Source: Klebsormidium nitens (taxonomy: Eukaryota > Plantae > Klebsormidiophyceae). Taken from it: a DNA stretch of 64,000 nucleotides. The DNA lies in NCBI GenBank assembly GCA_000708835.1, contig DF237072.1, positions 121,779 through 185,778 on the forward strand. Reading direction: 5' to 3'. The position numbers were made by a program, and so were the translations under genes. Below are positions 1 through 64,000 of this stretch, piece by piece. Within the stretch, counting starts at the first letter, position 1, and every line of letters begins with the position of its first letter. The notes under the pieces were generated by a model. That model saw only the letters and a program-made list of their open reading frames with translations, was not told where the DNA came from and did not search any database.

Positions 1-559
1 TGTAAGACTAATTAATCTATTGATCTGCTCTGCAGGAAGCGCCGAAGAAGGAAAAGGCCTGGAAATCCGGGAATCGGAATTTCATTCCAGACAGCTGCAA
101 AACATTCTTTGGAGTTGGGCACAGCTTTGTGGGCGCAGATCCGCCTCCGTTCTGCTGTGCTCTGCTTGAAGTACTTTGTTTTGAATTTTGACTTTCAAGA
201 GAGCTGTTTGTTCCTGCGGGCAACAGGTTTTAATGCGACCCCGTCCAGGCTGTTTCAAATTGTCCGAGACGGCGCTCGCTGAGCCGGCATTGATTCGGTG
301 CCTCTCTTCCGCTTCCTCCGTTTTTCTACGTTTCTTTCCATTCCTTTCCTTTCAGATGCGCATTGATCTCTGCAAGTCCTTGCCTTTGAGTTCCACCCCT
401 GCCCTCGGTGACCGGGAGTTCCGCTTCCGACCATTCCGAACTCTGTAACTAGACTGTGGTTGGTATAATCAAAACACGGGTTGCCAGCATGATTACGAGG
501 AATACCTTCGTTCGGCGGTTTTATCTCGTCCAGGAGGCATTTCTCTTCTCGTTTACTTT

Positions 560-1250
560 ACGTTTCCTCTGCGTGCGCGACGGATCCCCATCCTCGGCGG
601 CCGCCGCTTTCGAGGGTTCCGCTCGGACGCGCGCGCGCAGCTGTCGCTGAAGCGGAGACTCCGGGATGTGAGGAGCTTGCAGCGCACGCGCTTGCGTCAT
701 CTGGCCCGTCTGGTCCTTTCAGATCCTTTGGAAAATGAGCCGCGCGGTAACCGCCCTTCAAACGCAATTACTAAGTGGCGGCTAGTCCGGGCGCCGGCGC
801 CGCGCCCGGGCGCCAGCGCCGCACGCGCGCGCGCAGTTTTGCCTGTGGAAGCCTCAGCAGCGGCCTCAGCCTCAGACCGGGCGCGGGCATCTGACATAAT
901 TGACAATAGGTTGGCCGAAGGTGCAGCTACTGTGGGCGGTCCGCAAACCTGATAGGAAAGCAAAGAGGTCAGTGCGTGGCGGAGAAGCCAGATCGCTTCG
1001 TAACGTAAATGATAGAAGAGGTCGATCAACTGCGGCCATTGGGCGAGCGGTGCGAAGACGCGCGCGCGTCCCAGCGCTTCGCTCTCAAAGCTAAGAGGTC
1101 GCGCGCGAACCGACGCGCTGAAGTCAGGGTTTTAGATCCAGGAACAGCGTCGCCGCCGTTTGATTATGAGGCGCGGCCGCGCGCCGGCGCACTGACATAC
1201 ACGCGGGCTTGTGAAGTTGTGCTGCTCGACTCAGCCGCTAAACAAAGCCG
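560..1250. promoter_or_regulatory. GCGC/CGCG-rich island, putative promoter of the F-box gene at 1305
   Basis: Dense GCGCGC runs, GCGGCCGC near 1171 and CATTGG near 1036, directly upstream of the ATG at 1305. The same motif style precedes the other F-box ORFs. Confidence 0.4.
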
Positions 1251-1304
1251 AAATTGTACGGTCCTGAATCTTCATCATGTAGGTAAATTGGTAAAGAACC
1301 TATC

Positions 1305-2321
1305 ATGGCCCGGGCGCCAGGCTTTCAGGAACTCCCTCACGAGATCCTCTTGCTCATCCTGAACAAGCTTGCTAGTCAGGACACCCTGGCCTTTCTGCGG
1401 TCCACTTGGGTCTGCAAGGCTCTTTACACAGCGGCAGAGGAGATTCCGGGGGTCTGGAAACAACAGTTTAACGCGCCTCTTGGAGCGAAGCTAGAAATGG
1501 TTGCGGAATTTCAAAACGGAAACTTCTACAAAAGAGAGAGACTTTTTTTGGACGCGACGATAAATGTCATGGGGGGATATAAGCGTCTGTTGGCAGCGCG
1601 ATGGGAAACGAGGGGCTGTGAAAGTTCCGAAAAGAATCTTCATGAACAAACGCAAGGGCCAGATAACACCTTTACCGATTGCCCCAGGTGCAGCTTGCAG
1701 TCAGCAGAGAACAGTTACGTATTGATCCTGGTCAGACTACGCGGAAATTCTGTCGCCTTCGGTGTCTATGATACGCAGAAGAAGCAGGCGTGCTTGAAAT
1801 TGGGTAAGCATGACGCGTGGGTTAAAGAAAACGGGTTAGGACCAGTTACGGGCATTCTTCTTCGGCCTTTAGTATCTCGCGAAAAGGTCAAAGCTGAGCT
1901 CAGGCGGGAGAACCTGAAAAACGCCGCTGGCAAATTTGACCAAGAACTGCTTAGACCTGATCTGGTAAGCGTCGAGTTTTACGCTTTCGGCGAGCCAATC
2001 ATTTCCAGGAATGGCTCATTCGCTACACCAGGAATGCTTCGTTACGGAAGCTTTGTAGCGCAGAAAGCTAAGACCAACTGGATCTCGAATCCTTGGTGGC
2101 CCTTCGAGTGGTTTAGCTTGGTTGGCACGGTTTGCCGGCCCCGGTTGTGCCGTCCCGGGCGCGCAGAGGGGAAGAATAGACTGTCAAAAGTGCCTGGTTC
2201 AGGAGCCCGGGAACTTTTTGCGGTGCTGGATTTCGAAACGTGGCAACGGCCTGGCTGGAGGTTCTACTGGGACAAGCTGCATAACCCGGACGCCTTTTGG
2301 AAGTGGGCTCGGTTGCTGTGA
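1305..2321 (+). CDS. Intronless F-box-domain protein (338 aa), lineage-specific family
   Basis: N-terminal F-box-like motif FQELPHEILLLILNKL...LRSTWVCKALY. The downstream GGYKRLLAAR and LILVRLRG.. motifs are shared with four paralogues at 49-57 kb. ORF uninterrupted. Confidence 0.8.
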   Translation: MARAPGFQELPHEILLLILNKLASQDTLAFLRSTWVCKALYTAAEEIPGVWKQQFNAPLGAKLEMVAEFQNGNFYKRERLFLDATINVMGGYKRLLAARWETRGCESSEKNLHEQTQGPDNTFTDCPRCSLQSAENSYVLILVRLRGNSVAFGVYDTQKKQACLKLGKHDAWVKENGLGPVTGILLRPLVSREKVKAELRRENLKNAAGKFDQELLRPDLVSVEFYAFGEPIISRNGSFATPGMLRYGSFVAQKAKTNWISNPWWPFEWFSLVGTVCRPRLCRPGRAEGKNRLSKVPGSGARELFAVLDFETWQRPGWRFYWDKLHNPDAFWKWARLL

Positions 2322-3415
2322 AAACAAAGTATCCAATCTAGTACGACCGTTGTGTAATCTGAGTGGTTTCTAGTAGACTTTGTCCCTTGTAGTTAAGAAT
2401 CAGTTGTCTAAGGGAGTTTCTCCCTTGTAAGGATCAGCTGACATTGACAAGCCATTTTGGAACTCGGATTCCGTGCGTCTACTCAAATCCACAGCCTTTC
2501 GAGTTTTGCAGGCGGCCCGTTCTCAGCTGTTTTAGGCTGCGTAACCGACAACAGTCTATGCCGAACATGTAAGCGGTGGGCATGTTACGATGCATTCAAT
2601 TCATTTTGTAAATGCTCGAGCACCATAAGTCGTGAAATTTAGGCCCTGTAACAACAGCCGTCAGCTAGGGAAACATGTAGTCACTGCGTTTGGACCAAAG
2701 ACGCGGCTAACAGCATGCATTTACGGTCCAAAGTCGCTCACATTGATCCTAAACCTCATCTAGACGTTCAAGCAAAGCGCGTAGGGCCTTCTCATGGGCA
2801 CATCATTCCATGCCATGATAAAACTAAGCCAGTTAAGTGAGATGGTATGCATGCTTTTCTGCACGATGCGCATTTATAGCTCAAATTGGTGATGCGGCGT
2901 CAAAAGACGGTGCAGCGCTTGAAGCGAGCATTGCTTGCCAAGGCCGGGCGGAATAGGAGCATGCGTCAAATCAAGCTAGTCTCGTGAAGCATTGACGGAA
3001 ATCAGAATCTTCCAGATTTCTGTATCTACAACATGGCCCTTTCTCTGAAAAATGATGGGCGCCTTGGGAACAATGATATGAGATACGACTTAACGTTCGT
3101 GTGTAATCGTAGGCCAGAGATCTAACTTAATCGGAAAGGGGCCCATAATTATGGATACGTTCCAGGTTTGAAGTCTTTACGGAACCATTTTTAGAGGCAA
3201 CCAAGTGCATACCTGGAATGGATTACATCTCCGGAATAGGGCCGGCTGCTGCGCGCGCGAGCTGTTTACCAATCATTAACAAAGGCCCAGATTCTCTCCG
3301 AAATGAAGCTAGGCAATACTCTCAGTGTGACTGGCTTCAGAGCGCATTCCGAGCTCCTTAATCCTATACGAAACTATGATCGTGTACTCAACATATGCAT
3401 TATAGGTTCCCTGCT

Positions 3416-6400
3416 TTACATGTTCTTCGACGCAGCCCCGCGCCCCGTGGCGCGTATTGCGAGCTCCTTTAGAATCAGGCCGTAGCACGACCCGCTTTCT
3501 GTCGTCTTATCGTACTGCAGAAGTTCTTGCACCCGCGCCAGACCGTCCTGGAGAGTGCGCAACCTGCACGAAGGGAATGCAACTGGATCGGCCTACAAGA
3601 TACGTTGGGCTTTTCCGACCGGTACCAGACTCGTTGAGATATTCACGTCAAACTCGATCACGCTGCCAGTGTTCGAATTTTCGCGCGATGCAAAACAGGC
3701 AAGAATTCAGAAACAATAGGCCGTGCGCAGGCAAAAAAATTCGAGGGTCTGGCAAGGGCCACCTTCATGCAAGTGGTGGGTGGATCGACCCCGGTTTGAA
3801 AAGCGTCAGACCGGCTTTGGGTTTGCTGGCTTTGAAGGCGGGAAAAAAGTCTCCCAAGAAAGTTTGAAACAATCAAGACGGTAAAAGCCCCCGTGCGCTG
3901 CCGTTTCTCTCGGACTGGATCTAGAACCAGGAGTTTGCTTCCCTTGCTTTTGGCCCTACCTCGCGGGGTCGTCCAGGATCGCCCGGATGACGTCATTCAG
4001 GCGGCCCGTGATGTCATCCGTCTCCAGGTTGACCGTGAACGTGTCGTAGTCCAGCAGTCTGCTCCGCTCGAAGGGCCGGTCGAACGCGCGGAAGAAGCTC
4101 ACCGGAATGCACCCCATTGAGATGGCCTTCCAGAAACGGGCTGTGTCCTGCGGACAGTTAAAAGTAACCAGGACGGTCTTTAACTCAGGAATCATCAGCG
4201 GCAAGAATATAAAGCTCCGAAAGTGATTTTGAATCCAACCCAACAATCTTTCTGCTCCGCACCCTCGCCCACGTCTCTAAACCGTGAAAGTGACGCCATA
4301 AGGGATCCCAGGCTGGCGAGCTTGATTATCGTTAACTATCTTTTTTTAAGCAACCCGCATTGGCCGCATTAGCGGCATTCGCTCTCCATACGCACCGTCG
4401 AAGTATTACGTGGACCTCGGGTCTGCTGTGACAGGGAGAGGCGAGAAGCAGTCGGGTCCCAACTGATTTCTAAGGACAAACGGTTCCTTTCTCTTCGACC
4501 ATCTCTTCGCAAGTAACGACAACACAACACATCCCTCGGTCCCTGGTTCCAGAAGCGAGCTGCGTGCAATGTTCAGATGCCAAAGCGCAAGCTTCTTGGA
4601 CAGGCGCACGTGGCTAAGTGAAAGGAATCCGCGGACCGACACAAGCTAGTCGAAGAAAAGCTTGCACGCCCTCAGTGTTTGTCTATGCGAAGAGGCCAGT
4701 CATTGAGCGGCGAAGCCTCGCTACGTGTTTCCGAAAAAGAAAGCGCAGACACAAACGAATTTGGCTGCCAACCAGGCTGAGTACGAGTCCTGAGTCTCAG
4801 TCCTTTGGACAAGAGGTGGTTACCCTTGTTTTAACCTCGGCAAGGCTGGTACCCGCCCGAGTCCGTTTATGGGACAGCTAACCACGTTTTGACCGGCTCA
4901 TAACCATCCGTAATCAAGGGCCAAATCTTCGTGTGAGAAACATGATGCGGACGGCTCACCTGCGTGTCTCCGGGCGGTGTGACACAAACACAGCTAACCA
5001 CTTCTTGACCAGCTCATAACCGTCCATGGTTACTAAGGGCCAAAACTTCGTGTAAGAAACACGATGCGGACGGCTCACCTGCGTGTTTCCGGGCGGTGTG
5101 ACGCAAAACACTGCCCGGCTCATGTCGGCGAGCGTCTCCTCCGCTGTTCGCGCCGCAAAATCCGACCCCGGAAAGGGATCCCTCACCCACTGCTCGTGCA
5201 GTTCCTTTCGGATTTCGTGGCCGTACCGAGCACCGTGCTGGTCTCGGGCCGAGAATCGGTACAGCAGTGGGATGCTCCGGTTGCTTTCGAGCGGGCGGAC
5301 AATCTGCAGCAAAAGGACGGTTCCATGGGCCCCAAAAGTTCAAGCGCTCTGGAAACGGAAGAGACTGATGCCGAAACGAATAACCTGAAATCGGGCCAGC
5401 CTTTCACCCCCGAAAGGATGCCTTCTCTCCAACTAAGCAAATCCGCAGGGAGTCTTACGTACTAAATGTCAGGATGGCGGACGGGAGAGCTACTCAAATC
5501 TACACCAAGAGAGGAGCTCGTGAGAGTCGAAGCAGTTTACCGCGTGACGCTTCGGCTGAGTCGGAGATGAAGGGTTTTCTAGCGATGGGCTGGAATCTAA
5601 GCTGAAGAGCGGTTGTGCACTTGCATAACTACAGAGATTAGATACAATACAAGCTGGGTCTGCTCGGAAAGTTCGGACCAGCAGGGACTTCACCAAAAGA
5701 TAACGTTACGGGCGGCCTGGCCGACTCGGTTCCTGCCTTTGCCTCTGAGGCGTCGAAAGCCGATCCCCAGTTTAAGCAACAGCAGAAAACGCTGGTTGCT
5801 GGAGACACGCCGTCTCCCTAAACGATAAGCAGAGTCGAGACCACGATCCTTGAAGCTTCTGACTGAGAGCGTCCCGTGCTCTCGCAACGAATCTATCTTC
5901 CGTTAGGGACACCGCGAATGGATCAGACCGTCATTTCTGACATTTGTACCGTTTTCAGACGAGCCTTCTCTTAACAAGCGGGATTAATTTTCGGAAGATC
6001 GTAGTGATCTTACAGGTACAGCCTTTTCCGGACCAAGATGGTCTTGCCCACTAATTCTGCCTCTGGTTTAAACGCGACCCAGGAGGTGGTTTGTTAACCT
6101 ACCCGGTTCGGCTTTAACCACATGGGAACCACAACGTCCCGCCCGGGAGCGTGACAGAAGAAGTCGTCAGGGGCGCGGTCAGGATCGTATTGGTGTGCCC
6201 AAGAGCGGGCAACAAGATCGCCATTCGCCTGCACACGAGAAACAAGCCTGGTTTGTGCAGGGCGATTTGACTGAGTCTCGAATATATGCTATTTCGCCCC
6301 TATTTCCCTGCTTCCGTGTGCTTTGGGGAGAGTCACATGTGGCCGAAATCCTAGCAATTTCGCTACGAGAGGTCGGTAAAAGCATCGTAAGTTTGGAAGT

Positions 6401-7953
6401 TCGCTACAGTCACGAGGGAACTTCGGAAAGTAACAGGGGAAAGCAGACCCGAAACACTATGGAACTTCTATGAATGAGCCAGTTAGAATGTCTATTGGGC
6501 CCCCATTTAAAATATGAGAGTCCCCAGTACTGCTTTGACTGGAAGCATCATGCACTGCAGTGTCCAGGAAAACTAAGGATGCCGCTCTGCCAAAGAAAAA
6601 GAAAACGTTTCCTGTCGTCGTTTCAAACGTCCTATCCCCAAAGTCTGCTTCGCAAAGATCCTTTCATCTGTGGCCAGGAAAGGTCCCAGTTTGATTGGTT
6701 GCTGACAGATTGCGGATCGGACCTTTTGCGGAACCTTGCACTCAGGATCTCATGCCTTACGTACAGCCTCTCTGGAAGTCTTTGCTAGTAATCGATGTTA
6801 CTGCCCTCCTGACAAAATGCAGTGAGGTTTGGCCATCATCTGTGCGCTGCTTCCTAGATCTCCTTGGCCAACGATCATCGGGACGTCCGTAGGGGAGCAA
6901 GCTCGACAAAGAATTGCAACCCTGACTGACGTCCAGAGTCCACGGACTCTTGGGCACCACCAATGTGGCCCCAGTAAAACATTCCGGTTTAGGAGCGCCA
7001 GGGGAGTTTGTCTTTGCAGGCTTTCTACAATTTACCTGAACCAGCTCCAGATTGTTGCGCCTACGACCTCAGAATCCACAAACATTCGGGCCCCTTTGCA
7101 GGCATATCCAGCTCGAATGTTGAAAGTATCTAGCTAAAAACAACAGCTCAAATGATGAGATGATCTAGCTAAAAGCACCAGCTCAAATAATGAGAGTATC
7201 TAGCTAAATCCATCAGCCCAAGGTCTGGAGCCTCGAGCTCTCGCGCACCTGAATGCTGATAAGCTGCCCCACTTCCCTCCTTGCATCCTTCAGAAACCCA
7301 TATGCATCGCACCGCCCGTTGTCGTACCCAAACACGGCCACATGGTCCGCCCCGTTCGTCCGGTTCCAAAACGGCCAGCTCGTCCGAACATGGTCCAAAG
7401 CGTCCGACACAAAGCGCGAGGCGTGGGCCACTCCCTCTTTAAACGGCGCACCGTCCTCTTTTTCAAACGACCACTGCGTGTTGAGGTAGTAACCCAGGTA
7501 CATGGGTATGTAGAACAGGCTGGCGGCCTCGGGGTTAAGCGTCCTAACCCGGCTGGTTAACAGGAACCGGTGGAGGTGCACGTCGGTGTCGTATTGAGTG
7601 TCGTGGTATGCGGCCGTCCGGTTGAAGACGTGATCCGTGAAGCGCTTGGGCATGGCATAGACGTAAACAAACCCATCCGGGTAACCCGCGAGCTCGGGAG
7701 CATTTCCCGCACTCCCCTGTCTAGTTTCTAGCGCTACGCCAACGACGTCGCCGGCAGCTTTGGTTACGTCAGCAAAGGGTCTGCTGTCCTTCTGCCCGCA
7801 TAGTAGCCCCAAAGACCCATTCAATCCTGGCCGTGACACCGCTATGTGCAAGCAGTCCAGCAGTAAGACCGTAACCGGGACAAAGCAGTAGACTAAAAGG
7901 GGCACTTTGCAGCTCATGATCATCAACCCAGCTGAAACCCTGTGCGCTCGCAT
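3416..7953 (-). CDS. GT47 / exostosin-family glycosyltransferase, 5 exons, ~463 aa
   Basis: Exons 7953-7249, 6228-6103, 5303-5079, 4147-3960 and 3563-3416, all GT-AG with matching phases. N-terminal TM (LLVYCFVPVTVLLL) and exostosin motifs VYVY, RTLNPEAASLFYIP, FWNRTNGADH, DVVVP, FCVTPPG..RFWKAISMGCIPV. Confidence 0.9.
4874..5112 (-). repeat. ~116-bp tandem duplication spanning the GT47 exon-3 donor site
   Basis: Units start at 4874 and 4990. Both contain CAG|GTGAGC and the end of the exon. The intronic copy has a 1-nt deletion. Confidence 0.9.
7128..7210. repeat. Intronic minisatellite, ~36 bp x 2.5-3
   Basis: Recurring ATCTAGCTAAA...CAGCTCAAATRATGAG in GT47 intron 1. Confidence 0.8.
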
Positions 7954-8299
7954 CTGCTGCACGTCGTTTGCAGCACTCTTTGCTGTCAGCTGAGTAGTAG
8001 AGATCTAGCTTTTAGAAAGCAAGCTCCCAAGTCAAGGTGTCGGTGTCAGCAGCTGCTAGTCAATGAGCTGTCGGGGCGCACACCGCTGGGCTGTTTGAAT
8101 TCTACCGCTTGAGTGGGCAGTGCGCGCGGCAGCTTTGCAGCGGGCAGGCACTCTGTAGACACTCACATACAGAGAAGGACAGCGAGGGCTCTCCGAATAC
8201 GACATGCACTTCCAGCAGTGGTTGCGAGGAGTAGCGACGCATTAGCGGCCGGCGCCACAACATTTATCACAGTGCTCACTTGGTTCAGCAGCCAGCTAC

Positions 8300-9500
8300 T
8301 TAAGCCTTAAGGCGCTGAGCCTATCCTAGCTGACCGGGATGCCACTTGATGACGTAAGATCCGGCGCTTCCCTGGCGCCCCATAGGGCGCAGAATAGGGG
8401 GTGTCGTATGTAGCCCTCACGCTTATTTCGGTGCACACGTCATGAAGTACGTGAATGCCCGGGCCGAGTGGGATTCGCGAATTTAAGGGCCGGGGTCCCG
8501 ACTCTGGAGTGACTCTCATGCAAGTCCCAGCTGAGAGCTCGCTCCATCTCCCCCGGTGGCTTACCCCGAGGATTGAACCTGGATGAGTTAGGGGAACCGG
8601 GACCCCTTTCCAGCTACAGTCGGAGCTTCCTCCCGGCACAAAGTACCGGTATCGTTTTCTGAAGGTTTTCTAGGGACTGCCATTCTCGGACTCAAGCTTT
8701 AATTTATCACGAACTTGCTGGAAGACAGGTTTATGAATACCCGGCAGCACCCGGCTCTTGATTCTTGAAGCTCTCTCACAAGGATACCCGGGGGATGAAC
8801 GGCAGAGGGCCGGGGCGGCTGTCTGGGAGAGTCATATAACGGAGGGCCGAGATGGCATATTTTGGAGCCAGATTGGAGGCTTGGAGCCCAATCCGATCGA
8901 CGCGGGAATTCAAAAATTCCGTATCTCGAGCCAGGTCGGCAAATACCCGGTACGGTACCGCGCACGAGTCGGCGCCTCGTGGCGGCCGGCACCGGGGCAG
9001 GTTCGCCTGTAAAATAGTCATAAAGGTACCACGTACAGACTCCGAACTGTACGTTACGAACTTCTACGGCCCTCATAACCGTCAAGATGTGACCTTGGAT
9101 GCGAGCTGTCCGGGACCCGGGTATTCAAAAACCAAGATCCGTAACCCGGCTTTTTACGCGCCCCGCACCCGCGCCTGTGACCCACCCTAGCCACCCAGCC
9201 AAACCCACCAGTCTCCCGGGTGCCCAGTTGTTGTAACAGGCCTGGGCACACGGGAGATCTACCGTATATCGGAGTCCGACGTTCGAACCGGTAGCCTGGC
9301 CGAACGATTATAGTAGGTCAGTACGTTAGGTACCGTACAAAGTGTACATTGCTACAGACTGGAGTACACAACTACGGTATAACGTACCAAAAGTACTGGG
9401 TATCGTTGTACCGGTATGACAAGTACGTACGGATAGGTACTCGTTTGCCAAAACATTCTGCACACACATGACTGGGTATGCCGGGCTCCGATCCAGCCCG
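8300..9500. other. Non-coding GTAC/CCGG-rich element with a strong hairpin, possibly a non-autonomous transposon relic
   Basis: 11 GTAC in 9321-9440. A 16-bp stem with 1 mismatch at 9212-9257. No TIR/TSD pair identified. Confidence 0.3.
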
Positions 9501-9949
9501 CAGCTGAGCTATACCCCTGATAACTGATTGCTACCATTCCGCGCATGTCGCGGGCCCTATCTGGGAGCCCCGCACTGTTCAAGCAGCTGAATCTGCCGAT
9601 AAGAGTTCAGTTTAATTCAATACGTATTACTGTCCCTTTTCGAGCGCGTTTCATTATCACAAGCTGCTTCAGTATCCTAGTCTCTTATACGTTAGCTCCT
9701 GCATGCGGGCTGACATAAGCGCTCAGGATGATCAGTAATAGGCGTACTGTTGCATGTGCTCTCAATCTTATAGCCTTTCAACTTCCCCCTCTGCTACTTC
9801 AAATCCATAGGCGCGCTAAATTGTTACATTTTTGGAGGCTATGGTTATGTACGACATTCGCTAAGACATGTACATCCTTCAGATCCATTTTTGGAGTTGC
9901 TGATTCCTGAAGGACTCGGTGTCTACCGTACACGAAATCATCGAAATCA

Positions 9950-11400
9950 TCTCAACACACTCACATATTGTCAATCATTGAAGGCGGTCATGACCCTCCT
10001 CAATCTGAGTAATAAATAATAATGAAAGCTCAGAATGCGAGCTTTCAAGCGAACGTTGCGGCGCTCAATAAAGGCCGGCACGGTAGGCAGGCACACCTGA
10101 TACGAGTGTACTTGAGCTGCCGCGACCCAGCAGCCCATGCAAATCAGCCACTGTTCCAGCTGGCAAACAGTAGACTGTAAGCTCTGCGAAATCTGTGTCA
10201 GTATTGTGCAGACCCAGTCCTGAAAGCCTTGGTAACCTTTGGCACTCGCATAAGCTGCTTACCCAATGACGTTTACAAATGGCCCGCACCGGCCTGATGC
10301 AAGCCTTCGTCAGATTCCATAAGGTACAGCTCAGGCCACTGACCATATGCTGGGAACTCCGAGTTCGTTCCTGATCAATCGGGATGATCCGAGCAAACCA
10401 GCAGCTTGTCCGCTTCACTATCTTCATTGCAGTGGCTGAGTTCAGGACTAACAGCTCTCATCGTCTGAAGCGGAAACTTGTCTTTGCAAGGGTCAGCCAG
10501 CTGCTAACAGACCAGCTGCCAAAGAGACAAGCTCAGAACAGCGGCGCAGCGCACTCACAGCTTGCTTGGCGCAGCTGGAAGCATCAAACTAGATCTGTAG
10601 CGGCAACAGCTTAAATGCACTTTTTTATTGCCTCCGCACCTAGCTCACGCCTTACACTCTGCTGAAGTTACGTTCTCTGGGGAAGCTGAAGTGGGCAGGA
10701 TTCTGGTTGAATGGTTGTGGAGTGGTCACACCTCCATATCAAGGCGCGCACTTTTCCGTGCTCAATCCGAAGAGCTGCCGGTGAGTCCTTGTCACTTGAG
10801 TTGGAATGATGAGTGCACGTCTCTTCTGTCCTTTCAGGCCCTTCTGCCACTATGAGGGTCCCAAAAGTTGGAGCTCTGTTCACCCTGGGAGATCCTGCTC
10901 TGCTCTCATATGCTGGTCCTGGATCTAAGCTCATTGGGTCCATGAGACTCTGAGATTTAACTACGTTCCGGTGTGCTTATGATGTGGTGGGCTAGCCTAC
11001 TGTGGTGGCTTCATCTGCATGTATCAATCACTGGTAGTTCACAGGTTGAGCAACGGCCCTTTCTCGCAGGATCAAGCAATCAGCTAAAAGCCTTGAGTAT
11101 ACAACCATTGCCTAGGTTTCATTACGAGCTTTTTGAACTTTGAAATAGCTTTCAGACTGTCACCTTCCGGAAGCTGCCAGAGGGATATCACTGTCATGCA
11201 GATGCAATTTCAGAGGAGTCAGTAGGGGCTGGCCTTGATTCTGCTGGGTTCAAGCTTTTAATGGCAGCTTTGCACTCACTCACGTATTTAACATGGAGCA
11301 CGTTCACAGTGGTTGGGTAGTGGTGGGCTTTCTTTCTGCAAAGAAGCGCTTCCAAGCACACTAGCGCATACCCAACTCGTGAAACAGCTTAAGCCTTCAT
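9950..11400 (-). pseudogene. Decayed LRR-like coding relic
   Basis: Fragments LKAISKFKKL..TQGF*LIA*SCEKGPLLNL, ALRRCSELVSL and LTKACIRPVRAIC resemble RI-type LRRs. Several stops and residual GTGAGT/GTAAGC donors. Confidence 0.3.
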
Positions 11401-11990
11401 CACTTAAACCTTCGCTGAAATCTCGTTCTTCATAACACCTTTGGTTGGATGATCATCTCGATAAGTAAAGGGGATTGCTTTTGTCACCGGTCAGCAGTTA
11501 TCTGTTTGTTGTTCGAACCGACATGGATCACTGGTGGTCTATGTTTTCCTCTCAAGGCTGCTTTGTCTCGAGTGCTCAAGCTTGGTCCGGGTGCTCACGA
11601 TAAATTAGTGCTGTGCTTTCTTTAAGCCTGAAGATAACTTCGTTGTCTGGACACATGCAAGTCACAGACCTGTTCCGAGGTCGTCAGCTGGCACCTTTAA
11701 TTGCTTCCGGACCACCCAAGATTGGCTACTTATTGCAACCTGCTAAGCAGCAGAAAACCTCAGCCTTCTTCTGCTGCCCAACAGTGGCTATAACTCCTCA
11801 TCAACTGGAACAGAACGCAAGAGTCCTTTTGATCTCGATAAGAATTACAGAAACGGGGTTACACGTACGCTCAAAACGACAGGCACCGAGTGTCTGTGCT
11901 GAACGTTTTCTTCTCTCTCTTTTCAGCCTTCTTCAACCACGCCAAGAGCACTGCGCGATTGACACACCTCAACCCAGTCATTGTCCCGGT

Positions 11991-14900
11991 ATGACCTACC
12001 CCCAACTTACGCGCCCGGAAAAGGTTTCCCGAGGCACGCACCGCTCGCTCGCCCGCGCCGCCCTTGCCGCCCTCGTGCTGATGTTGTCTTTAGTGGGGAC
12101 GGCGGCCCGGGGGATCCCCCTGTCCGCTGACGTCACACTTGCGCCCGCGCAAACAACAGAAGGGATCGAGGAGGCGGTCATCCGTGTTGCCCGTTCCGAC
12201 CCAGGCTGGACCCAGGAAGATGACGTTGCGGCTGACGTCATCGTGCCGTTCGTTGGTGTGAACGCCAACATGATGAACGACCGGAGGCGCACGGAGTGGC
12301 CGGTGCAGAGCTATGGGGCGGCGCTGCGGGTGGGTCACCACTAACCGAAGATGGTTATCGGCCAAACCCGGCAAGTTGTAAAGGAACTCCAATGAAAGTC
12401 AACGACTCAAAAGTGTCCAAAGGAGCGAGTTCCTTACCTGTGGAGAAAATCCAACTCCATATAGTAGTGGGAAAACGAGTCAGAAAAAGACCCGGCCGTA
12501 AAGACACGAACGTCCAAAAAGTGATGGCCGTTGGATAGCTGCTAGACCGTGCTCGACGGATTCACGACTGACAGATTTTGCAAGTCTTGAAGATGCTAGG
12601 TCGACAGCTCAAGTCCATGCATAGATTTTGGAAGATTCTGACGTGCAAAACGCCGTTTGGACTCAGTAACTTCTTTTCGTGAACGGTAGATTTAGCAACA
12701 GTTTCAGTCCTCCTTTGTCGCCTGAGAGACCGCTCGAGATCAGACCCTTGGAGAGCAGGGAAAGCCAGATCTCGACAATCGTTACGCTTTTCATTGTAAT
12801 CCAGATAACAACATTACCCCCCCCCCCCAATCTTTCAGGAGCTCGGAGCTGGCATCGTTCGCTACCCGGGGGGTGACATGGCGGACTCGTACATGTGGTC
12901 GGTACCCCCCTTCGCAAAATCCGATCCTAGGATGGCACGAGTCGGGCCTGAGGAAGTTCCGTGCTGGGGTAACCTTCGCTTCCTCTTTCCTGCTAAGTGT
13001 TTTTGTCCCTGCTAGATGTTTTCTGTCAGCAGCAAGCACTCTCCTCTTCGCTGGATTTTGTAGGACCGTTCTTTGTTTCAAGATCGCACTGAAAGTGGCT
13101 CAAGAGAGCGCTGCTCAACAGAGTGCTTCCAGAGCGCAAATGTTTTGTCCCATTGCACACACTCTTTTGAGGTGCGCCCCTTCGAGCATCAATGACTCGT
13201 TACTTTCGCTCAATCTGCGCAAATCGGAATACGTGAGGCGCGTCTCAAAACGATCGGGCTCCAATGAAGCATTTGCGCCCGCCTAATCTCTGCTCGGACT
13301 CCTCCTTACCCCGCTCTTTGAATCTCCAGATGACCCAACCGAAGGCAACATGTCATACACTTGGCTCGGCTGCGACCCGCGCCAAATCGACTTCCCCCTC
13401 GAGTTACACCCCCAAACCCTTGGTTTTGACGACTTCATGACGTCAGCAAGCCAGGCGGGTTCCGCTGTTAACCTGGTGGTTCCGCTGGACGGAGCGTCGG
13501 AGTTCAACGACGACGACCACGTTCGGACGCGGAGCGTCGGAGCGGCGGAGCTTTTGGAGACGTCGGTAGCATGGGTGAGTGGTTTGGATTAACTCAACTC
13601 CTACTCATCGGCTCAACTTTGATTATTGAAAAGCTTTTCGAACAGAAACGAAGTGGAAGCCCGCGAAGCACAGACGAAGTTGGATGAGGCAGTAACCCTC
13701 AAAAGTGGCTAAACGCGATCCTCCCTTCTGAACCCGAAAGAAGCTTCTCCAAGTCTGGGAACAGAACACAAGGCTCAACGCTGCACTTTTGCACGGCAGA
13801 TTCTCTCAGCGCTGCAGATTTGCGCTGCAAATTTGCTCAGGGCTCGAAACACTGTGCATTCCACTTTCGCCCATCAAACGAAAAGCTCAGTGGTATTTCG
13901 TGGTTCGGCCGTCTCTTTCAAGGCGTCGGTTTCGCACTTTCTGCTTTCCTTCGTGCTGACCGGTACGTACCGTCTCTGCCACCAGGTCACCTACTGCAAA
14001 GACAAATACAACGTCACCCTGTGGGAGGTTGGGAACCAGCCAAACGAGCGGCTTTCGAGCGGCGACTTCGCTCACTGGCTTTTCCGGTATAGTGTCGCCA
14101 TGAAGGCTGTTAACCCGGGCATCAAGATCGGGGTTTCGGGCGACGATCCGGAATGGCTGGACGACGTACTGAACCGAGTGGGCGCCCACGTCGACTGGAT
14201 CAGCGTCAGTGCGTCGCCCTTGAGAGGTGCGTTTGACTGTTTTAGCACAGGAACCTTTTGTCATTAACCAGGATTGGTTCAAGGGCCTCGAACCGGACAT
14301 TTTGAACGTTTTCCTGGTAGCTACATGGGGGAAACTTACCAAACCCCAAATCCAGCTTGGTTGGTGCTGACTCTCTTCCTGTGCAGCCCTGACTTTCGAT
14401 GATCAAGTGTGCACGTTTCGAGGAGTTTCAATCTCTTTATGTTTACGATAACGGGGACGGTAAAGGTGCTGCTTAAGGAATGCATGCGGTGAGGCGTAGG
14501 TTCGAATCTCGGGGGAAGTATACTGGATTCGAAGTACAGAAATCGGCTGGGAAAGGTTTGAAAGCAGATGGGGAAGAGGATTCAACTATCACGCATGAGC
14601 TGACCGACAAGCGATCAGAAGGCTTCGTAGATCCAAAGCTACAATCCCGAACAGAAGAAAACCCAAAAAACGCTTCAAATGCTGAGACTTTGCAGAGCAA
14701 GATCTTTCTAGGTAGGCCTCGCTGCTGGTATGAGTGTAGTACAGTCATGGCGATCTAGTTTGTAGTGCTCACTTGCAACGGCGCTGGGGACGATCCTAGT
14801 CCGTAGCCTCAGCCCATGAAAAACCCATCTCGAAAACCCCTGCCCACTCATTAAAGAGGTTCCGCAAGACCTTTTTTCTGCAGACTTCCTCAGCTATGCA

Positions 14901-17204
14901 GACTACCTCGCATCGTCGAACCAAGCGCCGCCGCCGTTCGAGGCACTACGTCAGGTCCTACGCAAACATTCGTAAGCCGTTCTAACTTTCAGGCCAAAAG
15001 GACCTTAGTCCGCCCTATAAATATGCCCTATAAATATGCCCTATAAATATGCCCCGTCCAATCTGCTATCTCAGACGGTGAAATTCGACTCTGGAAGCAT
15101 ACCCGCTTCGCTGGTCAATTGAGCAATCGCTTCATCCCAATGTCGCTTGCTGAAAACGCTGTTTGCTGGCTTAAATTCCAAGAAACGTGAAGTTGAGAGC
15201 GGAATGTATTCGGATGCCGTCTCTCGTTCGTCCGTTTGGCGCATATGTCGTGCGCAGAACATTTCTTACAAGCGGGATAAAGCCGTTGAGTCCTCCGTTT
15301 TGATCGAGCGGACTATTCAAAATGGAGTTTTGGGCTGGCAAGAGCCTCTACTCTTGAAATGTGGCACATAATCGCCTCTCACAGAGAAAAAACTAAGTCG
15401 CGCTCCGGAACCGATAGATACCGGACCGTTCAACGGGCGTGATTCCGGCTCAGTTTGAAACCGAAAAGCTTGCAAGTCGCACAAGTTCAAGGATAGACTT
15501 CCGGAGAAGTTTCACTAGAGCGACGTCATGCTCCAGCTCGCACAAGGCTAGCAAGGAGCGTACAGAAAGCATCCATCGCTCGCAGAACATCTCGAAATCT
15601 CTTCAAACCCTGCACCCTCAAATAAAATGTCGTCATATCTCTCCAGCGCCGACCGTGGCGTGCCGCTCTGGTTCGCTGTGACGTCACTCTCCGCGGCCGG
15701 AGACACGTGGGCGGACGCCGACCCCGTCCGGCGCGCGCTCGCGTTTTCGGACGAGCTCCTGCGCCACGCGGCCACGCCGGGCGTTCGATTCTTACAAGTA
15801 TGTACCTTGACCGTGAAGTACGGAGTTTTTTCTGTAATCAGTCACCGGTGCCTTACGTCTGACAGCTCATTGCTGAGGCCTTTCTAACAAGCCCGTTGCC
15901 ATCTCGGCTTCAGCCCCGCAACTCTCGCGCGCGTGAGCGCGACGTTAGGATCCTTTTGACCGTAGAGGTGAAGAGAGACTCTGCAGAATTCAATTTGACA
16001 CAATCTTTTCCCCTAAGAGGAAGGTTAATAATTAAGTAGCATTCCCTGAGTACCAAATAATCGGATCGTAACCCAAGAAATGCGCGCGCGCGCCCTTTCC
16101 TTGCAGTTCTCCATGACCAAATGGTTCAACGACAACGACCCGCTGAGCTCCGCCTTCGCGGCGACCAACGCGCTCACGCTGGTGGGCGAAGCGGTCGCCC
16201 TTGTTTCGAACGCGCTTTCCGCTTCCGGTGGGGTGAAGCTCCGCGCTACCACCTCCGTTCCGCTACTCAGCGCGTACTTCGCAATCGACCGGTGAGCTAT
16301 TACTCTGATTCTGCTGAAGTCAAGGGGATATTTTCCAGAGGGTTTGTAACGCACGACCTTAACGGGTGCATGATAAGAACATCGCAAGTCCAATTGAATT
16401 GCGAAGTAGCTGCCCATTTCAGTCGCACTTTCTGATCTGGAGCGACTGTAACGACTTTCATCGTTCTCGGCACGCACTTACCGTTTAGCTTGGTCTGGCG
16501 ATCATCAAAGGTACCAGATTTCTTCGTTCTTTCATGACCACTGGAAATGGTACCGCCGTACGATTCGACTTCGTGCCCTCTTTGGGGTCCACTGTCGCTC
16601 ACTGTACTTGCTTAGAAAGACCCAGTATTTCCTTTCTTTTGTTAAACCAAATAATTCTGCCGGATCTTGTTACGTCCCATCTATACGTTGCAAACAAATC
16701 TCTTTCTGTCGGTACAAAGCGTTTCCTTTCTCTCCGCAGCGTACGGGATCCGTCAATCTGAAGAGTACATTCTAGACGAGAACTACGACGAGAAGTGATA
16801 CACCTCTCCAATGTTTTTGTTTGTCCTTTCAACTCTAAACAGTCAGTCCATCGCATCATACGCTTTACCATCCCACTCAATCCGGTAATGTACCTTCCAG
16901 GACCAAAAAAGAAGCGTCCGTCGTTCTTGTCAACCACGGTGGGAGGACGCGTGTCAAGCTGCAGCTGAACGACATCTTTACAACCGCAGAAGGAGAGTTG
17001 CCGGGAAAATTTGGATGGGAGGCCTCGTCATTCGCACTGCGTCCCGCCAAAAGCGCAGACGGCGCCTTGGAAAGGTGGCAGAGACCGCTCGTACAGGGCC
17101 TCGATGTGGACGCCGCAATCGGAGCCGTACACGTGGAAGTCCCGGAGACGTCTTTGGTGTCCGTAAGGATCACGAAGACGATACGTGGCAGAGCTGATGA
17201 ATTG
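11991..17204 (+). CDS. Module 1: signal peptide + clan-A GH (GH51/GH39-like) TIM barrel + C-terminal beta-sandwich
   Basis: Hydrophobic AALAALVLMLSLVGTAA after basic residues. Motifs IVRYPGGDMADSYMW, LGFDDFM, VTLWEVGNQP, AMKAVNPGIKIG, DWISV and SVVLVN...VPETSLVSVRI. Confidence 0.8.
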
Positions 17205-20200
17205 GTGAGGGCTGACGCTTTTCTGAACTTGGTTGAACACCGCAAGCCTTGAGCCGGGGCTGAAGGGTTAAGTCTGGACAGGGATCAGTAGTGCTTCAAA
17301 GCAGTGGTTTGCGAAAGACAAGAAGTGTTCAGACGCTATAGAAGCTCGAAATCTTCCGTGCCTTTGTGATGGATGGAAAATCTCCACCGGTTTCAGCATG
17401 ATGAATGTGATGCATCAAGTCCTTGTCTTTCTTGTACAGAGACCGGAGAACGACACCCTCCAGCAGTTCAGAGCTTTGAATCTTTCCCGTGCTCCTGTTC
17501 GAAGCTGAAAAAATGGGAGATAATTCAGTTCAATAACACTAACGCAATCCTTGTCGGTTTCTACAGACCGGCAGAACAACCCCCTCCGTCGCGCCTCCTC
17601 GCGGCCGCTACCTTGTCCTCACCGACAACCTGGCGAGCCCATTCACACCGTACATCCTCCGCATCCAGGACCTGATGCGCTCGCTGACAGCACCGGGGCA
17701 CGAGGTGAGAAAACGCTATTTGGCAATACTGTTACTAACATGTGCCTTTTCACACCGTACATCTTCAGGGTCTGTTGCTCTTTCACTTACACGCCCCGTA
17801 AGTAGAGGGCCTCGATCCTGCTTGAGAGATTCCTCGACTTCGGAGGTTCTCTGCTTGAGGTCCCTTTAATACTTTCAAGTGGTGGGAGAAGTCGTTCTCT
17901 TGTTTCTGGCGCGTTACAATTTGAAGGGAAAGTGCATGTTTAGTAACAAAACCCAGAACTGAGGAACCAGGACACAGCAGAGAATCCTTGTTTGCGAAGG
18001 AGTAGAAGCGTCAGAGACTCGAGTTTCCGTCCTCAGGTTGTTCACTTCCTGGAAACAAGCGATGACGTCAAGTGCCCCGACGCGACACGTCAGCAGCATC
18101 TGGAAGAGACCGGGGCGCTGTGGATGTGCGGCGGCGCGCCGCGGCTCTTCCAGCTGCTGCAGCAGCGCGAGCACGCGCGCGCGGGCTTTGACGCCGTCAT
18201 CATGATGGTGAGCTTGTCCCCTGCTGGCGGCCCCATCAAAACGGAACACTCGAGAGAAAGCGGAACCGGAAACCATTCATAAGCCAAAGTAGTGATGGTT
18301 TATTCCATATGGCTCCATATAAACCAGGTTGTAGTGCCCACCGCAAGTTCAGCCCAGGTGACCAGGTTGCTGAAACGTCCGGATCCGCGACGTCGGGAAT
18401 ACGTTTTTGTTGGAGATTGACAGTACGTAAAATCCTGTCAACCTAAATGCAGATCGCACCCATTCCGGTGTCCACTAACGTGTCAATCTATAGCCAATTC
18501 GCAACTTTCTTTACTGCGCCGTAGCTTGGCCAGAGTGAATGATGACGTGTCTCTAACGACTGATCCACGTTTGAGTAGGGCAGGCACTGGCCATAACGGC
18601 CGCATTGTAAAATGCGCTTCAGCACTCACATTAATTTTGCCGGCATTTCATTCAGCGTTTGGGCGTCCGCTGTACCTTATGACTCAAATAAGTGGCTTCA
18701 CGAAGTGAGGCTTCACACTAAGTTCTCCTGCAATCAAACTAACCTAGATGCTATCCAATGTGCCTAACGTAAACCCAAAATCTTGAAGCAAAGAGAAAAG
18801 AGCCGAATCCGTCATGGCGGAAAGGGAAGGATGAAATGATAAAGCTATCGAGCCCCCAAAAGTACATGCACTGCAAACACAAAGAAAAATTCCTCCCATT
18901 CTTGTTTCACAGCCCTGGTATTGGTTCTCACCCAACCTCTTCGAGCGCCACGTGGACACCATCGCGCAAACCGCGCCCCAAACCGCGCTCGTCGTCCTGA
19001 CCGACGACGCGCACGGCGCACGCGCTGCGCGCCTCTCTGCCGACTTCCAAAAGTATCCCCACCTGCCCTTCTCCCCGGACCCCGACGTCGCGGCGCGCGA
19101 GGCGCGCACGTACGCGCGCGCAGACGTCGTGGTCACCGTCAGCGAGGAGGACGCGCAGCTGGTCTGCGCGCACGTGCGTACGCGCGCGCAGTGCTTTGCG
19201 TGGACGTGGAGCACCAACACGACGCGCGCGCGCGTACCCGCGGCCGCGGAGTTGCCAGGGTTTGGGGCGCGGCGCGGGATGGCGCTCATGGGCGACTTCC
19301 ACAACCCGACGACTGCGACCGCGCTTCAGGTGTGTGTTGCAAATGACGAAGCTTCAATTCTTCAAAAGCAGGCTTTTGCCGAGTAATCTGACCAGCCTCG
19401 GACGGGTGGGGTTAGTTTTGAGGTTTTGGGGTGGGTGCGGGTGCAAAGCAGGTGATTTGTGAACAGGGTCTAGAGCACATTTCTGTTGAAATGAAGAAAC
19501 AGGCTCATCCAGGCGACCAAGAAACCGAGGATGCGCTTCGTTGGTCGCTTAGAAAGCCTGTTGCTCAAAATGCGGAGACCCTGGCGGAACTTTCGCTGGC
19601 CGTTCACTTAAACACACGAGTTGCAGCTGCCACGTGTACGATCTGACGCTCCAGACTGAGTCTCAGGCTTGCTCTTACTGCAGTGGTTCATCTGGAACGT
19701 CCTTCCCGCGCTCCAAGAGCACTTCGACGCAAAGAACGAGCGCGTTCCGCTCACGCTTGTTGGCAGCGGATTCCGGTCGGCTGTCTTCACTCCGTTGCTG
19801 GCTCAGCTTGAACAGGTGAGCGGCAGCAGGTATTCAGACGTATGAGAATAAATTGGCACAGTGAGGATGTTTTCGACGTTCTTTTTGTTGAAAATGCAAC
19901 CCGAGGGAAATGATTTCACATTACCTTTTCGGCGTCAGCGGGTTGTCTGTTGGATCGTATGTATCACGTTGCGACTTAACTTTGTAATAGGGAGAAAATA
20001 ATGAAATTATATCATGGCCGCGCAGAATCTTTGTTGAAAGGGTGCGAGACAAGCCGCTCTTCGTTTGATTTCCTAGTTAAGAAGCCAAGCGAGGGTTGAA
20101 GCCTTCTCATACATAACGAAGACTGACCTCAACTCGATCAACTCTAGTCAAACCCCGTCTAGCGCATATCTAGAGTCGCCCTGAGATCACTAACTTTAGG

Positions 20201-23200
20201 TGACTTGGCCTTCACGAATCTGAAATTCGAAGCCGTAATTCCTTTACAGGCAATCAAGCTGAGCCGCGGCATCGGCCCCCTCGAACTCCAGATCTCTCCG
20301 GAGGGCCCGGAAGCCGTCGCGCTTCTCCAAACGCAGCGCGTAATGCTCGCGCCAGTTCAGGCCGGTACAGGTGTCAATACCAAAGCGTTTTTTGGGTTAA
20401 GCATCGGCCTCCCGGTCGTCTCAACCCGGGCTGCTCTCGGCGGGTATTTCCCGCGAAAAGCGACCGGGGATGGTGGGTGGGAGGTGGTGCCTGAAAGGGA
20501 GTTCTGCGGGAAGAGGATGACGCCGGATGACGTGTTCTTCGTGGGGGCGACGGCGGACGAGTATACGAGGTCACTGATTGAAGCCTACACAAACGAGACG
20601 GTGAGGAACTCAAGTGCACAAAACAGGCCTAGCTTACAGATGGACTAGAGATTTGTGAGAGTAAAAGAATCCTTATGCTGACGTCTCGCTTGTCAGACAG
20701 CTATCCAAAGATGACGTTTTGGTGGGCTCGATTGATTCCCACGAGTTTCTCATGAGAAGTTTCTGCAGATTCTCTCTCTGTCCTATGAGATCTTGAACTT
20801 CTGTCAAGCGCGTGACCAAGAAACATTACTTTAACGCAGTATTGCTTCCGACCTTCTGTAGAGAGAAAGTATTTTGTTCGTAAACTTAGCGGCGTTGAAA
20901 GATCTGAGTGGCCCATGCCAAATCAGTCTAGAAAGTTGACATCTGTTCCAAAATTCTCACGCGAAGTTACTTTGAGTCCCTCTCTTTTCGCACATGCTTA
21001 CCTTGTTGATACGCGCGCTTGATCCAGATGTGCACATCCGATAGTATCTGAGAACACCTCTTCGCAATCTGACCAGCAACCGGTTTTATGCTGAGTTCAC
21101 TTAATTCGAGATGGTCTGAGGCAGACTTGGCAGCTTCGCTGACTTTTGTTTCCGCAACACCTCCACTTCCATGGATGAGACCATCGATCCTTTCCATTCC
21201 TCTCCTCAGGCCTGGACGGATCGTCTGGAAGCATCCCTTGAAGTCGCTTCCTGCCTTATGAACGCCGACGCCCAAGCATCAATCGCGCAGAGACTCACAG
21301 CCGCAGTCGCAAGCGCGCGCGCGAACCTCCAAACTGTAAACCCTACGGGCAACCAGCCGCGCCGAGCGATGCTCCAAAAAGCGCCTGAGATCAAACCCCT
21401 ATCCACCAAAGTTCCGCCGTCCGGTGCTTTAGAATGCAGAAACGGGATGAGAACGCCACGTGGCAGGCTCTCGGATTTCAGCCCGCCAGGCTGGTTCATC
21501 TGGCCGGCCGCGGCCGCGGCGTTCCTGCTGCGCGTCGCCTTGTTCGTCGCCCTAAACCCCGCTGAAACCCTGCAAAGAATCCCGTCTCCTCGAAAGCGGC
21601 TTGAGCCGTCCGCGAGCGCGCGCTCGCATCTTCTGATGGGCGCAAAGAAGCTTTGGTTGGGAATCCTGTTCAAGAACCGGTGGGGCAGTTTCAAGGGCGG
21701 TTTTTCCGTACGGACCTTTCTTCTCGTGGGGCTTATTTACACCGGGTTGGCTTTGATCTTTGCCGGCGGCGCGCACCTTACTTCCTCCCCGGTCGTTAAC
21801 CCGTTTTCCGGCGCCGTTAACCCCTTTTCTGGGCCCGTTGACTACTTCAACCCGAGGGTCGCGGCCGCGAAGGCCGACGCGCTCGCGCACTTGGTCGCGC
21901 CGCCCGTCGATGTGGACTGCTCCTGCGACGGGTTCGATTATTTCCTGGTGATCGGCGTTGCGTCCGCCGCGCACGCGGCCGCCGAGCGCCAGAACGCGCG
22001 CGACACGTGGGCGCGCTTCGGCGAGCTCGTGCCGCGGTGCCCAGTCATGGTGCGCTTCATCGTGGGGCGACACAAGAACGGCACCGTCATGGAGATGGTC
22101 GCCCGCGAAATGGAGGAGTACGGAGATATCGTTCAGGTACGTTCAGAAAGGCACGTCTGTGGGTTCTCTATCTGATCCTTCCACGGAGATTCGTGGATTT
22201 TGAGGGGCTTTCGTCAACTGCTCAGATTTCTTATTTGATCTGCTGTTGTTGAGGAAGTTTCTCGTGCCGGTAGCTCGCGAGCTTTTTGGAAACCGTGACT
22301 GATCGACGTCGTACAAATCACCCCGCAGCTAATCCCTGCATCCCATTCGTGTACCACGTCGAAACACCTTGACTTAGAATGATTTGCCAAAGAGCTCTTC
22401 AGCCAATCCCAAATCTCAGCGGAGGTGGTTAAATCTTGGCTCGTTTTGACATCTTGCTTCCCAGCTATGTGAGTCGTTTCGACATCTAGCTTCCCAGCTA
22501 TTTGAGTCGATTAGAAGAGTGTCGTCTCGCAACGAACAAACGAAGTAGAGTTACTTGCGTAAAAGTGCTGACTCGGACGCATAAGCCGGTCTGCAACTCC
22601 AATTGACAAGCTGCACGGGATTAGCCGCAATCGATAACAAACAGGAAACGCAGAGCAAATGTGTTTCCAAGAACCCGGCCCAAATGATTGTGTCATGTCT
22701 ACAGGATCTGGCCATCGAAGAGAGTTACGATGCGCTCAGCCGAAAGACGGCGGCCTTCCACCGCTGGGCCGCGGAGAACGTCAGCTTCAAGTTCGCATTT
22801 AAGACGGATGACGACATCTTTGTACGCGTGGACCGCCTCGTTTCGGCGCTCTACCAGGCAAGTCTCCGTCAAGGCTTCCACGTTGAGGTGTTTCGTGGTT
22901 CAATGGAATCTGCAGAAACTACATGTGGGCTTACGATCCAAATTTCGAGCCGGAAGGCTTTTTCTGTGGGGTTATACGGTCTTGTTTCCGCAATTCAAAA
23001 GTCTCGCCCAGAATTTTCGCGCGAAACGATTGAGCGAACGTTAGCCACCGCTGCAAAGATGCTATGAAAGTAGCGTCGTCTTGTAAGCGTCGAAAGCCTG
23101 GGGTCACGTGGGTCGCACCGCATAGAGCCATTCTGATATCTGACGCTCAACTGGTCATGAGGCTTCACGAGTGAAACCACGGCTGTTTGCTTTCCGGAAG

Positions 23201-25448
23201 AATCTGGCCCAACCACTGCTTTGGATCAAGTTTTGCGCTGCTTGAGACTTAGAGCAAGCAATATGCGCACTGTTAACGCGCTGCAAACTGCTTCTCCACA
23301 GGTACGAGATCTGCCGCGCGTTTACTGGGGGAACCTGGGCTTCATGAAGATGCCCATCAAGGAACGGTCGGGCGAGTGGGCAAAATGGTACGTGCCAAGG
23401 ATTTTCCAAGGGGCAGAAATTCTATATCACAAATATGCCGGTCCGCCCTTCTCTTCTCTGGGCATATATATATGATGTGGGACCTCATGCATATGCATAG
23501 ATAGAACGCTTGGATCTGCTGTGGGCCTCTGTTGCCTTCTTTCAATCCCGAAGGAAGTCACATCATCAGCTCGGGTGCTTCGATCCTTCTCCCTTCCCAG
23601 AACACCGATCAGACAGCGGTTCAACTATTAACTCCCCAGTCTATCCGTCATCCGACTACTCGAGGAAAGTAATCAAAGAGTTCCTTCAGCAGAATGCCAT
23701 GTTCCAGCAGGAACGTCAGGTTGATTGCCAGATTCAACGCGCTTTCGCAGGGAATTCTTGTCGCTAACCAGGCTTTTACCAGACCCGTTATCCAGGCTTT
23801 GGACAATTAACCAGGCCGCAACCTTGGTTCCAGGCTGGTTACCGCCCCAGTCTGGTTGTTGGAAAAGTGACCGAACTCTAACCAGCCCATAAGCAGCCAT
23901 AGTTCGGGGCCAAAAACTCTTATGTTTGCAAATTTCTGGTCACAGGTACAGCGACTTTTGGCCGGCCGGCGTGCCCTACCCGCTCTTCGGCCGCGGCCAC
24001 GGGTTCGCGCTCTCGCACGATCTGGTGCGCGCGCTCGCGCGCTGGGAGAACAAGCTGGACTGCGCGGGGCTAGAGGACGTGTGCACGGGTGTCCACCTCT
24101 CAAGCGACCACGTGTACGAAGCCACGGGGCGCCAGGTAAGGAGTCCGCGCGCGTGCGGCAGTGGGACTGGATGCCTCGAACTGACCGGAGCCGAATCTTC
24201 TGAAGCTCAGCGTTTCTCAGTTTGAGACAAGGAGCCGTCGTGAGGCCTGACTTTTTAATGGATGTTAAAGCTTTACACCCTGGTACTTCGTCTCGTCGTG
24301 CCGATATTCCTTTCGCTTGTCGTCCTTCGGTAAGAACGCTTCGCTTTTCCGAACACAAAGTAAGAACTCGTGGCCGGAACAGTCTGTTCTCTCGACGCCT
24401 GAGCCAGCCGTCGGACAGGCCGCACCGATCGGACCCATCCTGACCCAAATAGCTTCATTTTTCCGTTCCAACTTTGTGCCGTTTTTCTGATTTGGTCTGA
24501 CAACTGGCAACGGCTCATGTTTACCGAAGTAGTTGCGAAGACGTGGCTCCCCATCGTTGAGGTATGCTCCATGGAGACGCAATATTAAGCGGTCATGAGG
24601 GCCAGGCCCCCTTTCCACAAAGTCTTCACAAGGGCAGAATCATGGTTCACCTAGTTGAAATGGACGAGGTTTCCGGACAATATTCTAACGACGCGGAGCC
24701 TGGCTCAATATTGGCCGGGGGCTGGTTTGAAAGCACCTGTATCTATACCCACGTTGTCCGTTCTCCAAGGACTAGCGTAGTGCACCTGGCGGCGGGAGAT
24801 AAAGGTGCCAAATCTCAGGCTAATGTAAAAGATGAAACTTCGCTGCAATCCGCAACTTGAGCTGATGTGAAAACCCGACCTGCAGCAAGTAAACTCTTCC
24901 CCTCAACGTGGTGCAGCTGACGGAGACCGGGCTGCCCATCTTCGAAGATATTCTCACCGACTGAAACACGGTGACTCTACCAAGTTCAGGGCGATGTGAA
25001 AAGCCGATCCAACTAAAACCTGCCCTGGTATTTTCACCAGGGTCTGAACGTGGTGCACCTGATGGAGACCGGGCTGCCCATTTTTGAGGATATTCTCACC
25101 GACTATGACGACACCCAGTGCGAGGAAGGCATGACGCTCGCGCTGCATCTGAAACGCCCCATCGAAACGATGCGGACGTTTGTACGCACGTACGAGACCT
25201 GCGGACGCATGTGCGGCTGCGGCCGCGGCGCCAAAGGCGTCCGCAACGCGACCGTGATCGCGTCAGGATTTAAGCTCACGCAGATGCGCGCGGCCGCGGC
25301 CGCGGCCGCGTGGCCGTACTTCGACCTCCAAAACCAGGAGACGGAGATGTATCACGACAAGTATGAGTGCTTATTCACACAGGCGGATTACCACAGTGCG
25401 GCGGAGCGGGCTTTGTGCCGCGCGAAGGCGGGCAGGAAATCGTTGTGA
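11991..25448 (+). CDS. Predicted 18-exon multidomain glyco-enzyme (~1,551 aa): SP, GH clan-A-like, GT4-like, TM-TM, GT31
   Basis: Exons 11991-12329, 12839-12968, 13330-13574, 13986-14226, 14884-14971, 15647-15797, 16107-16291, 16901-17204, 17567-17704, 18037-18207, 18913-19329, 19684-19815, 20250-20600, 21210-22136, 22705-22857, 23302-23387, 23946-24135 and 25041-25448. Sum 4,656 nt, every junction phase-compatible, no internal stop. 16 GT-AG introns and 1 GC-AG. Confidence 0.72.
15012..15054 (+). repeat. (GCCCTATAAATAT)x3, three perfect TATA-box-containing units in an intron
   Basis: Perfect 13-bp units at 15012, 15025 and 15038. Confidence 0.9.
17567..21335 (+). CDS. Module 2: GT-B fold, GT4-like glycosyltransferase domain
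   Basis: RYLVLTD..RIQDLMRSLTAPGHEVV, YARADVVVTVSEED, GFGARRGMALMGDFHNP, WFIWNVLP..LTLVGS, MLAPVQAGTGVNTK..SIGLPVVST and YTNETAW. Confidence 0.8.
21694..25448 (+). CDS. Module 3: GT31 (beta-1,3-galactosyltransferase-like) domain with TM and stem
   Basis: TM TFLLVGLIYTGLALIFA, then LVIGVAS..ERQNARDTW, VRFIVG, EMEEYGDIV, ESYDALSRKT, FKTDDDIFV, YWG, YPLFGRGHGFALSHDLV and EDVCTG. Confidence 0.9.
22448..22510. repeat. 33-bp tandem duplication in an intron
   Basis: GACATCTWGCTTCCCAGCTATKTGAGTCG at 22448 and 22481. Confidence 0.85.
24625..25110 (+). repeat. Degenerate ~135-bp tandem echoes of the last-exon acceptor of the multidomain gene
   Basis: Copies of AACGTGGTGCACCTGATGGAG at about 24639, 24774, 24905 and the real exon at 25047. 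The 24905 copy matches about 55 nt of exon. Confidence 0.75.
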
Positions 25449-28400
25449 AAATCTTCACGTATGTGGGGAGAAAGGGGAGGAGACGCGTCTCCCCCTTTTC
25501 TCCTCCGCCTTTCTGCGAGCTTTTCCCCCCAAGGGGGAGACAACTAATCCTCCTTGTGTGCACGTGGGGTTGATGCAAGGTGATTGAAACTGAGGATCTG
25601 GTCTAGTTTTGGTCAATTATAGGTCAGAAAGATAGGTATTAGTACAGCCTGCAACTGCAACTGTTGCCACGTGTAAACGAATACTGTAAGCGCCCGCCAA
25701 GCTAGAGTCTTACGTCGTCAATTACTGAGTTGAGTTGCTTTGGAGAGGTATTTCTAACGCCGCAAAAACATTTTTAAATCTTTCCGCCTGTCGCCCGCCT
25801 GTAGTCGACCGTAGCAGGAGCGATCCGTAGACACGCGACGTCTGCAAGCTTGGGCGATTGTCTTAACTACGTTAAAGCTAGCTTTAGAATAATTGATTAA
25901 GCTTGCTGCTATACTTTGTAACGGAACCGTACGTGTTGGATCTTATTTTGAGTTACATGAATGTCTTTCCCGTGGACGTCCAGAACCTAAGAAACCAGTT
26001 CAGCTTGTAGAGAAGCCAAGTGCCAGGAAATGAAGTGGGCAACAATGACGTGTTTCAATTCTATTCTTGCAACCAGTTGCATGAAAGTTTCAACCAGGCC
26101 GTGCTGCAGAGCAATGCTTACCCAATCAAAGTCCCCTGAGGCCTTCATAAGACCACATGTCAATGCACAACTGTTGTGACCACTTCACTTGAGACGCCCC
26201 AAATAACGGCCAACTTTCACGAGCAAGGGTCGATTCACATTTTTCATTATGCGCATAGGTTTTGTTACCAACGCCTCGTCAAAGCGTGAATCTCGAATCT
26301 TCCCCGTCTAATTTGATCACCCTTCAAATCAAGCTCTGGCTTTGGACGTCCAAATAGAGCTGCGAATCAGCCCTTCGCGTTCTTGTTGATCGAGTTTAAT
26401 GCATGAGTCATTTTCGAAGTGACCGTTATAGAAGACTCTCGTTAGATTTATTTCCCATTTATTTCGTCTGTGATCCGCCGCCGGAACCTCATTCAAGCCC
26501 CCATTCAAGCAATGGCATCTGCAACATTTCGGCCGGCCGCGCCGGTTCGATTACCACGTCTTTGGACACACGCTTCATAAATCATCATATTGCAGGGAGC
26601 CTGCACTGCTCCAGTTCTATGCGGGCCAGTTTGCTCAGTTTCTTGACTCAGTCCCGCGGGCCGACGTTTTGAAACAAGGTGGCGGCCGGGCGCGGCCGGC
26701 TGCCCGGCCGCCTCAGTGCCCGAGGTGAACCTCGCGCCCGGCGGCCGCGGCTTCGGTTGAAACTGGGCAATAGTGGTGGTTAGTAAGAACCATGTTCTGT
26801 GAACCAAACCCTGTAGTTTTGCAGTGGCCCGGCCAGCTCTTGCATAAAACTTTGAAAGTGGGGACTGGGCCAGCATTTGCGCTGAGCGCATTTGCAAGTT
26901 GCAGCATTCCAGTTTCTCTAGAGCTCTTTGTGTTTAACGCAACTCCTCAAGTGCATCACATGATGCATATGTACTGGACTATGCTGCACAGACAATCAGA
27001 ACCGTGCTGGATTGAGGACGAGCAGTTTTTTGCGGCACGGTCTGCCAGCAGTGAGAAGCTGGTGAGTATTCACGCGCCCGTGACGAGAGTACAACGAGAG
27101 GAAGCTCCAGAAAAGAAGTATAGATTGATTTGCTGAAAGGTGATGCTCTTAATTCTTTGAATGCCAGGATTCTGCTATATTTGATATCAAAAGCTTTCAA
27201 AGTTCGAGAATCCTGGTTACATTTCGATTGATTTCCAGCCTTTCTTTGCCCTCAAACAATGCTTGCGTTGCGAATATCACTGAGGAGGTGTTGATCGATC
27301 ATCATGAGTTGAGGGCAGTGCATGTATCAGCTACCGGGCATGACAAAAAGCCCGATGGTTTGTGCCTTTTGAGTCTAGGGCTTCTTTTCAGCTAGCTCGG
27401 CAGCTTTATTGTTTTTGCACAGGTGTCTGTTCAAGCTCCATAAGAATGAACCTTCTGCAACCCCACAAGTTGATCGAGTATAAGTCTGAGGGGCTGCTCA
27501 GTGACTGTGATGATCTTTGCCAAGACAACAGTGACGTTGATTGTGCTCGAAAAGATGATTCCTGTCTACTTGATAGCTCCGTATTGCTGTGTGGTCAAAG
27601 GTTTTCTTGTTGCTTGTATTCCCAGCATTGGAGCTAGTGGTGCACATTTGAAGCTGCCGCTTCTGAACAGTTGCTGCTTGAGGTCAATCTGGCCAGCGGT
27701 CAGTGATGAGACTGGGACCAGGTAGGAACTTGCTTGTCGTTGATCTGGTAGTTGGTTTCACAGCAGCCGCACACAATCCTGATTTTGGAGTCTGTTTGAA
27801 ACTTTGGAATTTGTGGTCCGCAGGCTTGGACAGAATGAGTTGACCAATGATATTGGCAGAGAGTTGAGTGCCAGGAAATTCAGCTGGACTCTGTGTTAGT
27901 ATGCTGATCGCCCTTTCCTCCCTCTCCTCTCTAGCAAGGAGAAGAGTATGGTGTGCATCAGACAAAGGTGCATCGTACCTGGAACGTTGTTCTTGCATGC
28001 TGGAGCTTGGCAGACAAAAGCGAGTTTGGGTTCTCCTTTCAGAAACCGTTGCAATCTCCATCGGAGGCAACACGTGTGTCTTCTGAAAACTACGAGCGCA
28101 TGCAAGGCTTCTCATTCATTGGACTTCTTTTATCGTCTCTTAAGAGGCAGCTGCTTTCGCAAGGGGGTTGGGGAGTTGAATGTCTACCACCATCAGCATA
28201 GTATGGCACCACAGGCGTAATGGCACTGACTTAGGACTTTCTGTGCAGGAGGTAATGTATGCCCCAACGAACCATCATAGACAGCCGGATAGCCTCCTTC
28301 CAGACCAATTTCGGACCTTCCAGATCAACTCTTCTGAGCTCGTCCGGTTCAGAGCTACTTCAAGACCTACTATAACCCTTCAAGAAGTAGAGGTAGCAGC

Positions 28401-29655
28401 CCGTGTTCTTTCGACGAGCTCAATTTCTTCTTAGCTCGTGCGTTTCCGCTTGATACCTGCTCGAATGGTTTTCGGTCTGAAATGAATCTATCACCCTAGG
28501 TTCTATGTTCTTTCTATCCCTGCTCGGTGTTTCTTTGTGTCGAGGATGTTTTGGGTGGATGTGTCTGGCTGTGAAACATAAATCATTTTGTTACCATGTA
28601 TTCAATCTTGGACTTGATTTTCAACAGGGCTTTGCTCGTTGAATGGGCAAAGAGAAGTGTTTTCAATCCTTGCCGGTTACTTTCAGAGGCACGAGCCCTT
28701 TCTCGGACGCAACCTCAGCGATTTTATGCAGTTTTTTTTGGTCAGTGCTGACGGCCCCAGTACTTCTTATTGCGCGCCTTGGTCTCCAGCAGCTATATTC
28801 AAAAAAAGCTAGTCAAATCTTGAGTGTATTTACAGTTGTGAAAGGTCGGCATCCTTGGTTGCCTTCAAAATGTTGATGACCCGCATAGCACACATAGGCA
28901 CGAGATGCGGATGAAGTATCTTCTGATTCCGGTTAGAATACCTTGAACTATCGACAATTATTCTGCAACTGATCCTACTCGGAGCCAGCTTGGCGCTTTC
29001 TCCTGCAGGAATAAACCGTCTCGAACCGTGTACTTCCAGATCATAGTCGCTTCCAAGCCACCAGATTCGAAGATTGCTTCTTTCTGCAGGAATCCTTTCG
29101 TCCAAGTCAAGAGCCCCTGCTGTTGTAAGAGCCGGGATCGCACGGGATCTGGGACTCTGCATCGCCATGATAGTGGCGCTGCCACGGATGGGCGCCATGC
29201 AGAAAGTAAGACCACCTGTTTCAAAGTTAGCACTTTGCGAAGCTTTAGAGGTTTGGAGAATTCAAGCGGCCCACTCCACTTCAGTCAGGTTCTGTTGCAG
29301 CCGGGGGGGGTCCTTTGTGCGTATGGTATTTGTGAATCCACAACGCAGGCCCTACAAGGGGGCACTTTCGTTCACGGGGTGTTGCGTTGTTCCCTTAAGA
29401 TAGTCCAGATTACAAGTGGCATAAATCGACCAAATGCGCTCATTCATTCCCAGTCGGCGTGCCTCGATGCATGCGCGGTCAAATGCTGCCACCAGAAGTT
29501 GCAGACGCAAAGATACCGCATCTCTTCTCCTTTGCCATTTTGGCAGAAACGGAGACCAGCCCCGCCATCGCAACCGTCGACCGCCTTTCTTGAGAACTAC
29601 AGATGGCTGCTGACGCCATGAGGGGTTATATTCGAGCCAAGGGCTCCAGGATAAG

Positions 29656-29978
29656 GTGCGTCTTTCTGGTTGACCGTCATCTATTTGGGCCCTGTGCTTT
29701 GTGGAAGATGCCAGGGATTGGGGCATCAAATGACCCTGACGAGTAAGGGTCTCGGCTTTTTGGAAAAAGCTGTGAGCAGAACCTTAAAGATCTTTTCTTA
29801 TGAGGATATCAAGTCGTGCGTCTTTCTGGTTTGACCGTCATCTATTTGGGCCCTGTCCTTTGTGGAACATGCCAGGGATAGGGGCATCAACGGACCTTGA
29901 CGAGTAAGGTTCTCTGCATTCTTGGAAGAAGCTGTGAGCAGAACCTTCCAAGATCTTTTCTTATGAGAATATCAAGTC
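29656..29978. repeat. 160-bp tandem duplication
   Basis: Units start with GTGCGTCTTTCTGG at 29656 and 29816 and are highly similar throughout. Confidence 0.9.
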
Positions 29979-32607
29979 GCAAAACGGGCGTGCGAAAGCT
30001 GCTCAACGCTGTAGCGGGCTTCCCGTGGTGTCTTTCAGCAGGTTGGGCGTGTATGCACGAGCTTAGATACTTCTCCGTGGATTCGTACTATTTTTGCTTA
30101 CCCGGCCTGGGAATGACAGACTTGCTGGTCACACTTGACCATCCGTATCATTGGAGCTCTGATTGGCACCTTGCAAAAAAAAGAAATAAATAAATAAAAA
30201 CATGCCAAACATGAGCGTGTTCGACGCAAGGCTGGTGCTCAGTGCTCGGTTTGGCTTTGATAGTAGAAGAGCACGGGAACATAAGCTGCAAAGAATCTTG
30301 GCCCCTATCACACCGGAGCTCAAAGCTTCTAGGCCAAGGATGCACGGGTCTGGCAACCTCGCTTGACCATGCCCCTTCTCAAAGTAACTGATCGGCCTTG
30401 TTTGGTTTGTGGATGTCGATTACGACTTCCACGATTGGCACACTTCGCAGTCAGCACCACCGTTGTGAACATTCATGACAACGTGTACTGTAACTTGGGA
30501 TTTCGCTGGCTTACGATGCACGGTCCCTTGTTGGTCTATCTTTGACCAAGGTAGACTGCCGTGGCTGATCGGCCTATGTTTGATTCTGAGGGGAGGACAC
30601 AAGTCTGGTTCTCACATTCCAGGCTTTGCTGTGCAGAGCATTACGATCAGGTTTTTACAAACAGACCAACCCGATACGATACGATCAATGGAACTCCACT
30701 CTTCTGCAATAGGAGCCCGCATGCCGGCTGTCGTTCTCTTATAAGGTCAAAGGCGCGTGAATGTTCCGGTCGAATTCCCTGGTTGATGTCGACATCTGCG
30801 ATTGAGTACAGATGGTGATTGGCCCTCCTCAGAAAGGTTGGGCCGCCAGTTGGGATATTGTTTTCCATGATTTGGCAGGGTAAGCCGTCATGGTGGTTTT
30901 CACTTGCACAGTACACAATCCAACGTCTCTAAGCATCGCCCGAACATCTTCGTGTTGGGGTCTATATTGAGGATCTGCAATCCTGACCCCTGATCCGGCT
31001 GCACCTCCTTGTCTCTTCTTAGGCATTTCGATCTTGCTGGGGTCTTTTGAAAGTGCGGGGCAGTCAGTGTCCCCAATTCGATCCGCCTTCGTCTTCTCTG
31101 GTGTTTCAAATCTGACCCTACTGGAAATCCGCTCAACCGCCCTGCCTGTCAAAGCTCCTGTCTTAGCTGAACCGCGTTTGGGTTGCTGGTCTTCTGAAAA
31201 TAGTCTGCTTGTCTTCTTGACACCGCTGGTATTACTGGTCTCTCAGCGGCCTCGTCGCTCTCTTCGTTATTGAACCTCGTGTCTCCGCTTTCTGTTCTTA
31301 AGTCTCTTCCAAGTGAGTCAGTGCATTAACACAAGTGCTTGCGCAAGTTCTCGTATTCAAGAGCACATTTAAACAAAGTTGCCATCAAATCGATTGTGAG
31401 AGAGCACGATCCGGTTCTGTGAGATATAGGTGGAAATGGTTGCGGCAAATTACGCTCATAGATCAGACTCGCATTCGCATTTTCCCTGGCCAAAGATGTG
31501 TACTGGCGTGCTGGTCTAGCTTGACCATATATGACCGTCACTGACTGGCCTCTTCAAATACCGCGGACAAATGTGGTCAAACTTCTGGTTCTGGTATTGA
31601 GCATGTTCATCTAGATCAAACTGCAGTTGACGTAAAGATTTGAGTAGCACTCGAGCTCAGAACTCGATAGGGCTTAAGGTGCGCTGAAACGATGGTCTAT
31701 TTGACCATTGTCTTGCTCTGCGCCCTGCGTGGCCTTGCTCTGTGCCCTGAGTGGCCTCTCGAGATTGTTACAAGTCCAACTCAATGACAGGCTCAGCCTG
31801 CGAACAACCATCCAATCTGGTTGAAGACCACGCCTTTTGTCAGATCTCAAGCTCTCCTTCTTTCTTTGGCCGGGCAGGCATGCAATCGGGCGTCCTTTAG
31901 CCTTACCTTGCGGAAGTCGGGACTGTCTGTGTCAAAAGAGAAGCGTCCTGGCGACAAGTAGAACCGTGTACGGCGAAAGCCGAAGTTATGAAGGTGCGCT
32001 GCATCCACTTCGAACTCGGAGTTGGCATTGAAGTGCAAGTCAACAGCCTTGCGCCCCGTAGCTTCGTCAACATCATGTTTCCACAAAACCGAGGCAAAGA
32101 TGACGGCAAAAGAGTGACGGGAATGGACCCCTTTGTCAACATAGGTTTGCGTGGCTGACGCCTTGCCTCTACTTTCGGACGCCACAATTGCTGGTGTTTA
32201 TTTGCCTTACTCGTCCGCCTTTTCGCCGTCAAGCTTCATTTCAGTCGAGTGTTGGTTTTTCGGACACGTTCGTGAGCCGCCTTGCGTCTGGACCCCGGTT
32301 ATTGAGGGGATGGAAAGTCGGTGTGGCTTTGCAAAGCGGGTTCTCGTGCTCGCTTCTCGGCTGGAAGAACGTGCCGAACTGAATCGAGGCAAGGATGACA
32401 CCAGGACGTGACTTGGTATGCTAAAAAGCTCGCCAAGAAGTGCTTTTGTACACATCAAGAGCCCTCCCAAGGCAAACCTGCCATCTCTTCAGTATCTTTT
32501 GAACTAGACTATGCCCCCAGTCCTGTGCGTTTATTGTTTCACGGTTATGATAGAACATGAATCCAGTTTTTTTGTCTGACTGAAGCCACCATCTTTTGAG
32601 CGCGGAG

Positions 32608-32759
32608 TTATACAACAGTCATAACCCCATCACTTTCGTTGTAAAGGAGCTTGCGCCTTAGTTTTACACCTGGATGCGTTTCATTATACAACAGTCATAA
32701 CCCCATCACCTTCGTTGTAAAGGAGCTTGCGTTTTAATTTTACACCTGGACGCGTTTCA
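32608..32759 (-). repeat. 76-bp tandem duplication containing a donor-like CAG|GTGTAA
   Basis: Units at 32608 and 32684. Donor-like sites at 32745 and 32669 on the minus strand. Confidence 0.85.
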
Positions 32760-35700
32760 GTTCTCGCAGATTTATCATCGACCCCTTTTTCCCCCTCTGA
32801 ACTAAGAGACGAGCTTTCTTCTCAAGTATGTGAAGACTTGGTCTGCTCTGAAGTTTCCTCCGTCCGCTTTGGATGTCATTCCCTTCGATCAGGCTGCTTA
32901 TAGATATCAATAGATGCGTCTGCTCGTTCTTTAGCTCAAGAGGTCTGTTCAGGAAGGGAGAGGAAACATCAAAAGGCGATGATTCTGCCCAGCATCGGCC
33001 GCTTTGGTCAAGCCAAAACTCCGTTGACGCCTTGCTGTTCGTCAATTACCTATTTGCAAACGGGTTGTTGGAATCGACGACCCAAAGTTTTTGCGGTGCG
33101 TAGGCCCACATTTTAGGAAGGGGTTAATCCTACTAGTTAGCGGTGACAAATTGCACTTGTAAGGCAGCATGGCGGGGCTGCCGCAGGGTACCTTCAGCGG
33201 CAGTTCTGTGGCAGTTGCATGCCTTGTATTGCGCAGAACCTACGGATTTGACGGGTAAAGCTTTGAGTCTTTGTCATTGTGACTTTGTCTCCGATGTGAA
33301 AAGTCATAGGCAAGCTTCCCTGCGCCCTCATGTGTGTCGTGTTTTGAATCGTCATCATTAGCCAAGTCCCGAGTCAAACTACGAAGATTGTCTGGTCCAA
33401 GTTCAGGATTACGAAGGCAGTCTTCAAAGTTCTGGGATTAGCAGCGTAGTGCAAGAATCAGCGGCCTTACTGAGGCCTCGTGGCTGGGTCAGATTGTCAC
33501 AGAAGGACTAGTATGTGTCTTTAGAAATCGGTTTCCCAGAGGCTCCTTAACCCCGTACTCGCAAAGCTGAAGGGCGGTGACTTGTCGTAAGCCCCAGCTT
33601 GGCATCTTGCGCAAAGATCGACATCGCCGGCTTCTGAGTCCCTCATTTCTATTTCTAATGCTTGTGAGCGACAACCACAGCGCTGAGGTTGCAGCGCATG
33701 TTTCTCTTGGCTTAGGATCAATGTTTACCCTCTTTATATTGGTACTTAGAAATTGACTTTTTGTCGGCCTATCGTAGCGTCGCCTTTGCTCAGTCCCATG
33801 TTCACATCGTCTCAATTCACATCTTAAAACGCAGTGTTTGAAAAGGTGCGGTTCGGAACTTCCCCACTTATTACTGTGCTATGCAATCGGTCCTTCCAAT
33901 TACTATGGTAGGCCGCGATCCAGAAGATCTGTTTGATGAGCACTGCTGAGGGGGCGACGATGATGCAGAAGGTCATGAGGTCCAACCCCTCAATGTTATC
34001 CCGACGCCATGCAACACGGATGCTTTCTCTATTGAGTAGGATGCTGCCCTTCCGGAGTAGAATTGTGCCTATTCTTTCCTTGCTGCTAAACAGCAGGGTT
34101 TCGTTCTCGTCGAGTGCTGATTCGTTGACCGTTTGGAAACACAGCAACAGTTGGCCTCTAACTTGGTCAGAAACCTCGAGGTCATCGTGGCTGCGGAAGT
34201 GGCGTCTTGTGTTTACTTCTCAAATAGCAAAACGTGCCGAGGTGAAATGAGGCAAATATAACTTTATGATGTGGCTTGATGTGCTAAAGAGCTCGCCAGG
34301 AGTACGGTGCTGCGGTGTCGAGCGTTTCCACGCTATACGTGCCATCCGCTCGTTCTTTTTTTCGGACGGTGCCCTGAGTCCTGTCCAACCGTCCGAGGTT
34401 CTAAACCCAAGTTTACCTCGACGTTTCCTTTCGAAGCGGGGAGCTATACTTGAGTTCAGAACCGTAGGGTTATTCGCGCCAAAGCTTGGCATCATACAGC
34501 CCCATCTCTAGTTGCCAAAACTAAGGTCTTAGCTTCTTTCATTCCGGTAGACGAGCTCTGTCCAACTTCAAGGTTGAATCACAGCATCGGCTTTGAAGGT
34601 TCCTTCGCTTTTCTTTGACCCCTTTCCGTCCAAAGGCCTCTTTCGAAAACTTCGCTTTTGTAGGCTCGGCTTCCTTGGACTCGAATGCTGTCCCAGCTCA
34701 CCAGTTAGTGGTGAGGGGGACGAAAGGCGATGATCACTTCAGACGTCAAAACCGGCAGTACGCGCTATAGTCAGGACGATCCCTGGGTGACGCCACATCC
34801 TTGCAGATGCATTTCAGGCGTTTAGCGAGCGTCTTTCTTCCAAAATACCGACCTCTCTTACTTCATCGCCTGCTTCGTATTGCTGATTGGCTGCTACATC
34901 CTTGGGTTTTGTATCAAGCTCGTTGCTTGGGTGTGACACTCAAAAGCCAGTAACTAGCCGAAGGAGACAACTAACTCTAAAGGACCATGCATTTCTTGTG
35001 TGACATTGGCTGCCAGGCGCCTCACATTCTTGGGCATGTGTTTGCGTTTGTCCCCATCTGCTTGGTGCTGCTTGCCGCTATATCCGCCGTGGTACATGCA
35101 TAGTTGCTTACGTTTGCTGTTTGGGCACTGCCCCTTTTCCTCAGCGTATTCCATGTTCGTTTAGTAAGCTTTTTGATAAGGCCAACACACGAGAAAAGGC
35201 AGTACTCCCTGCATTTTAAATCTTCCCAGGCCTGACTCTTACCGTTGTCCAATTTCCCGTGTGATACGAATCACAATTGGTTGCACAGCTTGCAAGACAG
35301 GAATACTCCCGGCGGTTGTCATTGACGCGAAAAGGGCTTGTCGAAAAGGCACTACGACTGTCTCGTAGTTCCAAACCTCTCTTGCCTGTACCTCAAGTTT
35401 TACTAACCGCTTTCAAAGTCATCCTGCTTTCTGCCCTGCTTTCTGGCCCCGCTTTTTGGACAGGACCTTCATTAGAATGCTCGTCTCAAAAATGGAAACC
35501 CTTCCGGATGTAAGGGGTCTACACAGACGATAGTGGGTTGCCTTGCTTCATGGGCGTCCTTCGAGAAAGGTTATTTGAATGAGCTCACAGCAGGCTGCCT
35601 AAACCTGCTTTTCGGGTACGCGATTTCAGAACTCAGCTTGAGCTACGGCGGCCCCAAGAGTACTCAACGAGAGTTTTGAAGCTTTGGTTCCTTTCACAAT

Positions 35701-38700
35701 CATCGAACGTGTCGCCCTAAATCAGTGCCGGGCTTCCTTCGTTTTATGTGAGGTCTCGCGGTACTTTTCACTGCAACGTGTGCTATACCCCAAATGTCCC
35801 GATGTTGACGGGAAGTGTTGACCGGCAAAACTGCCGAGGTGTTCTTATTCTCTAGGATGGGGTATGCGTTTCCAGAAGACGCGCTCGTATACGAGTGCCT
35901 TTCTAGCGCTGTCACTGCAGAAGGCGGTGATCAGTACCCGAGGCCCTGGCTTCATATTCTTTGCCAGAGATGGGCCCAATTCAAAGTGTTGCGTGAAGCC
36001 CTCTCGTGGAACAACTTGCTCTATGCTGCCGTCCGCACAAGCCGAAGGCGCCTTGCTCTCGAGTGGTAGGGTCATCGTCTGTTTGAACTGCCTAGCCTAT
36101 CATGCACTATCTCCGGAGAAGTGTGCTCGTGCGTACACGAATCCTCCACGCTTTTGGCGACTTCTTCACTGAGGCGTTCGCTGTCGTTTCCAGAACGGCC
36201 GCGAGGTGAATCTCTCGACTGCTCATCGGGCTTACGATGGAACCTGAGCAACCAATGTAAGGACGGCAACAAAGTGTTCTTATCAAAGGGCACGCTCCTG
36301 CCGAGCGACTCTTTTACTTCCTATCGTCAAATACTTTTTGATAGTCAATCCGCTCTTGATATTTCCATATTTTTCAGGCCCCTGTGCTTGTGCCGATTAG
36401 AATGACAAGCCAATATCTGAGGTACCCAGCTTGTTGAAGTCTCCACCTTTCTCCGCCACATTGACGCGCCCTTATCGTCCAAGGGAATGTTCCTTGTGTT
36501 TCTTGGTGAACCGTACTGAGAGAAGTTGCAATGACCTTTTGGACTGGGTCGCCTGGCCTGACCTTAAGCTTGAGCTTGAGCTTGAGCTTGAGCGTGGCTA
36601 GATGTAGAACTTGGAGTGTCCAATTGGGCTAACCTTGCAAGGCTGAGGCGTTTTGAACTTGGAGCAAGGGGCCCAAGTTTAGAGCGAGCTTCCTTGCCTT
36701 CAGATTTGTCACGGACCATTGATCACTATAGAAGCGATGCTCCCAAGCTCAAGACAACCTCGGCGGAAGAAGAATAGCAAGCCCATCACTTCCTTTGATA
36801 CTGCGTTGCGGAGCAGTATCTGACTAATCGTTCCGTTCGTCTTGCATTTGCTAGGTGGGCAGCTTGTCACGGTCATCGCCGGTGGTGATGACGTAATCCA
36901 AACGGTTCCGTACTGGACGGACACGCCACGGGAGCCAGCTTCATGCCGCGAGCAGCTTCCGAAGGTGGGCTTTCAGAGCAAGCATTGCATTCTGTGGTTT
37001 TGACGCACAGCCGGTTCCTAAGCCTCCTGGGGAAATCTTGACGAATCTGGTAGTCAACAAATTCCATTTCAGGTTAGACAAGTCTTTTTTTTGTTCGAAA
37101 TCGCAGTGGACACAACCTAATGACAATGCAGATCCTGTGGCACATGAACCACCGTCGACATGTTGGTCACGGAGTTGGTACCGCAGTGCTGAAGGACAAG
37201 TTTGTAACACAGCCAGGGGAACGTTTGCGGCTTTGGAAGCAGGCAGAAGGCGCGTCGGCTCTTTGCTTCATCTTGTTTGCGTGTCTCCTTTCAAATTGGC
37301 CGAAACTGCACTCTCGTTGCAGTCGCTTGGGAGGGTTGAACCTTTCTAACGTACCTATCATGTCCATCTTTTGCTTGATCCTCGCGCCGACTTTGTGCGG
37401 AGTCGCCTTCTTTAGATCGACAAAAGCCGAAAAGATTGCACACAATCTCCTGTTTGTCCGGTGATCATATTGACTTGATTCTTCCTGCGCCGCGTTTGCA
37501 GCAGTATGCTGAAGGTGAGAGGAGTCAAAGAGGTGCGACTTGGCCGTCGCTGGAAGGCCGCTGCAATCCGGCCGGATGCAAGTACCATATACCATGAGAC
37601 TTGGAGTAATGGCATGAAGACCTGGCATCGAACGTACGTCCCTTTGAAACATACGTAGAGATCTATTGAATCCTTGCTCCGCTCATTCACACTGTTAACA
37701 TAGACGACAGGTTTCCTGTTAAGCCTGGTTCTTGTGGCTGGACGTTTCGTGCTTTCGCATCTGTGGATGTCCCCCGTTCAAACTTCTCGGAATCGCGATC
37801 TTTCTGCAAGGGGCCCAAAGATTTTCTTCAAGGCAATCAGCACATTTGCTGAACACCAGGCCAATGGAAGTTGTTGCTCTGACCTGGGGGTCAGTTCAGT
37901 TCTCTTCTCTTTGGAGGCATGTGGTACGTTTGATCGCGCCATTTGATATCGCCAGATTGGAAATCATGTGTCGCCACCCCTGGAATCGTCTGCTGTATTG
38001 AATCCCCCGACCAGGATCTGGTGATGCATCTGATAACGTAATCTAGCTTCGACTACCCACTAAAGGCGGAAAGCAGAAGTTTTCTCTATATGCGTGCAGA
38101 ACTCTAGGTCTGCTCGGTCGGCCAGCTTTCTCTTAACCAGTCCGCCACTTGCTGGCTGGATGAAAAGTGATGGAGCTTTGCTTCTTCTTTAACTTGTTCC
38201 GACAAGAAGGGAGTTGCCACGATGTGTTGAAAAAAGGAAGCGGTCAGATCACCGTTGCTGCCTTGGTAACACTCGCTAATTATCGTTTCCTTTCTCCTTT
38301 TCGGCATCAGCTTTGTGGCACATGAATGGAGCAGATTCCGCGTAAGAAAGATGAACGTCCTGTTGCATCCGTTGCTCTGCTATCCCTGATGGTGGCGACT
38401 TTCCAAGACGCGCTCAGCATGAGTGGTCGAGTCCGTTCCGTTCTAGCTTCACGGACCTGCTATGTTCTTGAGGCATACTTTGAGTCTGAGGCTGCTTCTT
38501 GTCAAGCCCTCGGCAGGTAGTTGACTCCCAAGTCGTTCTAGAGGTTTGGGTTCTCGGGTGTTCACCATAAGTCGAGCACGTTATTGCTCGCCTGACGATT
38601 GTTTCCTCGATTCATCTTTGCATACAGTGGCAGTTGTTTCTTTTCTCGGCGGGCGCTTTCACTGCATGCAGTACCGCCTTTTTTTTTCTGAACTGGACTC

Positions 38701-39617
38701 GTTGCTTCGAGTCGGATCTACAGCTATGTAGGTTTGCCCGGTTTGAAAACCTCGGTTCTATTGGGCTTGGAGGGTTCAGCTGAGCTGAGTCCAGGTTTCC
38801 GATAGTGGAGCCGGTTAAGGATTACGTACTCCTATCTGCGAAATCTGTCCATCAAGCTAAAGCGGTTTGCAAGTTAAGCAGTTCGCAAATTTGCCGCGAA
38901 CAAACTTTTAGTATTGCCCTGACGGTGATTTGTTTTCAATGTATAGATCCAAGTATGTATCTGGGCCACTTGACCAGTAATTGTGGTGCACAGGTAGAAC
39001 TTGAACTTCTGCAATAAGCTAGTCCCGTAAGTCAGATGACGGTTGAGCACTGGACCTGCCAGTGTCCATGCAACCATAGTTTCTGAGCCTCTGTCCGTTT
39101 GCCCGACCGTCCGGAGCTGTCCGTAAACGGTTGTTACCGGTTTCTCAAGTCATTGTACTGGTTTCAAGCTGCCTTTCACATACTAATACCGGTCGTTTCT
39201 GAAGAGAGCCAACGGACCGGTACGCTTCCCTATCTGAGGTCCAAACTTATTACTTTGGATGACATGACGACATCTACTGCAAGCCGAGTCCGACCGGCCG
39301 GATCCGAAGTTCTCAGGTCCGCAATTCAGCAGTGGTATACCGTGGACACATGGTTGTACATACGAAACTACATTAAAATCATCTGTCTAGACCATGTACA
39401 CAAGATGGTAGGGTAAAAGTCAGCTGAAGAGCTCGCCAAGTCGCTCAAGTGACATCGTGCCTTATCTCCCTTCTCACTTTCCATAAAAAAGTTGGGACGT
39501 ATCACGTTTCAACAGTCTGATTTCCTAATCTGCGCCACAGCTGGAAACATCTCCTACGCAAAACTGAGCTGCTTTTCATTTTGACTCCTCCCTTTTGGTC
39601 CACGTATCAAACTCACC

Positions 39618-42600
39618 ATGGCGGCGCTTCGTGGGTCTGCGGTCTTACTGGCCCTTCTTAGCTGCCTGCTCATTGTTCCCCAGCTGGCGGAGGCGCAGTC
39701 CCAAACCATCACCGTCAGCAAGACTAAGAAGAAGGGCCTCTTCTACGTGTTTGCAGACGGCCAGGTGAGTCAGCACAGATTGGAAGTCGTACTCAGAGTC
39801 AATCTCGGTCATTGGTTGATTCTGGATGCAATGCTAGCGACGAGGACGAGCTTGTTTATTGCGGTGGAAGTCCATGGTATCGCTCTTATTAGGACTTTAT
39901 CACCTGAAGGGTCACCACTGATTAGTTCATTCTGGGTGACTGCTGGTCAAAGTCTTGAGCCCGTTGAAAAGCTAGGGGGCGGTCATGATGGGTCAGCTCT
40001 TTTGACTTCTGCAGGCTTGCTTTGGCCTCTGCAATCGAGCACTCTTGGAAGTGGTGTGTTGTTTCGCTTATTTTCTAGGTCTAGTTCATTGTCTTTTTAA
40101 CTCTTACTGTGGCTAGCATGATCGTTCTGTACGATATCATTCCTGGAAGGACAGGATCAGATTCCAAAATCTGTTGACTGACATCCACCTACCACTCTGC
40201 TCTCAACGTGCGCTAAGTCAAATGGCCAATCTTTCATGAATCTCGGTAGAAAGTAACAAAAAGTCTAGCAACCCTCTCTTTCCTGGTGTGAGGGCATCAA
40301 GGCAGCAGTGGCATCCAGGGTTGAGTGCATCTTCTAATATTGAGAACTTCTGATTGAAGCTGGAGTACCGTGTGCTCGCTCTTTTCCAGTGGTAGACTGG
40401 ACTGCAATGGACACTGGTAGTCAGAGTCGGTAGTTTGATGGCAAGGCCGGAGTCATTAAATGCGTGTGCCCTGACCACGGATGTCTAGAGCCCCATAAAA
40501 CAAGATTTGCACATGCTTGGGAAGGGGCACTTGACTAGCATAATAAAATTGAGCTGACTGGCGCCCAAGATTCCATCAATGTGACTGCGGTCTAGTTGTT
40601 CCCAGTGACAGACTGTTACTAAACCCATCGCCTACTGTGAGCAAAACCAGTTGCTGTGATTATTGACGCCGGCTGTCAACTCTCAACGGTTTCCACAAAC
40701 CGCAGGTTGTGTCTTCAGTCTCCAGATAATGGCAACGGTTGAAGCAGGGTCACTCTTAACCCACACCTTTGGACCCCCCGCCCCCTGGACCAAAGGAAGT
40801 GACTATTTGTGACTCTCTCTTCACACTACAGGGTTGTTTTTCAAACCCTCCAGATTATGGCAGCATTTGGAGCGGGGTCACTTCTAACCCAGCTTGGGTC
40901 ACCACTAACCTACACGTTTGCCCCCCCACAGATCCTGGTTATGGATGCCGTTACGGGCGTCATAGTAAAAGGTGTTGCCAACCCACTCAGTTGCAGAACA
41001 ATGAATATTACTTTCCCCTGCAGACCACATGAGTGTTTCTTTAACCCTCAGGTTATGGCAGGGTCACTTCTTACCCACCCTTTTGCCACTCCACAGACCC
41101 TGGTGATCGACGCCAGTGCGGGCGCCATAGTCAAGACCATTGCCATCCGACGGTTGCAGACACTTTGACATTTCACTGTCCCTACAAACTACACGAGTGT
41201 TTTCTTAAACCCCCAGGTTATGGGCCAGGGTCACTTCTGACCCACCCTTTTGCCCCCCCTGCAGATCCTGGTTATTGACGCAGTCGCGGGCGCCATCGTC
41301 AAGACCATTGCCAACCCCACCGTTCCCTTCCCCAACAATTGCACGGGGACGCCAATGGCGGGTTCGTGGGGGGACTCGGTTTTCGCAAACAACCACATGT
41401 TTTCGGCGTCGTACTACAGAAACGCAACCATCGGTCCTGACGACGGCATTTATGTCATCAACACCCAAACCCAGACTCTGGTGCAGCGAGTTCCCTCTGC
41501 AACGCGGCCCGTTCACGTTTTCTACGTGCCATACTTGGTGAGTGGGTGTGCATGATTTTGTTTAGCTCTTGCTTGCTGAAGGGGTTTTGTGTGGCATCCA
41601 AGTCAGGTCAGATTGGGTTTCGTTCACCAAAGGCCTGGAAAGCTGGGTTCAACCGATTTGGAATAGGTTGCGCTTGATTGAGGGAGCTACACCGGATTGA
41701 CGTTTTTTTCTGGACCTACGAGGGCCTGTTGAGGGACGTGGAAGGCTGGAGGCATCTGGGCTTGAATAGGATAAAGCACGTTCTTTTACAAGGGCCCTTC
41801 ACAGTTGGTGAAGGAGTCCTCACTCAAGAAACCTCCTTTGTATCTGCTTTTAAGCACAGGTTCTGCCGTGGCATTCGATTGATTGACTGCAAATGCTTTG
41901 GGCAGAGTGTAAACAGAGAGAGCTTTGTTATCTGAAGCTGTGATATTGATCCAGTTCTTACTTGTAGCTGGGTCTACTTGGGATTCATTTCGCTCAGTTG
42001 GTCCATGTTTATCGGTATTGACCAGTTGCAAATGTTGAACCCCCTTCCCTAGACAGTACACCCGTCACCTTGTCTTACGAGACAATTGTCCTGGGAAAGG
42101 CGACTCTTACAAGCATGCCTTCCTCTGCTGAAAGAACTTTTTGCGCTTCAAATCTTTCTTGGACCTCCTGTCATTCTGAGAATATTTTGTTGATTGACCT
42201 AATCAGACCCGTCATACCTACCACGCAAAAGAAGCCGTGCTCAGGCAGAAATCAGACACTCTCTGAACGTACCTGGTAACCCGGTGCTTCCATTTCGAAG
42301 ATAGGTCAACTTCGCATAGACAATCTTCACCTTGAGCTTTTAAAGGTGCCCCACATCCATGATCTCAATACTCTTTCTATCCATTTCTCGCAATCGTCGT
42401 CATCTCTTTGTAAAGCCCTTCCAACATGGGAAAAAGTAGCATCATGTATGCTGTTCTTGATTCCCGTCTCACTTGTAAACAACTTCTTGCCTTTGCCCAA
42501 CGAAGCTGAAGTCCAGGAAACTACAACTCTAGGCCAGCAACGTCAAACCATCCGCTTCCAGCCCTGCTCTGGAATTGACACTCACGTTAACGTCATGCTG

Positions 42601-45600
42601 ACATGTGTCCAGGACGAGGTGTGGAGCCACTCCGACGGCACTGCCAACTTTGACGTCATTGATGCGCGCAACTACTCCGCGGTGCACGAGGACGTCATTG
42701 CTCACGTCAACATCAGCGGCCATGGGAAGCTCGTTTTCAACGCTGGTACGCTTATCTCCTCCGAAGTGATGCTGCGTGCGCTATCTAGCTGACTGAGTTC
42801 TTTCCTTTGTTAAGAGGTTCTGAATCTCTTCTGTTTTCCGTGCTCTACCTTCGCGCCCTAACGCCCCCTCACATTCACTGTCTTATCCTTGACCTAATTT
42901 GCAACTTTCCCCCCAGCCTCTGCAATCTTACCAGGTCCACTGAGATTACTGAAGCTTTCAAGAGTCCGTTTTCTTAATGGTCCCAACTTGTTTGAGCCCA
43001 TCTTTGTATGTGTTTAAATGCTTCAGGGGGTGTTCCCGCTGCCCGACAGCCATTGTAGCACTGCCACTTTTAGTTGACTTTGAAAACGAAAACCTCGTTT
43101 TGCTTTTGGCTTGTCATGTTCAATCGTCGCATCTTACTCCCGGGCCTCGTTCCGGCTTGATTCCGATGCAAGCTCCCTCAGACCGGACTTCTGTACCCAT
43201 CTCTTCTTCGTGGAAAGCCACTATCCTGACTGAGCCGTTTCACACCTCCCTACAGCCCTCGACAGCAAGGCCTATGCCTCGAATGTGAACGAGCCCCGTC
43301 GTTCCTTCGCGAAGAAACTCCTGTCCTGACAGAGCCGTTTTGATTATTCCCCGAGCGCCCTACGCTCCTTTGTGGATCTAGGTAAAGGCTGAGCCGACTG
43401 AGCATTTTTCACAGCTTTCAACAGCTCTCGAGAGCAAGGCCTACGCTTGGAATGTGAACGAGCCCACGGTGCTAATTCGTAAGGAAGATTCTGACCTGAC
43501 AGAGCCGGTTCACAACTTCCAACCCTGACGCATATGCTACGCTTTTAAACGAATTGCCGACGCTTCTTTGCGAAAAATCTCTGACCTTACGGAGCCGTTT
43601 CACACCTCCCTACAGCCCTCGACAGCAAGGCCTGCGCTTCGAATGTGAACGAGCCCCCGTCGCTTCGTTGCGGGAGAAAACCCTTTCCTGACAGAGCCGT
43701 TTTAGCCCCCTACGCTAGTTCATGGAAACCGCTGAGCCGACTGAGCATTTTCACACCTCCCTACAGCCCTCGACAGCAAGGCCCACGCTTCCAATGTGAA
43801 CGAGCCTGGGGCGTTCATTCTGGACCTCGAGACCAAGGCCTCCAATGGTCAGCTCAGCTTCGTCAACTTCACCGGGCAGCCGATTTCGGGCGGCCGAGTT
43901 ACAATCTGCCCGGGGACTCACTCGCTGGCTTACTCTAAGGTGAATAACTTAATTTCTTTACCCCCTCTCTTCATCAATCTCCCCCCCTCGTGGTTTTAAT
44001 GGATCTCTTTGAAAAATTTTGCGGGCTGAGTTGAAGTGGATTGGCAAACCAACGATTGGTGCCCGGAACGAAACGATATCCTTAAGTACTTATTTTCGGA
44101 ACCTAGTAACCCGACGCTGATCAAAATATTTCGTTTCTGACTATCTCGGCTGGTTTGGATCAGGAATTTGGCTCCCCAAAGGCCGAGAGCTCCGTCGCAG
44201 TTTTTACGGCGTGTGTCTTATCTCCAAAAAAAGAAAATGCAAAATGTCCGGTATATTTCTAGGCTGACACCCAGGGCAGTCTACCGGTTTTTTCTTCCCA
44301 ACTTCAGACGCCCACAGATTTCTACATCTGCACCTTAGGGGCCGTGATTGACTACTTCTTGTCAAGGTTAACTCCGGCGTGCTCGGGCATCCAACGCAAT
44401 CATGTCAATTGAAAGCCAAACCAGGTCGCCTTTGTATCAGATCTGCTTAACAGGTGCAGTCCAACCGTGTTGCCTACTTGGTGCAATTTCGTTAGGAGAG
44501 CCCAGAAACTCGTCTTCGCTCGTTTAAGCCCTTTCATACAAAGAACGGTCCGCTTAACCCGGCGCTTGATCAGGTCGGACATCTAATGCATCAGTCGTGT
44601 CTTGAGAATCTTAACCAGGTCGGTTGGAAGTGCGGGTCAACCGGCACGCGTATTTTGAGTGCCCTTCCGCCGGGGATCCCCCAAACTCGTCCGATTAATG
44701 TTCTGCGTTAACCTTCCTTTCAGGAAGTTCGATTAACCCGCCCTTAACCAGGTCAAACTCCAACCCTTTGATCAGGCCTTGAGAAACCAATCAGGTTGGT
44801 TAAATGTGCAGGTCAACCGGCACGCCTACTTTGAGTGCACTTCCGTCAGGGACCCCACAAACTCGTCCAACATTCTGCTATACCCGGGGGTTGTCGAGAT
44901 CGATACCGACGACGACACCGTCGTGAACCAGCTGCCCTTCACTGTGAGATCCGGAACGCCCTCCTGATCTAGTTGTTGGATGGGCATTGAACTTGTGACG
45001 CCGGTTCAACCCCCGTTCTGGTTCATCTGAGCGCGACAAATTCGTGACGCCTGCCAGAAGTTGGGTCAAACAAGCTTACGTCGCAGGTTCGTCCGGTGTC
45101 AGCGTCCGTCTAAATGTGTTCTCGACATGTTTCGTATATGTCGGTTGACACTGTTGTCCTGCCTTCACAAGACCCTGACTAAGAGGTCCTCTCCGGTAGA
45201 TCACTGGTCCCAATATCAGAGCACGGTCTGCCGAATCGATTTGAGGAACTGACCTTGAACCAACTCAGTAGATTTTGCAGACCCGATATATGAAGGTATC
45301 CTCCTGCCTCTTCTTGACGCGACTCTGCTCAAGCATACCTGGCCTTTCCTTTCACGTTGCCTCCCGGCAAGAACCATCTCGTTCGATTGGCCTTGCTTTT
45401 CATGCTCGAATTCTAATAGACTTGCTCAATTCATTCTTCCCAAAACTCAAGCTTTCTGTGGATTGATCCGCTCCCACCTAACCGGACCACCTACATCATA
45501 GCACCAGTACATACCTTTCTCATGCGCCGAGGCCAAGTTCTGACGCCTCCTGACTTCGTTGTAGTGCACCCGCTTTCTGATGCTGACTCCTGACTTGCAT

Positions 45601-47118
45601 TCAAGTCGAGACTCGTTCTCTTCTTGTCCTTGCCGAATTAGGCTCGTCTAACCTTATGCTTCCAGAGTCCTCTTATCACGTGAGCATCTCTTGCAAAGTT
45701 CAAACCCTGTTCGATTCCATCCCAAGGCCATCTCGCCCGAGGAGCGGTTGCTGACCGTTTCAGAATTCCCCTTCGGACGTAAGTATCTCTTCGAGGCTCA
45801 CCTTAAAAGCCCATAACCCAAAAACGTGAAACCCTAACCCCAAATCCTGCTGTTTCACAGGGTCATTTGGCGACCACGCCCGACGAGCAATTTCTGACCA
45901 TCGTGAATGGCCGGGAGCGGTCCGTCAGAATCATCGAAATCACGCCCATCGGACAGCCGGACCTCTACTTCACCATCCCCCTGAATGAAACCCCGGGGGC
46001 CACCCCGGCCTTTTACCCCATGGTAAGACTTCCCCCAGTGGTTCAGCAAGCTTCAAAGGGGACAGGAAATTAACGTGCTTTCGACGCAAATGATTCCAAA
46101 CAGGAATTAGGAGATCAGAGAGATTAGAGTTTGACGCAAAAAATTCTGAAAGTGCTTCAAAGAGCTCGGTTTTTCCCGTTTGCGCCCCATTTACCCCATG
46201 GTAAGGCTTCCCGCGGTTGTTCTAGCAGCTTACAGGAAGAAATGGGGGGTGACTCAAAAAGTACTTGAAGGAGCTCCATTTTTTCCTCTCCGCACGAATC
46301 CGCCAGCACACCTGTCCAATATCAAAAAGTGCCGCCACGCGTGCCTGAAAGATACATTGAACGTCCATTTGTCTCTCCGTTTTAAGTACCTGTATTCCGC
46401 CTTCCCTGTTGGAAAGCTTTTCTTGCTTTGGCTGGTCGCTTGGGGCCGGTTCCAGGACGCTCTCACTGAGACTGACATTGTCCAACGAGATGCAACTCGT
46501 CTTGCCGTCACCCTTTTAACTTTTTCGTCCCAGGTCTGCTTACTCTGGGCGGGTGAATAACTGAACCCTCGCGCGCTCACCTTAACCGTCCCTGACCATG
46601 AAAACTCTATGTTGTGAAAAAACTCCGCCCTAACCCTCGCTAAACCCTTTTTCCTTCCTCAGAGCGACCACTACGTCATGGCTGTCCCCATGCTTAACAC
46701 CAACAAAATGGCCATCATCGACTTTGGGCTCGTCCTTAGGTGCGGCGCCAACTGCACTGACCCGGGGCAAACCGTCAAGTACGTCGATGTGGGTTACCAA
46801 AACCCGCCCGGCAGACCCGGCGCCCTAACCACCTCGCGTAGCGTCGATGCCGGTCACACCTTCATCTGCACTCCAGCCATTTACGACCAGGGGATTGGTT
46901 GCTATAACCCGATCAACGACACCTCGATCTTCATTGGGGGCGCCGCTAATCCCATCCGTAACCCCGCCCGGGTTTACTTTGCTCCGGGAGCTCTGGCCGG
47001 CGCACCAGAGAACGTGAATGCGTTGTTTAATTGCGCGGATGCCGCGACTACGCGAGGAAACTACCCGACGCTTGCGCCGGTGGTCAACCAGACCTTGATC
47101 AAGAGCGCTGCGCCGTAG
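39618..47118 (+). CDS. Secreted YVTN/YncE-like beta-propeller protein, 7 exons, ~491 aa
   Basis: Exons 39618-39764, 41265-41537, 42613-42745, 43767-43939, 44812-44943, 45861-46022 and 46663-47118 are phase-compatible. Signal peptide (VLLALLSCLLIVPQLAEA) and repeated blade motifs ILVIDAVAGAIVKTI, IYVINTQTQTLVQRV, FDVIDA, FILDLETK, VVEIDTDDDTVVNQL and MAIIDF. Confidence 0.8.
40850..41320 (+). repeat. ~165-bp tandem echoes of the exon-2 acceptor
   Basis: CAG|A(T/C)CCTGGT..GACGC..GGGCG..ATAGTCAAG at 40932 and 41097, with the real acceptor at 41265. Confidence 0.9.
43225..43810 (+). repeat. ~170-bp tandem echoes (x4) of the exon-4 acceptor
   Basis: ACAG|CCCTCGACAGCAAGGCC..AATGTGAACGAGCC at 43256, 43425 and 43616, with the real site at 43767. 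Confidence 0.9.
44610..44870 (+). repeat. 176-bp duplication of the exon-5 acceptor with AG mutated to GG in the copy
   Basis: TGCGG|GTCAACCGGCACGC at 44636 vs TGCAG|GTCAACCGGCACGC at 44812. Confidence 0.85.
45764..45778 (+). CDS. Candidate 15-nt in-frame microexon (NSPSD) of the beta-propeller gene
   Basis: GCTGAC branch point, TTTCAG acceptor, 15 nt, then a consensus GTAAGT donor. The flanking introns are phase 0. Confidence 0.45.
46005..46230 (+). repeat. 178-bp-spaced echo of the exon-6 donor
   Basis: TTTACCCCATG|GTAAG at 46023 (real) and 46201 (copy), with similar intronic tails. Confidence 0.8.
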
Positions 47119-49130
47119 GATAACCCAGTTCTGTAAGAAACTGTTGGAGGGTATTGAGAAGTTGGCGTTCGGTTGAGCAGACTGAACTTTTCAGACTTGC
47201 CAGATTGAACAATTCAGGCCCGTCGCGATGTTCTTTCGGGACGCTGATTGGTAGTAGACATCATGATCGTCGGGAAGCAGAGTTGCACGGACCTTTGACT
47301 AATGCGAACCAGTGGCAACAACTCAAAGAACAAAGAAGCGGCTCCAAGCCCCTTTGCCTTGCGTGTTTTCTTGAAATTGTGTGACTTGTCACCAGCTATA
47401 ACGAAGGATGCTTAGTACAATCTAGAAAGCCGACGGTCCGATCAATGTTACCATGTTGGGGACAAGGCGAGGATGAGCCTCTAGACTCGCTGATGAGATC
47501 TCATCAGGAGGGGATCCGACTTTCGTGAGAGGCTGATGCCGGACCAAATGCGTCAGTAAGATAGCTGATCGTTGGACAAAACGCGACAGATTCTACTGCT
47601 TAAGTTCAGCCCCATGGATCTGGCATGGCTGCTCTTCTTTCAAGTTTCTGAAAGCGTGCTTCCTTTTCTTGCATAACGTACGCCTTGTTTCTCGTAATCC
47701 TAAAGCTATATTGGACAATGTGACAATGCAATCTTTACTTTCTTCAAAGAAAATTTTGGCCGCCTTGGCTTTGCTTCGGTACTTCATGCAAACTCAGCGC
47801 TAAGCCAGCCGGCCGGGAGCAAGAGCTCGAGCAAAGCAAATACGGACGGCGGATAGCCAAGTTCGGTAGTTTGAGCCGCAATAATTCGTCAGGGCAGTGC
47901 ATCGAATTGAGCACGCAATGTCGTATTACGGTAGGACCCAGTCGGGTTGATAAATCTTAATGATTGGTTGATTTCTTTTAAGTCGACTGGAGTGAATTTG
48001 TGAGGAATTGCGCGGGGTTGACCATTGTATCGATCAAAGATAGTCTACTAGTAGCTGGGATCTCCGTGGAAGCGTTTTCTCGAGGTCAACTGTATGTTCC
48101 GCTTCTCAACGAAGAATATTCTCACCACATCGACAACCGCATACGGATCTGAGATGATAGGCGCATCTCGGACCATTAGTCTGCTGAAACCAATCAGAAG
48201 GAAGTCGGATAGGAAGGCCTGCAGTGTGTCTATCGACATTGGCCTGAATTTCATGGCCATCAGGACTGAACAGAATATTGGACTACATTCTTAATTATGT
48301 GGTCAGTCACGGTCAGACTCCCTGGAGCTCAAAGTCTTCAATAATAGTCATACAAGTACACCTTAATGCATTTCCAGTTCTGAGCGCGGGGCCTTCCTGC
48401 CAGACCCTATTTCACGGTTTCCTGCTTGGCACGCTTGCATCAGCTCTCACGGCGTTGAGATCCTTGGATACATGTATTCGCACTCGCTCCGCCTTTTCGG
48501 TCACCCACCGGCATGCGCGGCTGATTTGCGTGTCCAAACGAACTGGGCTGGAAGAACGTGATGCTTTGCGAGAGAATGAGGGTTTCGACCCAATTGTCCG
48601 AATAATCCGTTTCAAACATATCTCAGCAGAATTCTTAAAAGTCAGTTTGAATAAAATTTGAGTACGGAATACGTCATCATTTCCTACTAAGGAGCACAGG
48701 TATGCATGCGTTCTCTCAAAGTTCCGAGTGCACCCGGAAACCTTTCAGGCGCATAAGGTAATCATATTCAAGGGCGCCCTTCAAACCTTTAGTTGGGCAA
48801 GGCCCATACTTAAATCAACTTTGAATTGGATATTACTCGTTCAAATTCCCCTGAATATCTTGCAGCGAGGTACACTTCCGGATCGATGTTACAGGATTTG
48901 ATCCCGTGCGTCTCCTCTCAAAACGTGATTCTATTCATTTGACTGAGTCCTGCCGTCATATACAATTTTGTTTGCTTCAATGCCTTTTCCTGACGACTTA
49001 ATGAAATACTGCTCTGGAACCGTTCAAAATCAGAGGCTTCCAATCAACCGCTCAACGTGCTTCCCTGTCAAGCCGAAACGACAGCCCCGGAGTGTATTCT
49101 ACGAATTCAACACTCCCAGATTCATTGAAC

Positions 49131-49993
49131 TCACGCCTCGGTAGAGAGGTGGTTACACTCACTGAAAACCAAGCAAGCTGCTAGATCATCGAGCAAGATC
49201 CAGCGAGTCGACAGTATATGGTGAGTCCCTATAAATGTAAAGGTTTCCTGAACCATATTTCTGCGATCCGCACACTGTCCAATTCCAGAACCAGCCGTAA
49301 GCGTTTTCTTACAAGCAAAGACCTCCAAGGAGAACAAGCCTGTGTCAACCACAAGTCGTCTGAATGTCTCTCAAGTACCACGGCCAGCCGCCTCAAAGTG
49401 CCCCGCAATCTCATCTTTCTGTTTGCTAGCAGAAATAAAGGGCTTCGGGTATGAGAAGTTTGAAGCCGTCTCAGATTCGTGTCCAATCTTCCACCATATC
49501 TCCCATGGATTGAAGGATGCATATGCTAAAGGCCTCCCTTGCAAATGAACCAAGACTAAAGCACTTCCTGTAACATGTGGCTCCGGTTCGGAAGCCGAAA
49601 CCGAATCCGCTTGGGTGATTTGGAACGACTTTGAATTCTGGGTTTGTTCAATTCCCTGCTTCGCGTGTTTGTCGTGATCTCTCTCTGATGGAGTCTGCTG
49701 ATCAGATGTCTCGCGCTGAGTCAAACTTGTAGCACGCGCTGCCAGCAAGCGCTTGTACCCTCCTAAGGCTTCTATTTCTGCTTCAAAAGCTTTATACTCC
49801 TCCCCACAAAAGTCGCAATTAACACTGAGGGAGACAGAAACGCCTTCCTCCAGAGATCAGGAGCGTTTTCTGCAGCAGATTCGAGTGCTTTGCAGGCGAA
49901 GGTGGCCCGCAGCAAAGCGAGAGGGTCTTGCTTGGCAAGTTTGCAGAGAATGACCAACAGGATGTCTCTCGGAAGCTCTTGTAGCGGCCCCAT
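49131..49993 (-). pseudogene. F-box family paralogue, frameshifted
   Basis: MGPLQELPRDILLVILCKL start. Frameshift near 49820 before EALGGYKRLL, and a second shift near 49360. Confidence 0.75.
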
Positions 49994-50159
49994 GCCATGC
50001 GCCCCATGCCATGCGCTTTGTTCAGAGTAGCAAAACAGCTAAAGCAACTTCAAAAAGCCCTCATATGCATGTCGTCTACAGATCAACACCTTAAACCTCA
50101 GCTCGTTGAAACTGCGCAGCTCAGAACGCGCTTAGTTGTTCAGCCTACTCAAAGAGTGT

Positions 50160-50290
50160 AGCGGTCCGGTCAGTCCGCTAGCTCCGCACGCGGCCGCGCA
50201 AGCGGCGCAACGTTTGCACAGCGGCCGACGGTGGCGCGCGGGCGGCGCGCGGGCGCGTACGTAGCACGTGTACCAGGCCAGGTTCAACTG
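50160..50290. promoter_or_regulatory. GC island between divergent F-box genes, putative bidirectional promoter
   Basis: GCGGCCGC, GGCCGACGG and GCGCGC runs between ATGs at 49993 (-) and 50398 (+). Confidence 0.5.
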
Positions 50291-50397
50291 AAGGAAAGTC
50301 ACCGAGTGCAGCTACCTAGAACGTGCGCTCAGCAGAGGCTAGTACTAGACGAGGCCTGTATTGTTTGTTCATTTCTTCAAGGAAAGCGCCAGCCACT

Positions 50398-51322
50398 ATG
50401 GGCCCTTTGCAAGAGCTTCCAAGGGACGTCCTTCTCATCATCTTCCATAAGCTTGCTGAGCAAGACATTGTCGCCTTACTTCGGGCCACTTTCGCTTGCA
50501 AAGCGCTCCTCGACACCGCTGCGGAGTCTGCTCCCGATTTGTGGAAAAAGACGTTCCGGTTTCCTTCAGTGTCAAGCGAATTTTGGGGTTCAGAGGATTT
50601 CCAGGGCTTTGAAAGCGAAGTGGAAGCCTTGGGAGGGTACAAGCGACTGCTGGCGGCACGCGCTGCGAGCTTGCGGAATCTTGAGACGGCAACGTTTTGC
50701 AGCGAACAAGCCCGGCAAAGAGAACAAAGCCAAACTTTGGGTTTAGTTGCCACTTCTCCTGAGTCCGAGTCGGCGTCAACTGCTCCTGGTGTTGCATTGG
50801 TTTTGGTTCGTATACAAGGTAGGCATGTAGCTTATCAGGTTTTCAACTCATGGAAGCGTGCCTATCGCTTGCATTTGAGACCGTTAGTCCCATTACTCCG
50901 GATTAGGGATGAAATGACCGGGCAATGGCGGTTGGCAGGTGATACGTGGGAAGAGTTTCACCAGCTCGCGCTTGACACCAATCTTATATCACTGGAGCTC
51001 TTTATGTTTAAGAAAGAGCTTAGTACAACCAATTGTGTTGAGGGTGAGCGTGCATCTGTAAAAGGGATGGTGTACGGGATCTTTACTCCCGTGCCTGATG
51101 GAGAATTCGGCCTGTCGATTTACCGATTGTCCTTAAACCCTGAAACATTCACTTGGTTCGCTGCTACTCTGACAGGCAGTATACAGCGGCGCGCAATATC
51201 TGGGGACTTGTGGGCACGTAAGGATCAGGACACGCAGCCCACTTTTGTCTTTTAGCCTCGATATAGGAGCAGACTGGAAAATTAATTGGGAACATTCTGT
51301 CCTCCAACAGCTGCTCCAGTAG
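50398..51322 (+). CDS. F-box family paralogue. ORF 50398-51255, homologous C-terminus lies in another frame
   Basis: MGPLQELPRDVLLIIFHKL. Frameshift near 51210. The frame 51212-51322 (GHVRIRTRSPLLSFSLDIGADW) matches the 52.4-kb paralogue tail (GRVKARTCSLPLFSDIKIGRDGW). Confidence 0.75.
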
Positions 51323-51399
51323 GTTTTATTTTGAGCAAAGACATTGAGTGTGAGGTCGCAGAAGATGGCATCGAAGTACACGAGAAAGACGAAATTTCG

Positions 51400-51800
51400 A
51401 AGGAAGATTTATGAGTGAGGCTGGTATTGGACAAAGTCAACCTGCTCATCTGGTACGGAACAAGAAAAATAGTTCCAGCAGGTTATTCTGTTTCCATTCC
51501 GACAAGTGCCCCGGTATGCATGACGAATCGGCGCTAGCTGACCATGGAAGTGAAGCTCGTGAGCAGATTTTAAGTATCTTAGCAGCCCACATGGAATTTA
51601 AAGCATTGGATGGACCATTGAAGTTCATTCACGTCCATGAGAATCTTGGAGACCGATGCTGATGAAAGCATGACGTTCAGATCTCTTCAATTGGAAGCGT
51701 GAGGTACAGGCGTCTACTGCATCCGATGTGTTTATCACGACAGCATAGCTAGAGGGTCTCGAACCCACATTTGTTGCGCCAACTTGAATCGGCACTGTGT
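51400..51800 (-). pseudogene. Highly decayed F-box family relic
   Basis: Minus-strand GACCCTCTAGCTATGCTG matches GACCCTCTCGCTTTGCTG (QDPLALL) of the 49.9-kb copy. It shares GATAAAC..CATC.GGATGCAG with the 55.7-kb relic. Confidence 0.4.
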
Positions 51801-52149
51801 GCTTTTTGATTAATACCGAACAGGCTTTTCCCAACGTACCGTTTCTTTACTTCAAAATCTTTTTCATCAAATGCGATCTGCTCTCAATGCTGAAATCAGT
51901 CAGAATGGCGGTGATCGAAACGTGTTTTGGATACGAATTGTTTGATCGGGATGAGGTCTTCGTGAATCGTATCAGGCCCTTGAGAGATCTAGAAGAATCT
52001 CAGCTGGCATGGGGGCGGCTGTAAAACCTGGCCTTTCGTCCTGGTCGTAAAAGCGGGGTTAGAGATCCTACAAAAGTGCGTTTTGCTGCTACCTGAAGCG
52101 ACTTTATTGGGATCTTCCGCCCGACGTACGTGTCTATGCAGACAGATCC

Positions 52150-52280
52150 GGCGCCGCTGGGGCGTCCGCCGCGGCGGCCGCGCGCCTGTAAAAGCGAAAA
52201 GAGCCGCTCGCGGCTTCCTTCAAGCGCGGCCGCGAAGATTGGCCGACGGCTGCGCTGGCTGCATGACGTAGCACCAGTAC
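52150..52280. promoter_or_regulatory. GC island with GCGGCCGC and ATTGGCCG, putative promoter
   Basis: Upstream of ATG 52358. The leader TTGTTCA..AAGGAAAGCGC.AGCCA is shared with the 50398 copy. Confidence 0.5.
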
Positions 52281-52357
52281 TAGTGTGCACTTTGGACAGG
52301 TTGAATTATTTTCTACTTGTACCCAGCTTGTTCACTACCTTAAGGAAAGCGCAAGCC

Positions 52358-53270
52358 ATGGGCCCGTTGCAAGAGCTTCCCAGAGACGTCCTTCTCATCA
52401 TTCTCCACAAGCTTGCTGAGCAAGACACTGTCTCCTTACTAAGAGCCACCTTCGCCTGCAAAGCACTGCTCGAGACCGCTGCGGAATCGTCTCCCAAATT
52501 GTGGAAAAAGGCGTTCCTGTTCCCTTCAGTGACAAGCCACTTATTGGGTTCAGAGGAGTTCGAGGGCTTTGAAAGCGAAGTGGAAGCTTTGGGAGGGTAC
52601 AAGAGACTGCTGGCGGCGCGCGCTGCGAGCTTGACGCATTTTGAGACGGCAAAACTCCGCACACCAGAAAGAGAGACTCACCGAACAAGCAATTCGGTTT
52701 GAACAAACCCAAGCTCTGGAGACGGATTCAAGTGCTCTAGGGACTGGACTAGTTTTGGTCCGGTTACAAGGGAAGCCTGTAGCTTATCAAGTCTTCAATC
52801 CATGGGAGCATGCCTATTGCTTACTTTTGAAAGCGTTGGTTTCATTACCCCGGATTAGGGATGAAATAACTGGGATTTGGCGTTCGGCTGGTGAAGCGTG
52901 GGCGGGATTTCACCAGCTTGCTCTTGACACCAATCTGATTGTGCTGGAGCTCCTTCAATGTAAAAAAACCCCTATAATTGGTCGTGGTGTCGGTGAGCTT
53001 GCATCTGGTGAAAGGATGGTATACGAGACCTTTGCTCCCGTTCCCCGAGGAAAATTTGACCTGTCAATCTACCAGTTGTCTTTAGACCCCGAGACGGTCT
53101 CTTCAAGTTGGTTCTATGCTGCTCTGGCACGCACTATGCAGAGGCCAACTCCAGATAATGGGCGCGTGAAAGCCAGAACTTGCAGCTTACCTCTGTTTTC
53201 TGATATCAAAATAGGTCGAGATGGTTGGACGATTGACTACTTTAATCCTCGCTTTCTAACGCCCGAGTAG
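52358..53270 (+). pseudogene. F-box family paralogue with one frameshift
   Basis: First frame 52358-52702 (F-box through GGYKRLLAAR). The second frame continues to 53270 and aligns with the 50398 copy. The shift lies in the GA-rich run near 52670. Confidence 0.75.
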
Positions 53271-54349
53271 GGTCAAATGCCAGCAGAAACAAGAATCTGG
53301 ATTATTCGCAGAAAGTAGTCGCAGAAAGGGCACTAAGGTAAACAGGAACGCGATGGTTAGAGGCTGCTACAAATTAAGGAAAGTTTGGAAATCTAGAGCG
53401 CTCAATCCCTTTGTTAGATCCATTTTTACTAGATTCAACGTTTGGTCACGATACTAGATGAACGATCATAGATTGACGCAATCGTGTCCTTGTTCCTTAA
53501 GCCAGGCATGTCAGTGCTTAAATACAACCTGGCAAGCAGCGGAGAATTAGTACAATTTGAAATTTCAATTCACGATCTATGCGTAACAGCATGCAATAGA
53601 TGATACCTGGGTACATACCTGGGCAGAATCCATGGTTGTTAGAATGGTGCGCTTCCAGAAATCAAGGAACATTGCACGCACGAGGTTCGTTCAGATGGGC
53701 AATTCAGCGAGAGGAAATTTATGAAAGTTCTGACCGTTCATGCCATCTGGTTGAGAAGTAGGACTCGGTGAGTTCGCACTGACTGCGCGCAAGACTTCAA
53801 CTTGAAAGTTATGTTTTGCCGCCTGCGAGGAAGATCCGAGCGGATGATGCTATAGTAGCTGATGTGCCATTGGCGATGTCTTGTGGAAATGTGGCTTATC
53901 GCGCGGCTTCGTGGGCTGCATACAGCGCGGCCGCGCCGCGCGTGAACAAGCGAACACCGTTCCACGCAGTTGTGTCGCTTTACAAACTCTTCGTTAACCC
54001 GCCATGTACATCCATGCAGCAAGAAAGCATGAAGATCGTTTGACTCAAACAGAGTCTGTGCATAAACTGAATACGTGAGTTAGGCGGATCTTCTCAGCCG
54101 CGAGGTGCGTATCGGCTTCAGATGAGCTTTTGGTATCCGCATTCGTAGCACGCCAGAACGGCGCTGAACCATTGTACGTTCAAGTTAGTCCAGGATCATC
54201 ATATCGCCTCCATAATTTCCCTAGGAACTATCACAGCGGCGTATGATCGCTGTTGTCACCGACTAAAGTCTCTGATCAGTTGTCCAAACTAGCTCTATTC
54301 GCGTACGAAGTAAGACCAGTGCTTACAAACTAAAAAAGTATGCATATCA

Positions 54350-54943
54350 TTGGTTCCCCACACTTTCACGTCCAAGGTCAACGAGCTATCCAACGGCTCA
54401 AATCGTTCAGCGTCGCCGTTTCCCAGTGGCTCTCCATGGGAATTCCATCGAAGAAGTTGGGGAGGGGGCGCGCCGTCGGCTCTTCAGTCCTGGCCCAAGG
54501 AAGTGCGGGCGGCGGACGCACTGATGATCCCCCCGGCTTTGAAAGGGTTTGGAGCGTGGCGATTCTGGGACCGGTTCTTGCAGGGCCCGCGCGCGCGTAG
54601 GGCGCGCGAGACGATCCCCCGGCTTGTGCGGGGCACTGAAGCGTTGAAATTCTGGGACCAGCTTTTTGTGCGGAAGTCACGCGCAGCTGACCGGCAGCTG
54701 ATCGAAGAAAGAAAAACGGGCTGATATCAGTTGATGAATGCCAAAAGTTTCATGAAGCGGGTAACAGAGATTCAGGAGACGGTTTTGAGGTTGAAAGCGC
54801 AGCACAACAACGTTTTCTGCGCATATTCAGGAGAATGTAGGAAGCGGAACATTGGCAACCCCTTTCGCTGCTCTAAGGGAAACTTTCGCAAACATTTTAT
54901 GAGCTCTTTCCCCAGAATTCCTTGTCAAATTATGGGCTCATGA
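54350..54943 (+). pseudogene. Unknown ORF interrupted by a single in-frame TGA, with an internal ~50-nt repeat
   Basis: ORFs 54350-54724 and 54731-54943 share a frame. Repeat GATCCCCC(C)GGCTT..TTCTGGGACC at about 54524 and 54610. Confidence 0.3.
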
Positions 54944-55186
54944 CTCATCTCTGGGAGGTGAGCTTACTTCGTGCCGTCATAACGTCCGGCCTGCTTTTAG
55001 AGGGGTTAGAAGCCTTGATTGCTTCCTGCGCGTAGACACGGACAGCAATCAATGACTGAGATCAGTGCTTAGAGTTCGGTGCGCTGACGCCGTAAGGCCA
55101 TGCACCTTGATTTGAAAGCGAACAAACAAGAGCCTCTGATCTCTCACATTCATTGACGCTCAGATCCCAGTTTCGCCATCAGATTG

Positions 55187-55760
55187 TCAAATCATGACAA
55201 TTTCCAATCGCACCGAGTTGACCGAAAACAGGGCCTGACTGCAACAGGATAAATTTTCAAGGCACCAGCTTGTGACAGAGACGGCCCGCCTCAACACGCT
55301 ATTGGATCCCTCTTTCAACAGATTGCCTGCAACGGGTGAATAGAGTGAAATATGTCGAGGCGACAGGTTGAACAAACGCCTTACTCTAGCAGCTCCCCCC
55401 TTGGTGATATCTTCCTTGGCACTCTCGCTTTCAGGCGATTCGGAGCGCAGCTTCTTTTCCGCTTGTTCCTCCATATCTTCTTTCCTCTTTAACTGCTTTC
55501 CTTGATTCTGTGGAGTCTCAAAGTTGTCCATGTCGGGATTTCAGTTTTCGTGAGGTGCTGCTATCAGCTGAGTCCCTGTACAATCAGCCACCACGAGAGG
55601 CGGCAAGGCAACCTAGGCAGCGTAAGTATGTGCGCGTTTGTTCAGCAGCACGTCTTGCTAGCGGCCGACGAGTTGCAGAAACAAACATTTGCTCTGCATC
55701 CAGATGATGTTTATCGCAGCGCGCAGGAGTGTCAAGACGATCTGAGGTTAATCTTCATCA
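55187..55760 (-). pseudogene. Decayed F-box family relic
   Basis: SPESESA is identical to the 50398 copy. LFNLSPRHISLYSPV resembles VFNSWKRAYRLHLRPLV. The upstream LTLLRAA is broken by stops. Confidence 0.5.
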
Positions 55761-55819
55761 GCACTCTCAGCTACATTTGTTGAAGGTGCTGAGCGAGATT
55801 TTGACTGTGAGTGACTGGA

Positions 55820-55990
55820 CACGTAAGTGCGACGGCGGGCGGCGGTCACAGTAGGGCGGACGCACGCGCGCACCCTTGCCTCATCTCTAGGGTTTGAGGG
55901 TTCGAGTTGCGCAGGAAGCGCGCGCGTCGACGTTCACGAGCGCAGCAGGACCAGAAAAGCCGCCGCGCGGCAGCCAGCTAAAGCCGAAGA
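55820..55990. promoter_or_regulatory. GC island between divergent F-box relic and F-box gene
   Basis: CGCGCGCG/GCCGCCGCGCGG runs between the 55.7-kb (-) and 56121 (+) copies. Confidence 0.45.
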
Positions 55991-56120
55991 CTTTCTTGAG
56001 GGGTTTACGACTTGGAAAATGAAATGAAGCCAGCGCGCTGGCTGTAAGGACTGATACAGCCCCTGTCGGACAAGTACCAAAAAAACTTTCTCTAAGTTGT
56101 CTAAGTCACATGGTGTTGCA

Positions 56121-57142
56121 ATGGAGCGCGGCGATGTAGGCTTGCAAGAGCTTCCGAGCGAGATCCTTTCCATCGTTGCCCATAAGCTTGCTTCCCAGGA
56201 CCCGCCCTCTTTTGTGCGTGCACTCTGTGCGTCCAAAGCTTTTGAATCTGCCGCATGTGATCTAGAGGCGCCTGAGCTCTGGAAGTCAGCCTTTTATGCA
56301 GCGATTGCAAAGGAGAAGCTGCTGAATCTTGACGGAGTCTTTGATGAACTAGAGAAGGAGATTTTGGCCTTGGGTGGGCACCGCCGTCTTCTAGCAGCTC
56401 GATTGCAAAAGGTGGACCACACTGCGTCAGGAGGATCTGAACAAAAGCAATCCGAACAAACACAAGCTGAAACTTTAGGGCTCGGCGATATTCCGTCTGA
56501 AAAAGAGCTGGCAAATGACCTGTCTCTGGCTTGCCTCACCAGCAACGGCCACATCAAGTTCGCAGTTGAAGGAAGAAACCTGATCCTTGTTAAACTGCAT
56601 GGCAAGCCAGTCGCTTATGGAGTTTATGATCCTCACGCTCAAAAGTATTCTGGCAGCAATAAGACATTTCCAGTATGGTCAAAGCTGAGTGAATCGCCTT
56701 CGGTAGGCATTCCGCTTCAGCCGCTCATGGGCCTCTAGATGATGCGGAAAGTGAACTTCGGCGGGGTTTCTCGAAATGCGGGCACGATAGGGGCTTGGAT
56801 TATCTGCTGGAAGAACGACCCTTCACAGTTCAAGTCTTTCCAAAGCTCCTTCACTCTTGCAGTGCTCGGAAGTGCCCTTATGCGCAGGAACGTCAGCTTT
56901 CCCGGAGGACATTCGAAGCTGGCCAGTTTAGCACCTTGACCCCAAAGAGAGATACCTTTACATACTGGCCGCGAGGTTGGGATGAGAGCTATGGCCGGGA
57001 CATCTGGATACAGCTGCTGGGAGTTCTGAGGAAGGATTCGTGCCATCCCAAGGTCCTGGACGGTGACGAAACCAATGGAAGCCTGCACTTTGATAGACAG
57101 TGCAGGCGGTCTTGGACCTTCTTTTGGGATCTCAAAGAATGA
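56121..57142 (+). pseudogene. F-box family paralogue with a premature stop and a frameshift
   Basis: GLQELPSEILSIVAHKLASQDP..LALGGHRRLLAAR..LVKLHGKPVAYGVYD. TAG at 56736-56738. The homologous tail (YLLEERPFTVQVF..WTFFWDLKE) is in frame 56795-57142. Confidence 0.75.
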
Positions 57143-58599
57143 TCAAGTCTAAACGAAAGAACGGGCCCCTCATGGGTGGAGGATAGGGGAAATGCTGGAT
57201 ACTCTACAGGCGTATTTGGAATTGTAGGGAGGTAACTTTCGAAAGCTCCAGTCAAGCACAACTGGTAAGAATGTTCCAGGCAATTGTAAGTGGTGTCAGA
57301 GATGGGCTACAAGACAACCGTTTATCCTTGTTCAGTTGACGGGAAAGGATCTCGTATCATCATCAGCTAGCAGCCATGAGGAGCATAAACCCGTAGTTCA
57401 CAGGAAAAATATCTGCCTTATCATATATATTTAGAAGGCTTTTTTTTTTTTGTCACATGATAAAACGGCTCGGGCCCGCTCATAAGCTGAATTGAAAAAG
57501 CACAAATCACATGTGTACGTACGACGATGAGCAAGCCGACATCGTATGGCACCTCTTGGGCAGCTGATAGTTTGGGAGAAACTTCTGGCATGGTTGCTTA
57601 CTAAATGCACAACGGACTGGACTGCTCAACGTCGACGAAGTGATAGCCCGGTTCATTTCAAGCACCTTACCGGTACGATGCGAGGGAATGTTATGACTAT
57701 TGCTGTCCCCGTATATACTTAGCCTCCTTGTTTGCTATGATGCCCAAATATACGTGTACGATATGCGGATTGCAATTTGCACCTCCATTATCTTCATGGT
57801 TTTTAAGTGCGTGTGTCGAGGAATCGTAATTGAGACCACGTGGCTTACCAATCTTTGTCGCCTCTAGAAAGGTGGATGAGAAGAGTCTGACAAAGACATG
57901 AGGGCATGAGTATGTACTGGTTGTGCAGAACGGCGTAGTCTTGAGCATTTCAGAAACCTATCCATGCAGGGCTTAGAAGGATTACGAATACCTTGTTTTA
58001 TGTAAAGTAACCCTTGCGTCACCCGCAGATTATCGGATCCAAAGCACCCGCGAGCAGAGTTCCTCTCGCTTCAAATTGCACCACGAGGCTTGCGCCATAG
58101 CGGCCGTTGCTGGGACGACAGGAGTGTTGATTAGCCGTTAGAGTTCAAAGTTTGCAATGCATTGGGGGTCCGGTGCGTACAAGCATGTGTCAGGCTCGTC
58201 GTCACAGCGCGCGCTGAACTGTACTGATTTGCTATCAAGTGTTAGACACAGCTGGTGTGAACCGTCGAAACGCTTCTTGAATATAGTGCAACAATCAGAA
58301 GTTGCCACAAAGCAGTCTTCGTCCGTTGTCTCTATTGGGATTTTCGAAGAGATCGAGTGCGCCCGGTTAAATTAGTTTGTCGATCTGTCGGCGCGAGCGC
58401 GCGCCCTTTTCACCTTTAAAGATAAATAGCAAGCTTCCATTCGGAACTACCACGACCTCAGACCTATATTCTACGTGTCTAGCCGGCTTCATTATTTATT
58501 GATTGAAGAAAGCAGACCCGATACAATCAGCCTGAATCAGCTAGGATAATCGGGCATTGGCCGCGCGGCAACGCAGCGCGGTCGACGGCCTCCGCGCTG

Positions 58600-61500
58600 C
58601 GCTGCGGCGCGGACGCATTAGGTTTAGAAGGTTTGTCATACAGCCGGGTTATAGCCCGGGTTAAGAAGAGAACCACGGTAAACTGGCCAACTTTGATTTA
58701 CCTTGCTTTGCAAGCTCTGCTTTTGCCAAGGTTTGGCAGGGACGTCAGGAGTGAGCATGGCGCCCATGAACACCAGGAACGCCGCTTGCAGCTTAGCTGG
58801 ACTCCATTGGAAGGGAACCTGCAGCTCCAAAGTGCAAGCCTGTGCATGTGACAGTACAGCATTGCAACTTACAAGCTGCTTTCAAAAGGATGGGAGTAGC
58901 AGTGACAAGAGCCGGCGGCGGTTGTTCGGGCAGCTCTGAATGACTTGTGAGTTTCCATCCTTGATATTGGTTGATAGTCTTCTTTTTGAAGATTGGAAAC
59001 TGGTCATTCTGCAATCTCCTGAGAAGTAGCTCAGGATCTAGACCCAGTTAAGAAGTGGTGTTCCAGATTCATGTGGCCTCTCAGCCATGCAAGCTGCTGC
59101 TAGAACTGTTTTGACAGGCTTTGCTTGACACCAACCATCCGGGCCGGGGGGGTTTTGTGAAGCAGTTGATACTCGATTCTGATGGATGCCAGGCGAATAG
59201 CTTTCAGAAGCTGCATTTTGCTGCTTGCCACCAGAGTCTTAGACTCATTTACAGTTGGCGGTTTCCATCAAAGCCTCTGCTCAATGGCGGCTCTTACGTT
59301 TATACATCCATCCTGGGAACTGCATGAGTGATTGGAGGGCCTGGATCATGCCCAATTCGAAAGCTGGAGACACGGGCCAATTTGCTAAAAAGTAGTGTTG
59401 GATGGATTGGTCTGTGATTGTGATCATGCGATCGTCATTGTTATGTTTTTCAAGGAGCTGTCTGCAATAGTGATGGGTGGCGCAAACAGAGTTGCCAAGT
59501 CCGCAGAATCTCAATTCACGCTGTGAGTCAGTGATGACAAGTCTTTTCGTTCGACCTTGGCAGGTTTTGTATGGCTAAAGTCCTGGTCTTCCAAACAGCA
59601 GATATCCTTGTGAGTCTCAATTCAGCTGCAGAGGTGCAACCACAGTGTCCGCAGAAACGAAGCTTCGCCATCTCAATACTGACTCCTTCTGTTTGTAGTA
59701 ACCAATCTAAGCAGCGAGCTGACTGAGCTTGTCACGTCTGTTGCAGGATCTGAGGAGCGGCGTCAAGGTGCTGCGGGGTGCGTCGGGCTGTCGAGGTTGA
59801 GCAAGGCTGTCCTCAGGGTACGCGCGAAATGGGGAGCGGCCGGTTGGTCATAAGCTATGCACCCGGTAAATAAAACCTTACTCTTTTGGACCCTCTTCAA
59901 CTTTAAATGATGCGGTCGCATGTTCTGTCTGTTGACTTTCGTTCACCTAGTTCTCAGACCTGAGCCTAAGTCATGGGGGTGGAACTCTGCCTTTCTTTGC
60001 GACTTTGCGGTCTCACTCTCACGGTCTGAAGAGTCCGGTTTTCGTGATTTTTTTTGGCGTCTGCGAAGTTGTGATCCCTTTTCATTGCGTGCTTGTTATT
60101 CAGCTCCTGCTTAATTTTCTGCTCACGGAACCACACGCTTGTCCTGGTATCTTGTTGAAAGTTGCACACTTGTCCTCAGTCTGTTGTTTTTGAAGACGTG
60201 GCTTTTTAAAACCTATGTCTACTACTTTGGTGGGCTCAATATTTCAGGCGCTCTTGGGCGTCTGCAGAGTTGTGATTTTAGTTTCTGCAGAGTTGTGACT
60301 TAGTTTCATGACGATGCTGTGACAGGCCAGCTTCTGACGCATCTGCCAACAGAGCAATGCACACGAATCTTTGAGCCCCGGCAAAAGTTGAACCTTGAAA
60401 TCCGCCTCTGGCCAAGAAGAGGTTAAATCTGTGCATGCAGATTGCTTAGGATTGCAATTCTGACGCCAAACTCATGCTATGCTGGAGAACATCTCATGCT
60501 TTCAGTCCCGATCTGTCATTTTTGCGAATTTCTTGTTTTACAACGGTTGGCTAGAGCTGTAAAGGCGACTTCTGTGACGAACCTAGCGAAAATTGGCCGT
60601 TGCTCACCCTCCGCTCGTTTGCACGAACTTCTCAACATCAATATCTCGTCAATCTCCGGACCTGCGGGTCTATAAGTGAAGCTTGTGAGCTCCTTGCTTA
60701 ATTGGACGGCCCACCCGTTTGGCCAATATTCAACAATCAGATTTGCTAAACCACTAATAAACCACTAATCAAAGATTTTTGGTGACTCCTGTTTTGCATC
60801 TTATGTTCCAGTGCAAGAGGTGAAAACTGCCTGTCGAGCTGGTCTTACACTTTCCGCCAATGATGATCTTCAGCCTCCTGACACAAGGACATGGGATCCG
60901 CTTCCTAGGATAAGATGCGCTCTACACATAGCGTGTCCAACCAGGTGGTTTGCAATCCAGCTGTCTCGTCTGCCTTACGCCAATTTTTCCTCTTATCGTG
61001 CTTCTTTATGAGTTAATGTTAGTCCGCATCTATCTTCTCGTCAAGCTTTCTGTTGTTTTTGACAACCTCGCGCACTCGCTGCTCTTGCTGTGGAGGTCTC
61101 CTACGTGTGTATCAAATGGTTTGAAAAAGACAGTCCTTATGCCATGCTTGTGTCTGCGGCCTCGCTCGCGACATGCTTGAATGTTCTTCTGTTTGTGTAA
61201 GGGTTCAAACACCTCGTCCCTTTTGTTTGTATTGCTCGTTCTTGGAACGTCGGCTGCCCCTTTTTGTGCCATACTCCTGTCGCAGCATACATGAAGCTGG
61301 CGTCCCAGTCTGGCAGGAAATGAGCACAGCCTGCATGCTGTTCTGAAGGCCAGTGTAATCCGCTTTTGCATGAAAATCCTGCCGGTAGTGCTGCGGTTGA
61401 GTTGTTTCTTGTGACCAACGCCCGGCTGCCAAGCTACGAGATTGTGGACATCTCCCAAATTGGTCTGGCCAAAGAGGGTTCACCTTCACAATGGCACTGA

Positions 61501-63380
61501 GATTTGGGTGCTAAGAGTGCTGATGGTCGAGCATACGCCGTCGTGTCTTGTTGTAAGGCGTAGACTAATTGGACCAGGTTGCAAGGTGAACATGAATCAA
61601 TAACTTGATCTGACTAGCTTTGCAATTTCTTCCCACCTGCCGGCAACGTCCTATGAAGGCCTTGAAGGCTTGCTCGCCGTTACTATATGGACTCTCGATA
61701 GAGAAGTGTCCTGGTGAAGAGTGTTATCTCCACCTTTGCGATGACTTCAAAATCGTTCCACCGGTTCCGGCCACCCTGCATAGAAGTGAGTTCCGGCCCG
61801 GTCGGATGCGACACTTTTACCTTGAAAAGTGCAGCTAGCCACTGGGCCTGTAGTTTTGCATTTCGGACAGATCTCTCTGACCTGATATGATTACTGGCTT
61901 GGCGATGCTGGTAGGACAGGCGGAGACGTCACGTGTTGTTGCTGACTTTACTCGGGTCTCGACTCGAGTCGCCACACTCTGGGAAGAATCCAAGCAGTTG
62001 AGAAACGTGCCTGCTTGTATGCTACATGATGCCGTCTTTGGTTCAAACGTTGGAGGGTGTCGTCTCGTTTGTGTGACGGTGTCGCGCGCCAGCTGGCATG
62101 TGGTGCTGCTAGGATTGGTTTGACTTTCTCCTTGTCTGGTTGTACTTCCGCGGCGATGATAGACGGTAAACCGTTGGTGAAAGCTTCACCAGGCAGCAGA
62201 TCAAGGTCTTTTGATGCCCTGATACGGGATTCTGACTTTAAAAGCTGGGTGCGAAGTTGCCACTTACTCGAAAGAATCGAAGCGGTTGAGAAACTTGCCT
62301 GAATTTGTGCTACACAAACAACGTTCTTGCCTCCTACGTCGGAGAGTGTTGTGTCAAACGGTTAATCAGATTTCCGTGACGGTGTCACACGCCGTCCGGC
62401 ATGTGGTGCTGCTAGGACCGGCTCGACTTTCCGTGTCTGATTGTTCTCAGGCGGCGATGATGATTGCCAAACTCTTGGTGAAGCTTTCACCAAGCAGCAA
62501 GTTCGGGTTTTTGATGCCCGTATGTGGGTTTCTGACCCGAGAATCTGGGCGAAGTTGCCACCTGGAAAGAATTGAAGCAGTTGAGAACCTTGCCTGCTTG
62601 TATTCTGCACAATGACGTCTACTTTGGCCCTTACATCGGAGGAGGTCGTGTCGAACTTTTCGAAGTCCTGCGTAACGGTGTTGCGCACCGACTGGCCTGT
62701 TGTGCTGCTAGAACTGGCTTGACTTTCTCGTTGTCTGCTTGTACTTTCCGCGGCGATGATGAGCGCCCGACTCTTGGTGAGACTCACTAGACAGCAGGTC
62801 ATGGTCCTTGGCGCCCGTATGTGACTTTTTTACTACAATTTAAACTGGTTGCGAAGTTGCCACCTGCTAAAAAAAAAAGAAGAAGTTCAAAAAGTTGCCC
62901 GTTTTGATGCGACACAATAACGTCTTTGGCTCTCACATCTGAGAGTGTCGTGTCGAACTTTTTAAAGTTTACTTTCACAGTGTCACCTTGCCAACTAATA
63001 CGTGGTGTTGCAAAGACTGGCTTGACTTCCTCGTTGTCTAGGTTTGCGGCGACGATGAGGGCCAAACTCTTGGGGACACTCTCACCAGACAGCAGTTGTG
63101 ATCCTTGATGCCCGCATGTGGACGAACATCAGAGTGAAACTGCGTTTTGACCGGCGCCCTTTGGAGAGCATTCAGACTTTCTTCGAACGTCACTTGTCGT
63201 TTCTGCAAACGTTTCAAGGCGCGTCAGAAGATAAGGTATCAATGGTGGTTTGAACTTCCATTTTTGGAACTTCATTTGAACCTCTTCATGAACGGCCTTG
63301 CCCGGCCTGAACAAGATAAGGAAGCGCAGACTCGTGGACTTGGCGTAATATTGCGCAAATGCAAAGAGTGCTCCATTCAA
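58600..63380 (-). pseudogene. Decayed coding region, possibly one multi-exon gene
   Basis: Protein-like fragments 59281-59560 (ending at a GTAAGA donor), 59966-60169, 61030-61458 and 62362-63380, separated by stops. Whether they are one gene is uncertain. Confidence 0.3.
61960..63120 (-). repeat. Four diverged ~295-bp tandem units encoding a ~100-aa repeat
   Basis: Anchor GAAGTTGCCAC (or a variant) at about 61965, 62253, 62551 and 62853. Translations F.KFDTT.SDVRAK..QLL.FF.GGNFA recur. Confidence 0.85.
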
Positions 63381-63427
63381 TTTTCATTCGGAATGCATTA
63401 TGAACTCTGAACGGAATGGCCCCTCTA

Positions 63428-63820
63428 CAGTACCTGGATACGTACGGTGCCTATTTTTAGCACTACGGTACATACTTTACAGTGGAAGAGTACGGTACCG
63501 TATGGTACCGCAGTGCAGTAGGCCCTTGAGTACCGTACGGTGCATGCTAGCTAGGTACAGTAATCTACCGTTTTCCGATTTCCTTCGGACTTCATTCAGA
63601 GTACTCCTGAATCCTGAAGTTCCGGAAAACGGGTCCGGACCGCCGGGTCCCGGCGTGGTTTTTTTTATTGATTTATTTCAAATTTATTCAATATCCCCAA
63701 GCAGGCCCCCCAGCTTCCGGAATTTCAGAATTCAGGAGAAACATGAATGAATCTTCAATGAATTTGGAATATTCAGAATTCTTTCGGGTTTCATTCAGAC
63801 TTCTCCTGAATCCTGAAAAT
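63428..63820. other. GTAC cluster followed by a 37-bp inverted repeat plus a third direct copy, possible transposon end
   Basis: 10 GTAC in 63430-63604. IR arms 63591-63627 and 63715-63751 (~31/37 match). Direct copy at 63790-63818. Confidence 0.4.
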
Positions 63821-63899
63821 TTGACTTGGGCGCCCTTTAAACAGGTATTTAAAATTTAAAAAATCTTAAAAAATAGCAGGGCCACCGGCGTGTGCTGCC

Positions 63900-64000
63900 C
63901 AAGAGTCACCCCCTCACGGACAGTGCCACTTCGTCATCCCCTGCTGTACGCGAGCCCGCGCGCGCGCGGAAGGAGTTTCGCGCGGCGGCCGGCGACCGAG
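63900..64000. promoter_or_regulatory. GCGC-rich island at the window edge
   Basis: CGCGAGCCCGCGCGCGCGCGG..CGCGCGGCGGCCGG. Confidence 0.35.

What the first reader, a model, noticed from the sequence alone, without database searches (positions are those of the whole stretch)
11991..25448. A ~1,550-aa three-module glycan-synthesis protein: pseudo-hydrolase + GT4 + GT31 in one spliced ORF
Seen: 18 exons with canonical or GC-AG junctions join in phase with no stop. The GH-like exon 8 ends in a donor rather than a stop. GT4 exon 13 (..YTNET|GTGAGG) splices in phase 0 onto 21210, and that exon runs 927 nt without a stop from the GT4 terminal helices into GT31. Known: GT31 enzymes are normally single-domain type II Golgi proteins, and GT4 enzymes are retaining GT-B enzymes. 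I do not recall this three-module architecture. Inference: a luminal assembly line in which two transferases extend a glycan while an inactive GH domain binds or measures the chain, loosely like bacterial multi-domain polysaccharide polymerases.
Basis: partly seen in the sequence, partly recalled or inferred. Interest (0 to 1): 0.9.

Follow-up and report, generated by a model that had tools for sequence, protein, structure and literature searches.

The report
Three-module glycan enzyme gene, conserved
One conserved 18-exon gene encodes a roughly 1,550-residue membrane protein that joins a probably inactive sugar-cutting domain to two different sugar-adding domains, a combination I found in no database or paper, though its function is untested.

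Summary
Eighteen exons (11991-25448, + strand; 16 GT-AG and 1 GC-AG intron) join into a 1,551-codon ORF with one terminal stop.

An RNA contig shows the key GT-B to GT31 splice (20600 to 21210), but at depth 3 in one run. No RNA covers the GH to GT-B splice (17204 to 17567). That join rests on comparison:
- Three relatives' loci hold the exons in the same order.
- Every junction keeps its place and phase.
- One relative's spliced ORF is also open (1,422 aa).
- Exon 9 has no start codon in three loci.
- All modules are under purifying selection (dN/dS 0.13-0.23; linker 0.44).

The modules:
- **GH51-like domain.** The acid/base Glu is a conserved Gln. Loss of the nucleophile is not shown.
- **GT-B domain.** It belongs to the Glycos_transf_1 (GT4-like) clan but has no acidic residue where the EX7E motif should be, so "GT4" is not established.
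- **Hairpin.** Two hydrophobic helices flank a basic loop.
- **GT31 domain.** Its motifs are intact, and B3GALT6 is the nearest solved structure.

An exhaustive search of 1.84 billion proteins found the fusion exon only in unannotated relatives' contigs. Function is untested.

This is a new variant of multidomain Golgi glycosyltransferases, of moderate interest. The scan's two earlier notes here are readings of this same stretch, not of other DNA.

The parts
11991..12329 (+). Exon 1: ATG, basic N-terminus, hydrophobic signal-anchor (aa 20-38), start of the GH-like module
   Evidence: The end of the exon is conserved in the relative. The relative has its own N-terminal hydrophobic exon.
12839..12968 (+). 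Exon 2: GH-like module, the ...RYPGG... strand
   Evidence: It is 85% identical in the relative, and the junction is conserved in phase 1.
13330..13574 (+). Exon 3: GH-like module
   Evidence: A PDB search with its profile found nothing.
13986..14226 (+). Exon 4: GH51-like strand with the acid/base position. The Gln codon at 14037-14039 replaces the catalytic Glu (WEVGNQ).
   Evidence: Profile A3 matches GH51 arabinofuranosidases 4atw, 3s2c and 3ug3 at E=2.9e-7, with GNE aligned to GNQ. GNQ is invariant in 3 loci.
14884..14971 (+). Exon 5: GH-like module
15647..15797 (+). Exon 6: GH-like module. The conserved LWFAVTSLS stretch is the presumed nucleophile strand and has no Glu.
   Evidence: It is invariant in 3 loci. 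It has no PDB match, so the assignment is an inference.
16107..16291 (+). Exon 7: GH-like module, C-terminal part
16901..17204 (+). Exon 8: end of the GH-like module. It ends in the donor TTG|GTGAGG, not in a stop.
   Evidence: A donor sits at the same place and in phase 0 in two relatives, and the sequence after it is not conserved.
17567..17704 (+). Exon 9: start of the GT-B module (first strand RYLVLTD...). There is no in-frame ATG before it.
   Evidence: It is 84-89% identical in relatives.
18037..18207 (+). Exon 10: GT-B N-terminal domain
18913..19329 (+). Exon 11: GT-B N-terminal domain to the start of the C-terminal domain
   Evidence: Pfam Glyco_transf_4 scores only E=0.054. Atlas features match GT-B/GT4-clan clusters at 0.93-0.87. 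Alignment A1 has 84% mean column identity.
19684..19815 (+). Exon 12: GT-B C-terminal domain
20250..20600 (+). Exon 13: GT-B donor-binding region (…APVQAGTGVNTKAFFGLSIGLPVVST…), with no acidic residue where EX7E would lie. It ends YTNET|GTGAGG.
   Evidence: The best Atlas hit is a Glyco_trans_1_4 cluster at 0.97. Pfam scores E=0.051. Alignment is A2. An RNA joint links it to 21210.
21210..22136 (+). Exon 14, the fusion exon: terminal helices of GT-B, a linker, two hydrophobic helices around a basic loop, a stem, and the first about 75 residues of GT31
   Evidence: It is a 927-nt open frame. RNA contigs cover 21209-21334 (spliced to exon 13) and 21653-21856. The frame is open and conserved in 5 other loci. 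The linker has dN/dS 0.44. Pfam PF01762 scores 24.8 bits.
21498..21554 (+). First hydrophobic helix of the hairpin (aa 1061-1079), with an invariant Arg inside it
   Evidence: Kyte-Doolittle score 2.07 here, 1.5-1.65 or below threshold in relatives. Alignment is A6.
21717..21773 (+). Second hydrophobic helix (aa 1134-1152), the type-II-like anchor of the GT31 module
   Evidence: Kyte-Doolittle score 1.66-2.36 in all loci. The preceding loop is rich in Arg and Lys.
22705..22857 (+). Exon 15: GT31 core with the DDD motif (codons 22807-22815) and a GC donor
   Evidence: Pfam PF01762 scores 33.9 bits. Profile A7 matches B3GALT6 9sp7 at E=7.6e-6 with DDD aligned. The exon is 86-98% identical in 4 loci.
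23302..23387 (+). Exon 16: GT31 (…VYWGN…)
23946..24135 (+). Exon 17: GT31 (…YPLFGRGHGF…, …LEDVCTG…)
   Evidence: Pfam PF01762 scores E=0.0093. Alignment is A8.
25041..25448 (+). Exon 18: end of GT31, a conserved Cys-rich tail, and the stop codon
   Evidence: It is 75% identical in relatives. The tail has dN/dS 0.18.

Best explanation
This is one gene, not a cluster. Its 18 exons encode a protein of about 1,551 residues that enters the secretory pathway through an N-terminal signal-anchor. In order, the protein carries:
1. A GH51-like (clan GH-A) domain whose acid/base Glu is a conserved Gln. It most likely binds a glycan and does not cut it.
2. A GT-B domain of the Glycos_transf_1 (GT4-like) clan that lacks the acidic EX7E pair.
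3. A hairpin of two hydrophobic helices around a strongly basic loop. The hairpin dips to the cytosolic side and returns the chain to the lumen.
4. A canonical GT31 domain with intact RxxW, DDD and EDV motifs.

The single gene, the module order, conservation, purifying selection and the GT-B to GT31 splice are shown; I put the three-module ORF itself at about 0.8.

The following are inferred, at about 0.35-0.4:
- All three modules face the Golgi or ER lumen.
- The GT31 module is a metal-dependent inverting beta-1,3-glycosyl (probably galactosyl) transferase.
- The GT-B module either adds a second sugar or holds the acceptor.
- The dead GH51 domain acts as a lectin that tethers the transferases to an arabinofuranose- or galactan-type glycan.

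The confidence given for this field (0.6) is for architecture and mechanism taken together.
For: The ORF joins in frame with canonical sites. An RNA contig shows the 20600 to 21210 joint.

Relatives keep the same architecture:
- The merged locus L005+L002 and locus L007 hold the exons in the same order. L001 and L006 hold exons 11 or 13 through 17.
- All junctions have the same place and phase.
- The relative's spliced ORF from exon 2 to 18 is open, 1,422 aa.
- Neither exon 9 nor the open frame just upstream of it has a Met before the first GT-B strand, in three loci.
- The only Met placed to start a GT31-only protein just before the second helix (MGAKK) is absent in 4 of 6 loci.
- In L007 a stop lies two codons upstream of the exon 14 acceptor.

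dN/dS is 0.23 for the GH-like module, 0.15 for GT-B, 0.44 for the linker and 0.13 for GT31.

Domain evidence:
- The exon 4 profile matches GH51 structures at E=2.9e-7, with GNE aligned to GNQ.
- Atlas features match GT-B clusters at 0.97 and 0.93.
- Pfam PF01762 matches three exons.
- B3GALT6 is the best solved match, with DDD aligned.
- There are three hydrophobic segments, and the loop between the last two is basic.
Against: - RNA support is thin. It consists of one 259-nt contig at depth 3 for one junction and one unspliced 204-nt contig inside exon 14. There is nothing for exons 1-12 or 15-18.
- Continuity of one transcript from exon 1 to exon 18 is not shown.
- The first hairpin helix is only marginally hydrophobic in relatives and holds an invariant Arg. 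If it does not span the membrane, the modules would sit on opposite sides.
- The GT-B module lacks the EX7E acidic pair and has no Pfam hit above threshold, so it may not be a transferase.
- Nucleophile loss in the GH-like domain is not demonstrated.
- No structure of the spliced protein could be predicted, because it has no reference in these tools. The fold of exon 13 alone failed (pLDDT 34.7).
- An in-frame ATG at 21171 inside intron 13 would allow a shorter isoform.
Confidence: 0.6

Rival explanations
1. The GT-B/GT31 fusion is real, but the GH51-like part is a separate upstream gene. Exon 8 would be its last exon, ending at the stop at 17250-17252, and the GT-B/GT31 gene would start from an exon I did not recognise.
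For: No RNA contig covers 17204/17567, and no listed run holds that stretch. Unspliced, exon 8 would reach a stop after 15 more codons. The 25 residues around the join are the least conserved part of the protein, at 36% identity.
Against: The gap is only 362 nt. It would have to hold a 3' UTR, a promoter, a first exon and an intron. Exon 9 has no ATG before the first GT-B strand in the window, L005+L002 or L007. A strong donor (GTGAGG/GTGAGC) sits at the same place and in phase 0 in all three loci, and the sequence after it is not conserved. The joined frame is open in both species tested.
Confidence: 0.1
2. Besides the long protein, or instead of it in most conditions, an internal start produces a stand-alone type-II GT31 enzyme. 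This would come from a transcription start in intron 13 or exon 14, with translation from the ATG at 21171 or a Met within exon 14.
For: The second hydrophobic helix plus the basic stretch before it looks like an ordinary GT31 signal-anchor. An in-frame ATG lies at 21171 with no stop before exon 14. The X2 contig at 21653-21856 is not linked to any upstream exon. A Met in the conserved CLM motif is invariant.
Against: The only junction read seen joins exon 13 to exon 14. The whole first 190 codons of exon 14 are conserved in frame in six loci, with dN/dS 0.44, which a 5' UTR would not be. The MGAKK Met is not conserved. In L007 a stop lies just upstream of the acceptor.
Confidence: 0.15
3. Three neighbouring genes form a conserved cluster. 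The in-frame joins are an artefact of choosing splice sites freely, and the RNA joint is rare read-through splicing.
For: With GT/AG sites this frequent, some in-frame path can often be found. Expression is very low.
Against: All 17 junctions are at the same residue and phase in a relative with only 60-70% protein identity. Neither downstream module has a conserved start codon or upstream stop. The fusion exon is conserved end to end in six loci. The gaps between modules are ordinary introns of 362 and 609 nt.
Confidence: 0.04
4. A decaying or non-functional fusion: a pseudogene, or a dead relic of a hydrolase attached to a working GT31.
For: The catalytic Glu is lost in the GH-like domain. 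EX7E is missing from the GT-B module. Expression is very low.
Against: No stop or frameshift occurs in 1,551 codons here or in 1,422 codons in the relative. dN/dS is 0.13-0.23 in every module, and the substitutions GNQ and LWFAVTSLS are themselves invariant.
Confidence: 0.03

Closest known systems
Animal bi-domain Golgi glycan polymerases: chondroitin synthases CHSY1/3 and CHPF (GT31 + GT7), LARGE1/2 (GT8 + GT49), EXT1/2 and EXTL3 (GT47 + GT64)
   Same: They are type-II secretory-pathway proteins with two different glycosyltransferase folds in one chain. One of these groups uses a GT31 domain. The two domains add alternate sugars. This comes from established knowledge; papers PMC13389171 and PMC9178029 appeared and I did not read them in full.
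   Different: None has a GH-like domain. None pairs GT31 with a Glycos_transf_1-clan GT-B domain. None has a membrane hairpin between the modules. No sequence relation beyond the GT31 fold was found.
Fungal alpha-1,3-glucan synthase Ags1/Mok1 (GH13-like domain + GT5 synthase + membrane domain)
   Same: A GH-derived domain and a GT-B domain of the same broad clan sit in one membrane protein, with membrane segments between or after the modules (my own knowledge).
   Different: In Ags1 the GH13-like domain is extracellular and thought to be an active transglycosylase, the GT5 domain is cytosolic, and there is a multi-pass pore. Here the hydrophobic segments suggest that all modules are on one side. 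The GH part is GH51-like and lacks its acid/base Glu. A third module (GT31) is present.
GH51 alpha-L-arabinofuranosidases (for example the Thermotoga enzymes 4atw, 3s2c and 3ug3; plant ARAF1/ASD1)
   Same: The exon 4 profile aligns to the strand carrying the GNE acid/base motif at E=2.9e-7. The N-terminal RYPGG-type strand is also present.
   Different: The acid/base Glu is Gln in all three loci that cover it. No Glu was found at the presumed nucleophile strand. The C-terminal half has no Pfam or PDB match. The domain is fused to transferases and is not a free secreted hydrolase.
GT31 beta-1,3-glycosyltransferases, nearest solved: B3GALT6 (9sp7), then B3GNT2
   Same: Pfam PF01762 is above threshold. 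The RxxW, DDD and EDV motifs are present. A type-II-like anchor and stem lie directly upstream.
   Different: The anchor is preceded by about 1,130 residues of other modules. A conserved 90-residue Cys-rich tail follows. Only nine proteins in 1.84 billion matched the exon at E<=1e-3.
Catalytically dead GH-fold proteins used as binders (chitinase-like lectins of GH18, heparanase-2 of GH79)
   Same: A clan GH fold has its catalytic Glu replaced, and that replacement is conserved under purifying selection. The comparison itself is from my own knowledge.
   Different: Those are free proteins. Here the dead domain is built into a transferase chain, and binding was not tested.

Membership tests
GT31 (CAZy) / Pfam Galactosyl_T PF01762 | Pfam PF01762 match above the gathering score | tested here: met
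   24.8 bits (cut-off 23) for the end of exon 14 and 33.9 bits for exon 15. Exon 17 is weaker at E=0.0093.
GT31 (CAZy) / Pfam Galactosyl_T PF01762 | DxD metal/nucleotide-sugar motif, plus the N-terminal RxxW and the (E/D)D(V/A)xxG motifs | tested here: met
   FKTDDDIF is invariant in 5 loci and aligns to the DDD of B3GALT6. ARDTWA and LEDVCTG are conserved. The definition of the motifs comes from my own knowledge of the family.
GT31 (CAZy) / Pfam Galactosyl_T PF01762 | Type-II membrane anchor and stem directly before the catalytic domain | tested here: met
   The hydrophobic helix at aa 1134-1152 scores 1.66-2.36 in all loci and is preceded by a basic stretch. It lies inside a longer chain and not at the N-terminus.
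GT31 (CAZy) / Pfam Galactosyl_T PF01762 | Beta-1,3-glycosyl transfer activity | not testable with these tools
   This needs an enzyme assay.
GT4 (CAZy), retaining GT-B | Match to Glycos_transf_1, Glyco_trans_1_4 or Glyco_transf_4 models above threshold | tested here: not met
   The best scores are 14.3 and 14.0 bits against cut-offs of 27 and 28.5, on single exons only. PDB profile searches of exons 11 and 13 found no glycosyltransferase at a significant E-value.
GT4 (CAZy), retaining GT-B | GT-B (two Rossmann-like halves), Glycos_transf_1-clan character | tested here: inconclusive
   Language-model features put exon 13 at 0.97 with Glyco_trans_1_4 clusters, and all ten best hits share the clan. 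Exon 11 scores 0.93-0.87 with GT4-clan clusters. No fold test was possible: the AF2 model of exon 13 alone had pLDDT 34.7.
GT4 (CAZy), retaining GT-B | EX7E acidic pair in the donor-binding stretch before the G-x-PVV strand | tested here: not met
   The stretch RVMLAPVQAGTGVNTKAFFGLSIGLPVVSTRAALGGYFPRKATG holds no Asp or Glu in the window, L001, L006 or L005+L002. The expected place of the motif comes from my own knowledge.
GH51 alpha-L-arabinofuranosidase (clan GH-A) | Sequence homology to GH51 catalytic domains | tested here: met
   The exon 4 profile matches 4atw, 3s2c and 3ug3 at E=2.9e-7, and other GH51 entries more weakly. Only this exon gives a match.
GH51 alpha-L-arabinofuranosidase (clan GH-A) | Catalytic acid/base Glu in the GNE motif | tested here: not met
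   It aligns to Gln (WEVGNQ), which is invariant in three loci.
GH51 alpha-L-arabinofuranosidase (clan GH-A) | Catalytic nucleophile Glu on strand 7 | tested here: inconclusive
   The presumed strand (LWFAVTSLS, exon 6) has no Glu and is invariant. The exon gave no PDB or Pfam match, so the alignment is by position only.
Multidomain (bifunctional) Golgi glycosyltransferases | Two glycosyltransferase folds in one translated chain | tested here: met
   The RNA joint between exons 13 and 14 lies in an open frame. The fusion exon is conserved in six loci. That both folds are catalytically active was not tested.

The most novel reading that the evidence does not exclude
The protein is a self-contained co-polymerase for a lineage-specific wall or matrix glycan. 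The GT31 and GT-B modules would add two sugars in alternation, as chondroitin synthase or LARGE do. The dead GH51 domain, frozen in a substrate-binding state by its Glu-to-Gln change, would clamp the growing chain and so give processivity or set its length. The membrane hairpin would hold the two active sites at a fixed distance on the luminal face.
Probability: 0.15. Interest if true: 0.8.

Novelty: new variant of a known kind. Interest (0 to 1): 0.55.

Why it matters
Multidomain glycosyltransferases build some of the most important extracellular polymers, and each known pairing defined a new polymer pathway. This is a pairing not seen before: a GH51-like binder, a GT-B domain, a membrane hairpin and a GT31 domain. 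It is conserved and under selection in a small group of organisms, and the family has no annotated member in a 1.84-billion-cluster protein library.

If the organism is a green-lineage alga, as the neighbouring GT47 gene faintly suggests, the protein could belong to an unknown route of arabinogalactan-like or other wall glycan synthesis. It is also a natural case of a glycosidase turned into a probable lectin by the same Glu-to-Gln change that biochemists use to trap substrates.

The value is limited because activity, substrate, localisation and even the full-length transcript remain untested, and lineage-specific CAZyme fusions are not rare in algae and protists.

Tried and rejected
**RNA**
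- Two run searches and two lays were used. Only two short contigs fell on the gene.
- Nothing fell on 12300-18250, and no run was listed as holding 16880-17720. The GH to GT-B splice therefore could not be tested with RNA.

**Whole-protein analyses**
- The spliced protein has no reference in these tools, and I did not type it in. As a result there is no Pfam or dbCAN scan, no structure prediction and no fold search of the whole protein or of whole modules. All domain calls rest on single exons.
- AF2 on exon 13 alone, with 3 sequences, gave pLDDT 34.7. I discarded the model and ran no fold search on it.

**Sequence and literature searches that found nothing useful**
- PDB sequence or profile searches with exons 3, 6, 11, 13 and 17.
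- Pfam on exons 2-10 and 18.
- Scans of JGI metagenome contigs with the exon 14 and exon 11 alignments.
- Rfam and tRNA scans of the window, run to get a lineage marker.
- Paper searches for the domain combination and for the relatives' sample accessions.

**Ideas rejected**
- The overlap in tblastn between exon 13 and exon 14 in L001 is not a duplication. It is read-through into the intron.
- Alternative exon 2/3 junctions (12934 or 12940 to 13404) were rejected because the relative conserves the peptide across 12968/13330.
- The pseudogene reading was rejected on dN/dS and the open frames.

**Lineage**
- The organism was not identified. The best named relatives of the neighbouring GT47 are land-plant IRX10-like proteins at 31-35% identity.

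Full report
**1. What is in the sequence**

The window is eukaryotic, about 52% G+C and rich in introns. I listed the stop-free stretches on the + strand between 11500 and 26000. I then scored every GT/GC donor and AG acceptor pair that keeps the frame.
- It starts at the ATG at 11991 and stops at 25446-25448.
- It is 4,656 nt, or 1,551 codons, with a single terminal stop.
- Sixteen introns are GT-AG and one is GC-AG, with its donor at 22857.
- Exon 8 ends at TTG|GTGAGG (17204).
- Exon 13 ends YTNET|GTGAGG (20600) and meets 21210 in phase 0.
- Exon 14 is 927 nt without a stop.

**2. RNA evidence**

- Of 24 listed RNA runs of the same (coded) organism, two hold words of 20100-22200.
- In run X1, one 259-nt contig (depth 3, no mismatch) joins 20467-20599/20600 to 21209/21210-21334 and skips 609 nt with GT..AG ends. 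In run X2, a 204-nt contig lies inside exon 14 at 21653-21856. The GT-B to GT31 splice is therefore real.
- No run is listed as holding 16880-17720. Four runs gave no contig anywhere in 12300-18250.
- The gene is very weakly expressed in the public data. The GH to GT-B splice and the continuity of one transcript remain untested by RNA.

**3. Relatives and comparative gene structure**

I searched exon 14 exhaustively against 1.84 billion cluster representatives. Only nine proteins matched at E<=1e-3:
- Three are exon-shaped ORFs called on unannotated genomic contigs (P0001-P0003).
- Six are weak matches of the 70-residue GT31 start to giant tandem multi-GT31 proteins.

The word-indexed search added P0010 (79% identity) and P0011 (60%). 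Their contigs come from three data sets:
- L001 and L006, both from one Logan run.
- L002/L003/L005 and L007, from two large contigs of one JGI sample.
- L004, from another Logan run.

tblastn of my model shows the exons in the same order and orientation:
- Exon 1 (its 3' part) through exon 18 in L005+L002.
- Exon 4 through exon 18 in L007.
- Exon 13 through 17 in L001, and exon 11 through 17 in L006.

In the merged relative locus every junction lies at the homologous residue with the same phase and canonical sites. The poorly conserved exon 8/9 join was placed by hand at GAG|GTGAGG ... TTGCAG|TTG, phase 0. The relative's spliced ORF from exon 2 to 18 is open for 1,422 codons.

L007 shows the same exon 8 donor and exon 9 acceptor in phase 0. 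L007, L001 and L006 all show the same exon 13 donor and exon 14 acceptor.

Three observations speak against separate genes:
- The frame of exon 9 has no Met between the upstream stop and the first GT-B strand in the window, L005+L002 and L007.
- The sequence after the exon 8 donor is not conserved, which an unspliced coding end would be.
- The whole of exon 14, including about 190 non-catalytic codons, stays in frame in six loci.

In addition, the Met that could start a stand-alone GT31 just before its anchor occurs only in the window and L006. In L007 a stop lies two codons upstream of the acceptor.

Nei-Gojobori estimates between the window and the relative give these dN/dS values:

| Region | dN/dS |
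|---|---|
| GH-like module | 0.23 |
| GT-B module | 0.15 |
| Non-catalytic part of exon 14 | 0.44 |
| GT31 module | 0.13 |
| C-terminal tail | 0.18 |

None of the modules is decaying.

**4. The modules**

*GH-like module (exons 1-8).*
- Single exons give no Pfam hit.
- Exon 4 matches GH51 alpha-L-arabinofuranosidase structures, and a three-sequence profile does so at E=2.9e-7.
- The GH51 motif GNE, whose Glu is the catalytic acid/base (family knowledge), aligns to GNQ, which is invariant in the three loci.
- The stretch I take for the nucleophile strand (LWFAVTSLS in exon 6) is invariant and has no Glu. It gave no database match, so loss of the nucleophile is an inference.

*Middle module (exons 9-13 plus the first helices of exon 14).*
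- Pfam Glyco_transf_4 and Glyco_trans_1_4 appear only at E about 0.05. PDB searches give nothing.
- Protein-language-model features place exon 13 with Glyco_trans_1_4 clusters at 0.97 (182 of 256 features, all ten best hits in one clan). They place exon 11 with the same clan at 0.93-0.87.
- I therefore call it a GT-B domain of the Glycos_transf_1 (GT4-like) clan.
- The 44-residue donor-binding stretch that ends in GLPVVST...KATG holds no acidic residue in any locus. Canonical GT4 enzymes carry EX7E there (family knowledge).
- CAZy GT4 membership and catalytic competence are therefore open.

*GT31 module (end of exon 14 to exon 18).*
- Pfam PF01762 is above its gathering score.
- The RxxW, DDD and EDV motifs are present and conserved.
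- The best solved relative is B3GALT6, with DDD aligned, at E=7.6e-6. B3GNT2 follows at about 0.09.

**5. Topology (inferred)**

Kyte-Doolittle scans find three hydrophobic segments:
- aa 20-38, which follows five basic residues.
- aa 1061-1079.
- aa 1134-1152.

The 54 residues between the last two are rich in Arg and Lys. By the positive-inside rule the chain would run as follows:
1. The N-terminus is on the cytosolic side.
2. The GH-like and GT-B modules are on the luminal side.
3. The first helix of the hairpin crosses to the cytosolic side.
4. The basic loop lies in the cytosol.
5. The second helix crosses back, placing GT31 in the lumen.

The weak point is the first hairpin helix. It is marginal in relatives (1.5-1.65, or below threshold) and carries an invariant Arg.

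**6. Most likely function**

I commit to a secretory-pathway glycan-building enzyme with these roles:
- The GT31 module is an active inverting beta-1,3-glycosyl (probably galactosyl) transferase.
- The GT-B module either adds a second sugar or holds the acceptor.
- The GH51-derived domain, disabled at its acid/base, binds the glycan as a lectin.

| Claim | Status |
|---|---|
| One gene | Shown |
| Module order | Shown |
| Conservation | Shown |
| Purifying selection | Shown |
| GT-B to GT31 splice | Shown |
| Intact GT31 motifs | Shown |
| Glu to Gln at the acid/base position | Shown |
| Luminal topology | Inferred |
| Donor and acceptor sugars | Inferred |
| Lectin role of the GH51-like domain | Inferred |
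| Activity of the GT-B module | Inferred |

I put about 0.8 on the three-module ORF and about 0.35-0.4 on the mechanism.

**7. Comparison with what is known**

- It works like the bi-domain Golgi polymerases (chondroitin synthases GT31+GT7, LARGE GT8+GT49, exostosins GT47+GT64).
- In joining a GH-derived domain to a GT-B domain in a membrane protein, it is like fungal Ags1 (GH13+GT5).
- It is a member of GT31 by every feature I could test.
- It is homologous to GH51 but fails the catalytic-residue test.
- It is of the GT4 clan but fails the EX7E test.
- I found no paper and no database protein with this combination. The searches cannot see fusions whose linker exon differs.
- Unchecked notes of this scan mention other multidomain transferases elsewhere in the same genome, so such fusions may be a habit of this lineage.

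**8. Lineage**

The organism is coded and I could not identify it. There were no Rfam or tRNA hits. The neighbouring GT47 gene has close relatives only in the same kind of unannotated contigs. Its best named relatives are land-plant IRX10-like proteins at 31-35% identity. This fits a green-lineage organism but does not prove it.

**9. Verdict**

| Item | Judgement |
|---|---|
| Observation | Confirmed |
| Novelty | New variant of a known kind (multidomain Golgi glycosyltransferase) |
| Interest | 0.55 |

It is a clean, conserved and previously undescribed architecture with an unusual dead-hydrolase module. Its function is unknown, its expression is very low, and it has no bearing yet on a long-standing question.

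Noticed in passing
window 7216-7962 (- strand): An exon of a GT47 exostosin-type glycosyltransferase (Pfam PF03016, E=1.6e-22) lies about 4 kb upstream of the three-module gene's start, on the opposite strand, so the two genes diverge. Close relatives (70-75% identity) exist only on unannotated Logan and JGI contigs. The best named relatives are land-plant IRX10-like proteins at 31-35%. It is not next to the three-module gene in the relatives' loci.
   Followed up: partly
window 24905-24962: A 58-nt copy (91% identical) of the first coding bases of exon 18 sits about 140 nt upstream of that exon, inside intron 17. It would encode ...NVVQLTETGLPIFEDILTD and then a stop. It looks like a small local duplication or a dead alternative exon.
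   Followed up: partly
window 1305-2321, 50323-51255, 52130-53270, 56097-56738 (+ strand): Four paralogous intron-poor ORFs have an N-terminal F-box-like motif (Pfam PF12937, E=2e-5 to 3e-4) and a shared unknown C-terminal part. Three of them lie within 7 kb of one another.
   Followed up: no
L005+L002 (merged coordinates 17825-18524) and L007 8208-8883: Exon 13 is split by an extra phase-1 intron in these two loci of the JGI sample, but not in the window, L001 or L006. In L005+L002 exon 1 is also split, with the hydrophobic N-terminus on a separate upstream exon near L005 6800-6950. This indicates intron gain or loss within the family.
   Followed up: partly
L001 and L006 (one Logan run); L002/L005 and L007 (one JGI sample): Each of two samples holds two diverged copies of the gene. 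Exon 14 identity to the window is 64% and 80% in the Logan run, and 60% and 63% in the JGI sample. These are either two paralogues per genome or two related organisms per sample. A second copy in the window's own genome was not looked for.
   Followed up: no
P0004-P0009 (hits): These are very long proteins (686-2,159 aa) made of up to six tandem GT31-like domains behind one N-terminal anchor. They are the only non-family matches to the GT31 start of exon 14. Their source organisms are unknown.
   Followed up: no
window 26000-42000 and 42000-46000: There is a long run of negative AT skew (-0.09 to -0.16; T exceeds A on the + strand), followed by a sharp drop in GC skew (-0.14 to -0.20). There are no long ORFs with Pfam hits and only one short tandem repeat (32608-32759, period 76). 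This is unexplained.
   Followed up: no
L002 16215-20569: Two to six kb downstream of the relative's gene lie ORFs with integrase (rve), PHD and DNA-methylase domains on the opposite strand. They look like a retroelement or a related mobile element.
   Followed up: no

Follow-up and report, generated by a model that had tools for sequence, protein, structure and literature searches.

A GH51-like module with replaced catalytic residues, proposed to hold glycan for fused glycosyltransferase-like domains in the alga Klebsormidium nitens

Introduction

What does a glycoside hydrolase fold do once the residues that cut sugar have gone? The question is raised by a locus in a 64,000-nucleotide stretch of Klebsormidium nitens contig DF237072.1 (the window), where the original prediction, made from the sequence alone, placed a clan GH-A domain that had kept its fold but lost both catalytic glutamates. 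Our literature search found no description of this gene or of its domain architecture. Here we set out its exon structure, its relatives and its partner domains, and weigh what the module might do.

Results

The GH51-like module is assigned to eight GT-AG exons on the plus strand (11991-17204), which together encode a signal anchor, a full-length barrel and a beta-sandwich:

11991-12329, plus strand: exon 1, with the start codon, the signal anchor at the N terminus and the region of the first strand (VGVNANMMND)
12839-12968, plus strand: exon 2, RYPGGDMADSYMWSVPPF block with the conserved Arg of RYPGG; profile E 4e-17
13330-13574, plus strand: exon 3, holds the FDDFM block and the region of strand 3; profile E 3e-5, positions 124-178
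13986-14226, plus strand: exon 4, strands 4-6 with the acid/base position and the beta-6 motif VSASP; profile E 2e-26
14884-14971, plus strand: exon 5, loop plus helix linking strand 6 to strand 7 (FLSYADYL...LRKH)
15647-15797, plus strand: exon 6, strand 7 with the nucleophile position in LWFAVTSLS; the exon end FLQ lies over AQL of GH51 strand 8
16107-16291, plus strand: exon 7, strand 8 and start of the beta-sandwich; profile positions 349-388, E 1e-3
16901-17204, plus strand: exon 8, C-terminal beta-sandwich; phase-0 donor at 17205

The interval first proposed for the domain, 12839-17204, does code for it, but the domain begins upstream, in exon 1. Hydropathy places the signal anchor of this exon in a hydrophobic stretch at about residues 18-44, preceded by basic residues. 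In related algal contigs, identity over the last 34 residues of exon 1 is 68-74% (L005 and L006), and L087 reaches 73% over 107 residues. The RYPGGDMADSYMWSVPP motif lies within exon 2, in frame and on the plus strand. Identity to the related algal contigs is 86-91% in exon 2, 68-88% in exon 3 (L004, L005, L006 and L087), 61-82% in exon 7 and 49-80% in exon 8, whose GTGAG donor is conserved in L005 and L087. Exon 5 is kept in L001/L003, L004, L005, L006 and L087, in every case with a GTAAG donor; we placed this donor at 14972 by comparison with a related contig, and rejected a candidate at 14954, which leaves exon 6 out of phase. So defined, exon 5 keeps exons 4 and 6 in one reading frame.

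We built a family profile from 22 bacterial relatives (alignment A1), and the algal exon pieces are collinear with it from position 35 to position 485; exon 1 matches positions 35-59 weakly, and exons 6 and 7 match at E of about 1e-3 each. The similarity as a whole greatly exceeds what chance would give. (Candidates P0005, P0018, P0022 and P0026 gave no match to the profile and were dropped as spurious.) The profile aligns with solved GH51 arabinofuranosidases over about 420 residues (E 5e-31), its GNE lying over the GNE of the Thermotoga enzyme (Glu172 in the numbering of the PDB match) and its xTE over the DEW nucleophile motif. Exon 4 alone matches PDB 3s2c (E 1e-3) with GNQ over the GNE of Thermotoga GH51, exon 2 aligns with RYPGGN of the GH51 structures 2c7f and 2y2w, and strand 8 in exon 7, FSMTKWFND, lies over the WNTRW of the bacterial family. 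With about 486 residues in order along a bacterial domain of 440-480 residues, these alignments support the predicted intact clan-A fold and indicate a complete GH51-like domain of clan GH-A, made up of a (beta/alpha)8 barrel and a beta-sandwich.

By its matches to curated models, the family to which the module belongs is not canonical GH51. Searches of Pfam and NCBIfam with single GH exons gave no matches; PF06964 (Alpha-L-AF_C) matched no exon and no bacterial relative, Glyco_hydro_79n gave only sub-threshold matches in Pfam, and the NCBIfam ArfA model scored 18-37 bits against a cut-off of 625. The nearest relatives are instead bacterial GH51-like proteins rather than canonical plant GH51, in line with the likeness originally noted. 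These proteins occur in at least 397 species of many phyla; MCU0316926.1, from a Fimbriimonadaceae MAG, is an example, and some members carry the IMG label alpha-L-arabinofuranosidase. The algal module shares with them the length and order of RYPGG, FDxFM, WE(I/V)GN, MKAV.P.IKIG, D(F/W)(L/I).VS, TRW/TKW and the beta-sandwich, and is 34-58% identical to members in exons 2 and 4. Unlike the algal module, the bacterial proteins have neither introns nor fusions to transferases. Summed exon scores gave no clear nearest phylum that could name a donor, with Nitrospirota, Chloroflexota, Patescibacteria and Planctomycetota all alike. The ancestral gene may have been acquired from bacteria and gained its introns later.

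The bacterial members and the algal module part at the catalytic positions. In our column table of about 38 bacterial members, every one keeps the acid/base Glu (GNE) and the nucleophile Glu (xTE), and the beta-6 Tyr is nearly invariant, whereas the window has Gln, Ser and Ser. The acid/base motif WEVGNQP is in frame on the plus strand in exon 4, with the Gln codon CAG at 14037-14039, and FAVTSLS of beta-7 is likewise in frame on the plus strand in exon 6, where TCA (15684-15686) encodes the Ser. The beta-6 segment DWISVSAS (14193-14216), in the last part of exon 4, has Ser at both the His position (14208-14210) and the Tyr position (14214-14216) of VSASP. It had been read as lacking the usual His and Tyr; the loss of Tyr holds, but in the closest bacterial subgroup Ser already stands at the His position. 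The alignment to GH51 proposed as a check places Gln at the acid/base, with strand 4 GNQ over GNE, and profile-profile alignment with hhalign pairs the FAVTS Ser, which a three-residue deletion follows, with Glu272 of P0007, the invariant nucleophile. An ungapped register puts Ala at the strand-7 position instead, and neither register gives a carboxylate. Sequence and profile-profile alignments thus agree with the prediction that both catalytic glutamates have been replaced. An unrecognized exon supplying a nucleophile is rejected: exon 5 is the sole coding block conserved in the interval from exon 4 to exon 6 (in L087 the intron before exon 6 is only 176 bases). Of the invariant columns of the family that we were able to map, about 20 are retained, and change falls mainly on E163, Y224 and E272 (P0007 numbering). 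The other conserved pocket residues of the family, namely Arg in RYPGG, Asn in GNQ, Gln in FLQ and Trp in TKW, are present. We infer that retaining hydrolysis would be beyond the module's ability.

The substitutions are identical in every related algal contig that covers the positions concerned. Gln occupies the acid/base position in the window and in each of the four related taxa (L004, L005, L006 and L087), with synonymous variation between CAG and CAA among the relatives; Ser occupies the nucleophile position in L001, L005, L006 and L087 (L006 is the same taxon as L001), where LWFAVTSLS is identical to that of the window, making four taxa; and Ser stands at the Tyr position in the window, L087, L005 and L006. 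Across five taxa the frames are intact, and splice sites and phases are canonical and conserved; L004 has a TAG at the Trp codon of WEVGNQ. Over the GH exons dN/dS is 0.23-0.27 at a dS of about 1, falling to 0.07-0.15 in the active-site exons 2 and 4 and rising to about 0.45 in exon 8. Purifying selection in five related taxa points to a maintained, non-hydrolytic protein, and so the predicted retention of a non-catalytic domain, with its catalytic Glu replaced in intact frames, gains support from the comparison.

Seven introns and a neighboring plant-type GT47 gene give the module a eukaryotic nuclear setting. (The named relatives of the GT47 gene are land-plant IRX10-like proteins, which places the locus in the green lineage.) None of the RNA-labelled public runs contains the stretch, and the sole public run with any of it yields two contigs (X1, 14100-14565) at a depth of about 3, unspliced across the exon 4 donor, which are uninformative on splicing or expression. 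In protein collections we found no spliced protein of the gene and none of the window's own proteins, its relatives being present as genomic ORF fragments (P0001-3, P0043-44 and P0047-48).

The module is not free-standing, a point absent from the original prediction. The splice out of exon 8 leads, in phase, to a domain that is GT-B-like and weakly resembles GT4; a linker and GT31 exons come next:

17567-17704, plus strand: exon 9, opens the GT-B-like domain (RYLVLTD...LTAPGHE), with no upstream in-frame Met
18037-18207, plus strand: exon 10, continues the GT-B N-terminal half and completes GHE followed by VV; 79-96% identity in relatives
18910-20600, plus strand: further GT-B-like exons, conserved blocks 18910-19332, 19678-19839 and 20232-20600; edges approximate, only the final donor (20601) set
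21210-24222, plus strand: linker (two hydrophobic helices) and GT31 exons, the first at a phase-0 acceptor at 21210

The phase-0 acceptor of exon 9 is present in the window, L005 and L087, and in L087 exon 8, a 171-base intron and exon 9 form a single open frame (ORF 4105-4770). We conclude from these junctions that the GH51-like module is predicted to be joined in frame to the GT-B-like domain. Further downstream, the donor at 20601 (G followed by GTG(A/C)G) and the acceptor at 21210 (CAG followed by GCCTGG) are both conserved in the window, L005 and L006, and the GT31 domain is probably part of the same fused protein. Three of the GT31 exons match Pfam Galactosyl_T (E 3.5e-8, 2.2e-5 and 9e-3), and a DDD (DxD) motif lies within the 22585-23064 block. 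The GT-B-like exons gave weak Pfam matches (Glyco_transf_4, E 0.077; Glyco_trans_1_4, E 0.051) and no PDB relatives in structure searches. The E-x7-E usual for GT-B was not evident when the exon was read by eye, the region reading NTKAFFGLSIGLPVV, without the two Glu; this partner may itself be atypical. By hydropathy, the protein has the signal anchor and a hairpin of two helices whose loop is basic; the predicted topology puts every domain on the lumenal side.

Discussion

The loss of all three key catalytic residues, taken together with the fusion to sugar-adding domains, suggests that the module most likely holds glycan rather than cutting it, and the retained pocket Arg, Asn, Gln and Trp, together with the tighter constraint on the active-site exons, suggest indirectly that it may still bind glycan. 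The fusion likewise shifts the likely role of the module from that of a free lectin to that of an accessory part of a glycan-building enzyme. The reading we favor, with moderate confidence, is of a membrane-anchored protein encoded by many exons in which an N-terminal, lumen-facing, catalytically dead GH51-like module holds glycan for the fused transferases. Inside the Golgi or the secretory lumen, the acceptor or product glycan would be held for, or presented to, the GT-B-like and GT31 domains.

The same barrel could instead be a structural scaffold or oligomerization module that does not bind sugar, kept to fold, space or multimerize the transferase domains. Purifying selection and the fusion fit such a role equally well, three pocket residues are now small side chains, and GH51 enzymes form hexamers. 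Constraint, however, is strongest in the former active-site exons and weakest in the beta-sandwich, and the other pocket residues named above have been retained, so that we regard a purely structural role as rather unlikely.

Considerably less probable is residual or non-canonical catalysis, whether by a transglycosylase, by a glycosynthase-like transferase that draws on an activated donor, or by substrate- or cofactor-assisted hydrolysis of the kind that myrosinase carries out with ascorbate. Ser at the nucleophile is a change used in engineered glycosynthases, and the adjoining transferase domains and the kept pocket residues would suit such an activity; but the acid/base, which is the general base in a glycosynthase, and the nucleophile-positioning Tyr have been lost as well, and we know of no natural example. 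In one GH51 enzyme, an E-to-Q change at the acid/base by itself brought a more than 100-fold drop in activity (PMC9964162). We give very little credence to the specific proposal that the barrel is a natural counterpart of engineered glycosynthases or thioglycosynthases, that is, a hydrolase fold turned transferase that uses an activated donor of opposite anomeric configuration to add a residue to the glycan built by the GT-B-like and GT31 domains. For a GH51-like pocket such a donor could be beta-L-arabinofuranosyl, for example UDP-L-Araf.

It seems similarly improbable that the catalytic positions have been misaligned and that other carboxylates act in three dimensions, leaving the domain an active hydrolase. 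The catalytic positions of the algal protein are placed by sequence alignment, and at strand 7 that alignment requires the three-residue gap and has a low hhalign probability, which reflects the shortness of the exon piece. Against this, the strand-4 alignment is unambiguous, and the strand-7 residue is non-acidic whether Ser or Ala is placed there. In the ortholog alignments, read by eye, no acidic residue near the motifs is both specific to the algal clade and conserved within it: the Glu at +3 after the Gln is not conserved, and the DDP motif is common to active Thermotoga GH51. Finally, a decaying pseudogene or unexpressed relic, for which one might cite the lack of a spliced transcript in public reads (the X1 contigs being unspliced) and the in-frame TAG of L004, is highly unlikely given intact frames and canonical splice sites and phases in five taxa at a dS of about 1 and a dN/dS of about 0.25.

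If the module does hold a growing glycan, one polypeptide of this green-lineage alga would serve as an "assembly line" for a glycan of the cell wall or of glycoproteins, and a gene whose only close relatives are bacterial would have shifted from glycan breakdown to helping glycan building. The locus also brings to notice a large bacterial GH51-like family that has no characterized member, and whose substrate would name the ligand of the alga.

That dead glycosidase folds are reused as binding or scaffold modules is already known. GH18 chitinase-like lectins, 4F2hc/rBAT (GH13-like) and alpha-klotho (GH1-like) have lost catalytic carboxylates while the fold was selected for binding or scaffolding, but these proteins belong to other families, and none is a GH51-like domain within a glycosyltransferase polypeptide. 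Our literature search found no dead module of GH51-like type, nor one within a multi-transferase polypeptide. Myrosinase, a GH1 enzyme, also has Gln in place of the acid/base Glu; unlike the algal module it keeps its nucleophile, and it is an active enzyme that uses ascorbate. Canonical GH51 enzymes (Thermotoga 3S2C/3UG3 and Geobacillus AbfA 1PZ3) share the clan GH-A barrel and C-terminal beta-sandwich, with GN(E), the DDP.W loop and RYPGG in alignment, but the relation is distant and the algal module is without both catalytic Glu. Clade II GH51 proteins of Poales and other monocots read G-N-Q and have been proposed to be inactive (PMC9964162), a natural Glu-to-Gln change at the acid/base in a plant lineage like that seen here. 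Those proteins, however, are canonical plant GH51, free-standing and with the nucleophile Glu kept, whereas the algal module is of bacterial type, has lost the nucleophile and the Tyr as well, and is predicted to be fused to transferase domains. In architecture, the fungal alpha-1,3-glucan synthase Ags1/AgsB combines an outer N-terminal GH-family domain, membrane helices and a GT-B synthase in one polypeptide (PMC5753165), and so, like the algal protein, joins a GH-family domain to a GT-B domain in one chain. The GH13 domain of Ags1 is regarded as an active transglycosylase and the synthase domain of Ags1 is cytosolic, whereas the algal GH-like domain lacks the catalytic residues and all domains of the algal protein are predicted to be lumenal.

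Results

The window's DNA is eukaryotic nuclear in character, with a G+C content of ~51% and many introns. The gene that carries the GH51-like domain starts on the + strand with the ATG at 11991, and its exon limits through exon 8 were set by reading GT-AG sites and phases and then comparing related contigs.

Exons of the GH51-like domain and the exon that follows
11991-12329, + strand, exon 1: start codon, signal anchor and first strand
12839-12968, + strand, exon 2: GH-like domain
13330-13574, + strand, exon 3: GH-like domain
13986-14226, + strand, exon 4: GH-like domain
14884-14971, + strand, exon 5: GH-like domain
15647-15797, + strand, exon 6: GH-like domain
16107-16291, + strand, exon 7: GH-like domain
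16901-17204, + strand, exon 8: last GH-like exon, with a conserved GTGAG donor in phase 0
17567-17704, + strand, exon 9: next conserved exon, starting in phase 0 without a Met

The span of the original prediction, 12839-17204, equals exons 2-8 but misses exon 1, in which hydropathy places a signal anchor (a hydrophobic stretch at about residues 18-44, preceded by basic residues). Beyond this anchor the domain totals ~486 residues, the length of the bacterial domain. The window's own proteins were absent from the protein collections searched, and no spliced transcript support for the gene was found in public reads. In the public sequencing run X1, two contigs (depth ~3) cover 14100-14565, running continuously from exon 4 into intron 4 unspliced and differing from the window by a single A>G at 14177; they could be either DNA or unspliced RNA.

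The domain resembles an uncharacterised bacterial family of GH51-like proteins, found in at least 397 species of many phyla. None of the curated models covers this family, and IMG annotates some members as arabinofuranosidase. In the bacterial alignment the family consensus reads, in strand order, LRYPGGEKSD.YLWS, LDFDEFM, YWEIGNE, MKAVDP.IKIG, IDFL.V(H/S).YP, V.VTE.N and WNTRW. The family profile matches solved GH51 arabinofuranosidases across both barrel and beta-sandwich (E 5e-31), and in the profile alignment the family GNE and xTE coincide with the GNE and DEW motifs, respectively, of the Thermotoga enzyme, in which the two glutamates are Glu172 and Glu281.

When the algal exon pieces were aligned one by one to the family profile, exons 4, 2 and 3 gave E-values of 2e-26, 4e-17 and 3e-5 and exons 7 and 6 of ~1e-3, all in profile order. 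Both catalytic glutamates had been predicted to be lost, and the alignments bear this out. In particular, the Gln of WEVGNQP sits on the family's invariant acid/base Glu, and the Ser of FAVTS, followed by a three-residue deletion, sits on the invariant nucleophile Glu in a profile-profile alignment of the exon 6 orthologues. The claim that the beta-6 His/Tyr is missing holds in part: a nearly invariant Tyr has become Ser, but the nearest bacterial subgroup also has Ser in place of the His, which leaves the loss of the Tyr as the one informative change. Glu, Glu and Tyr are retained by all ~38 bacterial members, and the algal sequences alone differ. As to whether an unrecognised exon might supply the nucleophile, exon 5 is the sole conserved coding block between exons 4 and 6, and with it included the sequence from strand 6 to strand 7 has the bacterial length; in the related contig L087 the intron between exons 5 and 6 is 176 bases.

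Separately, the palindrome TGACGTCA at 15679-15686 falls exactly on the Val-Thr-Ser codons (gTG ACG TCA) that include the nucleophile-position Ser. It is present at the corresponding place in relatives (L001, 2682; L005, 11239; L087, ~2890) and elsewhere in the gene at 12128, 12233 and 13438.

The only matches of an exhaustive protein search with exon 4 were ~38 bacterial proteins and short ORF fragments from the genomes of close relatives. Through these fragments we reached genomic contigs from related algae, L001-L004 and L087 (Logan) and L005 and L006 (JGI), of which L001-L003 and L006 represent a single taxon and L087 is closest to the window (~85% amino-acid identity). All exons are conserved in the same order in these contigs, splice phases are identical wherever they could be read, and the three substitutions (Gln, Ser, Ser) are shared by every related contig covering the sites. 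Three taxa encode the Gln with CAG and two with CAA, so that the residue stays fixed despite synonymous drift. Across the GH-like exons, with counts summed per exon, dN/dS was 0.23-0.27 at dS ~1. Among mappable columns, ~20 invariant family columns are kept in the algal domain, and the changes cluster at the catalytic positions. The most distant relative, L004, has a TAG at 679-681 where WEVGNQ has its Trp codon, in an otherwise conserved exon; an assembly error, an allelic variant or decay confined to that lineage could each explain it.

The original prediction missed the fusion of the GH-like domain to further domains. Exons 9 and 10 read ...LTAPGHE|VVHF..., which looks like a typical GT-B transferase start. 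In L087 (4105-4770), exon 8, a 171-base intron and exon 9 form one open frame; because the intron has no in-frame stop, the GH-like and GT-B domains share a frame even unspliced. The phase-0 junction between exons 8 and 9, the lack of a Met in exon 9 and this open frame therefore indicate that the dead barrel is fused to the next domain. The GT-B-like domain matched GT4 models weakly (E 0.05-0.08), a PDB search with its exons found no relative, and direct reading of the exon revealed no E-x7-E motif. The C-terminal half of this domain (20313-20600) carries NTKAFFGLSIGLPVV at the usual GT4 E-x7-E site, and neither Pfam nor PDB gives it a significant match. The middle module, too, may be atypical or lack catalysis. 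A conserved phase-0 donor (20600|GTGAGG) closes the last of the GT-B exons. The exon starting at 21210, behind a conserved phase-0 acceptor (CAG|GCCTGG), encodes two hydrophobic helices with a basic loop between them; downstream lie GT31 exons with a DDD motif (Pfam E 3.5e-8). On comparative grounds, this arrangement supports a single predicted three-module protein, GH-like, GT-B-like and GT31. The N-terminal anchor and the two-helix hairpin would place all three modules on the lumenal side.

An exostosin/GT47 exon on the - strand (7216-7962) adjoins the three-module gene; among the relatives of this exon, the named ones are IRX10-like proteins of land plants (31-35% identity) and the unnamed ones reach 70-75%. 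These matches confirm that the DNA is of the green lineage. Given this adjacency, the two genes may form a small cluster of glycan-synthesis genes. Elsewhere in the window, four paralogous + strand ORFs (1305-2321, 50323-51255, 52130-53270 and 56097-56738) have in common an N-terminal F-box-like motif, LQELP..(I/V)L..I..KLA.QD, and for the first of them a collection of 5.8 billion proteins contains no relative at E 1e-10. AT skew is sustainedly negative (-0.10 to -0.155) over ~20 kb at 26000-46000, and GC skew is strongly negative at 42-46 kb.

Discussion

Our comparisons establish a homologous fold, the loss of three catalytic residues, selection on the domain and its fusion to the GT-B-like domain. 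We propose that the GH-like domain would be incapable of retaining hydrolysis, would still possess a sugar pocket, and might hold or present an acceptor or product glycan to the fused transferases. An arabinofuranose-containing glycan would be no more than a guess at the ligand, suggested by the resemblance to GH51 and by the presence of a GT31 partner.

The domain might instead be a scaffold that binds no sugar or, much less probably, might support non-canonical catalysis. dN/dS is 0.07-0.15 in exons 2 and 4, from which the original active site was built, and rises to ~0.45 in the exon of the beta-sandwich; among the invariant residues kept are those of RYPGG (Arg), GNQ (Asn) and TKW (Trp), and the Gln ending exon 6 aligns over the AQL of GH51 strand 8. 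The catalytic positions could also have been misaligned, and an ungapped register of exon 6 does put Ala instead of Ser at the nucleophile position, but neither register offers a carboxylate. That the locus is a relic is difficult to reconcile with the shared substitutions, dN/dS and retained invariant columns, which indicate that the gene is maintained.

The domain does not belong with canonical plant GH51, and in protein collections its detectable relatives beyond a small algal clade are all bacterial. The simplest reading would be that the gene came from bacteria and then acquired its seven introns; summed exon scores indicated no donor lineage.

Our literature search found no paper on this gene or architecture. 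Dead proteins of GH18, GH13-like and GH1-like type are established instances of this general phenomenon, and myrosinase retains its nucleophile. Monocot clade II GH51 proteins naturally carry G-N-Q and keep the nucleophile Glu (PMC9964162), whereas the algal domain has lost the nucleophile too. In fungal Ags1 a GH13 domain is joined to a GT-B synthase (PMC5753165); unlike the algal GH-like domain, which lacks the catalytic residues, that domain is regarded as active.
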